Source of the DNA: Convolutriloba macropyga
Taxonomy: Eukaryota
Direction of reading: 5' to 3'
Length of the DNA: 64,000 nucleotides
Assembly: GCF_964194025.1 (NCBI RefSeq)
Contig: NC_134479.1
Coordinates: 25,916,001-25,980,000, forward strand
Shown: positions 1 to 64,000 of the stretch, one piece after another
Layout: each line of letters starts with the position of its first letter
Numbering within the stretch: position 1 is the first letter of the stretch
Translations under genes and position numbers: made by a program
The notes under the pieces: model-generated
The model's input: the letters and a program-made list of their open reading frames with translations, nothing else
Told to the model about the DNA's origin: nothing
Databases searched by the model: none

Positions 1-3000
1 CCGTCTTTCACCGCATCTCTGATAAAAATTCACTGCATTCGGTTTCTAACATTTTCCTAATTTCACAAGAAATATGATAAAAGTACATGAGAGTTGGCGC
101 AGTGGAATAAGGAGTTGAAAACATCCGGGAGGTAAGAGATTCTAACCACTTGTCAAGAAGTGTTTTTTTTGAATAATACCGAGAATGCCGTGAAAATAAA
201 TAATTCACCGCGATTCACCGCATTCGCTGCAAAAAGCTGTAAGAAATACACGAGGAAATTTTTTCACCCCTTTCACCGCATTTCTGACAAAAATTCACTG
301 CTTTCGGTTTCTAACGTTTTATTAAATTCACAAGAAAAATGATAAAAGTACATGAGAGTTGGCGCAGTGGAATAAGGAGTTGAAAACATCCAGGAGGTGA
401 GAGGTCCTAACCACTTGTCAAGAAGTGTTTTTTTAAATAATACCGAGAATGCCGTGAAAACAAATAATTCACCGCGATTCACCGCATTCGCTGCAAAAAA
501 GATGTTAGAAATACGCGATGAATTTTTTTCAGCGCTTTCATCGCATTTCTGACAAAAATTCACTGCATTCGTTTCTAACTTTTTCTTAAATTCACAAGAA
601 ATATGATAAAAGTACTTGAGAGTTGGCGCAATGGAAAAGGGAGTTGGAAACAACCAGGAGGTGAGAGGTTTTAACCACTTGTCAAGAAGTGCCTTTATAT
701 AATAATACCAAGAATGCCAAGAAAAAAAAATAAGTCAGCGCGATTCACCGCAGTCGCTGTAAAAAGATGTAAAAAATACGCGATAAAAATTTTTTTCACC
801 GTCTTTCACCGCATCTCTGATAAAAATTCACTGTATTCGGTTTCTAACGTTTTCCTAAATTCACAAGAAATATGATAAAAGTACATGAGAGCTGGCGCAG
901 TGGAATAAGGAGTTGAAACCATCCAGGAGGTAAGAGGTTCTAACGACTTGTCAAGAAGTGTTTTTTTTAAATAATACCGAGAATGCCATGAAAGTATGTA
1001 ATTCACCGCGATTCACCGCATTCGCTGCAAAAAGCTGTAAGAAATACGCGATGAATTTTTTTCACCGCCTCTCACCGCATCTCTGATAAAAATTCACTGC
1101 ATTCGGTTTCTAACGTTTTCCTGAATTCACAAGAAATATGATAAAAGTACATGAGAGTTGGCGCAGTGGAAAAGGGAGTTGGAAACAACCAGGAAGTGAG
1201 ACGTTTTAACCACTTGTCAAGAAGTGCCTTTTTTAATAATACCAAGAATGCCGTGAAAAAAAATTCACCGCGATTCACCGCATTCGCTGTAAAAAGATGT
1301 AAGAAATACGCGATGAAATTTTTTTCACCGTCTTTCACCGCATCTCTGATAAAAATTCACTGCATTCGGTTTCTAACGTTTTCCTGAATTCACAAGAAAT
1401 ATGATAAAAGTACATGAGAGTTGGGGCAGTGGAAAAGGGAGTTGGAAACAACCAGGAGGTGAGACGTTCTAACCACTTGTCAAGAAGTGTTTTTTTTAAT
1501 AATACTGAGAGTGCCGTGAAAATAAATATTTCACCGCGATTCACCGCATTCGCTGCAAAAAGCTGTAAGAAATACGCGAGGAAATTTTTTCACCGCCTTT
1601 CACCGCATTTCTGACAAAAATTCACTGCTTTCGGTTTCTAACGTTTTATTAAACTACAAGAAATTTGATAAAAGTACATGAGAGTTGGCGCAGTGGAATA
1701 TGGAATTGAAAACATCCAGGAGGTGAGAGGTCCTAACCACTTGTCAAGAAGTGTCTTTTTCTTAAATAATATCGAGAATGCCGTGAAAATAAATAATTCA
1801 CCGCGATTCACCGCATTCGCTGCAAAAAGATGTAAGAAAAACGCGATGAATTTTTTGTCACCCATTTTCACCGCATTTCTGACAAAAATTCACTGCATTC
1901 GTTTCTAACGTTTTCCTAAATTCACAAGAAATATGATAAAAGTACATGAGAGTTGGCGCAGTGGAATAAGGAGTTGAAACATCCAGGAGGCAAGAGGTTC
2001 TATCCACTTGTCAAGAAGTGTTTTTTTTATTATACCCAGAATGCCGTGAAAGTAAGTAACTCACCGCGATTCGCCGCATTCGCTGCAAATAGCTGTAAGA
2101 AATACGCGATGTATTTCTTTTCACCGCCTTTCACCGCATTTCTGACAAAAATTCACTGCATTCGGTTTCTAACGTTTTATTAAATCACAAGAAATATAAT
2201 AAAAGTACATAAGAGTTGGCGCAGTGGAAAAGGGAGTTGGAAAAAACCAGTAGGTGAGAGGTTTTAACCACTTGTCAAGAAGTGCCTTTTTAATAATACC
2301 AAGAATGCCGTGAAAAAAAATAATTCACTGCAATTCACCGCATTCGCTGTAGAAAGATGTAAGAAATACGCGATGAAATTTTTTCACCGTCTTTCACCGC
2401 ATCTCTGATAAAAATTCACTGCATTCGGTTTCTAACGTTTTCCTGAATTCACAAGCAATATGATAAAAGTACATGAGAGTTGGCGCAGTGGAATAAAGAG
2501 TTGAAAACATCCAGGAGGTAAGAGGTTCTAACCATTTGTCAAGAAGTGTTTTTTTAATAATGCCGAGAATGCCGTGAAAATAAATAATTCACCGCGATTC
2601 ACAGCATTCGCTGCAAAAAGTTGTAAGAAATACGCGATGAATTTTTTTCACCGCCTTTCACCGCATTTCTGACAAAAATTCACTGCTTTCGGTTTCTATC
2701 GTTTTGTTAAATTACAAGAAATTTGATGAAAGTATATGAGAGTTGGCGCAGTGGAAAAGGGAGTTGGAAACAACCAGGAGGTGAGACGTTTTAACCACTT
2801 GTCAAGAAGTGCCTTTTTTAATAATACCAAGAATGCCGTGAAAATAAATAATTCACCGCGATTCACCGCATTCGCTGCAAAAAGTTGTAAGAAATACGCG
2901 ATGAATTTTTTTCACCGCCTTTCACCGCATCTCTGATAAAAATTCACTGCATTCGGTTTCTAACGTTTTCCTGAATTCACAAGAAATATGATAAAAGTAC

Positions 3001-6000
3001 ATGAGAGTTGGCGCAGTGGAAAAGGGAGTTGGAAACAACCAGGAGGTGAGACGTTTTAACCACTTGTCAAGAAGTGCCTTTTTTAATAATACCAAGAATG
3101 CCGTGAAAAAAAAATTCACCGCGATTCACCGCATTCACTGTAAAAAGATGTAAGAAATACGCGATGAAATTTTTTTCACCGTCTTTCACCGCATCCCTGA
3201 TAAAAATTCACTGCATTCGGTTTCTAACGTTTTCCTGAATTCACAAGAAATATGATAAAAGTACATGAGAGTTGGGGCAGTGGAAAAGGGAGTTGGAAAC
3301 AACCAGGAGGTGAGACGTTCTAACCACTTGTCAAGAAGTGTTTTTTTTAATAATACTGAGAGTGCCGTGAAAATAAATATTTCACCGCGATTCACCGCAT
3401 TCGCTGCAAAAAGCTGTAAGAAATACGCGAGGAAATTTTTTCACCGCCTTTCACCGCATTTCTGACAAAAATTCACTGCATTCGGTTTCTAACGTTTTCC
3501 TGAATTCACAAGAAATTTGATGAAAGTATATGAGAGTTGGCGCAGTGGAAAAGGGAGTTGGAAACAACCAGGAGGTGAGACGTTTTAACCACTTGTCAAG
3601 AAGTGCCTTTTTTAATAATACCAAGAATGCCGTGAAAATAAATAATTCACCGCGATTCACCGCATTCGCTGCAAAAAGTTGTAAGAAATACGCGATGAAT
3701 TTTTTTCACCGCCTTTCACCGCATCTCTGATAAAAATTCACTGCATTCGGTTTCTAACGTTTTCCTGAATTCACAAGAAATATGATAAAAGTACATGAGA
3801 GTTGGCGCAGTGGAAAAGGGAGTTGGAAACAACCAGGAGGTGAGATGTTTTAACCACTTGTCAAGAAGTGCCTTTTTTAATAATACCAAGAATGCCGTGA
3901 AAAAAAAATTCACCGCGATTCACCGCATTCGCTGTAAAAAGATGTAAGAAATACGCGATGAAATTTTTTTCACCGTCTTTCACCGCATCCCTGATAAAAA
4001 TTCACTGCATTCGGTTTCTGACGTTTTCCTAAATTCACAAAAAATATGATAAAAGTACATGAGAGTTGGCGCAGTGGAATAAGGAGTTGAAAACATCCAG
4101 GAGGTAAGAGGTTCTAACCACTTGTCAAGAAGTGTTTTTTTTAATAATACTGAGAGTGCCGTGAAAATAAATATTTCACCGCGATTCACCGCATTCGCTG
4201 CAAAAAGCTGTAAGAAATACGCGAGGAAATTTTTTCACCGCCTTTCACCGCATTTCTGACAAAAATTCACTGCTTTCGGTTTCTAACGTTTTATTAAACT
4301 ACAAGAAATTTGATAAAAGTACATGAGAGTTGGCGCAGTGGAATATGGAATTGAAAACATCCAGGAGGTGAGAGGTCCTAACCACTTGTCAAGAAGTGTC
4401 TTTTTCTTAAATAATACCGAGAATGCCGTGAAAATAAATAATTCACCGCGATTCACCGCATTCGCTGCAAAAAGATGTAAGAAAAACGCGATGAATTTTT
4501 TGTCACCCATTTTCACCGCATTTCTGACAAAAATTCACTGCATTCGTTTCTAACGTTTTCCTAAATTCACAAGAAATATGATAAAAGTACATGAGAGTTG
4601 GCGCAGTGGAATAAGGAGTTGAAACATCCAGGAGGTAAGAGGTTCTATCCACTTGTCAAGAAGTGTTTTTTTTTATTATACCCAGAATGCCGTGAAAGTA
4701 AGTAACTCACCGCGATTCGCCGCATTCGCTGCAAATAGCTGTAAGAAATACGCGATGAATTTTTTTTCACCGCCTTTCACCGCATTTCTGACAAAAATTC
4801 ACTGCATTCGGTTTCTAACGTTTTATTAAATCACAAGAAATATAATTAAAGTACATAAGAGTTGGCACAGTGGAAAAGGGAGTTGGAAACAACCAGGAGG
4901 TGAGAGGTTTTAACCACTTGTCAAGAAGTGCCTTTTTAATAATACCAAGAATGCCGTGAAAAAAAAAATTCACTGCAATTCACCGCATTCGCTGTAGAAA
5001 GATGTAAAAAATTACGCGATGAAATTTTTTCACCGTCTTTCACCGCATCTCTGATAAAAATTCACTGCATTCGGTTTCTAACGTTTTCCTGAATTCACAA
5101 GCAATATGATAAAAGTACATGAGAGTTGGCGCAGTGGAATAAAGAGTTGAAAACATCCAGGAGGTAAGAGGTTCTAACCACTTGTCAAGAAGTGTTTTTT
5201 TTAATAATACCGAGAATGCCGTGAAAATAAATAATTCACCGCGATTCACCGCATTCGCTGCAAAAAAATGTAAGAAATACGCGATGAATTTTTTCACCGC
5301 CTTTCACCGCATTTCTGACAAAAATTCACTGCTTTCGGTTTCTATCGTTTTATTAAATTACAAGAAATTTGATGAAAGTATATGAGAGTTGGCGCAGTGG
5401 AATAAAGAGTTGAAAACATCCAGGAGGTGAGAGGTCCTAACCACTTGTCAAGAAGTGTCTTTTTCTTAAATAATACCGAGAATGCCGTGAAAATAAATAA
5501 TTCACCGCGATTCACCGCATTCGCTGCAAAAAGATGTAGGAAATACGCGTTGAATTTTTTTGCACCCATTTTCACCGCATTTCTGACAAAAATTCACTGC
5601 TTTCCGTTTCTAACGTTTTATTAAATTACAAGAAATTTGATGAAAGTATATGAGAGTTGGCGCAGTGGAATAAGGAGTTGAAAACATCCAGGAGGTGAGA
5701 GGTCCTAACCACTTGTCAAGAAGTGTCTTTTTCTTAAATAATACCGAGAATGCCGTGAAAATAAATAATTCACCGCGATTCACCGCATTCGCTGCAAAAA
5801 GATGTAGGAAATACGCGTTGAATTTTTTTCACCCATTTTCAACGCATTTCTGACAAAAATTCACTGCATTCATTGCTAACTTTTTCTTAAACTTACAAGA
5901 AATATGATAAAAGTACATGAGAGTTGGCGCAGTGGAAAAAGGAGTTGGAAACATCCAGGAGGTGAGAAGTTTTAACCACTTGTCAAGAAGTGCCTTTTTT

Positions 6001-9000
6001 TTTAATAATATCGAGAATGCCGTGAAAATAAATAATTCACCGCGATTCACCGCATTCGCTGCAAAAAATTGTAAGAAATACGCGATGAATTTTTTTCACC
6101 GCCTTTCACCGCATTTCTGACAAAAATTCACTGCTTTCGGTTTCTATCGTTTTATTCAATTACAAGAAATTTGATGAAAGTATATGAGAGTTGGCGCAGT
6201 GGAATAAGAAGTTGAAAACATCCAGGAGGTGAAAGGTCCTAACCACTTGTCAAGAAGTGTCTTTTTCTTAAATAATACCGAGGATGCCGTGAAAATAAAT
6301 AATTCACCGCGATTCACCGCATTCGCTGCAAAAAGATGTAGGAAATAAGCGTTGAATTTTTTTCACCCATTTTCACCGCATTTCTGACAAAAATTCACTG
6401 CTTTCCGTTTCTAACGTTTTATTAAATTACAAGAAATTTGATGAAAGTATATGAGAGTTGGCGCAGTGGAATAAGGAGTTGAAAACATCCAGGAGTTGAG
6501 AGGTCCTAACCACTTGTCAAGAAGTGTCTTTTTCTTAAATAATAACGAGAATGCCGTGAAAATAAATAATTCACCGCGATTCACCGCATTCGCTGCAAAA
6601 AGATGTAGGAAATACGCGTTGAATTTTTTTCACCCATTTTCAACGCATTTCTGACAAAAATTCACTGCATTCGTTGCTAACTTTCTCTTAAACTTACAGG
6701 AAATATGATAAAAGTACATGAGAGTTGGCGCAGTGGAAAAGGGAGTTGGAAACATCCAGGAGGTGAGAAGTTTTAACCACTTGTCAAGAAGTGCCTTTTT
6801 TTAACAATATCGAGAATGTCGTGAAAATAAGTAATTCACCGCGATTCACCGCAATCGCTGTAAAAAGATGTAAGAAATACGCGATGAAATTTTTCTTCAC
6901 CGCTTTTCACCGCATTTCTGATAAAAATTCACTGAATTCGGTTTCTAACAATTTCTTAAATTCACAAGAAATATGATAAAAGTACATGAGAGTTGTCGCA
7001 GTGGAATAAGGAGTTGAAAACATCCAGGGGGTGAGAGGTCCTAACCAACTGTCAAGAAGTGTCTTTTTCTTAAATAATACCGAGAGTGCCCTGAAAATAA
7101 ATAATTCACCGCGATTCACCTCATTCGCTGCAAAATGATGTAGGAAATACGCGTTGAATTTTTTTCACCCATTTTCACCGCATTTCTGACAAAAATTCAC
7201 TGCATTCGTTGCTAAATTTTTCTTAAACTCACAAGAAATATGATAAAAGTACATGAGAGTTGGCGCAGTGGAAAAAGGAGTTGGAAACATCCAGGAGTTG
7301 AGAAGTTTTAACCACTTGTCAAGAAGTGCGTTTTTTTAATAATATAGAGAATGTCGTGAAAATAAATAATTCACTGCGATTCACGCAATCAATGTAAAAA
7401 GATGTAAGAAATACGCGATGAAATTTTTCTTCACCGCTTTTCACCGCATTTCTGATAAAAATTCACTGCACTCAGTTTCTAACATTTTCTTAAATTCACA
7501 AGAAATATGATAAAAGTACATGAGAGTTGGCGCAGTGAAATAAGGAATTGAAAACATCCAGGAGGTGGGAGGTCTTATCCACTTGTTAAGAAGCGTCTTT
7601 TTTTAAATAATACCGAGAATGCCGTGAAAATAAATAATTCACCGCGATTCACCGCATTCGCTGCAAAAAGATGTAAGAAATACGCGATGAAATTTTTTCA
7701 CCGCTTTTCACCGCATTTCTGACAAAAATTCACTGCATTCGTTTCTAACTTTTTCTTAAATTCACAAGAAATATGAAAAAAGTACATGAGAGTTGGCGCA
7801 GTGGAATAAGGAGTTGAAAACGTCCAGGAGGTGAGAGGTCCTAACCACTTGTCAAGAAGTGTCTTTTTTTTAAATAATACCGAGAATGCCGTGAAAATAA
7901 ATAATTCACCGCGATTCGCCGCATTCGCTGCAAAAAGATATAAGAAGTACGCGATGAAATTTTTTTTCACCGTCTTTCACCGCATCTCTGATAAAAATTC
8001 ACTGCATTCGGTTGCTAACGTTTTCCTAAATTCACAAGATTTATGTTAAAAGTACATGAGAGTTGGCGCAGTGGAAAAGGGAGTTGGAAACAACCAGGAG
8101 GTGAGAGGTTTTAACCACTTGTCAAGAGGTGCCTTTTTAATAATACCAAGAATGCCGTGAAAAAAAATAATTCACTGCGATTCACCGCATTCGCTGTAAA
8201 AAGATGTAAGAAATACGCGATGAAATTTTTTTCACCGTCTTTCACCGCATCTCTGATAAAAATTCACTGCACTCGTTTTCTAACGTTTTCCTAAATTCAC
8301 AAGAAATATGAAAAAAAAGTACATGAGAGTTGGCGCAGTGGAATAAGGATTCAAAAACATCCAGGAGGTAAGAAGTTCTAACCACTTGTCAAGAAGTGTT
8401 TTTTTAATAATACCGAGAATGCCGTGAAAATAAATAATTCACCGCGATTCACCGCATTCGCTGCAAAAAGATGTAAGAAATACGCGATGAATTTTTTTCA
8501 CCGCCTTTCAACGCATTTCTGACAAAAATTCACTGCTTTCGGTTTCTAACGTTTTATTAAATTACAAGAAATTTGGCTTAGTGGGATAAGGAGTTGAAAA
8601 CATTCAGGAGGTGTAGGTCCTAACCATTTGTCAATAAGTGTCTTTTTCTTAAATAATACCGAGAATGCCGTGAAAATAAATAATTCACCGCGATTCACCG
8701 CAATCGCTGCAAAAAGATGTAAGAAATACGCGATGAAATTCTTTTCACCCATTTTCACCGCATTTCTGACAAAAATTCACAGCATTCGATTCTAACTTTT
8801 TCTTAAACTCACAAGAAATATGATAAAAGTACATGAGAGTTGGCGCAGTGGAAAAAGGAGTTGGAAACTTCCAGGAGGTGAGAAGTTTTAACCACTTGTC
8901 AAGAAGTGCCTTTTTTAATAATACCGAGAATGTCGTATAAATAAATAATTCACCGCGATTCACCGCAATCGCTGTAAAAAGATGTAAGAAATACGCGATG

Positions 9001-12000
9001 AAATTTTTTTCAACGCTTTTCACCGCGTTTCTGATAAAAATTCACTGCATTCGGTTTCTAACATTTTCTTAAATTCACAAGAAATATGATAAAAGTACAT
9101 GAGAGTTGGCGCAGTGGAATAAGGAGTTGAAAATCTCCAGGAGGTGAAAGGTCTTAATCACTTGTTAAGAAGTGTCTTTTTTTAATAATACCGAGAATGC
9201 CGTGAAAATAAATAATTCACCGTGATTCACCGCATTGGCTGCAAAAAGATGTAAGAAATACGCGATGAATTTTTTTTCACCGCTTTTCACCGCATTTCTG
9301 ACAAAAATTCACTGCATTTGTTTCTAACTTTTTCTTAAATTCACAAGAAATATGATAAAAGTACATGAGAGTTGGCGCAGTGGAATAAGGAGTTGAAAAC
9401 GTCCAGGAGGTGAGAGGTCCTAACCACTTGTCAAGAAGTGTCTTTTTTTAAATAATACCGAGAATGCCGTGAAAATAAATAATTCACCGCGATTCACCGC
9501 ATTCGCTGACAAAAAGATGTAAGAAATAGGCGATGAATTTTTTTTCACCGCTTTTCACCGCATTTCTGACAAAGATTCACTGCATTCGTTTCTAACTTTT
9601 CCTTAAATTCACAAGAAATATGATAAAAGTACATGAGAGTTGGCGCAGTGGAAAAATGAGTTGGAAACTTCCAGGAGGTGAGAAGTTTTAACCACTTGTC
9701 AAGAAGTGCCTTTTTTAATAATACCGAGAATGTCGTATAAATAAATAATTCACCGCGATTCACCGCAATCGCTGTAAAAAGATGTAAGAAATACGCGATG
9801 AAATTTTTTTCAACGCTTTTCACCGCGTTTCTGATAAAAATTCACTGCATTCGGTTTCTAACATTTTCTTATATTCACAAGAAATATGATAAAAGTACAT
9901 GAGAGTTGGCGCAGTGGAATAAGGAGTTGAAAACGTCCAGGAGGTGAGAGGTCCTAACCAGTTGTCAAGAAGTGTCTTTTTTTAAATAATACCGAGAATG
10001 CCGTGAAAATAAATAATTCACCGCGATTCACCGCATTGGCTGCAAAAAGATGTAAGAAATACGCGATGAATTTTTTTTCACCGCTTTTCACCGCATTTCT
10101 GACAAAAATTCACTGCATTTGTTTCTAACTTTTTCTTAAATTCACAAGAAATATGATAAAAGTACATGAGAGCTGGCGCAGTGGAATAAGGAGTTGAAAA
10201 CGTCCAGGAGGTGAGAGGTCCTAACCACTTGTCATGAAGTGTCTTTTTTTAAATAATACCGAGAATGCCGTGAAAATAAATAATTCACCGCGATTCACCG
10301 CATTCGCTGCAAAAAGATGTAAGAAATAGGCAATGAATTTTTTTTCACCGCTTTTCACCGCATTTCTGACAAAGATTCACTGCATTCGTTTCTAACTTTT
10401 CCTTAAATTCACAAGAAATATGATAAAAGTACATGAGAGTTGGCGCAGTGGAAAAAGGAGTTGGAAACATCCAGGAGGTGAGAAGTTTTAACCACTTGTC
10501 AAGAAGTGCCTTTTTTAATAATACCGAGAATGTCGTGAAAATAAATAATTCACCGCGATTCACCGCATTCGCTGTAAAAAGATGTAAGGAATACGCGATG
10601 AAATTTTTCTTCACCGCCTTTCACCGCATTTGTGATAAAAATTCACTGCATTCGGTTTCTAACGTTTTCTTAAATTCACAAGAAATATGATAAAGTACAT
10701 GAGAGTTGGCGCAGTGGAAAAAGGAGTTGGAAACATCCAGGAGGTGAGAGGTTTTAACCACTTGTCAAGAAGTGTCTTTTTTAAATAATACCGAGAATGC
10801 CGTGAAAATAAATAATTCACCGCGATTCACCGCATTCGCTGCAAAAAGATGTAAGAAATACGCGATGAACTTTTTTTCACCGCTTTTCACCGCATTTCTA
10901 ACAAAGATTCACTGCATTCGTTTCTAACTTTTCCTTAAATTCACAAGAAATATGATAAAAGTACATGTGAGTTGGTGCAGTGGAAAAAGGAGTTGGAAAC
11001 ATCCAGGAGGTGAGAGGTTTTAACCACTTGTCAAGAAGTGTCTTTTTTTAAATAATAGCGAGAATGCCGTGAAAATAAATAATTCACCGCGATTCACCGC
11101 ATTCGCTGCAAAAAGATGTAAGAAATACGCGATGAATTTTTTTTCACCGCTTTTCACCGCATTTCTGACAAAGATTCACTGCATTCGTTTCTAACTTTTC
11201 CTTAAATTCACAAGAAATATGATTAAAGTACATGAGAGTTGGCGCAGTGGAATAAGGAGTTGAAAACATCCAGGAGGTAAGAGGTTCTAACCACTTGTCA
11301 AGAAGTGTCTTTTTTAATAATAGGGAGAATGCCGTGAAAATAAACAATTCACCGCGATTCACCGCATTCGCTGCAAAAAGATGTAAGAAATGCGCGATGA
11401 ATTTTTTTCACCGCCTTTCACCGCATTTCTGACAAAAATTCACTTCATTCGGTTTCTAACGTTTTCTTAAATTCACAAGAAATATGATAAAAGTACATGA
11501 GAGTTGGCGCAGTGGAATATGGAGTTGAAAACGTCCAGGAGGTGAGAGGTCCTAACCACTTGTCAAGAAGTGTCTTTTTTTAAATAAAACCGAGAATGCC
11601 GTGAAAATAAATAATTCACCGCGATTCACCGCATTCGCTGCAAAAAGATGTAAGAAAAACGCGATGAACTTTTTTTCACCGCTTTTCGCCGCATTTCTAA
11701 CAAAGATTCACTGCATTCGTTTCTAACTTTTCCTTAAATTCACAAGAAATATGATAAAAGTACATGTGAGTTGGTGCAGTGGAAAAAGGAGTTGGAAACA
11801 TCCAGGAGGTGAGAGGTTTTAACCACTTGTCAAGAAGTGTCTTTTTTTAAATAATACCGAGAATGCCGTGAAAATAAATATTTCACCGCGATTCACCGCA
11901 TTCGCTGCAAAAAGATGTAAGAAATACGCGATGAATTTTTTTTCACCGCTTTTCACCGCATTTCTGACAAAGATTCACTGCATTCGTTTCTAACTTTTCC

Positions 12001-14390
12001 TTAAATTCACAAGAAATATGATTAAAGTACATGAGAGTTGGCGCAGTGGAATAAGGAGTTGAAAACGTCCAGGAGGTGAGAGGTCCTAAACACTTGTCAA
12101 GAAGTGTCTTTTTTTAAATAAAACCGAGAATGCCGTGAAAATAAATAATTCACCGCGATTCACCGCATTCGCTGCAAAAAGATGTAAGAAATACGCGATG
12201 AACTTTTTTTCACCGCTTTTCACCGCATTTCTAACAAAGATTCACTGCATTCGTTTCTAACTTTTCCTTAAATTCACAAGAAATATGATAAAAGTACATG
12301 TGAGTTGGTGCAGTGGAAAAAGGAGTTGGAAACATCCAGGAGGTGAGAAGTTTTAACCACTTGTCAAGAAGTGCCTTTTTTTTAATAATACCGAGAATGT
12401 CGTGAAAATAAATATTCCACCGCGATTCACCGCATTCGCTGTAAAAAGATGTAAGGAACACATGATGAAATTTTTCTTCACCGCCTTTCACCGCATTTGT
12501 GATAAAAATTCACTGCATTCGGTTTCTAACGTTTTCTTAAATTCACAAGAAATATGATAAAGTACATGAGAGTTGGCGCAGTGGAAAAAGGAGTTGGAAA
12601 CATCCAGGAGGTGAGAGGTTTTAACCACTTGTCAAGAAGTGCTTTTTTTCTTTTTTTAATAATAGCAAGAATGCCGTAAAGATAAAAAATTCACCGCGAT
12701 TCACCGCATTCGCTGTAAAATAAGTAGGAAATACGCGATGAAATTTTTGTTCACCGCCTTTCACCGCATTTCTTATAAAAATTCACTGCATTCGGTTTCT
12801 AACGTTTTCTTAAATTCGTAAGAAATATGATAAAAGTACATGAGAGTTGGCGCAGTGGAATAAGGAGTTGAAAACATCCAGGAGGTAAGAGGTTCTAACC
12901 ACTTGTCAAGAAGTGTCTTTTTTAATAATAGGGAGAATGCCGTGAAAATAAACAATTCACCGCGATTCACCGCATTCGCGGTAAAAAGATGTAGGAAATA
13001 CGCGATGAAATTTTTGTTCACCGCCTTTCACCGCATTTCTTATAAAAATTCCTTGCATTCGGTTTCTAACGTTTTCTTAAATTCTTAAGAAATATGATAA
13101 AAGTACATGAGAGTGGGCGCAGTGGAATAAGGAGTTGAAAACATCCAGGAGGTAAGAGGTCCTAAACACTTGTCAAGAAGTGTCTTTTTTTAAATAAAAC
13201 CGAGACAGCCGTGAAAATAAATAATTCACCGCGATTCACCGCATTCGCTGCAAAAAGATGTAAGAAATACGCGATGAACTTTTTTTCACCGCTTTTCAAC
13301 GCATTTCTAACAAAGATTCACTGCATTCGTTTCTAACTTTTCCTTAAATTCACAAGAAATATGATAAAAGTACATGTGAGTTGGTGCAGTGGAAAAAGGA
13401 GTTGGAAACATCCAGGAGGTGAGAAGTTTTAACCACTTGTCAAGAAGTGCCTTTTTTTTAATAATACCGAGAATGTCGTGAAAATAAATATTTCACCGCG
13501 ATTCACCGCATTCGCTGTAAAAAGATAAAAGGAACACATGATGAAATTTTTCTTCACCGCCTTTCACCGCATTTGTGATAAAAATTCACTGCATTCGGTT
13601 TCTAACGTTTTCTTAAATTCACAAGAAATATGATAAAGTACATGAGAGTTGGCGCAGTGGAAAAAGGAGTTGGAAACATCCAGGAGGTGAGAGGTTTTAA
13701 CCACTTGTCAAGAAGTGCTTTTTTTTCTTTTTTTAATAATAGCGAGAATGCCGTGAAGATAAAAAATTCACCGCGATTCACCGCATTCGCTGTAAAAAGA
13801 TGTAGGAAATACGCGATGAAATTTTTGTTCACCGCCTTTCACCGCATTTCTTATAAAAATTCACTGCATTCGGTTTCTAACGTTTTCTTAAATTCGTGAG
13901 AAATATGATAAAAGTACATGAGAGTTGGCGCAGTGGAATAAGGAGTTGAAAACATCCAGGAGGTAAGAGGTTCTAACCACTTGTCAAGAAGTGTCTTTTT
14001 TAATAATAGGGAGAATGCCGTGAAAATAAACAATTCACCGCGATTCACCGCATTCGCTGCAAAAAGATGTAAGAAATGCGCGATGAATTTTTTTTCACCG
14101 CCTTTCACCGCATTTCTGACAAAAATTCACTTCATTCGGTTTCTAACGTTTTCTTAAATTCACAAGAAATATGATAAAAGTACATGAGAGTTGGCGCAGT
14201 GGAATAAGGAGTTGAAAACATCCAGGAGGTAAGATGTTCTAACCACTTGTCAAGAAGTGTCTTTTTTTAATAATACCGAGAATGCCGTGAAAATAATTAA
14301 TTCACCGCGATTCACCGCATTCGCTGCAAAAAGATGGAAGAAATACGCGATGAATTTTTTTCACTGTCTTTCACCGCATATCTGACGAAA
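1..14390. repeat. Tandem satellite DNA array, ~265-bp monomer, ~54 copies (continues off left edge)
   Basis: Monomer (...TTCACAAGAAATATGATAAAAGTACATGAGAGTTGGCGCAGTGGAA...AACCACTTGTCAAGAAGTG...TTCACCGCGATTCACCGCATTCGCTG...) recurs every ~264-270 bp; near-identical short ORFs recur at multiples of this period. Confidence 0.98.
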
Positions 14391-14394
14391 ATTT

Positions 14395-15160
14395 AATGCC
14401 AACCCTCGACCGGGGCAGTGGCGCAGCAATGGTGCTGGCAATGAATTGGCGGAAGCTGTTGCAGTGGCGCCAGTGGAGGTAATGGTGATGGGGTGGGGAT
14501 GGCAGTGGCTTGGTAGTGGTTTTGATGGTGGCCGTTATGGTAGTGGTGAAGATAATGTCTGTTGTGGAAATAAGGCTGTTGCTTGAAGTGGTGGCCTTGT
14601 TGTGGTGGTGCTGAGTGTGGTGGCTTGAGGGGTAGTCTCGGAGGAGGTCCCGTGTCGAATGTCCTCCCCAAGTTCCTCCGATTTTGTGAAAATGATGTAG
14701 GAGTGGGGCTGTAATGGGAGAACAATTGAGAATTGAGCCCCGTGACCAAAACTCCGATGTAAGAATGAGCTGCAATGAACTGCAATGTGAGAACCTATGA
14801 AAAATCAGCCCCTTAAAAACGCAATAGAAGAGTGCGGGCTGCAATGAGCTGCAATGGGAGGAATTTTGAGGGAATACCCTGAAAAAGTTGCGATGTAAGT
14901 CTAGTTGGCATTAGGCGCAATTTCGAGCAATCAACTCTGATCAACTTTGCGTTGAAAGAGTGGGCGGCAATGGGAGGACTTTTGAGGAATTACCCCCGAC
15001 CTAAGAATTGTTGTTAGAGGAGGGGGGGGGGGGGGGGGGGAGTTAAATTGATATAAGAGTGGTGAGGGGGAGGGGGTTATCTTGTTGAGAGCGGATAAAA
15101 GGGTGTTAGACTGGGACCGCTAAGGTGGTAAAATGATGTAAGAGTGAGCGGGTAACTTGT
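14395..15160. repeat. G-rich low-complexity junction: GGT-rich tract, degenerate ~60-bp minisatellite and poly-G run
   Basis: GGT/GTG-rich 14,450-14,640; recurring GATGTAAGAGTG..GCTGCAATGGGAG..TTTGAG..CCCC motif 14,695-15,000; G run 15,022-15,040. Confidence 0.7.
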
Positions 15161-15209
15161 TGAGCATAGAACTTCAGAAGCATAAAAATTAGAGAAAGGT
15201 CCTTCAGGG

Positions 15210-18200
15210 CAAACGAGACAAGCTATTCAGTTGCTACCAAAGCATCTTCAGTTTTCGAGCCAGGTGCACTCAACTGCTCAGTGCTAATGGAGGGGCTGGG
15301 AGATCATTATAGATCAGAAACACCAAAGACAGTTAGAGTAGCCGACCAGCAGAAAGAGTTCTCCAAAAAACACTTCACCGCCAAGAAATATCAACATGCC
15401 AAAAAGGAAACCGCAGGCAGAGTGTCGCATACCAATCTTGCAACACATCCGCCGAGAGTCGGAATAGGAGCACAGTGAAACGAACTACTTGCCAAAAGGT
15501 TTCGGGAGAAACATTAGAGTGGCCAGCAGAGTGGTCGGGTCTCATTAACGTTGCTATTCATAAGAAACAAATTAGCGATACTGAGAAGATGCAACTCTTG
15601 AAGACAAGTCTCACAGGTCAAGCAAAGGCAGCAATATCATGAAAAGGCGCAGCTTACAATTATCATGCTTGGCAAACATTTTGCGATGAGTACGGTCTAT
15701 CAGATTTAAAAAAATCAACTCAAAAAACTTTTAAAACAATATGCAGTGTGGCAGAAGTAATCTACCAACATCGCCAACATAGCTAATGTGGTTAAATTGT
15801 GGTTACTCGTTTAAATAATTGGGATGCACTTTTAACCTAAGATCAGACGTAGAGCTGAATTACGCATCCAAAAAAATTTTTTAGTATTAGGAGAAGAGTG
15901 ATTGCAGTGTTTGCAAAAAAAGTCCAGAGCTGACTACTCATCGGACTGTTTTCAATGAGTGGCTTGCCTTCAAAGTGGTTATTTTTAAAAATTTGTTAGG
16001 ATAGACAAACTGGTTGCTTGGTAGAAAAATTTTTGAGGCTAAAATAAGCCGAAAACGATTAATTTTGCTTCAAGCACCCAATATTCAGGCAAATCAATGA
16101 ATTTTAATCTCTTTCCGAAGACAGACATTTTACTTGGGCTCGTCATTAGTTCAAATCAATAAAAGCAATTGGAAAGCGAAAGCATCTTTAGACCTTTTGA
16201 CTCAACAAATCCTCAAAAGTGAAAACCGAAACAACAATTTTTTGCAAAATGACATCTCAAAGAAGAAAGAAGTGAGTGAAGTGCACTGCCAGTGGTGCAA
16301 ATAAAATCAACAAAAAGGCTGAGGCCTAGACGTAATAGTAATAAATGAAACTGAGTCATGATAGTGCCGTTAGCTGTTTCAGCCAACAAGAAGTCACGGC
16401 GAACGCCAACAGTACAATTCTATGTTCACAAGAACCCCAAGTTAGGTGAACAGATTCACGGTCGGCCGGATTTGAAAAGCTGCCAAATCAAACCCATATT
16501 TCAAATGCACTAGTCGTGTTGATAACTGTTTTGACATACATCAACCTTCAGAATGAAGAGATCAGAAGACAAATCTCTTCCATGGGCTGTCGGATCAAAA
16601 AAAGGATGGGCCTAAGGCGATCCTCCACCTGCATAGCAAGCAGAAACTCTTTCTACATTTGCAACAGCATGACAAATTAGCCAGTTAATTGAACAAGTGG
16701 TAGGATATGGAGTCCTACGCATCACACTGCGATGTCATGGGAGCAGTGGTTCTCTTGCTTGAGAGAATAAATAATGTCGTTAAACTGAAACTACTTCGAA
16801 ACCAGATGCATAAAGTTTTAGGCTTCATATATTCAAAGACACAACAAACGGAGCTAAGCGTATCGTGCAAAAACCTGAAAGAAGAGACAACGTTTACACT
16901 CAGCTCTGATATAGTGAAATGTTGTGCAGTCCCCATCAGCCACAAGGCAATCCAGTCAAGATAACTCCAAGTCACAATCTATACTGAATTTGTCTCAGAA
17001 AGCAGATACTGGACGAAGATGGTGTCAAAAACAATAAAATCCATCTCTGGACAGATTCAACAAGAAAGTTTAGGTGACTACAACAACCAAGCAAGCAACA
17101 TCTAGTAGTCATTGCGAACAGCACCGCAGAAAAACTGGAAAACTTATCAAGGAATCCTTGGAGACTTGTCAAGGTTGTCGAGAATCCTGCGGATAATGGC
17201 TCTACAGGGATTTCCATTGAACTCAATGATTATAATTGGTCGAACGGACCGGAATGTACTCGGAAGGATAAAAATAAATTGCTAAAGATAAGGCCAAGTG
17301 AACGAAGCGGAAGCATATTTGAAGCGGAGAAAGCTACAAGTAATGCGGGAACAGAAAACCAATTAGATCATCTTTTTGACAGAAAATGAGACAGCAGCTT
17401 CAACCGAATAAAAAAACTTGTCGGATACGGCAAGGGGCTTACTCAAATGCCTACACAAAATGAAGGGACTTCTGAAAGCGAATTGGATTAATGAAGCCAA
17501 AAAAATACTTTAACAAAATGTGCGAAATGAAAATTTTGAAAAGATTACGAAGTCCATAGTCATTTGCATAGAGATCTCGAAACTTTGAACGTCAACAAAT
17601 TGTCACAATTCAAGGAAGAAGATGAAACATCTCGGGTGAAAGTTCGACCAAAATATTTGAAGCTCGGTTACATTTTGAAGCATCCAATTATATTAACAAC
17701 GAAGCAAAGAGTCTTAAAGTTTCTGTTGCAGAATACACTTTATGAAATGTTTAGGAGGGCGCAGAATACGTAAAAAAAATCTTTATTAAAAGCTCCAGAT
17801 ATCTTGAAGACGAAAATGGTTAGGGATAGTTAAGTTGAGATTTACTAAATGATGACATAGCAGTGCAAACCCGCTCCCCACCGGTGGCTGAATTTAACGA
17901 GAACAACTTGATGAAAATGTGCTCCCAATCATCCATACCCGTTTAGGCCGTTTAGGTTTTTTTTGAACCCATTCATTTCAAGTTGCCGAGAAGTACCCTG
18001 AAGAGATGGTACAGCTTCTTTACTTCTCTAAAAACCACAGCAGTACACATCAAAGTTGCATATTCATGAGACATCGAATCATGTCTAGCCGCCGTATCGA
18101 GATGCATTGCAGGACATGACTACCCGAAAACAACCATCAGTGCCAACTGAACAAACGTCGTTGCAGCGGCGGACATCAGGAAAACATTTATGGAATCATG

Positions 18201-18690
18201 GTAAAAGCACAAATTTGAAAGAGAGCTTGCTCAAAAAAAGTTAGGAATATCAGGATAGGAAATGTATTTAGTACAACAATGAGTCTTGTAGAGCAAGAAC
18301 TAGAGACAAGACCGCTGACAACAATAAGAAGACCCTGAGGATCGAACAGCGCTCACATCAAATCAACGACTGATGGGAAGAAAAAAAGCGATTGCCTAAT
18401 TTGTGCCATCATTTGATCGGTACCACGGCTTGAAAAGAACTTGAATTGGCTAACACATATTGCAACATTCTTTGGAAATGATGGACTAGCAAATACTTCG
18501 ATAAAGGAACAAGAGATCAAAGTTTTCAAAAGAACATGCGGCAACCCTGAAATGAGGCGTACCTGTTTGGCCTGTGGATGATTCCGTGAAATGTTGCGGG
18601 TACCGACTTGCGCGAATCATTGAAGTCTTCACTTGCAACGATGGTGTAGTGCTATCAACAAGTGCTTAGATGGCACTTGGAGAGCTTCAG
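15210..18690 (+). mobile_element. Decayed Bel/Pao LTR retrotransposon internal region (gag, RNase H, integrase remnants; RT not recognisable)
   Basis: Manual translation: EWSGLINVAIHKKQISDTEKMQLLKTSLTGQAKAAI (~15,530-15,640; DUF1759-type gag); IHLWTDS...WRLVKVVENPAD (~17,040-17,195; Pao RNase H); HPIIL (17,680); TAVHIKVA...SCLAAVSRCIA..YPKTTISAN.TNVVAAA (~18,035-18,170; integrase core); many stops and frameshifts; no LTRs identified. Confidence 0.85.
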
Positions 18691-21330
18691 TGTTCTATGA
18701 TGGCGTTTTTGAGATCAAAACAGGACCGGAGTTGTTGGTCGCACTTCTGAAAAGCAGCAAGAACCAACAGAAATCAAGATTTGGCATTTTAATATAAAAT
18801 CAAAAGAACTTGGGAAAACTCCAAAATAACTAAAAATGAATTTTTATGGGTTCGGAGTTGATAGTTGTCCTACCATTGATTTTGGTAAGGGAAACCCTGA
18901 ATGACCAATACTTATTGCACTATGCTGGGCTCAACATTAAACTACCCAAGGACGCAACGATCGCTTTTGCATCGTACGTAGCTGTGTGGTTATTATCACT
19001 TATATGGTGCAAATGGCAATTTCTCACAAAACTTCTATTTGTTCCACCAACTCTTAAATTTTTCGTTTTATGAGATTTGGATTTTCTATGATCAGATTAG
19101 AAAAAGTTTCTTTTGCTGTTTAAATACAGTCATTGTTTTTTTTCACTTCAAGCATATTGCGCTGTTATTTGACATAGATAGTGCAAATTATGGTCTGAAC
19201 CAATTTAATTGATTGACACATTAGGCGCTGGTGGCAAGGATAAAAAAAATGTCACTTTCTCTTTATTTAGCCCTAAACCTTTTCTTTAGATAGTAAAACA
19301 GCATTGAAAATTGAAATTTTAGAAAGTGTTACTAGGATCAGTTGGCTCTCGTTTTGACTATATTTTGTTTCTCATTCTACTCTGGTTGTTTCTGGTGTTG
19401 AAAGTTTTAAAAAGATACTAAAATCGACAACGTTTATAAATTATTTGAGCGTGGTTACAAGAATTTAATAACAATAATTTGGCTGAAGCACCACAAAGAA
19501 CGTTGTACCAATTGATTAATAAGCTTAGAAACAGAAATTTCTTGCGTTAATTCTATGAAGGTGTCACTTTGCGAAACAGATGCTGCGATTCATTAAGGCA
19601 GAACAATATTCAATGCCACAAGGGGCAACATTAATTTTTCGATATCGCCAGTTGCCCAAAAATTTGAAACAAACTCAAACAAATCTGATCATTGGCTCGT
19701 CATGTTTTTTAAATCTCCTTTGCCTATAGGTAATATCATTCCCGAAAATCACAAATAAAATTGACTAAATGTCAAAATGTAAATACAAAAAAAACGAACA
19801 TCGTGTTGTTCTAATAGCAGGAAATTAGATGGCATGTGGATAACTATATCGGGTAGCCGTGAAGTTAGCACCATATTTCTATGATGGCCTTTCTGAAACC
19901 AAAAACAGGGCAGGCAATGTTGGCCCTACTTCTAAACAGCAGCAAGAACCAAAAAGCACCATGATTGCACTTTTCAAACTAGAAATATAAGAATTTGTGA
20001 AAACTCATATATCACCGAAACTGAAATTTTTAAAATTTGGGCCACCATAGTTGTCTATCCCCCTGATATTGGTAAAGGAAACTGGGAGTGGCCAAAGATT
20101 GTTGCACGAAGTTAGGCTCAACATTAAAATATCCAAGGACGCAACGGACGCTTTTGCATCATACCTAGTTGTGTAATTAGTTACACTTATATGGTGCAAA
20201 TTGCAATTTCTCACAGAACTTCCATTTGTTACCGGAAATTTTAAATTTTTAATTAATGAAATTTGTTTTTTTTATGATCAAATAACTTAAAATAAACTTA
20301 AAACTTCTTTTCCGACTTAATTAACCCCATTCGTTTTTTTCACTACAAACATATTGCGCAGTTATCTAACATTGGCTTTGTAAATTTTGATCTAAAGCAC
20401 TTTGCTCAAATAACCCATCAGGAGCTAGTAAAAATGATTTTTTGAAGATTTTTTCCTCATATTTTGCTATGATTTTTTGTTTTCATAATAAAACTGCATT
20501 GTTATTAAAGAATTTAAAAACTTTTACAAATGGCAGTTGGTTCTCGTTTTAACTATAATTTGATTCTTAGTCAACTTTGGTCAGTCCTGTTAATCTTTTG
20601 AAAGATCTTAAAATCGACAGAGTTTATGATTTAGTGAGCTTCGTTAAAAGAAGTTACTACAATACATTGGCTAAAACCTTACGAACTTTAGTACTAGATT
20701 GAATATAATTTACCAATAAGGATCGTTTTAACTTCGGTCAAATTAAAAAATTCACTCCCTTTAATTACCCAGCGGCAAATGACTTGACGAAATTGTTATT
20801 AAATTGGATTCAAGAAGAACCGGCGAGGCGTAAAACTCACAAACTAACCTGTGAAGATTGTGTCCTGCTGAAATTCTTGAGCTGCCACAACAGATGGAAA
20901 ATTTTAGTCTACGGTCTCACTTAAATACCGGCAAATTTTCTGACAACGATGGAACGCCTTTAGTTTCTTTGCGGAGTTCTCGGTATCGACAAAATACCAA
21001 TTGAGGACCACATAGATTGTCTTAGAAATTGTTTAATAAACTTAAAAAATTAAATTTCAGAGGTTAATTCTACGAAAGTGTCGAATTGCAAAAAAGGAGC
21101 TCCGAATGGTTGGGGCAGAAAAATACTCAATGCCGGAAGCGAGCAGTTTAGCATTTCAATATCTCCAATAGCCCACAATTTGAACCGAACTCAAATTGCT
21201 CTGATAACTGGTTCGTAATTTGATTTTTTTTTAAAATGTCCATATTCTGTATTTAATATCATTCCGGACGAGCAAGAACAACTTTGACAATAAATCAAAT
21301 CGTGAATGCAATATAAACTAACACCGCAGA
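18690..21330. repeat. Two diverged tandem copies of a ~1.2-kb non-coding unit (second copy has a ~330-bp insertion)
   Basis: TTCTATGATGGC..T.TGA.A.CAAAA.CAGG..CAGCAAGAACCAA at 18,693 and 19,877; CCAAGGACGCAACG..CGCTTTTGCATC at 18,946 and 20,133; 19,540-19,800 aligns with 21,060-21,320. Confidence 0.8.
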
Positions 21331-21609
21331 TCAGTACTGGACAACTGATCGCTATTTATAGATGCTCGCTGCAGCTAATCACTCATGAAAAAAATTGTTG
21401 AATTAAATCACGTTAAAGTTGACTTTAACATTTCGAAACATTTTTTAAAGATAATTAGATGTATTAAGTTAATGCGCACCAAAATGCTATTATAGATAAT
21501 GCACCTCAAAGATCTGCTATAATATACCGAAAAGCGAGTCTTAATACTACAATAATGTACACCAAAATGTTTTTACTATAAATTATGAAAAAAACATAGT
21601 TACAATATA

Positions 21610-22615
21610 TCATGAAACATCCGTTTTACACGTTGGATTGGCCGATAACTGTCCTCCGACACCTATCAATTTTACAAGAGATCTTCTGCGTGGACCAGAA
21701 ACAGAGATCATTTTTTGGACGCCTCCGTCAAAGAGCAGATAATATTCCATCTATAACTAGCTATAATAACGGGTTTTGATTGCAAATTTGCAGTTTGCGA
21801 AATAGAATTGATTGAAGACTGTTCGAAACCTTTTCTTTTACAAAATTTGATTTAATTGTTGAAATGCTGCACAAAATTGATTTTTTTGCCTAATAATTCG
21901 CATAATTATGCTAATTTATAGGCTACTGAAACAACAATTTTTTTCTGACTTTGATTCCGTGATGAGCCATTCGATGTAAAAAAACTTCACCAGCAAGATC
22001 CGAGGAAGAAGCCATCAAATGGTCCCCAATCTACACAAATTTTTCTCGAAAACCATCAACGAGAGCCCTATCTACAGCAAAAACATTCAGAACTTCTCCG
22101 ATGATCATAAAATTGATTCAATGGAATTGGTTTTTCGAAGATCTTCACAACGGCACTGTTACTCGCCTTGTCAACAAAAGTCGCGGTACTTATGGAAAAC
22201 CAAGTTTTTAATCTAAACGATGAGCGTTGTGAGTAAATTTTACAAGTTATTGACATCATCTACATGCCAAGTTGGAGTGTGTCTTTGTGAACTGAGAATA
22301 ACCGATCATCGATAGCAGATGTCTTCGAGGCTACTTATGTTGAAGCTATACATATCACGCAAAACTGCGAAGTGCAAAGTGCAAATTAAAATATATTCAA
22401 AGTTGAAACTTTTAATTCAAGCTAATGAAGGGAAGCATGTAAAAAATTGCAAGCCTCTGATAAAACTCAAACAGATTTTCAAGCGTAGCTGACAATGCAA
22501 AAACATCAAGGAGCAAACTTGTAGCATATTTTGATTTGTTTTTGTTAATTCTGATCGCTGTGGTACTCAAATGTGGGGTAATTGATCAACAAATAGTTAC
22601 CGCTTTCTGAGGTAG
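21610..22615 (+). pseudogene. Possible remnant of a HYR-domain membrane/secreted protein gene
   Basis: 21,641: ADNCPPTPINFTRDLLRGPETEIIFWTPP-(frameshift)-ADNIP resembles the HYR N-terminal half (CP...G...V.W.PP.A.DN); ~22,330-22,395 ATYVEA..KTAKCKVQIK resembles the HYR C-terminus; hydrophobic LFLLILIAVVLKC at ~22,535 followed by GAG|GTAGGT; frames disrupted. Confidence 0.3.
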
Positions 22616-22804
22616 GTAATGCATATTATAACTTTTTAAATAAAAATCTCAATATTCCTTTTAAGGCATTGTTCCTATTTGCAAAAAAATACATTTGACG
22701 GATCTATGTAATCATTAGTAGCAGAAGAAACACATTCCAGTTTATTTTCCAACCTTTCTTGTAAAAATTTTCTTTTGGCAAGTTTTGCTTTGAACACTGT
22801 TATA

Positions 22805-23590
22805 CCTAGTCGAGACCAGGTGTTTTTTTTTGCACGATCTTGTAAAATTTTTTTACAAATGGTTTTCTTGCAAGATCTTACAAGAAAACGGCTATCTTGC
22901 AAGATTCATCCAAGTTAGTTTCGATGGGGTTCTAGTCTCATTGGTAGTTACAACCGAATTACATTTAATTTTGCGTAAAAATTGTCCGAGATATAGATGC
23001 GCGTGTTATAGCATATAAAATGAGGCAAAAATACATTAGAGTTAAGTGTTTTTGTGATGAGCAACCTAAGTTCAGCCAGCTGAGTAAAAAAAACTACTGT
23101 TCAGTTGAGCAATGCAAACACAAAAGGATATTTCAAAAAAATAAATCTCCTAAAAACATTTCTGTGCACATTTACATTTTTCAACCTAAATATTTGAAGT
23201 TACACCGACAAATTTCTTTCAAAAAAGTGTATTGTTAAAAAATATTGTTTGTTATTATAATTTGCTCACAAATTTCCTCAGTCCACTATTTACATTAACA
23301 TGCAAAATTTCCCATTTTTAAATGTAATTTTAAACGAAAAGAAAAACTGATGCTATAAGGGTTTTAAAGTTTCGCGATAAAGAAAATTAGTCCTGTGGAA
23401 CAGCCTACTCCTCTCATACTGGTCGTGTTCAGGTGTGTTCCAATTATATACATATTTACGCGAAAAAATAAATATTTTCGTGCAAGATTTTTGGAAGACA
23501 AATGGTTATCTTGCAAGATTTTTTGGAAAAAATTCTTGCAAGATGATGTATTGTCTTGCTAGTTCTCAATAGAATCTTTCTAAATTTTGC
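22805..23590. repeat. Two short repeat remnants built from palindromic TCTTGCAAGA motifs (MITE-like)
   Basis: TCTTGCAAGA(T) and variants repeated several times in 22,830-22,905 and 23,478-23,560. Confidence 0.5.
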
Positions 23591-24399
23591 AAAGTAAACG
23601 TTCAATTTCGACCGAGGATTACAGTTGAGCTGTTCAAAACCGGAAAACAAATAAGGAAGGCTCATTTTGTTGATGACTTCACTGTTAAGTCTTGATTAAT
23701 ATTGCTTACAGATAGCGTAAAATGGGCCTATATGGACGACAAAACTCGTTTTTCAACTAAACTTCAGAATTTTTTTTTCCTTTTGAACAGACTTTTGCAA
23801 CAATCGCAGAATATTTGGCCGATGGCTCAATGTGCTAGTTCAAGTACCGCTGACCTAACCAGGAAATTATTTCTTCCTATATAGAAACAAGGCGGCTCGT
23901 TAATGTGCGGTCGCACATGATGTTCCGACCCGACCTCATCTACATTTTTGACTTAAGTGTCAACCAAATGAAGAAATAACAAAAATAGATGTTTGAGTTT
24001 AAAACAACAGCTACACAACCCATCTACTAACTGAATTACATAATGCAATGCATGCCTTTTTACAACGCCAATGAGATCTGACCTCAAAAAGACTACGAGA
24101 CAAAAAAACAACCAAACAAACAAAGCAAAAACGAAAATTTCACAGCAAAAACTGAGTATCTAACTTTAAAAGCACATAGTAACAACGTCCAATTGCAGTC
24201 ATATAAAAACTTAACTACTCAAGCTTAATTTCTCCTAATTATACAGCGGATGGACAGTTTTATTAATGAGACTAAGTTACAAGTCAACAAAGAGAACGAG
24301 GAGAACGATCAATGAGGCGAAATTCACAAATTAGTCAACATTTTTAAACCAAGAAATTTCAAAAGTCTTAAAATCATTAGTTTTCAACTTAACAATCCA

Positions 24400-26850
24400 T
24401 GATTAGTTAAAAAGATGTTACTACAAAAACCAAATGGCCTTGTCTTCGGGTAATTAAAGACTTAGAAACGAACCAAAGAAAAACTTAAAAAATTAGAAAC
24501 GATTTGCAAAAACACAAACTATTGCTACCATTAAAATCATTAGCTTTTATCTGAATAATATGTATTTTTAGTTCAATTCTTTTTTCTAACAACTCAGCTG
24601 CAGGAATTATACGGAGAGATTAAATAAATTTATTTGGGGCACATTTCTAAACCATTGGAATCTGTTACTACGCGATTGTTCTGAAAGAAGAGAGAAAGAA
24701 GCGCAAAAAATGACCATTCAAAAAACGTTTATAAAAACGCATACTGTCTAACAAATAAAGCATCGGTGACAAATAAAATCAGTAGATATGTTATTTTGTG
24801 GAATACAAGAAATTGGATGTGACCTCTCATTGATGAAAATAAGTTACAATCGGACGAAAAGAACAAAAACTGAAAATGTTTGAAAATGTATATCCTAAAC
24901 TTTAAGACTAAAGGCTATAAACTGACTAATTGATTCGTGTAACCTCATTTTTTCAATCATGATATACAAGCTTAAGAGACTTGTCAGCAATTTACGGCTA
25001 CCTAAAGAACGAAAACAGGCAAAAACGGCGATTTCAAGAAAAAAATTGAGCGAGAAAAGTGTCGAAGGCCTTAGAAAATGAACATTTCACTAAAAACTTT
25101 TATATGTTCAATTAATTTTTTAACAGCAATGGCATTCTTCTATTTATCAATACAGTTTCAAAAAATTAAATGTGAACAAATACATTAGAACCATGAAATA
25201 TTTGAGAAAATTTGTAGTATCAACGACATTATTTTTCCTAACTTTCAACGGAATCCATTAAATACGCTAAACTATGCCTCCATGTGACAACAAATTTCTT
25301 TCCCAATCATATTTGGTCAATAGGATCTTACAACAAGTTATTGAAGATAAAAACAACAACAAAGACAGACAAAAACCAAAAATTCAATAGAAAAGTGCCA
25401 GAAGAAAGTGTCGAAGCAATTTAAATTATAAATTTTTCTCTGAAAACTTTATATATGATCCGCTGGACGTCTTTGCTAAAACAATTAGAACCATCAGTAT
25501 TAGGATGATGTGATAAGATTTCAAAAGGGTCCAAAAATAAGAAAAAGTAACGGAAAGTTTAAAAAAAAAATAATAACTAGTGGCATTGAAGTTTTAAAAC
25601 TAATAGGTAGAAGACGAAAACGCTAACCCGATTAAATTTGCCTGCACTAGAAATAAAAATGGATCATGCAAGTACTAAGACTGACTAACAGTCTACGAAA
25701 AAATTTTAGGATCGGTTAATGTTCAAAAAAAATTCGAAAAACTTTTCCAAACTTAACAGCCATTAAACACAAAATCTTTTAACGGTGGCCAATAATTACG
25801 CTCAGATATAAAACGATGGCAGGAAAAAGATGTTTGCCACACATAGGTAATCAGAAAGAGATCACAATAAGTCTTATGACTATGAAAACAACAACAAACA
25901 GGCGAAAACCAAAACTCAGTAGAAAACTGGGAGAAGAAAATTTTGAAGCCATTTAAACCATTAGTTTTTCTCTGAAAACTTTATCTGTGATCCTCTGAAT
26001 GTCTTTTCCAAGCCAATGGGATTAGAATAATATTTGGATAATGTGTATAATATTTAGACAATGTGATAAGACTTCAAAAGTGACCAATAATTCTAAAATA
26101 TCCATTTTTATTTTAAAAAATTTTGAATTTTTGTGTTATTGAAGTCATATAATCAAAAGTTAGAAGATGAAACAGCCAACAAATTTTAATTTAGTTTCAG
26201 TAGAAAGCAAGTGGTTTCTGTCAATACTGAGATTCACTAACAGTTCACAAAAGTTTAAAGATTGGTTAATGTTTTAAAAAAAAATTCGAAAAATAATTTC
26301 TAAATTCTTAACAGCCATTAAACTCAATAAAATTCATTGGAAGTCAATAAATACGCTAAAATATGCTTCAATAAAAGTTTTGGGATGTTTGTTATGCATA
26401 GATGATCAATAGGACATTACAGCAAGTCTTATGACTATGAAAACAACAACAAAATCAGGCAAAAACCAAAAATTCACTAGAGAAGTTCGAGAAGAAAAGG
26501 TCGAAGCCATTTGAAACCATAGGTTTTTCTCTGGAAAACTTACCAGTGATCCACTGAACGTCTGCTTTAAGCCAATGGGAGCTGTCAATTTTAGGATAAT
26601 GCGATAAGATCTAAAAAGTAGCCAATAATACGGAAACATTCAAAAAAAATTTAAAACTTTTCGAAATCTTGTATCATTGAAGTCAGATTACTAAAAGTTA
26701 GAAGATGAAACCGCCAACTAGATCAAATTTGGTTACAGTAGGACGGACGAGGGTGCTCTCTTCACAGAGAATGACATACAGTTCACGATAATAAATTTAT
26801 GATTCCAAATTTTTGAAATTTTTTTTTAATTCTTAAAGTATTAACAGCGA
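24400..26850. repeat. Degenerate tandem repeat, ~540-555-bp unit, about 4-5 copies
   Basis: AAAACAACAACAAA..CAG.C.AAAACCAAAA..AGAAGAAA..CGAAGC.ATTT..TTTTTCTCTG.AAAACTT..GATCC.CTG at ~25,350, ~25,885 and ~26,440; more decayed copies at ~25,010 and ~24,460. Confidence 0.8.
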
Positions 26851-28437
26851 AAACTCAGAGTCGAAAACTCAGAGTCGAATTTAAAAAAAAACATGAGCAC
26901 TTCCTTGAAAACGATTTTTTTGTTCATTGGGCTTTATTTGACTGTAAAGGAAGTTTGTCATTAACTGAACTTCCATATGAAAAGTGACTTGTCTCTAGGT
27001 GACTTAAAAAAACAAAAAAAAAAGTAGAAAAGTTTTATAAAAAAAGAGCTCTCAGATAGATTTCGATTTTTTTTTGATTTTGAAGCTCCCTATGAGACCA
27101 GAACTAATCTTTTTTATCGCCTTTAGCCTATTAGGAACACGAAATTGGTTCATTTTTTGGCAAGAATTTTAAGTTTGAAATACTATTTTTATACAAAGTA
27201 TCTTATTTTGAAGAAAAATCACACTAAAAGTGATCAAATGTCCCGTGTTCACACAAAACTTCAGTCCTCGATAACTCCTCGAAAAAAAACGAAAATAAAA
27301 AAAAACTGTTTATTTTTGAATTCTACGCTGGACCAGCTTTTTAATGATACCACTCACATTTCTCTGCGATGAATATATCGATCGGCCAAAATTGACTGAA
27401 CAAAAAAAACCCATTTGAGTATATAGTTCCTCCCCCCCACAAGTGGGGTCGGAACAGTGAAACCGATCAATTTTGTGCGGAAGTTTTCTAAATTGGTTTA
27501 GACTTCTATAACTGACAATTTCTATCTATTATAGAACATTTTTCCTGTCTATTGTGATAGAAATGTTTCCTATCAAATGTTTTCTATATATTTTCTATCT
27601 ATCTAAAATGCTATAACTGAAGTTTTCTATCTATTAGCATAAATTCTTATAAAGAGGTCAAAATTGATTGTATTTAACAATATTTGCCCTGTGCCAAATT
27701 AATAGGGTCTGAGAATAGAAGAAGATTTGACCCAGTTCTGTGTAGGCAATCGCAATATTGTGCCCTCTTAATTAAATTCATTGAAAAAATCTTGGAATTT
27801 AGAAGTATTTTTAATAATAATTAAAAGGTTCTAATAAAACAATACTTCATTTGGGTTGACCTGGGGGTGTCACTGCCATGCCTCAGCTGCCATTAGGACT
27901 TTAAAAAGACTCAAGGAAAAACTTTCACTACCGAACAACCGAAATTGAGATTATTTTATTTGTTCAAATATGATAAATTTGCACTAATTATTATTAGGCC
28001 ATCGAGTCCTTGCCAGTTTTGGTAATATGAGATATGGGCAACCATGTGTCTATTGAATTTTTATTCAGTTACAGAAAACTTACAGAAAACTTTTTAACAC
28101 ATGTAAATTATTATATAAAACATGGCGCTTGCTCTTCGGGGAGGGAAACAGCACGGAACCCCTAAAATGACAGCACAAACGGAGACCATCTAGACATCTC
28201 TTTTGAATAAATTATAAAAACTATTTGATTGTTCATTAAATTTAATTATTTGTCTCTGAATTATTTTCGAGTCACTTATATTAACAAATGGCGCAAAAAT
28301 TGGTTTAGTTTTAATCCAATCTGCAAAATAGTAGTTTTCAAGTTTTTCGGGCAAACATAACTTTTGCGGCGTTCAGTCTCAGACTGATTTAGAATTCTTT
28401 TATATAGTTTATTGGTAACTTTAAAAAGTATTCTTAC

Positions 28438-28525
28438 CTCTGTTGCGCACAGCTGCGGGTTGATTCGCAGCTTGAACCGTCAACACAAACAGAATAATAG
28501 CAATGAGAACTTGTCTTCTGACCAT
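28438..28525 (-). CDS. Probable first coding exon of a secreted/membrane host protein (signal peptide), possibly pseudogenised
   Basis: Minus strand: ATACAG|T-ATG, encodes MVRRQVLIAIILFVLTVQAANQPAAVRNR then AG|GTAAGA donor in phase 1; GC-richer islands with AG acceptors follow at ~28,190, ~28,050, ~27,900 and ~27,770. Confidence 0.45.
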
Positions 28526-40949: not shown

Positions 40950-43211
40950 GTGGTAAAGCTTGGATGTCTTGCTCATCATCTGTGTTAAATCTGTCGAGTG
41001 TATTCAGTGACAGTGTTGGAGTTGCGGGCATAGAGTTTCGTCGTTGCTGTCGTTTATTAGTTCCCATTTTTTTCTGCAGAGATGACTGTTGGTGATTTCA
41101 TGAGTTGTTTCGCGAGATTTGAAACTACTTCAGCTTTCACATGTTTCGGTACGGAAACTACTGGATTAAGAGGTAAATTGTTTCCATTAAGCGTCATGAA
41201 GTTTAATGCCATTCGTACAAAAGCTACTTTATGTTATAAATACATGAAGATGATATGTAAGGCTAAGTTTCCGATAAAGACAATGATTGTTAACAAAAGA
41301 GAAAGCTTGATGGGTACGTAAGATTTAAGTTTATCAATTATTGCTGGTTTAAATGACTTCATTTTGGTAGTAATGGGCTTTGCTAATGATAACTTTCTTT
41401 TGATCATAACGTCCAATGATTCCGTTGATAACTTTCGATTGGAATAAATGAATTCTGTGTTAACTTTCTTCAGTAAATTGAGGTTTGCGTCTGTGCTTGT
41501 TTCGTTTTTTGTAGCTCGCTTATGTTTGGCATTGAGTCAATTAAATGATCCAGTGGTGCAAGCAATTTCACATTGATTCTTTTCGCTGGAAGGTACTGAC
41601 AACTTTGTAAATCAGCTCTAATTTTAATATGGTCACTGAACATTGTATGTCCACATTATAATGTGATTCAACAGATCTTACAACCTTTATGAGGCATGTT
41701 GGTTTGTCGGCCATTCTCGTCAATACCAATCTCATTAAGAGGAAAATCACTTGAAGCTGATGTGAGTAGCCAAATTCCGTATCCAAGATTCTGTGCTCGT
41801 TCTGGGATAGGTAACACAACCTTCTCTATGTCACATATATTCAATGCTGTAAGTGCATGATGAAACTTGAGGGTTGCTAGGCACGAGGAGAATCCAAGGT
41901 GGGTTTCCCTTCTCTCGTGACAGATTCGGTATCGTAGCGATCCAAGGCAGTTGTCGTACTGGGATCTCGTCAGTACTGTTGTTTCCATCTGTCCTCCTGA
42001 GATTGCTAGGTATTCTCCTTCAATCACCCATTGTAAGGCATCAACTGAGTCTTTCTGGGGCATAGGGATTACATTTGCACAATAGACTTCAAACACTGTC
42101 TGGCTAGAGGCTAAAAGAATGGCTAGTGTCAGTAAAAGTCCGTCTTCTACTGTCGAAATCTCTTGTACAAGTTTCGCGTTGTTTATAAGAAAGTGTGTCA
42201 GTCATGGGTATTGCCAAAGTTAGACGATCTGGGGCGTTTTTTTGACTATCATGAACTGCATCAAGGATCTTTATCAAAGATTTACGAAGTACTTACGATA
42301 GCATTTATAACAATAATTCGGAAAAATTATAAAGCTGCTCGATAACTTTTAATGTCTGCATAAAGTGTAAGAAGTAATGATGCTGCTGTGTCAAAATTAA
42401 ATTTATTTCGGTGCTGCGTTGCTTGAATTTCCATGCAGGTTGCTAATTCATTTAGATTGTGATCTACGATTGCGAATTGTTCCTCAACTAGTTTCCAGTT
42501 TCTGTTCTGGTTTTCTCGCATTTCGTTTTGAACTTTAAAAACCTTTGTAAGTTCGTCAGCAATTAGAAAGAATTTTTCGTCTGTTTCTGCGCCGTTTTCC
42601 ATGACATAGTCTTTAAGGTTAATAAAACTGTTAGCTAGTCTATCGATGTTTTCAGCATTTTGAGACGTTCGTTGGCACGAGCTGAAAATTCCTGCGATTC
42701 CACTGCATCTTCCGCTGCTCATTGCTATTCCTGGACCGGAGAGTCCAATTCCAGCAACTGCGGCAGCTATAGCAAGCGAGGCGGCTGTCTTTTTTCGATT
42801 TGGGTGTCCTCTTCGACTCTTGTAAGGAAATTTTTGGTCTCGTTCCGCAGTTTGAAGACTTCAATTTCGGCTTCAATTGTTTCATTGAGTATTTTCGTGT
42901 AAAGCCAATCAGCATTGAAAACCTCTCTTTGCTTTTCATAAGTAATACTGTGTGTCATATTGCAGAACTCTGACTTAGTAATTCATTAACTTGAGAGTTC
43001 ATGAATTAGAGTTGGAGTCTACTTGGTGTCGCACAGTAAAGTTATAGCGGGGAAACGGGACTAAAAACTCCGCGTTTATGAACTTCTCAGTGATAAGGAT
43101 CTTTCCTTCCTTGTGGAAGATTATTCCTTGGGCCGGCGTTTCTTCTGTGTTGACTGGAGTCTCAAAATTGGCGCCGAAAAGTACGAGATTTATTACGATG
43201 GTAAGTAACAT
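40950..43211 (-). pseudogene. env: Envelope / class I fusion glycoprotein (errantivirus-env / baculovirus-F-like), disrupted
   Basis: Signal peptide MLLTIVINLVLFGA; GIIFHKEGKILITE; cleavage site RKK(T) at 42,797-42,786 (one base from RKKR) directly followed by fusion peptide AASLAIAAAVAGIGLSGPGIAM; heptad helix (42,327-42,722); Cys-rich domain (41,668-42,096); TM LSLLLTIIVFIGNLALHIIFMYL; cytoplasmic tail. Confidence 0.85.
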
Positions 43212-44412
43212 TTTCGTATTTAAATAATAACAATTATGTTTCAGGACAATCTTCTGATGATGTGGCTCTTCTGGGTGTTCAACTGGTTTCTATTTGGCTT
43301 TCCGGTGTTCATTTGCTCATTTATTTAATGTAATCGGGCCTCTGGTTCTAATTTTCTCAATATGGCACTTATTTATGTGGTATTTATTTGTTTCAGGTGA
43401 ACTCTACTTTCCCACCACATGTATTGATGTGTGTGTGTTTATTAATATTACCACTAAATATGGTGTTTAAACATGCTGAAGTGTAGTTGTTTGGTTAAAT
43501 GGTGGATGTGTGATGATAGTGGTTGCGGGGGTCGAATTATGCAGTTTTTACATGTTTTTTTGAGTTTTTCAGATTATTCTGATATCAATATGTTTTTTAA
43601 TATTACTGTCGGCCCGAATAATATCACTCTGGGATGCTGCAGCAACGGGACCAGGTATGTATCAAGGAGATGGGTTCACTGGTCTCGTCTTATTCATTCA
43701 GAGTGTAATATTAATGCAATATGAAGTACAGTAATAGTTAATAGTATAGAAGATGGAAGAGATGGTTGGGACTGTGACGTAATATTGTTATTAGTATTCA
43801 TATTATTATTCATGCTATTCGGGATTATTGGGATGTGGAGAAGAAGAAGGAGGGGAAGATGTGTGGGAGGAAGGGAGGAGAGTGTGGAGATTGAAGAAGA
43901 GAAGGATGAGGGAGGAGTTGAGATGCAGGAGATGACAGTATAACTAGTTATTTATATTTTTTATTTAACTCATTGACTGACTTTTAGTTATATATACTTA
44001 GTTGTAGTTTGGATTAGTTTGTTTTAATATACTGACTAATACACTTGGTGCTATTAATAAAAAATAAGTTGCCACTAATATCATAGTATTTAGTATATAT
44101 ATCAAACTTGTTTTGTGGGGGGTTGAGGACATAATTAGGGGATAAAATGAGGCGTAATGAATAAGTAAATGTTAGTGAAGGGTGTAATTGTGTGCTCAGA
44201 GTGGTGTTGTGTGTTTTACGGCATGTGTTGTTAACTATTAGCGGTCGTTGTAGCATGGTATTTAAAAGTCCTTGGCATTTATTGCATAATTTGTTCCGCT
44301 TGTGTGTTTTCATTCCTGTGGTTGTTCATTTTTCAAGTGTCACTTTAACTTTTAGCTTGCTTGATAACTAGTTTGACTCAGTTTTTGAAATTTCAGTTAC
44401 CTATTGTTAGTC

Positions 44413-45124
44413 ATGGATGCTGCCCAGTATGAAGATTTTCTGTCTTTCGTGCGAAGAAGATCGTTTCCTCAGTCTGAATGGGTGTATCCAGCATTTGTTC
44501 GGACATTTGAGGACCGAAAAGCTTATCGGGCAAGGGTAGAACACTTGAGACTTGGAACAAAGAATGTGCGGACGTCGAAATTGGTCGTGAATCGCGAAGT
44601 ATTGGTGTAAAAAGTGGAAGTGAAGAAGGGCGATGAGGTACAAGTTCAGGAGAAGGAGATTCCAACTCAGCAGATGGTCGCTCAGGAATTGGCTCCTCTT
44701 CATGTCGGGTTCAGTGCTTCAGCGGTGCACACGACTCGTGTGGGGACGCAAGTCAATCGCTTGAAAGCTGGCGGGTTATTTCCACGTTCGATGGGTGGAT
44801 TGCAGGCCGTCGTTGAAAGGTAAATGCATATGTGTATAATAATTATGTATATTTTTATGTATTTTTCTTTAGTTTTTTGTGTTTATTATTACTTGTGGAG
44901 GGATTTGTGCTTTTTGTTCAGAGCCAATTGTGAATGCGTGCTATTTTTTCGCGAAGAAAATGCGCGGCAAAGAGGTGCATTGCACTTTTTTCTATGCGAA
45001 TCTTCGCGCAAATGTGTGTGCTGTTTTGGGGTATGAGTTCTACAATGACATTTACGCTGAGTATGTCGACGTAGTGTCATTTATAACTCCAAAGTGGCTT
45101 GGTGCGGCTGCTGTTAGGGCCTAA
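44413..45124 (+). pseudogene. Antisense cargo ORF inside the element, apparently spliced; weak resemblance to integrase-type HHCC zinc-binding region
   Basis: TTTCAG acceptor at 44,391-96, ATG 44,413, ~135 codons in one frame with a single stop (44,608), AAG|GTAAAT donor at 44,820, short AT-rich intron-like tract, then Cys-rich sequence; H-x8-H in LHVGFSASAVH. Confidence 0.4.
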
Positions 45125-46439
45125 GTTGGCGGTCTTTGTGCTCTCAGGGATCTTTACTACACGTTATTTGGTCGAAAGTCGGGTATTTATTGTGTTTTTT
45201 CGCAATTTTCATTAGTTTTGGGACTCTAATTCACATTTATTCGATTTATTGCAGTTAAGAAGGTTCCCTAATAATATTATTCGTGCATTGCGCTTGGCTA
45301 TTGTGGCCCGGATGCGTTCGCCTGGGTTCTCGGAGCTTGTGAAAGACCAGTTAGGATAATCTGTGTCTGAGTATGAGATTGCTGAGAGTGAAGACAATGG
45401 ATCATTGGCCGAGTTCTGGGTAAATTATACCTTCAATACGTGGTAATTCTGGTACGAGAATGTGTAGGTAGATGTAATCTGAGGTTTTGTTGTTTAGTTT
45501 GTTGGTATGGCGTATTTCCGTGGATGCAATGTCAATATCTATTGGCAGTATAATGAGGAAATGGCGGTGGGCTGGGTATGCTACAGGCATTCTGTCAAAG
45601 CTAAGGCCACCGCTCCGGCTGTACTGATCCAACAATTCATCAACAATTCATCGACAATGAGTATCGGTACCATTGTGCGCCAATTGTGGACTTTCCGAAG
45701 TGATTATTTAACTGTTTTTGTGCAGAATTAATCGATTTTTAGTGCAATTTTGAGACAATTTATTCACTTTCATGCCCTTTAAACAGGTTGGATGAAGTTG
45801 AGAGGTACGTGACTTGTTCTAGTAAGGCAAGGGGTCATGCCGTTCAGAGTACTAGTGGTGGTGGTACTGTGGCTCAGGATAACGCCGATGAGAATTAACT
45901 AGTGTAGGTGCAATTGTATTCATCATGTAGCTTAGTTTTATTTATAGGTGAGTTTTTACTTATTATTTGTCGATTATAGCCTTGATAATTGGTTTTTACT
46001 GCTGGAAGTAGGAGCTTTGGTGTATGTGAGCATGTGGTAATGTTTTAATTGCGGTGTATAACTATATAATGACATATTTGTGAAAGTGCCAGAATGGTGA
46101 TATAATGACTTTTTTTTTCATTTTTGAGCATTAACTTTGCTTTACTTATGAAATATGGGTCTTAGACTGGTTCTAAGGGCTCTAAACACTTGCGCTAGTT
46201 GTTTGCGGCACTTGCCTTTTTGTGTAATATGAACTGGTTTGAGAGAATCTAATTTTCACATGTAATTTTTTTTCGTAATTTAGGTAATTTTTCTGCATCA
46301 AACTGGTGTTACATATATGTGAATTTTTCAATTTTTATTGAAATTTTAGCAAATTTTTTGGCTTGGCCCACTCGATAGACATTGGGGAACAATTAAGCTT
46401 TAAATTTAGGTTTTAGGACACTTTGCGGTCAATTTTTTT

Positions 46440-48790
46440 ATTCATGTGTGAGAAGTCGAAAAATGCGAAATTTCAGGCAGCCCAGCGTCACGCGATTTTT
46501 AAGTTGCTCCAATCGGGCTCAAAATTGGCAGACTGCTTCAGCGGCTCAAAAAATGCTGCAGCAAAAAAAATTTGGCGAAGTTTGAGCATTTTTCGCAAAG
46601 TTATGATTTTTCGCAAAGTTATGACTATTTTCGTGATCGGAACCTGGCTATTTTTGAATCGTCAAATTTCGGGCTAAATAAGTCATCACTGTTCGTACAT
46701 TATCAATACTGTTAAATGGCACTGTCCCTGCTTGGTACTAATGTATATTACTAAACTATAAGTTTTTAAGCTATTTATTGGGTCAGAACATTGATTTTTG
46801 GATCCAAAATTCTAATTTTCAGGCGTGATTTTTCCACTAATTGAGCTTTTTCAAGACATGTGTCGGTCTAGTGATGCACTAGTGGCCTAAATCGGGCGCT
46901 AAATGTTAGTACTGATATCTGTGGCTATCAGGGGTAGCGTTTTGGTAGCTGTGGAGATGTTTAATTTGTGTTTTGTGCCAGTTTTTCTGTGAAATTTGGT
47001 GGATTTTTTCTTGTGATACGTGATGTTTGGTGCATAAATTGACATAGGTTGGAGATAATAGATTTTTGACGATAATTGAGGGTAACACTAGTGAGTACTA
47101 AGTTGGTGGCAGCTATTGGTGCAGTTTGATGCATGATTTGAGGTCTTTTTTTTTGAGTTTTTTAATTTAGATTTTTTGGCTAAATTTGATCAAATATGTG
47201 CAATTTTTGATTTTTTTTTTATTTTTTTCAACATTTATGAATTTTAGTGCAATTGTATTATTAGGCTTGGGCAACTAGTAGAGAGTCTGAATATTGGATA
47301 TGGGCTCATAAGTCAGCTATTTGATGCTATTTTTCTGGCTCTATTTTGACTAATTTGAGAAGAGTTTGGTAGGCTTCAGTTTTTTGCTATTATTTCAACA
47401 GTTTACTTATCAATTTTCAAAAATTTGATCAAGTTGAGCGTGTAGAGCTTGAGCCTGCGGATGTCTTAAGCTAATAATATTGGGTTTTTGATCACTATAT
47501 CAGATTCTATAAACATGTTCGTGAATTTTCAAAGAGTCTCCAAAAACAGGCAGCCCAGCGTCACGCAATTTTTAAAATGCTTCGATCGCGCTCAAAATTT
47601 AAAGATCGCTTTATCGGCTCAAAAAATCCTGCAGCGCATTGGACGGTTTCAACAATTTTTTCAAGAGCTATGACGTTTTTGCTGCAGTGAACCTGGGTTT
47701 TTTGAGAAGGCTCAGATAGGGGATAGGTTATTGGCTATGAGGTTATGAAAACCTTGTTCAAAAGGGTTGAACAGCTATGGTTGGACTGTTCAAGAGTATG
47801 TCTAACTGAATGAACAATATTATTGGGCATATTCAGGTATTAAGAAGCTTTTTTCATAACTTTTTTTTGGAAATTACACTCAATTTTTTGTGATTTTCGT
47901 TACTTTGGCAGTCTTTTCTCAGCTTGTATTGGCACTAAGGGACTGGGAGTGCATATTCTGAAAGATATGGATTTGAAAGTGCTAATGGTGTAGTTAAATT
48001 TTGTCAGAAATATTTAATTTCATCTCTAGTCGGAAATAACTGAATTTTTTTAGGCAAAATTGTGGCAATTTTAGAGCTTATTTGTGTATAAGTCTTCATG
48101 GTTGGTACTGGGCTGAGCTGGGACTGGTTCTTAAGATACTAAAAGGCTAGTGGGGAGTACACCAGGGTTGTAGAGGGCATATGTGGCATCAATCAGGTCA
48201 GGTGGGAAATAAAATGACAAAATTTTTGAAGCGGTGAATTGAAGCAGAAGCGCAATTTTCGTGTTTTTGTCATTTTTTAACATATACTTGGAAAAAATTG
48301 GTTTTAATGGTTGTTTGACGTTGTACCAAGTGGATGGCAGCTGTGAGTAACTGCTGGAGGCATTTGGGACAGTTTTTGGCATATTTATGGGGTATAATTT
48401 ACACTACAATTTAATCAATTTTAACGAAATTTGGTAGGGTTCGGTATTTTTGCCATAACTCAAGTTTTATAGATTTTTGACGGGCATTTTGGGTACTGGG
48501 ATGTCACTCGTGAGCAGTAATTTTCTAGGTCTATAAAATAGGTCAATTGGGGGTTTTTTGTAGGAGTTATCGTTGAATTCGTGCGGATTCAAAAAGTGTG
48601 AAATTTCAGGCAGCCCAGCGTCACTCAATTTTTAAAATTCTTCAAATAGCTTCAAATTTTGCATATCAATTTTGCGGCTTGAAAAACGCAGCGCAAAAAT
48701 TTGGAGTAATCGGGGCGTTTCTCACAATTTTATGACTGTTTTTCTGAGGTGAACCTAGGATTTTTGGCAAGGTCAATTTTAGGCTAAGTT
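46440..48790. repeat. Three ~200-bp modules with invariant core CAGGCAGCCCAGCGTCAC spaced ~1.07 kb apart
   Basis: Core at 46,474, 47,547 and 48,607 (fourth at 51,198 via duplication); each followed by ..TTTTAA..TCAAA.TT..CGGCT..AAAAA..GCAGC..TATGAC..GAACCT.G. Confidence 0.85.
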
Positions 48791-49027
48791 TTTGTTAATT
48801 GGAACGGGTCAGAAGGAGTCAATTATACCTGAAATCACTTTTACTGAATTAGGGCTTTTCAGAACGAACAAATAGTTCTTGAGATATATTAAAATAACTA
48901 GGTTTTAAGGTCAAAACTTTTCGAATTTTCGACAATTTTTGAAATTAGGGCTAAGTTGCTCAGGCTTGTTGGGCTTTTGGTGCAAATAGAGGGTTTTGCT
49001 AGGCTTGTACTTTGTCTGTTCGTGCGA

Positions 49028-49420
49028 ATGGATATAGATGGTTATGGGTAGGGGGTTAAAATCTAATTTATCATAGTTGCTAAATTATCATAGTTACCAC
49101 TGACGAGTTTCGGGTGTATTAAGTGTGAAATTCCTGCTTCTATTACTATTTTTCTCAGTTCATAAAGACTTGCTAATACAGTTTGTATGTGGGCTTGTAA
49201 TAGTAACTAATTTTGGTAACTAAACTGAAGATATAACGCTCAAAATATTGGTCAAAAGATATTAAAACTGAGCCAATTTTTTGTGGATATCTAAGTTTGG
49301 TTGCGCTTGGGGCTGCTGGGTAACAGCTTTTGACTTGTCGGGCTAATCCCTTTGCCATTGCAAGGTCTGCTGATATACAGCGGGCAAAAGAGTGCGGAGA
49401 GTATAAGATATCTCTTGGTG
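49028..49420 (-). pseudogene. TARG1/OARD1 (Poa1p-like) macrodomain, duplicate copy
   Basis: RDILYSPHSFARCISADLAMAKGLARQVK...RYIFSLVTKISYYYKPTY; small insertion near the GYDKL motif in this copy. Confidence 0.85.
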
Positions 49421-51637
49421 AACTTAGATATGTTGCAATTATTTCTTGACTAAAATGATTTAAATTTTAATTTGTTGACCTTGACAGAGTTTTTTGATTG
49501 AGATCTAGTTACTGGTCTAGTTCCTGTCAGTTAACATAAATTGTTCTTCATGTGTTTCTGGAGGTGATTCTATGTCAAATGGTACTATTGATGGTTGGGA
49601 CTGTTGAGCAGGTAAAAACATTCCGTCACCTGATGAAGATGATACCAGAGGAACACGAATTTCTGTTTCTTGCTGTCTAATTTCATCAGAAATTAACGGA
49701 TGAAACGGTTTTCTAGCTATTTTTTCTGCATCTAGGTTCAAGTGAGAGAGGTTTTTATCTGAATTGATAATTTCTTCAAATAAGTTGGGAATTGCTTCAT
49801 CTGAAATTGAAGAATCAAATACCGGGAGATTTACTGATGCTGTTCGTGGTCTAACTACTGGTGCTACTACCCTTGGTGGGGCCAGTGGTACTGCTGGAGG
49901 TGCTGCTGCTGCTGCTGGTCTTGCTAATGGTCCACATAGGGGAACATTTTTGTTCACTCTGACTGGGTCTTGTTTCACCGTCTTTGATTGTTGTATCTCC
50001 TTTTCTTCTTCGATTATTAATTCCGGAATATGTTTATCAAATAGATCTGGTTCAATATGTTTTCTTCTCGATGGATCAGGGTTGAAAGTTTTCATGGTTA
50101 ATGACTTCAAGGTCTTCAGGAGTTTCACTTGGTTTAATTGGTTTCAATCTGATACGATGTACATATTGTGTTTAATTCGTGTTTACTTTTCGAATGATAT
50201 AATTAGAGTCAGTGAGGACTTCTTCCACTTTATATAGCGGTAGCCATTTCTGAACTTGGGGAGTTATTACAGTTGATTGTTCTAGTAGCTTAGGGTTCAA
50301 AAGTAAACAGAGTGATTTCTCCGAAATAGGTTTAGCTGAGGCTTTTTGGTCATAGTACTTTTTTTATTTCAAGTGTGCAGTCGTCAGTTATTCTTTGTTT
50401 TCTCCAAAGTTTTGCATCATGGCGTCTTGCAGTTCATTTTAAAATCCTAATTTACTGCTACTGCATCCATTACTTGTCTAGAGAATCTAATGTCAAGGGG
50501 TTTTATTGGTTCTTTGCAATGGAATAAAGATGAAGGACAACAATTTGTTGCTGAGTGATAAGAAGTATTACGAATGAGCGTTGCTAGAAGAACATATTTA
50601 TACCAGTCTTTCCATTGTGCTTCAGTATTGAGCTTCAATATTGTTTCAGTGGTCCATGAGATCGCTCTACTGCTCCAATGTTCTGAGGGTGCTTTAGTGA
50701 GGCATGTTTTAACTTTGCTTCTAGTAAATTTGCTAATTCTGACATTAATTCTGAAGTAAATTTGTTCCTAAGTCACTAAGTATTGTTTGAGGAATGTAAC
50801 TGTGATGGAAAAACACTTTTACTAATTCTCGGGCTACTGTGTAAGCATATCCATTCGTTAATGGGACTGCAAATAGATACGTTTTGAAAACATCTAATCC
50901 ACTCAAAAGATACTTAAATTGCGAGGACTTTAGGGGGCCTACTAAATCGATTTGGAGCATATCTCCTTGGTATATTTATGGGGTATAATTTACACTACAA
51001 TTTAATCAATTTTAACGAAATTTGGTAGGGTTCGGTATTTTTGCCATAACTCAAGTTTTATAGATTTTTGACGGGCATTTTGGGTACTGGGATGTCACTC
51101 GTGAGCAGTAATGGTCTAGGTCTATAAAATAGGTCAATTGGGGGTTTTTTGTAGGAGTTATCATTGAATTCGTGCGGATTCAAAAAGTGTGAAATTTCAG
51201 GCAGCCCAGCGTCACTCATTTTTTAAAATTCTCCAAATAGCTTCAAATTTTGCATATCAATTTCGCGGCTTGAAAAACGCAGCGCAAAAATTTGGAGTAA
51301 TCGGGGCGTTTCTCACAATTTTATGACTGTTTTTCTGAGGTGAACCTAGGATTTTTGGCAAGGTCAATTTTAGGCTAAGTTTTTGTTAATTGGAACGGGT
51401 CAGAAGGAGTCAAATATACCTGAAATCACTTTTACTGAATTAGGGCTTTTCAGAACGAAAGATTTTTCCAGGTTCGAACAAATAGTTCTTGAGATATATT
51501 AAAATAACTAGGTTTTAAGGTCAAAACTTTTCGAATTTTCGACAATTTTTGAAATTAGGGCTAAGTTGCTCAGGCTTGTTGGGCTTTTGGTGCAAATAGA
51601 GGGTTTTGCTAGGCTTGTACTTAGTCTGTTCGTGCGA

Positions 51638-52010
51638 ATGGATATAGATGGTTATGGGTAGGGGGTTAAAATCTAATTTATCATAGCCACTGACGAGTTT
51701 CGGGAGTATTAAGTGTGAAATTCCTGCTTCTATTACTATTTTTCTCAGTTCATAAAGACTTGCTAATACAGTTTGTATGTGGGCTTGTAATAGTAACTAA
51801 TTTTGGTAACTAAACTGAAGATATAACGCTCAAAATATTGGTCAAAAGATATTAAAACTGAGTCAATTTTTTGTGGATATCTAAGTTTGGTTGCGCTTGG
51901 GACTGCTGGGTAACAGCTTTTGACTTGTCGGGCTAATCCCTTTGCCATTGCAAGGTCTGCTGATATACAGCGGGCAAAAGAGTGCGGAGAGTATAAGATA
52001 TCTCTTGGTG
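51638..52010 (-). pseudogene. TARG1/OARD1 (Poa1p-like) macrodomain downstream of integrase
   Basis: SFARCISADLAMAKGLA ~ TARG1 SLAHCISEDCRMGAGIA; RYIFSLVTK..YYKPTY ~ RYIYYLITK..SHKPTY; after a frameshift AGISHLILPKLVSGYDKLDF ~ [20 protein letters not shown]; terminal ITIYIH strand. Confidence 0.88.
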
Positions 52011-52106
52011 AACTTAGATATGTTGCAATTATTTCTTGACTAAAATGATTTAAATTTTAATTTGTTGACCTTGACCGAGTTTTTTGATTGAGATCTAGTT
52101 ACTGGT

Positions 52107-55100
52107 CTAGTTCCTGTCAGTTAACATAAATTGTTCTTCATGTGTTTCTGGAGGTGATTCTTTGTCAAATGGTACTATTGATGGTTGGGACTGTTGAGCA
52201 GGTAAAAACATTCCGTCACCTGATGAAGATGATACCAGAGGAACACGAATTTCTGTTTCTTGCTGTCTAATTTCATCAGAAATTAACGGATGAAACGGTT
52301 TTCTAGCTATTTTTTCTGCATCTAGGTTCAAGTGAGAGAGGTTTTCATCTGAATTGATAATTTCTTCAAATAAGTTGGGAATTGCTTCATCTGAAATTGA
52401 AGAATCAAATACCGGGAGATTTACTGATGCTGTTCGTGGTCTAACTACTGGTGTTACTACCCTTGGTGGGGCCAGTGGTACTGCTGGAGGTGCTGCTGCT
52501 GCTGCTGGTCTTGCTAATGGTCCACATAGGGGAACATTTTTGGTCACTCTGACTGGGTCTTGTTTCACCGTCTTTGATTCTTGTATCTCCTTTTCTTCTT
52601 CGATTATTAATTCCGGAATATGTTTATCAAATAGATCTGGTTCAATATGTTTTCTTCTCGATGGATCAGGGTTGAAAGTTTTCATGGTTAATGACTTCAA
52701 GGTCTTCAGGAGTTTCACTTGGTTTAATTGGTTTCAATCTGATACGATGTACATATTGTGTTTAATTCGTGTTTACTTTTCGAATGATCTAATTAGAGTC
52801 AGTGAGGACTTCTTCCACTTTATATAGCGGTAGCCATTTCTGAACTTGGGGAGTTATTACAGTTGATTGTTCTAGTAGCTTAGGGTTCAAAAGTAAACAG
52901 AGTGATTTCTCCGAAATAGGTTTTGCTGAGGCTTTTTGGTCATAGTACTTTTTTTATTTCAAGTGTGCAGTCGTCAGTTATTCTTTGTTTTCTCCAAACT
53001 TTTGCATCATGGCGTCTTGCAGTTCATTTTAAAATCCTAATTTACTGCTACTGCATCCATTACTTGTCTAGAGAATCTAATGTCAAGGGGTTTTATTGGT
53101 TCTTTGCAATGGAATAAAGATGAAGGCCAACAATTTGTTGCTGAGTGATAAGAAGTATTACGAATGAGCGTTGCTAGAAGAACATATTTATACCAGTTTT
53201 TCCATTGTGCTTCAGTATTGAGCTTCAATATTGTTTCAGTGGTCCATGAGATCGCTCTACTGCTCCAATGTTCTGAGGGTGCTTTAGTGAGGCATGTTTT
53301 AACTTTGCTTCTAGTAAATTTGCTAATTCTGACATTAATTCTGAAGTAAATTTGTTCCTAAGTCACTAAGTATTGTTTGAGGAATGTAACTGTGATGGAA
53401 AAACACTTTTACTAATTCTCGGGCTACTGTGTAAGCATATCCATTCGTTAATGGGACTGCAAATAGATACGTTTTGAAAACATCTAATCCACTCAAAACA
53501 TACTTAAATTGCGAGGACTTTAGGGGGCCTACTAAATCGATTTGGAGCATATCTCCTTGGTATGATTGTAGTGAACTGACTGGTTGCAACTTAGGTGTGA
53601 TGCTGTTTTTTGGAACTCTGTTTAATTGGAGACAAGTGAGGCAATTTTTGATGAAAATAATGAAATGTTCGGTGAAACCTGGGTATTAGAATCGCTTTAT
53701 AATTTCCTGAATTGTTGCTTTGATGCCTAAATGACTTGCTGTTTGTGAATTATGGAGCCAATATATAGTCTTTTTCCACAAATTTCTAGGTACGCAGAAT
53801 TATTTATGAAGTACTTTTCCGGTATTATAATAAAAATTCCTGTATAAACATTCCCTTCAAGAATTAATCTATTTAAATTTTGTGATACTTTTTTAAGTTT
53901 GTTGAAGCATAATTTAAGTCTGGTTGTTGATTATTTTGTTGAATCCAGCTTATTATTGTTCTAATTTGTGCATCTTTTTGCTGTTCTTCTGCTAAGTTGA
54001 GGCTAATTAAGTTGTCTGTAATGTCTGGGAACTCATCTAATGGATTTGGGTACTGAATTGAGTTTATTTCTTGCTTTCTTTTAAGTTTAAATAGCCCATG
54101 AAATTCTGTAATGGGAAAATTAGTTTTTTGTTGAAGCCGAGTTTTTTAAGTACATCAAGTTCGTCACTATTATTTTCATCACTAAAGTTTTCAAAATGAT
54201 GTAATACATTCAGTTCAAAATCAGGATTTTGTGCTTCTGTATCAATTTCTATTTCTCTAACAGGAATTCTATCTGTTAGTTTTAAAGACATTGTTGCTGT
54301 TTTGTCATTCTCCATTCGGGAGAGAAAATCTGCGGCATAATTAGCGCGTCCTGGAATGTGAGCAATTACTATGTTAAAGGCAAGTATTCTGTCTATACAA
54401 TTCCAAAGTGATGGCGGTATTACTTTTGACTGAAAGATTTGTGTACGCCTTTCGTTGTCAGTAAATATAATTACTTGTTTGCTTCATCCCCAAATATAGT
54501 GCGAAAAGTAGTCCAGCGCGTAGTACAAAGCTAAGAACTCTTTGAGAATTAACTCTCTGAATAAATTGAGAACTTTAATTTCGTTGCATTAAACAAATGC
54601 GATCCAAACGATACGGGAGCGTATGTTTTCTTTTCTTTCTTTACTGTTTTGTTTACTTAAGTTGCTCAAAGAGGTGATTTTATCCTGATGATTACATTTT
54701 GGGTCTAATCTTTCCATTTCTTGCAGTTTTAACAGTTGCTCATATATTTCTCTATGCAAGGGCGACAAGTTTGACGGATCTGGGCATGTTTCAGGCGTTA
54801 GAAACCACAATTTTTCATATTTTGAAGCCGGCTTTGCTGGTTGAGCTCTTCTTTTTGGCGTATCTGTGACTTGGATTTGTTGATTTATTTCTGTTAGGTA
54901 ATTTTTAGTCATTTTTTGCAACATTTATTAATTGACGATCTATTTCTAAGAACTGTTTAGCTTGGCCTGATGTTAAAAATGAAAATTTGGCTATTTCTTT
55001 GCCTTTATTTATGGTAACTTGGTGTTCAGTAATGTTCAGGACATAGATGTAAAGGATATTATTTTCAGCAATTTTACTTAAAGAGGACGTTAATATTACT

Positions 55101-55690
55101 TCGCTATCTTTTTCAAAGATTTCATTTGGAGTTATTACGCCGCAAAGTCAGTAAATAATTCTAGTTTGTCGTGAAGCTTGCATTCTATTAGTGCTTGTTG
55201 GTTTGGCTGTAAAACTTGTTTTTTTCTCTGTATAAACTCCAAATTTTTTACGTTTTACTACTCTTCTGGGTTGCTTTTCTGGCTTTAATTCATTTATTTG
55301 CAGAATTTGCTCAGGGAATTTAATGTAGCTTTGTCCTGGGCAGATACTAACTTTATGTTTAATGAAGAATGGGTTGCCTAATATTGCCGGAGTTGTGACA
55401 ATTAATACAAGGAAGTCTTCAGTGAATGTGTGTGTTCCCAATTTAAATGTAACTTTAATTGCTTTATCAATTTTAACTATATTACCGTTTGCCATTTTAA
55501 CTTTATCTAGATCTGGCTTTTCAGTTTCTGTTATTGAGTTGATATTTGTGTTATTAAGCTCCTTGTAAAACTCACGACTTATCACGATGGCAAATGTTCC
55601 TGTATCAATTAGTGCGCGTCTATCTAATTCTCCATTAAAATTAATTTTAACATAGGATAATGTTCTGCCTAAAAGTGGGACAATACTAAA
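52107..55690 (-). pseudogene. pol: pol remnant: aspartic protease, RNase H, integrase, Pro/Ala-rich linker; RT domain deleted
   Basis: RALIDTG (~55,618-55,598); KEFLALYYALDYFSHYIWG..IFTDN..HIPGRANYAADFLSR (54,545-54,320); LHNSQTASHLGIKAT..CLTC; LQIDLVGP..GLDVFKTYLFAVP..ILSDLGTN..ERSHGPLK; no RT motifs between the protease region and RNase H (junction ~54,655). Confidence 0.9.
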
Positions 55691-55699
55691 TAGTTGCTA

Positions 55700-57161
55700 A
55701 ACATGTGGTACTGGCTTTGGTGCAGGTTGGGGCACTTGTGTTGGGAGTTGCACCGGTTTACTGACTTTACTTTTATTATTATTATTTTTGCGTTTTCTAC
55801 GCTTTTTGTTACTTTTACTAAAAACTGGTTCTATTACATTATCTAAACTAGGACTGGACGTGCTTTCGTTATAATAATTAACTGAGTTCTTATGCTTTTT
55901 ATTTTGTTGAGTGGTTTTATTACTTTTTTTGTTGACTAAATGGATAATTCATACCTCTCATATTTCTATTCTGACGTGCACCTGCTCGACAAAATTCTTT
56001 TGCTTTTTGCACACCGTATCGGTCTTGTGCTGGGCTATTCCCTGTCGAAGAAAATTTGCAGGTGTATTTTTTATTCGAAACGATAAACTGGTCTATTAAT
56101 ATAAGCTTGGTGAACAAATGGAGGGCTATCTGAAGGTTCTGTCCAATTTTTCCGAGTTTGTGGCTGTTCATTATGATAAAATGGTCTAGGGGCATTAAAT
56201 TGTGGTCTAAATTCTCGGTAACTATTAACACGACGGGAATACTGCAGATGGGGCCGATAGTGTTGCTGAAATTGACGACAATTGGGCTGATATTGGTAAT
56301 AATTTGGTCGATAATTTTGATATTGGGGGCGGAAATTTTGTCTATAACTTTGTTTGTAGACTTGTTGTGGGTACTGTGTTGTGAAGATGTTTACTGGGCC
56401 TTGTTCTAGTGGTTCATTTTTAAATGTTGTTCTCTTATCAAGTTTTTGTTCAAGTTCTTTTTGGTTATTTGAAATGACTGTTATTGCTTTTAACATTTTA
56501 TCAGTGTTTTCTTTCTGTTATTTCATTAAAACCGTCGTCAAAATACTATTCTCTATTACACATCTCCCTTATTGCAATTTGTTGGCTCGCTAAGGTACAT
56601 AACTGATCAATTGTATCAGTATTTGGCCTTTCTAACAGCTTAGGTTTAAGCCAGTTTGGCATAGACTTAATAAAGAAACGCTTTTTTTGTTCGTTTTTTC
56701 GATTTTCTGATGTTTCAAGGGCAGCATCTCTTGCAGCTCTCTCTCTTTCAAATCTGCGAGCCTATGGGTCACCTGCTCCTGCTGGCGCTACTACTAATTC
56801 GGGTATTGGGTATGATTTATTTGCTTCTGTTCTCAACTTTACTAAGAAGTTTTTTACTGTATCTGTTTTTGGGTAAAATTTTGATTCTCTAACTTTATTA
56901 TTCTGATTTCTCTCAAGAAGTCTTGCGTGAATCTATTTGTTAGAGCTGTCATCTTGTCTTCAACAGCTAGTCTGGTAGCCTCTGGTAAGGTTAAGAAGTA
57001 TCGTAAAGCATCTCCTTTTAAATGAAACTGCAAAAATTCTTTTGTTGCGCGCCTGCGACTGATACGACTCCGATTGCACCTGTTATTAAGTAATCGAACT
57101 CGCTAAAATTATCCGTTTCTGATCCAGAAAAGGGTGTGGTGTTGATTTGCGCGTGTGTCAT
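55700..57161 (-). pseudogene. gag: gag remnant of nested element
   Basis: ATG at 57,161: MTHAQINTTPFSGSETDNFSEF...FLQFHLKGDALRYFLNLPEATR (Gypsy capsid-like); Q/N/Y/P-rich segment 56,071-56,496; decayed Zn knuckle ~56,060. Confidence 0.8.
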
Positions 57162-58388
57162 TTTGCTTTTTACCCAATTCGATTATATACTTAACGTTCA
57201 ATCAGTCTTACTTTGGTTCTCAGTTATTAAATAGCACATTTAACTTAACTTAATGGGGAGGTTGAGTGGCTTTAAGAGATGGAAAAGATTAAATGAATAA
57301 CACAAGAATATCAGGAAAGAAACTACTGAAACCATTCGTTCAGAAAATAATAAAGATGGGCTGCTTATGAACCTATTCCTAAAGCTCCGGTCAACTCGTC
57401 AGACTTATATCGTTGAAGCCGTATGGGCCGCCGAAGTCTCACCTCTAAAAAGTGCCCCTTAGTCTAGGAAAATTCGTGGAAACCACGACCGCACATGCCA
57501 TTTGGAAGCTCCAATATGGTAGGCAACAGCATATTGACCGAAGTCACTGTTTGATTCATTAACCTCCGGAGCTGGGTGTGGAACTAAATATAATTATTTT
57601 TAATTTTCTATGTAAACTTTTGTTTTGCCCTCTTTTAATTAATGTTTATGTTATGGTTTCAGTAATTCAGCTTCTTCTGGTGTTATCTGATAATCAGTAA
57701 TGATGTTGTCAAGGTTAATTTCTTTATCAGATTGAAGTTAGTTACGAATAAGGCCAAATTTGCGAGATTTCTTATTTAAACTTTTTTGCTGTCCAATAAA
57801 TTGCAACACCTTTGTCATCTTTATCTAGCACATAAGTTACGATGGGTATACAAACTGAAGAAGAGAAAGTGGTTACTATCTGAGCTTGCGTTTTGTTACT
57901 GTTTTGCGTGTAGTTAAAATTATTTCGATCAATATGTTCAACAAAATTGGGGAAGCGCGACAATTATTGATAGCGGGCAGAATTTGTTCTTTATAAATTG
58001 ACATAAATAAAGCACCAAAGATTAATTTTACAAATTCATTTACTCACAACATGCTCATTTGTAAATACCCTGTGTTGTTTTTGTCCGTTGTGGCGGCTGT
58101 GGTTGAGTTTGTTCCAGATATTGCCCACTCAAACACTTTTGAATTGTTATTGCATTTAGTCCACAAAGACACAAACACAGTTTTCACCAATTCTTTCCTT
58201 TGTTATCGCTTTTCGCATTATCGTCTTGCTCGGAAAGGGAGAACTGGATGCTGGTTCTTGATGATTGAAGGTTCTTAAGGTAATGAAGAGGAAGAAGACA
58301 AAGAAAATGTCGAAAAAAGGAAGAAACTATCGAAATTATCAAGGAATTATTCGGAATTTTGGTCCGTTAAACTGGGAAACAGTTAATA

Positions 58389-58401
58389 ACTCCTGTCACC
58401 A
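58389..58401 (-). promoter_or_regulatory. Primer binding site, tRNA-Leu-like
   Basis: Minus strand TGGTGACAGGAGT immediately after the LTR; 12/13 match to the complement of the eukaryotic tRNA-Leu(CAG) 3' end (TGGTGTCAGGAGT, from recall). Confidence 0.7.
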
Positions 58402-59241
58402 TGTTAAGCCATGACTTTTAGAAGATGTTTTCATGGTGTTATTGAGACAAATTATAGAAATAACGGGGCAGATTTACTGTCATTTTTCAAGGACTTATTT
58501 TGATGTTTCACAGTGCATTTTTTAGCGGATAAATTTTTAAATAAAGTTAGCTAGAAACAGCCTTTTAATGAGCGGTTCGGATGCGCAATATATTCACTAG
58601 TTGCCTTGGTTTTTAGAGCTTTGTTAGTACTAATTTCAACTCTAATGAAGTCGGCTCAAACTTTGAGTTTTCGAAAGAATTTCCAGTTCAATCTTTTAAT
58701 ACTATGCAAAAAGAACAAAAGTAAAGTTTCAATGATAGAAAGAAGGTTTTCTGAGTTTATTATCAACTGATCTCTGTGTAGGTTCTCCGGTGTTCTGGTC
58801 CCTGTGGGTTCCGTAGGACTGTGCCTCGAGTTGTATTGGTCCTCCGCAAATGTTTACTAATCTACAAGTTTTGTACGTCTCTTGATGTTTGTTAAGTACA
58901 TATACAAGTTCCGTATTAGCACCTGCTTTATCAGAATAATTACAGAACCAAGTACATAATCTCTCGAGAAGTTTTTTACTAATTATCCGAATTTATCTTC
59001 AAGTAACTCAAAAAAGTAAAAAGTGAGGCTTTTAGGTCTTTGATATGTTTATCAGTAAACTGTCAATCTACGGTTATTTTTCATAAACATATACAAATAG
59101 GGGGTTACAGGCTTATATGGGAACACTAGCTATATATGGCCCTGAGATCTATTTGAATTTGAACTAAATTAAAGCACTTATTTATGGATATTTAAAGGAA
59201 TATCATCACGTAACTATGAGGAATGAAATAGGGGCGTGACC
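58402..59241 (-). repeat. 5' LTR of nested minus-strand element (840 bp)
   Basis: TGTTAAG..ACTTTTAGAAGATGTTT ... AATAGGGGCGTGACC; collinear with 39,737-40,352. Confidence 0.92.
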
Positions 59242-59312
59242 TATTGTTACTATTACTATCAACAAGAAAAGTTGCAAATTTCACAAATCTTCCTTTGTCG
59301 CAACAAGGGGTA

Positions 59313-59686
59313 TGTGATACCCGTGGATCTCCTGCATTTCATTTATTTTTTTGGTGCAGTAAAATTTCATATGATGTATTTATTTAGCTCAATTTGTTTG
59401 CCCTTCTTTAACCTTTCACGTTTGATCATTCTATGTCTCGAGTTGTTCTATTGCATCCTTTCCTGGTTTCTCGCTTCGTGATAAGAAATATCTGAGCACA
59501 CATTTCTTAGTTGCTTACAAGCACTTGAATTTATAGAATCATTTTCGTAATTCAATTTCAGTTGTCTTTTCTTGGTAAACTCGCTCGACAAGTCAAGGTA
59601 ACGTAATTAAGCTTGGATTTCGTTCAACAATTCATAAAATCTTAAATTGTTTGTTAACTCGCACTGCAAGTGATCACCGAATTTCA
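59313..59686 (+). repeat. LTR 2 of + strand family (3' LTR of first element, shared as 5' LTR of next unit)
   Basis: PPT-like CAACAAGGGGTA before, TGTGATACCCG start, ATTTCA end, PBS-like TAGTGTACAAC after. Confidence 0.88.
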
Positions 59687-62600
59687 CTAGTGTACAACAA
59701 AGATGCGGAGACAAGCACAGGGAAGATATGCAAAAGTAAAGCAGATTTGTTGACATATCTCAATCTGGGAATCGAGGGTTGGAAAATTTTTTGTTCTCAT
59801 GATATGATATAAAAGATTCGATGAAAACAAAGGAGCTGTGAACCATTCTTGACACTTTTTTGACACAAAAAGACATCAAAGAAAGACCATTTAAAGAGTT
59901 AAAAGATCTCTACGAGAATTGTCCCATAATTGTGACGTAGGAAGATTTCATTAGCCGCGATTTTTTTGGCTGGCATATTTGATAGGGAACTTCGATGCGA
60001 GCGAACTTCTAGAACACTATTGAAACAAAGCGGGCTCTTAAAATAGCAAAAATGAGGTTGGAATACAAAACGCACTGCAGTTATCGGGAACGTCACAATA
60101 TACAAGATTAAAGATATACACCCGAACCACCCAGGTACTTGGGGAATGATCTGTATGGCCACGCTTTGCTGGTGGCCCTAGATGAATCGAGAACTCGTTG
60201 CCAAAGCGACAGAGTACAAACCTTGCACTACAATTGGTAAGAATCTAAAATGTGTAATTCCTGCTAAGCAAATTCGACCTCATATACCATGTGTTGAACC
60301 GAATCAAGAAATGCAAATTGATTTTGTAGAACCTAGTTTTGACGAAAAAGGCAATGAAGTCTATTTCTTAGCTTCTATAGACTATTTCTCTAAATATCCT
60401 ACGGCAAGTATAATTGAAAAAGCTAATGGACCAAAAGTTTTGAAATTTTTGACAATGTCCATCAAAATTCGTGCAATCCTCGCTCTAATCGACTTGACCA
60501 ATCAAAATGTTTAGATGGAAATCAGGTAAAGACCTTTTGTAGTAGAAATGATATTGAAATCACTGAAGTTCCGGTTAATGATCATTGTGCTATTGGTGAA
60601 GTAGAAAGATTATTTCAAACGATTAAGAATGGACTGGCATGTATCAAAGATGAGAAATCGATAGATAACGCATTTCAAGTAAAGCATGCAGTAAGGATTA
60701 TCATTCAACAATTGCGAATTTGCAAACAGAAACCAACAATGATCTCGCCATTCAATGCGCACTTTGGCCGTAATCCTAACACCACTGTTGAGCATAATCT
60801 CCACTTAACCTAAACTGTCTTGTTTCTCATATGAGAGTATTGTAAATCACTATTTAGATGAACACAGAGTCACACCCGAGGCCATTCCCCCCCGACGATA
60901 AATGGCTGCATGGATATCGCAGCGATATTGAAGTGCAACTCGGAAGGACTCGGGCAGCGTGTGAGGCCAATGAACGAGAACAGGCGAGTGCGGATGGCGA
61001 AACACGCTTTATTCGTTCAGGCGCTTGCCGGCCAATTCCGATTACGGAGAGAGCAAAGAAACTCAAACTGGCCCTCAAAATACACGGAAAACGTAGATCT
61101 AAGAAGAATGTGGTGGACCTGTATGAGAATTGCTTGGCTCCCGGTTCAAACACCTTGAAGGTCAGCCCAACAACCTCCACTGTAAATAGCCCAGGAGACC
61201 TATAGTAACGGTACACAATAGCGACATTGCCATATTTGGTACAATTCAGGAGCGACAATCCCCTTTAAGAGTCTATGCGGATCGACGGGGGCGAAGATCA
61301 TGCCAAAACTTGTGGAAGAGCAGATTCAAAGCCACATAAAGCAAATCACCAGAAAACTTAAGGGTGATAAGAAAATGAAGCATCGCAAGCCAGAGCCTGG
61401 CAGTGGGGTTTAGTCTTCTCGTGAAAATATTTTACGCGCGATGCAAGGGCATATCCCTAAAATTCCTGATTTTCTCGCCAACCGCAACCGAAAAATTAAA
61501 ATTCAGACCAATTTGGCACACGAGTTGGCTTTACCCATGCAATCGGCCATGCAATCGACAATGCAGGGCAGCAAACGTACTTCGGACAGAAACCGCGGTA
61601 GCCCATCATACTACGGTTTTGACAACTCATTTTCAGAATCGACCATTGCAGCTTCACCCAAACGTTCACGCCGAGCGGGAGACGTAGAGAAGGTCCAGCC
61701 CACACCTGCATCAGTTGTCGAAACAGTACATAACATTGCCGTTCAACAGCCTGAAGAAATCAACAATTCTCCGATTATCGGAGAAGTTTCGCCACCTGCT
61801 CCGCGAGTGCAACCAATTATTGATGAGGACATCCCGACATTGGTGAGATTGATGACAGTTCTTGAAGCCGAAAACCAAGAGATTTCTGAATTGTTAATTT
61901 CGCAACCAAAACTGCGTAAACTGTAAAATTTTAGTTTAATACTATTCCATTTTTAGCTATGATAACCAGCACATATATTGTTATTATTTATATAACCGGG
62001 GACCAAGTATAAGTTTGTAAATATTGTTACTATTACTATCAACAAGAAAAATTGCTAATTTCACAATTCTTCTTTTGTGGCAACAAGGGGTATGTGATAC
62101 CCGTGGATGTTCTGCATTTCATTTATTTTTTTGGTGCAGTAAAATTTCATATGATGTATTTATTTAGCTCAAATTGTTTGCTCTTCATTAACCTTTCACG
62201 TTTGATCATTCTTTGTCTCGAGTTGTTCTATTGCATCCTTTCTTGGTTTCCCGCTTCGTGATCAGACATATCTGAGCACACAGTTCTTAGTTGCTTACAA
62301 GCACTTGAGTTTATGGATTCATTTTCGTAATTCAATTTCAGTTGTCTCTTTCTATTGGTAAACTCGCTCAACAAGTAAACGTAACGTAATTAAGCTAAAC
62401 CTAAACTGTCTTGTTTCTCATATGAGAATATTGTAAATCACTATTTAGATGAACACACAGTCACACCCGAGGCCAATCCCCCAGACGATAAATGGCTGCA
62501 TGGATATCGCAGCGATATTGAAGTGCAACTCGGAAGGACTCGGGCAGCGTTTGAGGCCAATGAACGAGAACAGCCGAGCGCGGATGGCGAATCACGCTTT

Positions 62601-63790
62601 ATTCGTTCAGGCGCTTTCCGGCCAATTCCGATTACGGAGAGAGCAAAGAAACTCAAACTGGCCCGCAAAATACACGGAAAACGTAGAAGGAGATGTTTCG
62701 CCACCTGCTCCGCGAGTGCAACCAATTATTGATGAGGACATCCCGACATTGGTGAGATTGATGACAGTTCTTGAAGCCGAAAATCAAGACATTTCTGAAT
62801 TGTTAATTTCGCAACCAAAACTGCGTAAACTGTAAAATTTTAGTTTAATACTATTCCATTTTTAGCTATGATAACCAGCACATATATTGTTATTATTTAT
62901 TTAACCGGGGACCAAGTATAAGTTTGTAAATATTGTTAATATTACTATCAACAAGAAAAATTGCTAATTTCACAATTCTTCTTTTGTCGCAACAAGGGGT
63001 ATGTGATACCCGTGGATGTTCTGCATTTCATGTATTTTTTTGGTGCAGTAAAATTTCATATGATGTATTTATTTAGCTCAAATTGTTTGCTCTTCATTAA
63101 CCTTTCACGTTTGATCATTCTTTGTCTCGAGTTGTTCTATTGCATCCTTTCTTGGTTTCTCGCTTCGTGATCAGACATATCTGAGCACACAGTTCTTAGT
63201 TGCTTACAAGCACTTGAGTTTATGGATTCATTTTCGTAATTCAATTTCAGTTGTCTCTTTCTATTGGTAAACTCGCTCGACAAGTAAACGTAACGTAATT
63301 AAGCTTGGATTTCGTTCCACAATTCTTAAATTCTAAAATTGTTTGTTAACTCGCACTGCAAGTGATCACCGAATTTCAATAGCGTACGACAAATATGTGG
63401 AGACAAGCACATGGAAGAAGTGCAATAGTAAAGCAGATTTGCTGACATATCTCAATCTGGGAATCGAGGGTTGGAAAATTTTTTGTTCTCAAGATATGAT
63501 GTACAAGATAGATAAAAACAAAGGAGCTTTGAACCATTCTTGACACTTTTTTGACACAAAAAGACATCAAAGAACGACCCTTTAAAGAATTAAATGATCT
63601 CTACGAGAATTGTCCCACAATTGTGGCGAAGGAAGATTTCTTTGGCCGCGATATTTTTTGGCTGGCATATTTGATAGGGAGCTTCGATGCGAAGGTCTAG
63701 AAAACTATTGAAACAAAGCGGGCTCTTGAAATAGCAAAAATGAGACTGGAATACGAAACGCACTGCTGTTTTCGGGAACGTCACAAAATA
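59687..63790 (+). mobile_element. Tandem array of internally deleted derivatives of the + strand Gypsy family
   Basis: gag fragment 59,700-60,110 fused to integrase-3'UTR 60,128-62,090 (homologous to 37,830-39,730); truncated LTR 62,093-62,396; 909-bp mini-unit; LTR 63,002-63,378; second gag fragment 63,379-63,790. Confidence 0.88.
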
Positions 63791-64000
63791 CACCGATTAA
63801 TTGACTAACGTAGAATAGAAAAAAAAACTTTAGCTCATTCGAAAGGTTACCTCTCTCCCAAATTTCATCATAATAGAGATCACAAGAAACAAAGACCATT
63901 GTTCTAATTGTGATAACAACCGTCACTAACATAAATGTCTAGCATATGGTAAACACTGCAAAATGAAAAAAGGCAACCAAAAAAGGGAAGAAGTTAACTA

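Follow-up and report, generated by a model that had tools for sequence, protein, structure and literature searches.

The closest described relatives of the elements reported herein are the "ancient errantiviruses" of Chary and Hayashi (PMC13524379), which, according to the accessible portions of that paper, have in common with ours a Ty3/gypsy gag-pol-env organization, an F-type env with a furin site and a fusion peptide, young multi-copy insertions, an env that diverges along with pol, and an env sequence that is not insect-like. The property by which that paper recognizes an ancient errantivirus, a multi-copy gag-pol-env element with an env of the F or gB type, is also what we found. The present elements deviate in their pol-env gap, which measures ~2.5-6 kb and holds an antisense cassette, whereas the filters described in the accessible text of PMC13524379 provided for a POL-ENV distance of 1000 nt or for extensions of 3000-5000 nt; the words "antisense," "OTU," and "accessory" do not occur in that text. 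The same paper favors an ancient acquisition of env, with limited resolution at depth.

Several other systems, again as described in the accessible parts of the cited papers, share single aspects of these elements. In bdelloid rotifers, the TelKA and Vesta/Juno elements (PMC5408684) are likewise invertebrate LTR elements with a paramyxovirus-like F env, and they draw exchangeable enzyme ORFs from a pool common to elements; there, however, ORF3 (GDSL, DEDDy) replaces env, whereas here env coexists with a JmjC- or OTU-like cargo that lies antisense and contains introns. Plant Retand elements (Tat; PMC11963269) resemble ours in a 2.9-6.6 kb region after pol with antisense ORFs and repeats, and in recently active copies, but they are without env, their cargo is TRP28 rather than JmjC or OTU, and that text reports no small membrane ORF; the antisense genes of Retand and of deltaretroviruses are thought to regulate the element (PMC11963269). 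The Ginger1 transposase (PMC2836005) has a YPYY motif, an H2C2 zinc finger, a C-terminal OTU domain, and GT-AG introns, as does the gene described below, which differs in encoding a 381-aa product without a DDE core and in its location inside an LTR element. Mobile elements with mark-modifying domains include fungal transposons bearing TET/JBP dioxygenases (PMC12730594), although these are DNA transposons and the accessible part of that paper gave no retrotransposon with TET, and planarian Burro (PMC6431247), whose ubiquitin-related or mark-modifying accessory domains lie in a sense polyprotein or an upstream ORF. Judged against these sources, antisense ORFs after pol, exchangeable enzyme ORFs, accessory domains, and F-type env elements are already known, and what is new is an env-bearing element with an exchangeable antisense cassette. 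A literature search, whose coverage stopped short of subscription journals and Repbase Reports and took in part of the element table of PMC13524379, found no element that combines env with an antisense cassette of the JmjC or OTU type.

The locus analyzed here lies in a window of 64,000 nucleotides (the whole stretch of DNA analyzed) from Convolutriloba macropyga. We consider it highly probable that it is explained as a dead env copy of a Ty3/gypsy element that combines an F-type env with an exchangeable antisense cassette. The features of the window element, which spans 59240 to 39737, are as follows.

39732..39736, no strand: target-site duplication, with its partner at 59241-59245 and four of five letters in agreement (flank comparison)
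39737..40352, minus strand: 3' LTR with internal deletions, 92.9% identical to the 5' LTR over 603 aligned bases
40930..43211, minus strand: F-type env pseudogene, 764 codons in open paralogues, here with 11 indels and 7 premature stops (translation, paralogue comparison, fold of an open paralogue)
41235..41320, minus strand: transmembrane segment, limits approximate (translation, paralogue comparison, hydropathy)
42714..42785, minus strand: Ala/Gly-rich fusion-peptide-like segment, paralogue residues 144-167 (translation, alignment, hydropathy)
42786..42797, minus strand: decayed basic cleavage motif R-K-K-T, R-Q-K-R in open paralogues (translation, paralogue comparison)
43590..43900, plus strand: small membrane-protein ORF (C..CC.NG..W..C, then a transmembrane segment and a basic run), head-to-head with env, end approximate (family comparison, hydropathy)
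44410..45898, plus strand: five-exon antisense gene with a YPYY-like motif, an H2C2-type zinc finger, and an OTU-like domain, frame broken in the window (paralogue comparison)
~44410-44819, 44922-45182, 45255-45419, 45498-45699, and 45787-45898, plus strand: exons of the antisense OTU-like gene, all four GT-AG pairs kept in the window
46448..48770, no strand: three dispersed repeats of ~170 bp, spaced ~1.07 kb from one another where the pol-env interval is non-coding (repeat search)
49520..55900, minus strand: pol (protease, RT, RNase H, integrase), broken (paralogue comparison, Pfam order in an open paralogue)
55880..57160, minus strand: gag, broken, limits approximate and projected from paralogues (paralogue comparison)
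58402..59240, minus strand: 5' LTR, followed by a TGG-starting primer-binding-like site (paralogue and LTR comparison)

By its sequence organization, the element is an env-bearing Ty3/gypsy LTR retroelement of 18.7 kb, ordered LTR-gag-pol-interval-env-LTR. Six paralogous loci were read with their surroundings, and full-length elements of 17.3-18.7 kb were found in four, all of them with 865-bp TG..CA LTRs and 5-bp target duplications, and with LTR pairs 98.6-99.8% alike. In young copies, a gag frame of 424-426 aa overlaps a pol frame of up to 1937 aa; an interval of 4.4-5.8 kb then separates pol from env, which is followed by the 3' LTR. Pfam domains in an open paralogue follow the Ty3/gypsy order (protease, RT, RNase H, H2C2, integrase core), and a PDB sequence search with the 221-aa pol bridge region returned no match. 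The window copy is nested in another Ty3/gypsy element, whose flanks are contiguous on 61790-62260 with a 5-base overlap; it lacks ~1.1 kb of pol at 54659 and carries a tandem duplication of ~2.6 kb in the pol region (about 48380-53560). Because its closest DNA relative is 87% identical and its LTR pair has diverged to the extent listed above, it represents an older insertion. The primer-binding-like site (~58390-58401, minus strand) agrees at only 7 bases with the tRNA-Trp end tabulated in the accessible part of PMC13524379.

The pol-env interval contains no long sense ORF, and short antisense ORFs are present. In a young copy (L028, predicted junctions 1029/1141, 1400/1474, 1637/1716, and 1915/2001), splicing predicted by eye joins five exons across T-rich GT-AG introns of 111, 73, 78, and 85 bases into an open 381-aa frame. 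Of the 30 best among 150 matches, 26 retain every one of the four GT-AG pairs, as does the window, and 21 have an open frame of the 381-aa type. On shared variants, pN/pS of the gene is 0.10, as against 2.65 and 3.49 in shifted frames, and dN/dS of the exons relative to four older copies and the window is 0.19-0.57. The predicted product has a YPYY-like motif and two invariant His with a CxxC, split by intron 1; with the CxxC at 142 and the OTU-like Cys at 206, there is no room for a DDE domain. Compared with seven Pfam-defined OTU domains from the same genome, its C-terminal region reached an hhalign probability of 77% (E 2e-5, 132 columns), while 30 shuffles gave at most 1.3%, and exon pieces matched the OTU profile at E 7e-4 and 6e-4. 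The OTU-like Cys is present in all six sequences and the His in four of five exon-4 sequences, one being without it; an Asp ahead of the Cys in the OTU alignment is absent from the cargo. Single OTU-like exons had no match in Pfam, PDB profile searches with the cargo found no OTU, and an HMM built from three OTU domains missed the cargo, so the assignment of the focal cargo as an OTU-like domain is likely, not certain. An Atlas search with exon 1 yielded nothing but matches below 0.9, a protein-database search for the spliced product yielded a single unnamed 203-aa fragment, and automatic gene models were obtained for two of five distant OTU-type families. Four sequencing runs from one study covered the young copy in all bins, and none of the four predicted junctions was among the 15 joints listed; these reads look like genomic DNA and do not bear on splicing. 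Reading the gene as a Ginger1 transposon was rejected: it has no DDE core, and a search of the window for inverted repeats of at least 40 bases found none.

Between this gene and env lies the small membrane ORF, which in the window copy meets a stop after 44 codons. It was found in 15 of 16 sister families (truncated in one; not found in L096), upstream of the cargo and opposite in direction to env, with its start 139-382 bases from the env ATG. Among copies otherwise ~97% alike, two strongly different versions of the ORF were seen (L058, L065, and L068 versus L084, 4204-4450; 43590 in the window), a pattern that suggests that this ORF alone is exchanged or fast-changing.

Beyond the focal family, an antisense cargo sits between pol and env in all 16 sister-family copies, which were hand-picked from 117 match rows in favor of long open frames; 11 of these cargoes are JmjC-like and 5 OTU-like. 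The JmjC-like cargo falls into two subtypes, with ten sequences aligned and the broken copy L102 assigned by its 46% match. As a profile, it matches PHF8 (best, 5e-7), KDM7, PHF2, and KDM2A, and its model has a cupin fold, with PHF2/KDM7 as the top fold matches, TYW5 and JMJD6 lower, and FIH also among the matches. Of the metal ligands H-x-D/E...H, the first His is kept in nine and the last in all ten aligned sequences; Pfam matches were obtained for four of the ten, all below the cut-off. Relative to five diverged copies ~80% identical, dN/dS is 0.05-0.07, with two near-identical pairs being uninformative and two distant pairs saturated. Three copies that are 94-95% alike in pol and the start of env have no alignable DNA across the cassette. 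With cargo labels fixed before tree building, the env tree requires five or more changes of cargo type, and monophyly was rejected both for the OTU-bearing families (p-AU 1.5e-4) and for the short-JmjC-bearing families (7e-39). At the level of alignments and trees, these comparisons show a cargo gene that is conserved as a protein and repeatedly exchanged between families, in either JmjC-like or zinc-finger/OTU-like form. An env lies within the 1.5-kb flank for 25 of the best 28 JmjC-like matches. At both distant loci checked (L183, 1235-2578, minus strand; L184, 5254-6201, plus strand), neither env nor pol occurs in the 7 kb around the multi-copy JmjC-like ORFs, so the cargo pool extends beyond env-bearing elements.

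In the mechanism we propose, Env would be cut by a furin-like protease and its trimer would refold, fusing the particle membrane with that of a target cell, as known F proteins do, and such fusion would move the element between cells, probably from soma to germ line. The antisense orientation would let the cassette introns survive reverse transcription, because the genomic RNA would carry them backwards and hence unspliced, while antisense RNA may be spliced to alternative acceptors, giving the small membrane protein and the cargo. At the weakest step, the cargo enzymes would remove host silencing marks (methyl-lysine or ubiquitin) as a counter-defense. We tentatively name such removal as the most likely role of the cargo, although an enzymatic or regulatory role of some other kind is no less probable. 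Indeed, a functional cassette whose cargo instead targets RNA or proteins of the element or the host (through hydroxylation or ubiquitin-like processing), or regulates the element, has close to an even chance of being correct: the fold matches of the JmjC-like cargo include the non-histone hydroxylases TYW5, JMJD6, and FIH, no PHD or other reader domain turned up in the cargo, and antisense regulatory ORFs are discussed in the accessible text of PMC11963269. Set against this, histone demethylases of the PHF8/KDM7/KDM2 group rank highest by both sequence and fold, one slot alternates between two unrelated mark-removing enzyme classes, and transposon-borne TET/JBP dioxygenases are interpreted as counter-silencing in the part of PMC12730594 accessible to us. 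A broader extension of the counter-defense reading is speculative and, in our view, somewhat doubtful: a radiation of invertebrate retrovirus-like elements may possess an accessory slot like that of complex retroviruses, in which an antisense spliced cassette pairing a small membrane glycoprotein with a silencing-mark eraser (a JmjC demethylase-like protein or an OTU deubiquitinase) is swapped in an arms race with the host.

The env family itself is large. A 156-aa env piece searched against its own genome matched in all 150 scored candidates (of 1007 first-look candidates), so that the gene is no product of chance, and by our count 23 of the 150 lie in stop-free frames of at least 764 aa, which supplies the intact paralogues that the first-pass annotation had proposed to look for. 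In an open paralogue, hydropathy peaks at residues 4-22 (weak, 1.52), 144-167 (right behind the basic motif), and 633-665, a type I membrane layout of signal, transmembrane anchor, and tail that is kept in the alignment. Hydrophobic residues fill 75% of the a/d positions of helix 102-130, compared with 29% elsewhere, and 92% of those of helix 267-310, compared with 42% elsewhere. An AlphaFold2 monomer model of an open paralogue (27 sequences, pLDDT 69, pTM 0.55) gave 162 Foldseek matches in the PDB at E<=0.001 (best 1.5e-6), all of those listed being paramyxovirus or pneumovirus F; its best BFVD matches (3e-21 to 2e-17) were to chu-like virus glycoproteins, an abalone herpesvirus protein, and baculovirus F, with the TM-scores of this monomer low throughout, at 0.2-0.4. 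The best Atlas match was a Fusion_gly cluster (0.93; family label on 33% of members). At the sequence level, the focal paralogue scored 16.7 bits for Pfam Baculo_F (PF12259) against a cut-off of 24.1, which was passed by one of ten env proteins (27 bits) in one set and by none of twelve in another; searching the PDB with the env profile brought up only haemagglutinin HA2 and henipavirus F, all weakly (E 0.017 or worse), and a profile search recovered 1144 cluster representatives at E<=1e-10, without names. The first-pass annotation had likened the layout to baculovirus F and paramyxovirus-like F proteins, which these fold matches bear out, and it had treated cellular best matches, or intact copies without a basic site, as grounds for giving the reading up; neither applies, since the listed PDB matches are all viral F proteins, the motif reads R-Q-K-R in 15 of 16 paralogues (a stop in one; 19 were fetched, 3 of which were unread by pattern), and R-x-x-R followed by an Ala/Gly-rich hydrophobic peptide occurs in all 16 sister-family envs, which are 47-58% identical to the focal one. 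The model and the layout support a class I F-type fusogen, a type I membrane protein with R-x-x-R and a hydrophobic peptide. A possible sense-strand acceptor for env, a pyrimidine-rich AG within 300 bases, occurs in 9 of the 16 sister families at scattered positions.

Over variants common to at least 2 of 16 copies, which include changes private to the reference copy, env has a pN/pS of 0.06, compared with 2.4 in a shifted frame, and env and pol give matching trees for 17 families (the plus-strand neighbor element being too distant and partial to serve as a root for the pol tree). These patterns of substitution and branching show that purifying selection preserved env during the multiplication of the family and that env and pol were inherited together. 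Since the two trees mirror each other, env was acquired once, before the 17 families split, in line with the ancient-acquisition view in the accessible text of PMC13524379. The first-pass annotation had further suggested that this env may be a capture separate from that of insect errantiviruses; the trees cover these 17 families. The pN/pS of env and the young LTR pairs indirectly favor the proposal of the first-pass annotation that the ancestral element could form infectious particles. It is unlikely that Env now acts without such particles, having been retained for fusing cells, for receptor interference, or for some other role inside the cell: the adjoining small membrane ORF is somewhat like FAST/sORF2 proteins as described in the accessible part of PMC11952523 (transmembrane segment, basic run), but signal, cleavage motif, fusion peptide, heptads, transmembrane segment, and tail are conserved together with gag-pol in 17 families, and these features are under selection in multiplying copies.

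It is far less probable that the antisense genes are remnants of DNA transposons (Ginger1-like or Helitron-borne) that hitch-hike between pol and env without benefit. The YPYY-like motif, H2C2, and OTU with GT-AG introns do reproduce the Ginger1 layout described in the accessible text of PMC2836005, minus its DDE core, and JmjC-like ORFs also occur away from env and pol at both distant loci noted above, so that a DNA-transposon origin of the antisense genes may well be correct. Their neutrality, however, is largely refuted by the sequence comparisons, given purifying selection within and between families, the retention of splice sites, the recurrence in different families of one cargo position and orientation, behind the same small membrane ORF, and a 381-aa product without a DDE core.

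Turning from the family back to the window copy, six-frame translation places its env-like gene on the minus strand, from an ATG at 43211 to a stop at 40930, with a hydrophobic N-terminus, a basic motif, an Ala/Gly-rich hydrophobic run, long helices, a Cys-rich region, a transmembrane segment, and a tail, in that order. The first-pass annotation had described a complete class I architecture; all parts are indeed present in order, but they are complete only in the paralogues, as the window copy, at 82% DNA identity to one open 764-aa paralogue, carries the listed indels and in-register stops, the first stops near codons 76-77 (~42988), and its frame breaks near 42800, immediately ahead of the basic motif. 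On this evidence, it is a pseudogene, a dead older copy of a real F-type env gene. The same annotation had derived R-K-K-T from R-K-K-R by one change, which does not hold, because open paralogues read R-Q-K-R and the window differs at more than one motif position; among the nearest DNA copies (14 fetched, 10 read), six have R-Q-K-R, one has Q-Q-K-R, and three are frame-broken within the motif. The window copy itself has no R-x-x-R site and no basic P1 residue. Because the copy was already dead upstream of the site, the changed site is, as far as these alignments go, ordinary decay, one lesion among many and without special meaning. That it instead marks a specific inactivation or domestication step is scarcely credible, for the basic P1 residue is indeed missing, but stops and frame breaks precede the motif (unless these are errors of the assembly), breaks also affect gag, pol, and the two antisense genes, and the LTRs are 7% diverged.

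A tandem satellite array of ~50 copies of a 263-269-base unit fills window positions 1-14300, an assembly gap of 200 N lies at 32461-32660, and broken Ty3/gypsy elements with RNase H and integrase Pfam matches, in which no env was seen, occupy 33281-39736 and 59241-64000 (plus strand), one of them hosting the nested env-bearing element. Short ORFs at 15100-17400 (plus strand) resemble what we take to be BEL/Pao gag and RNase H pieces. Elsewhere in the genome, OTU domains occur inside single open frames of ~2500 aa (C4:51247693, C2:35746210, C10:43501294, and others, L124-L130), which probably represent another class of large mobile element. Segments of the cassette or of env are arrayed in tandem at C2:27097976-27109881, C11:25440912-25459595, C11:44712547-44723984, and C9:16392713-16399544. 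The cox1 contig follows the invertebrate mitochondrial code (TGA=Trp, AGA=Ser, AAA=Lys, ATA=Met), which, provided that this contig belongs to the host, speaks against cnidarians, ctenophores, tunicates, echinoderms, and flatworms. Adjoining one env copy is a 435-aa ORF with a P-loop-like motif (L021, ~2970-4270, plus strand), reminiscent of a Polinton-type ATPase.

Taken by itself, the env adds one more host for a known and widespread class. The cassette, if the reading proposed here is true, would turn "simple" invertebrate elements into complex ones and would show intron-containing genes riding backwards in a retroelement. It would further offer a natural series of replacements, one slot being filled by either of two unrelated enzyme classes, and retroelement-encoded counter-silencing would become testable with purified domains. 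Finally, our results suggest that surveys filtering for a short pol-env distance undercount env-bearing elements.

Follow-up and report, generated by a model that had tools for sequence, protein, structure and literature searches.

Here, we report that a 64,000-nt stretch of the Convolutriloba macropyga genome (NC_134479.1, positions 25,916,001 to 25,980,000, forward strand; hereafter the window, within which all positions are given) contains an env-bearing Ty3/gypsy LTR retrotransposon with an antisense gene between pol and env that is almost certainly a real spliced gene, its splicing being predicted from conservation. The antisense feature is one gene, not several. Our preferred reading (probability about 0.6) is that it is an accessory gene of a clade of such elements, encoding a predicted HHCC-zinc-finger and OTU-like protease that likely removes ubiquitin as a defence against silencing or degradation.

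Host element and gene model

The host is an env-bearing Ty3/gypsy element, with LTRs, target-site duplication (TSD), protease–RT–RNase H–integrase order and an env ORF all present. In the window element we recognised the protease, the RNase H tail, the integrase and pieces of env; its RT lacks ~1.1 kb at 54,659, a tandem duplication spans 48,376–53,563, and fragments of a plus-strand gypsy element surround it. Six full copies were fetched as separate 10-kb stretches, and all six have an identical layout with LTRs of ~850 bp that are 95.5–99.6% identical (one LTR match among them is 1.56 kb long), while TG...CA ends and a 5-bp TSD occur in all five other copies examined. Pfam scans of an open copy returned RT, RNase H, Integrase_H2C2 and rve in Ty3/gypsy order, and its env is a 767-aa ORF with a weak Baculo_F match (E 0.003).

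A DNA search of the 1.18-Gb assembly listed 41 matches to the antisense gene (40 of 164 candidates were scored), the best 30 of which were aligned; all 30 carry the gene. Five predicted coding exons at 44,413–45,898 on the plus strand join in frame into ~381 aa (Table 1), and across the aligned copies the splice dinucleotides are kept in 27–30, the ATG in 26 and the stop in all 30. Modal exon lengths are 410/260/164/200/112 nt, and all five exons are open in six of the 30 copies. The window copy itself is broken: a TAA at 44,608–44,610 (codon 66) closes exon 1, and frameshifts affect exons 2, 3 and 4, whose lengths are 261/165/202 nt compared with the 260/164/200 nt seen in 25, 28 and 20 of the 30 copies, respectively. 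We looked for a leader-exon donor upstream of the acceptor at 44,395–44,396 and found none; a poly(A) signal is conserved at a single site, near 46,330, in 10 of the 30 copies. Four sequencing runs that behave as DNA contigs, and so do not bear on expression, showed among the joints listed none that corresponds to a predicted intron with GT..AG ends.

Table 1 Features of the host element and of the predicted antisense genes in the window
Feature	Position	Strand	Remarks
Host element	39,737–59,240	−	Ty3/gypsy LTR retrotransposon with env
3' LTR	39,737–40,352	−	Internal deletion in window copy
env	41,237–43,211	−	Fragmented in window copy; head-to-head with antisense genes
Acceptor of small membrane ORF	43,571–43,572	+	AG, just 5' of the ORF
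Small antisense ORF	43,590–43,943	+	~115 aa, predicted single-pass membrane glycoprotein; broken in window copy
Splice acceptor 5' of ATG	44,395–44,396	+	AG in 30/30 copies
Exon 1	44,413–44,819	+	ATG; integrase-like N-terminal region; zinc-finger His 44,701 and His 44,728
Intron 1	44,820–44,921	+	102 nt, AT-rich, phase 2; GT-AG in 30/30 copies
Exon 2	44,922–45,182	+	CxxC (Cys 44,935), pre-OTU motif, predicted catalytic Cys 45,137
Intron 2	45,183–45,254	+	72 nt, phase 1; GT-AG in 30/30 copies
Exon 3	45,255–45,419	+	OTU helical part (predicted); invariant Trp at end
Intron 3	45,420–45,497	+	Phase 0; shared length polymorphism, 77 nt in 21 copies and 78 nt in 9
Exon 4	45,498–45,699	+	OTU beta part (predicted); predicted catalytic His 45,671 in H-C-E/N-P
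Intron 4	45,700–45,786	+	87 nt, phase 2; GT in 27/30, AG in 29/30 copies
Exon 5	45,787–45,898	+	112 nt, low-complexity tail; stop 45,896–45,898
5' LTR	58,402–59,240	−	~850 bp; TG...CA

A first-pass annotation of the window had proposed an acceptor, an ATG, 135 codons and a GT donor, followed by a short AT-rich intron-like tract and a Cys-rich continuation, all of which the sequence confirms as exon 1 with its acceptor (ATG at 44,413, 135 codons plus 2 nt, donor GT at 44,820), the 102-nt intron 1 and the Cys-containing exon 2, except that the TAA interrupts its continuous first exon in the window copy. Its downstream pieces needed revision. The ORF at 45,507–45,731 corresponds to exon 4, its proposed start being an ATG inside that exon, and is not a separate ORF; and the acceptor of its supposed mini-exon at ~45,785–45,810 is sound (AG at 45,785–45,786), while the mini-exon is only the start of the last exon, which continues to the stop present in every aligned copy and makes the mini-exon reading unnecessary. 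The GT at 45,805 (27 of 30 copies) is not needed for the frame, and its alternative use is possible. Introns 2 and 3 and the exon between them had been missed.

Selection on the antisense frame

Variants found in a single copy were taken as decay after insertion, and those found in at least three copies as the history of the active lineage. By this division, pN/pS of the antisense gene is 0.14 for shared variants versus 0.90 for singletons (Fisher P 1e-18), shared variants fall 28/21/91 at codon positions 1/2/3, and there are no shared stops among the aligned copies. Pairwise identity among the 30 copies is 0.90–0.93 in exons versus 0.82–0.84 in introns, and variants common to at least three copies affect none of 16 intron-boundary columns versus 120 of 323 intron-interior columns (P ~0.0006). 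Introns 2 and 3 show shared 1-nt length changes, and the only recurring gap in exons lies in a G run of exon 4 (four copies); constraint on exon 5 is weak (shared pN/pS 0.69). The same test gives 0.18 (shared) versus 0.86 (singleton) for env. Together, these patterns support purifying selection on the antisense gene, and with its presence in the aligned copies and its recurrence in divergent families (below), they bear out the earlier proposal of an antisense, intron-containing accessory gene.

Two other readings, that the region is a Ginger1-like insertion decaying as a passenger or that it is a mere shadow of a minus-strand gene, we hold to be very improbable. A shadow would explain why several copies have minus-strand ORFs of 160–190 aa over exons 3–4 and why, among five control frames, pN/pS is low in the mirror minus frame alone (0.18); however, majority-stop columns interrupt the mirror frame in exons 1, 2, 4 and 5, and the shared 77/78-nt polymorphism of intron 3 shifts it as well, while the proposed plus frame is the sole frame free of majority-stop columns across all five exons. 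We therefore rejected the minus-strand ORF as a real gene and treat it as the shadow of the plus-strand gene. The constraint on shared variants also argues against passive carriage, as does occurrence in at least 10 element families.

The gene in divergent element families

Homologues with 24–54% identity occupy the same antisense slot in these families. At 40 loci picked by exon-4 similarity, 38 had family-profile matches, every one antisense to env and/or pol, and of the other two, tblastn placed the first antisense to env and the second had neither env nor pol within 10 kb; 10 of 10 further outlier loci from an exon-2 search were likewise antisense within such elements. A splice-site scan on 25 loci left 13 in use, with 12 dropped as broken, mis-called or near-duplicate, and the exon structure of three families was additionally read by eye; the identity of intron phases between families is partly by construction, because the scan imposed phases 2, 1 and 0. 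All 10 families keep G-x-C, H-C-x-P, the His-His pair and the second zinc Cys. Conserved in most copies, antisense and downstream of pol, the gene agrees in these respects with the antisense additional ORFs of LTR elements, of which it would be a transcribed and spliced example.

Searches for homologues outside this genome returned none at E 0.01, and none were recognised among longer proteins; a representatives library gave 31 matches, which are exon-sized unnamed pieces 31–97% identical. In a tree of the cargo proteins long branches meet, and no claim on origin rests on it.

An OTU-like domain joined to an integrase-like zinc finger

The C-terminal half very probably adopts an OTU fold. HHalign of the family profile against this genome's PF02338 domains gave a probability of 97.3% (E 2.4e-11, 129 columns), with a score of 82 versus at most 22 for reversed and 30 column-shuffled controls, and it set G-x-C on DGNC and H-C-E-P on NHWEP, so that the predicted catalytic Cys loop, the His loop and a polar residue at H+2 stand in register with OTU cysteine proteases. 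The best single OTU profile match was an ORF beside a Helitron-like Rep sequence (E 1e-6), and the motif that precedes the catalytic Cys is also common to both; judged by its motifs, this neighbour is Helitron-like. Structural comparison points the same way at low confidence: a model of exons 2–4 with intron peptides retained had a mean pLDDT of 35, the top six Foldseek rows were OTU domains (OTUD1, an OTUB-like protein and OTUD3 among the top) at non-significant E values of 0.2–0.9, and the best VIA-align row was Otu2 with Z 4.2 (<5), rmsd 3.5 and 62 aligned residues.

Other searches were negative. Neither an OTU nor an H2C2 family came up in the Pfam scans of read-throughs and exons, PDB sequence-profile searches with the antisense gene found neither OTU nor integrase, and the genome-OTU profile on window-family proteins alone did no better than shuffles (ranks 8–9 of 512). 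OTU domains typically carry G-x-W-G and acidic residues ahead of the catalytic Cys; these are diverged here, and in place of G-N-C the window family reads G-L-C. Such divergence, the lack of a Pfam match and the absence of a DDE core would suit a protein that kept the OTU fold but, without catalysis or without acting on ubiquitin, serves as a binder or decoy, such as a dominant-negative form of the integrase zinc finger limiting transposition. We think this quite unlikely, given that the predicted catalytic Cys and His do not vary in any of the 10 families despite that level of divergence, with E at the third triad position in nine and N in one, and that each of the two is kept in 28 of the 30 window-family copies. 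The product would probably be an active deubiquitinase.

The N-terminal half moderately resembles the integrase HHCC zinc finger (PF17921), in agreement with the first-pass annotation, which had likened the first part to the Y..L..YP..R..R / H-x8-H / Cys region preceding integrase cores. Against H2C2 stretches taken from integrases of these elements (28 in all), HHalign gave 66% (E 5e-5) with four ligands in register, and a score of 33.8 versus at most 16 in 30 shuffles. The N-terminal model reached a pLDDT of 69 overall and 76–94 per block over exon 1, and its top three Foldseek rows were Ty3 integrase chains (E 0.24–0.47). The further label of "regulator or decoy" is incomplete, because the OTU-like protease that makes up the main part, in exons 2–4, had gone unseen.

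A YP-like motif, an HHCC finger, an OTU domain and introns together also give the outline of Ginger1 (PMC2836005), and the first-pass annotation had offered a nested Ginger-like fragment as its second reading. The gene is not itself a Ginger1 element, and no DDE core, GPY/F motif, terminal inverted repeats (TIRs) or free parent was found in the searches that follow. Pfam scans of the antisense gene gave no match to a DDE core or rve; there is no GPY/F between zinc finger and OTU, the distance from CxxC to the OTU Cys being at most ~65 aa in all 10 families. Among the five longest inverted pairs per region in four regions, all were ≤28 nt and ≤82% identical, and neither TIRs of 40–270 bp nor an own 4-bp TSD of the Ginger1 type was seen. 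No DDE-bearing or transposase-length parent turned up among 76 exon-1 and 150 exon-2 matches or the 10 outlier loci. With selection maintaining the gene, the passive Ginger1 and shadow readings are largely refuted. Descent from a Ginger1-like transposase is possible, and a gypsy integrase finger fused with a Helitron-type OTU domain is an equally open origin to that of a Ginger1 without its DDE core.

A slot shared with JmjC-like cargo

At 20 loci picked by env, we found an antisense JmjC-like ORF in 19, the OTU gene in one and both in none, counts that are not a census because these loci were picked away from known exon-4 matches; conversely, JmjC matches occurred at none of the 40 OTU-picked loci. 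Pfam matches of the JmjC-like ORF (Cupin_8, E 7e-6; JmjC, E 0.003) were both below cut-off, while its profile matched PHF8 (E 1e-5), with the PHF2/PHF8/KDM7 histone demethylases as best solved relatives, and the metal motif (H-S-D or H-I-E plus a distal His) was invariant in five rows. By motif and profile this alternative cargo is a predicted JmjC dioxygenase. The single-ORF JmjC type alone gave no Pfam or PDB match, and reached 0.96 with Atlas JmjC clusters at a recognition score under threshold.

An unrooted integrase tree (28 rows, without five labelled loci lacking the region) implied four label changes for OTU, three for the intron-bearing JmjC type and one for the single-ORF JmjC type, and placed an intron-JmjC family as sister to an OTU family (support 100/98); an env tree made by a quick method implied four changes in all. 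Because the tree is unrooted, we claim neither the order of swaps nor the donor.

The small antisense ORF for a predicted membrane protein sits between env and the enzyme gene in many loci, of OTU and JmjC kinds alike, and also appears constrained (pN/pS 0.34 shared versus 0.78 singleton). A splice acceptor lies 2–17 nt 5' of every cargo ATG examined.

Proposed role

Introns antisense to a retroelement's genomic RNA persist through reverse transcription; they survive retrotransposition because they are not spliced from that RNA. We propose an antisense transcript, begun either in the 3' LTR or at an internal promoter facing env head-to-head, which would be spliced or trans-spliced onto the acceptor before each cargo ATG; use of alternative acceptors would yield the enzyme as well as the membrane protein. 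With a zinc finger derived from an integrase or Ginger1-type transposase, the enzyme might then be targeted either to chromatin or to the integrase complex of the element itself, where the OTU domain could reverse a repressive or degradative ubiquitin mark on chromatin or on element proteins.

The enzyme could instead work in the life cycle of the element, stabilising integrase or Gag-Pol, or acting with the membrane protein in budding or Env traffic. An integrase-like zinc finger could bind the element's own integrase, the membrane-protein ORF and env adjoin the enzyme gene, and Helitron deubiquitinases are suggested to prevent proteasomal loss of transposition proteins (PMC9741609). This version, with a real spliced antisense OTU enzyme, is the strongest of the alternatives and is still unlikely, since mutual exclusion with histone-demethylase-like JmjC ORFs fits chromatin better than a task in the particle. 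Because OTU is interchangeable with a KDM7-like JmjC enzyme, chromatin counter-silencing is favoured as the job of the slot. For the antisense enzyme a counter-defence role is slightly the better bet, and we put forward more tentatively, at a little short of even odds, that the clade possesses a dedicated antisense spliced cassette between pol and env, comprising a membrane protein and an OTU or JmjC enzyme that would erase host silencing marks, with the enzyme repeatedly swapped from family to family in the manner of a counter-defence island.

The gene also indicates that multi-intron genes can be stable retroelement cargo when they are antisense, and annotation based on ORFs or consensus ORFs would overlook them. 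A long-standing question can now be put to direct test: whether enzymes carried by retrotransposons reverse the ubiquitin and histone-methyl marks of the host in the way complex viruses do.

Comparison with known systems

Our search of the open literature, with Repbase and subscription journals outside its range, found no earlier description, and in a recent survey of env-carrying metazoan elements the words "antisense", "OTU", "JmjC" and "accessory" are absent from the main text (PMC13524379). Among the closest known systems are Ginger1 DNA transposases, which have a YPYY-like N-terminal region, an H2C2 zinc finger, a C-terminal OTU domain and GT-AG introns (Bao, Kapitonov and Jurka 2010, PMC2836005). 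The order of parts and the GT-AG introns are alike; the antisense gene differs in that no DDE core, GPY/F, TIRs or own TSD was found, and in that it was never met free, but fixed antisense in a retroelement. The activity of transposon OTU domains is stated not to have been assayed (PMC9741609). Helitron and Helentron OTUs share the OTU-like domain and the upstream "LC..LG..F...LG.P" motif, whereas here the domain belongs to a separate, predicted-spliced gene of an LTR element and is fused to an integrase-type zinc finger.

HBZ of HTLV-1, a spliced bZIP regulator that overlaps sense genes, is likewise an antisense accessory gene, spliced (here by prediction), of an enveloped retroelement; the gene described here differs as a non-overlapping, transposon-type enzyme gene in a Ty3/gypsy clade. 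The antisense promoter of HBZ lies in the 3' LTR, according to PMC7264820. The same paper describes Grande gene23, RIRE2 and Retand, plant LTR elements with antisense additional ORFs that have no recognised enzyme homology (PMC7264820). These share with our gene a conserved antisense ORF downstream of pol and a proposed accessory role, while ours combines a predicted enzyme fold and four predicted introns with a host that bears env and with exchangeable cargo; the word "intron" is absent from the text of PMC7264820.

As element-borne enzymes proposed to act against host silencing, the TET/JBP proteins of fungal DNA transposons are comparable, and that study found no retrotransposon with TET/JBP (PMC12730594). 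Enzymatic ORF3s (GDSL, DEDDy) of bdelloid LTR elements offer a likeness in differing cargo in one slot of related families; they mostly replace env and show no significant departure from neutrality (PMC5408684), unlike the present gene, an antisense gene with predicted introns that occurs alongside env and evolves under purifying selection. For the additional antisense ORFs of LTR elements no function had so far been recognisable (PMC7264820); here such an ORF has a nameable predicted enzyme fold and measurable purifying selection, its four predicted introns have persisted through retrotransposition, and a JmjC cargo can take its place in the same slot.

Antisense genes between pol and env

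At the antisense position between pol and env, a JmjC-like ORF replaces the OTU gene, the predicted five-exon plus-strand gene of the window, in 19 of 20 loci of this genome that were drawn from an env search and chosen away from known exon-4 matches, and that are therefore not a census. Two types of this ORF occur among the 19 loci, one with a single predicted intron (n=12) and the other a single ORF (n=7), and the two lie far apart (HHalign 46%).

Common to the OTU and JmjC families is a small antisense ORF for a predicted membrane glycoprotein, homologues of which are present across many element families, with the pattern C..N-x-T..CC-x-NGT and a single hydrophobic helix. In the window family it exists as two divergent allele types and has a C-terminal E-x-[S/T]-V, which we take to be a PDZ-ligand-like motif.

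A TTTTCAG-type acceptor lies 2-17 nt 5' of each examined ATG of these antisense genes, whether OTU, JmjC, or membrane protein. We looked in the window family for a donor upstream of these acceptors and found none. As read from sequence, the acceptors may be alternative sites to which one leader is spliced in cis; otherwise, they may mark an antisense operon whose genes each receive a spliced leader in trans.

Related copies and genomic surroundings

Elsewhere in the genome, OTU domains were observed within open frames of ~2,500 aa (L049-L055, L061, and L064, on contigs C4, C2, C10, and C807); other OTU matches (L062, L063, and L065) adjoin Rep sequence, presumably Helitron-like by its motifs. 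Decayed pieces of the antisense gene lie in tandem repeats at L113 (G000:C1:38,566,000-38,575,999) and L168; neither env nor pol was detected within 10 kb at L113.

In the window, a tandem array of some 50 copies of ~265-bp units occupies positions 1-14,400, and the env element is flanked on both sides by pieces of a second gypsy element, with local duplications.

Features of the env element, its surroundings, and related loci
Feature	Position	Strand	Basis or loci
Predicted small membrane glycoprotein ORF	window 43,590-43,943	+ (antisense to env element)	
Second gypsy element, pieces	window 33,281-39,737 and 59,242-63,800	+	
pol C-terminal end, macrodomain-like	window 51,766-52,056; duplicate 49,176-49,466	-	motifs
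Diverged 110-165 bp motif, three copies	window 46,448-46,612; 47,528-47,638; 48,581-48,744		
JmjC-like ORF	slot from env start to pol end	antisense	L139, L141-L158

Resemblance to known domains

The diverged motif copies sit in the non-coding tract separating pol from the antisense gene. Ahead of RT there is a weak dUTPase match (E 0.03-0.06). The C-terminal end of pol, for which a Pfam scan returned no match, resembles a TARG1-type macrodomain by its motifs. For the JmjC-like ORF, the closest solved structures are PHF8/PHF2/KDM7.

Follow-up and report, generated by a model that had tools for sequence, protein, structure and literature searches.

A decayed TARG1-class macrodomain behind the integrase of an env-carrying, probably Ty3/gypsy-type LTR element

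Our analysis of a 64,000-nucleotide stretch of the Convolutriloba macropyga genome (contig NC_134479.1; hereafter the window) leads us to see a short minus-strand sequence at 51638-52026 as what appears to be the decayed C-terminal domain of a Pol polyprotein that belonged to an env-carrying Ty3/gypsy-type LTR element. Judged by a modelled fold and by its residues, the domain is of the TARG1 class, albeit a variant with regard to the strict sequence pattern published for that class, and in active members of the family it is most likely an ADP-ribosylhydrolase that would work through the TARG1 Lys/Asp pair, as fold, residues and constraint suggest. The locus itself is dead: both macrodomain copies in the window are non-functional and neither can yield an enzyme. 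Its value is that of a pointer to a family, and to our minds the part worth following is the recurring fusion between integrase and a TARG1-class domain, at the position of a chromodomain, rather than the pairing with env in which an earlier note on this DNA, made from the letters alone, had seen the main novelty.

All four macrodomain motifs named in that note lie where it had put them, on the minus strand and split over two frames. The first piece (51775-52026), supported by motifs, a structure-database match and a profile, runs from strand 1 to KPTY and includes the Cys-x-Ser loop together with the catalytic Thr-Lys motif, with CISADLAMAKGLA at 51931-51969, LVTK at 51802-51813 and KPTY at 51775-51786; its start near 52026 falls slightly beyond the 52010 given earlier. 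The second piece (51638-51775), supported by motifs and profile, continues in the other frame with the G-x-D motif and a last helix that is partly absent, PKLVSGYDKL being found at 51674-51703 and the terminal PLPITIYIH at 51638-51664. Both frames meet near 51775, just past KPTY. The positions equivalent to the catalytic Lys84 and Asp125 of TARG1 are retained, as had been read from the letters, each on its own piece (51802-51813 and 51674-51703). The note had reckoned with one frameshift and the frame change is indeed there, but the damage goes further. Compared to natural relatives, with which the first piece shares 77-80% identity, the last helix of this copy is about 12 residues short and some 130 residues have gone from the linker, a loss that cuts the macrodomain off from the integrase; in the window copies the place of TARG1 His32 is taken by another residue. 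Also missed was a recent 2.6 kb tandem duplicate (48376-50973, minus strand; 97.6% identical to 50967-53563) that, by sequence comparison, repeats part of the integrase core, the integrase C-terminus, the linker and the macrodomain. Its macrodomain (49028-49436, minus strand), traced by profile and comparison, is more broken: it shares the frame change, and 20 nt are additionally inserted within its G-x-D loop.

That the feature is not a product of chance follows from two lines of evidence. A PDB search with the 97-aa first piece gave five matches, each of them human TARG1/C6orf130 (E 0.006-0.008), and a profile built from 62 macrodomains, excluding the macrodomain family of this element and three sister rows, scored the first and second pieces at 65.7 and 27.6 bits, far above the best scores in ten shuffled windows (4.9-11.2 bits). 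Run over 2134 six-frame pieces of the window, this profile found the copy at 51.6-52.0 kb, the one at 49028-49436 and nothing else. The Pfam Macro model (PF01661) did not match the window pieces at E≤0.01.

To judge the domain in its undamaged state we turned to natural proteins. A protein search (171-2000 aa) brought up 64 candidates. Of these, 26 are close relatives, most of them 74-89% identical, and in 14 of the 26 the macrodomain is complete in one ORF. P0009 aligns with TARG1 end to end (E 9e-14), TK and GxD being in register. Our fold evidence comes from the model of a natural relative, P0001, and not from the broken window copies: residues 314-463 were modelled with a pLDDT of 89.9, and in Foldseek the first eight ranks all went to human TARG1 (TM 0.78-0.84, best rmsd 1.5 A), followed by DarG at ranks 9-12 and, at lower ranks and with 11-14% identity, by alphavirus macrodomains. 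Together with the PDB matches of the first piece, this bears out the TARG1-class identity that the note had proposed. According to PMC6397177, K84 of TARG1 is the nucleophile and D125 serves hydrolysis, while H32, C33, S35 and T83 line the distal ribose; a K84A exchange abolishes TARG1 activity on thymidine-ADP-ribose (PMC8501950). Among the full-length close relatives, the catalytic Lys is found in 13 of 14 and the Asp in 14 of 14. The T, K, G and D positions are likewise kept in all five sister rows and in all 12 other retroelement rows that could be aligned. As for the distal-ribose positions, 24 aligned close rows keep H in 20, C in 20, S in 21 and T in 21, with three rows gapped at the first three; the Ser35 position is Ala in seven of the 12 other retroelement rows.

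It is with respect to the phosphate loop that the family departs from its class. The pattern TKx(30,35)Px[IL]GxGxD, published for TARG1 (PMC6397177), fits none of the 26 close relatives, because their first phosphate-loop Gly is Ala, while the strict pattern is present in 5/6 sister rows, 4/14 other retroelement rows and 97/124 remaining matches. If G, A or S is allowed for this first Gly, the numbers become 12/26 (close), 5/6 (sister), 14/14 (other retroelement) and 117/124 (remaining). Since Ala also occupies this position in 20 of 127 other matches (a count that includes two rows later dropped), we infer from the sequences that the exchange is probably tolerated. Pfam Macro misses all 26 close relatives at E≤0.01; sister P0049 passes it with 25 bits (cut-off 22), and by a hand count about 100 of the best 150 among 1878 matches pass at E≤0.001.

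The earlier placing of the domain behind the integrase is corroborated by three natural relatives (P0013, P0014, P0016) in which a single ORF leads from the integrase C-terminal domain (Integrase_p58_C, E ~0.001 and below the curated cut-off) through a low-complexity linker of about 320 aa to a complete macrodomain, where it ends. In P0013 this linker measures 319 aa, of which 66% are P/E/S/K/R/Q/A/D. Sister P0049 extends from the end of the integrase core through to the macrodomain, and P0062 unites protease, reverse transcriptase, RNase H, integrase and macrodomain (PR-RT-RNase H-IN-Macro) in 1699 aa. A full-length Pol of the macrodomain family studied here was not among 135 candidates of 812-2315 aa, which is weak evidence of absence, and the link to reverse transcriptase therefore rests on other lineages.

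Both macrodomain copies of the window sit inside one decayed LTR element of 19.5 kb (39737-59241). It is bounded by a 5' LTR (58402-59241) and a 3' LTR (39737-40351), both on the minus strand and 92-93% identical to each other in two blocks; a primer-binding-site-like TGG... stretch (58390-58401, minus strand) comes after the 5' LTR, and a 5-bp target-site duplication (left half 39732-39736) recurs at 59242-59246 with one mismatch, its 5-mer being present once in empty sites of the same target repeat at ~62022 and ~62931. Along the minus strand there follow gag-like remnants (55923-57102), which we assign from position and composition and which have no Pfam gag match, an aspartic protease remnant (55151-55696; Pfam Asp_protease_2, 28.3 bits, cut-off 24.3), a probable tail of the RNase H/connection region recognised by eye from its translation (54067-54483), and integrase remnants in several frames that comprise zinc-binding region, core and C-terminal domain (52669-53930; Pfam rve, E 4e-4 at 53338-53685; tblastn with P0014, P0049 and P0062). 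Next come the shortened low-complexity linker (52110-52733), which was recognised by comparison with relatives and whose frame differs from that of the macrodomain, then the macrodomain, the tandem duplicate, a gap of about 5 kb and an F-type envelope gene in seven pieces (40933-43211) with 72-88% identity to residues 1-762 of P0183. Within 39737-59241 no reverse transcriptase was detected by tblastn with the RT-RNase H part of P0062, which matched only the neighbouring element (35652-36530). Of the features expected of an env-carrying Ty3/gypsy element, the locus presents two LTRs, a primer-binding site, a target-site duplication and gag-pol-env order with integrase last in Pol, but every gene of this copy is in pieces, as opposed to the intact ORFs of an active element. 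Protease, integrase (Integrase_p58_C) and domain order are what suggest the Ty3/gypsy assignment.

Two further parts of the element caught our attention. A short ORF piece after the protease (54908-55147, minus strand) has no profile match in Pfam or NCBIfam; by eye it is reminiscent of the degenerate, dUTPase-like part found in some gypsy Pol proteins. The roughly 5 kb between Pol and env (43300-48376) hold no recognised coding sequence; they may represent either an accessory gene in decay or an insertion nested here. Degenerate repeats of ~120-170 bp spaced by ~1060 bp (46448, 47521, 48581, 51172) occur here, as do protein-like ORF scraps at 44414-44710, 45215-45424 and 45405-45647, the last of which, a possible accessory ORF, shows low recognition with only unnamed clusters in Atlas and matches no Pfam or NCBIfam family.

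In line with the pairing given in the note, env and macrodomain share one LTR-bounded element, which is now dead. That the envelope is F-type is suggested by its natural relative P0183, which has an R-x-K-R furin-like site at 138 followed by a hydrophobic stretch, as well as a second such stretch that is C-terminal and of membrane type, and whose model, although modest (pLDDT 65.9), finds paramyxovirus F proteins at the top of the Foldseek list (E 1.6e-6, at low TM of 0.2-0.4). Matches to Baculo_F are weak and occur in 4/20 relatives, one being above the cut-off, and a PDB sequence-profile search gave weak matches to haemagglutinin HA2 only (E≥0.017). P0002 and P0004 are rearranged natural copies that join macrodomain and env pieces in one ORF, in the former as macrodomain then env middle and in the latter as env N-terminus followed by linker and macrodomain; these joined ORFs show internal deletions and the co-occurrence of macrodomain and env in other copies as well.

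How far does the fusion extend beyond this family? An unfiltered search returned 1878 matches at E≤0.001, and the best 150 were examined. Nine of these 150 combine a Pfam integrase domain with the macrodomain and two more are added by P0049 and P0032 (48-51% identity to the integrase of the family), giving 11 fusions that are known from protein records alone and that represent only about four lineages because most are near-copies of one family. Three of the 11, which include unrelated host domains as well, are probably chimeras produced by gene prediction; in P0086 and P0145 no integrase core lies between. The domain also occurs elsewhere in Pol, after RNase H (P0067) or before protease (P0124), placements that may be gene-prediction artefacts. 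In a quick tree of 143 macrodomains the family of this element and its sisters form one clade (SH-aLRT 97), a separate clade of nine retroelement rows has an SH-aLRT of 100, and P0062 and P0145 also stand apart from the family. An AU test on a 49-row subset, which counts among its 13 grouped rows five fragments whose fusion to integrase is assumed, did not reject one origin of the retroelement macrodomains (p 0.44), and we therefore do not claim multiple acquisitions. Another Ty3/gypsy family (P0068, P0070, P0073, P0086, P0123, P0126) shows the order integrase C-terminus, TARG1-class macrodomain, CCCH zinc finger; the zf-CCCH_3 Pfam match is weak and found in two rows, and the combination is of an RNA- or ADP-ribose-binding type. 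Furthermore, TARG1-class domains are fused to an XPG/FEN1-type nuclease, a YpsA SLOG domain or a DarT1-associated NADAR domain in P0071, P0143, P0110 and P0138, fusions that are consistent with work on nucleic-acid ADP-ribose.

Within the family, the macrodomain appears constrained relative to the linker next to it. Among 13 full-length relatives (P0002 being omitted as an env fusion), variants common to at least three rows occur in 22 of the 198 columns of the linker versus 1 of the 141 that make up the macrodomain (Fisher p 9e-5), a protein-level comparison in which the linker is a lenient yardstick and in which relatives chosen by likeness to the macrodomain bias the outcome toward its conservation. 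Singleton rates are alike at 0.41 and 0.36 per column for linker and macrodomain. Since shared variants would stem from lineages that were active, and singletons from decay once a copy had inserted, we take this difference to indicate constraint. In sister families the domain is kept at 37-53% identity while linkers cannot be aligned except for the part next to the domain.

What, then, might the domain do for an active element? We favour a scenario in which the macrodomain would form the C-terminal end of the translated Pol, tied to integrase by the long flexible linker seen in natural relatives, and in which it may be packaged and delivered along with the cDNA-integrase complex. There, the enzyme would strip the ADP-ribose that host PARPs attach to cDNA ends, to the integration complex or to chromatin at the integration gap, and thereby let integration and repair finish. 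For such packaging, hydrolase activity and removal of host-PARP ADP-ribose taken together, we see a chance slightly better than even. TARG1 is reported to remove DNA ADP-ribosylation made by PARP1 (PMC11102865). Whether a role of this kind would amount to counter-defence or to housekeeping is something sequence cannot tell. An alternative view, to which we give a minor yet real chance, sees a reader in place of an eraser: the domain would bind ADP-ribosylated chromatin or DNA breaks and tether the integrase, as chromodomains do in chromoviruses. Its place C-terminal to integrase is indeed that of a chromodomain (PMC13524379; bioRxiv 2021.11.30.470311 on MAGGY), and the long flexible linker, the altered phosphate loop of the family and the Ala found at the Ser35 position in 7/12 other retroelement rows all suit binding. 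A pure reader, however, need not keep the catalytic Lys and Asp, which are kept (13/14 and 14/14 in close rows, 17/17 in distant ones), and P0067 and P0124, if not gene-prediction artefacts, place the domain elsewhere in Pol.

The note had put forward a candidate counter-defence module. In one version of this idea, the domain would undo the antiviral ADP-ribosylation that host mono-ARTs carry out in an env-mediated infectious phase, much as RNA-virus macrodomains do. An F-type env and the macrodomain do share one element and are even joined in the rearranged P0002 and P0004, antiviral PARPs act on retroviruses (PMC7729036) and fish retroviruses also have macro ORFs (PMC4977317). Yet the domain is of the TARG1 class and far from alphavirus macrodomains (11-14% identity), no link between domain and env was established across lineages, the host is not known to restrict retroelements through ADP-ribosylation, and a title cited in PMC7729036 has it that PARP inhibition blocks retroviral infection, so PARP activity can help retroviruses. 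Counter-defence as such is hence possible but unsupported, being inseparable here from help with integration or repair and modelled on a more distant class of macrodomain, and we regard this version of it as rather unlikely. Of very low probability, to our minds, is a neutral passenger, picked up from a host TARG1 transcript through template switching and kept at no benefit. Captured host ORFs with no shown advantage do occur in LTR elements (PMC5408684) and the DNA-level copies in the window are all dead, but the in-frame fusion to integrase speaks against it, as do the constraint relative to the linker (a protein-level proxy) and the survival of the domain at 37-53% identity in sisters that have unalignable linkers and yet form one supported clade (SH-aLRT 97). 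The domain is nonetheless dispensable in general, as the neighbouring element of the window and many Ty3/gypsy elements go without it.

Returning to the eraser that we prefer, one may go further and envisage TARG1-class hydrolases as a recurring, selected accessory at the end of Ty3/gypsy Pol in several animal lineages. They would answer a hitherto undescribed restriction in which hosts ADP-ribosylate the cDNA or the integration complexes of retroelements, a counterpart in eukaryotes to the DNA modification of the DarT type; the integrase-fused eraser would then point to an unknown host writer. This extension we put forward as a speculation, more doubtful than not by a good way. If the domain is active, its being kept across diverged Ty3/gypsy families says that the effect of ADP-ribosylation on retrotransposon replication is strong enough to merit carrying an opposing enzyme, the short list of integrase C-terminal modules gains one enzyme, and there is a handle on whether PARPs restrict the integration of reverse-transcribed DNA or assist it.

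Among known systems the closest is human TARG1/OARD1/C6orf130 (PDB 4J5S, 4J5R, 2L8R), which shares the fold (TM 0.78-0.84), ~30% identity, the CIS loop and the TK, KPTY and GxD positions but stands alone, whereas here the domain is fused behind integrase, has Ala for the first phosphate-loop Gly and is broken in the window. The bacterial DarG macrodomain is next best in fold (TM ~0.8, E 1e-9) and has an equivalent catalytic Lys (PMC8501950), yet our element has no DarG C-terminal domain and no DarT partner. We rejected a DarG antitoxin identity, as NCBIfam DarG scored 23-46 bits against a cut-off of 250 and the 65 ORF pieces scanned with Pfam contained no ART gene. Alphavirus nsP3 and coronavirus Mac1 resemble our domain in macro fold and in ADP-ribose handling by a parasite; they differ in class (11-14% identity, lower fold ranks) and in being part of an RNA replicase rather than of Pol. 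Chromoviruses, too, bear an accessory domain at the integrase C-terminus, though theirs is a methyl-lysine reader and ours an enzyme-type ADP-ribose module.

Nor is a macrodomain in a gag-pol-env retroelement new, since macro domain ORFs have been reported from epsilon-like endogenous retroviruses of fish (PMC4977317, citing Basta et al. 2009); these ORFs also lie inside a gag-pol-env LTR retroelement, but one that belongs to Retroviridae, not Ty3/gypsy, and we liken them by description only. F-type env, for its part, occurs widely among the Ty3/gypsy elements of metazoans ('ancient errantiviruses', PMC13524379), which resemble ours in LTR-gag-pol-env-LTR order, F-type env, furin-like site and fusion peptide and differ in that chromodomains, not macrodomains, are reported C-terminal to integrase. 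With both partners so described and the integrase fusion recurring in other lineages, the case for the novelty that the note had seen in the env pairing is weak. The ~5 kb gap between Pol and env in our element exceeds the gap filter that this survey applied to most genomes. Its main text (searched as a whole) nowhere contains macro, ADP, OARD1 or TARG1, and in its seven text supplements 'macro' appears 10 times, the four instances listed being species names, with no macrodomain mention among them. The accessible parts of PMC4299795, PMC5512871, PMC12440569 and PMC5408684 contain no mention of macrodomains, and those of PMC7729036 none of retroelement macrodomains. A TARG1-class domain as recurring C-terminal module of Ty3/gypsy Pol was not described in the literature searched, which covered few subscription journals and lay outside Repbase and so is weak evidence of absence.

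As to the surroundings, which look eukaryotic and, from the element type, animal, positions 1-14300 are a tandem satellite of about 50 copies of a ~265-bp unit with higher-order patterning of variants, and a 200-base run of N (32461-32660) marks an assembly gap. The right half of the window is occupied by nested LTR elements. The target into which the macrodomain element inserted is a second Ty3/gypsy-like element on the plus strand (33300-39737 and 59242-63800), in which the macrodomain profile found no macrodomain. It retains RT/RNase H (35652-36794) and an integrase core (37749-38510), with further partial copies at 60106-63800, and carries a 219-bp tandem duplication at 36562-37001.
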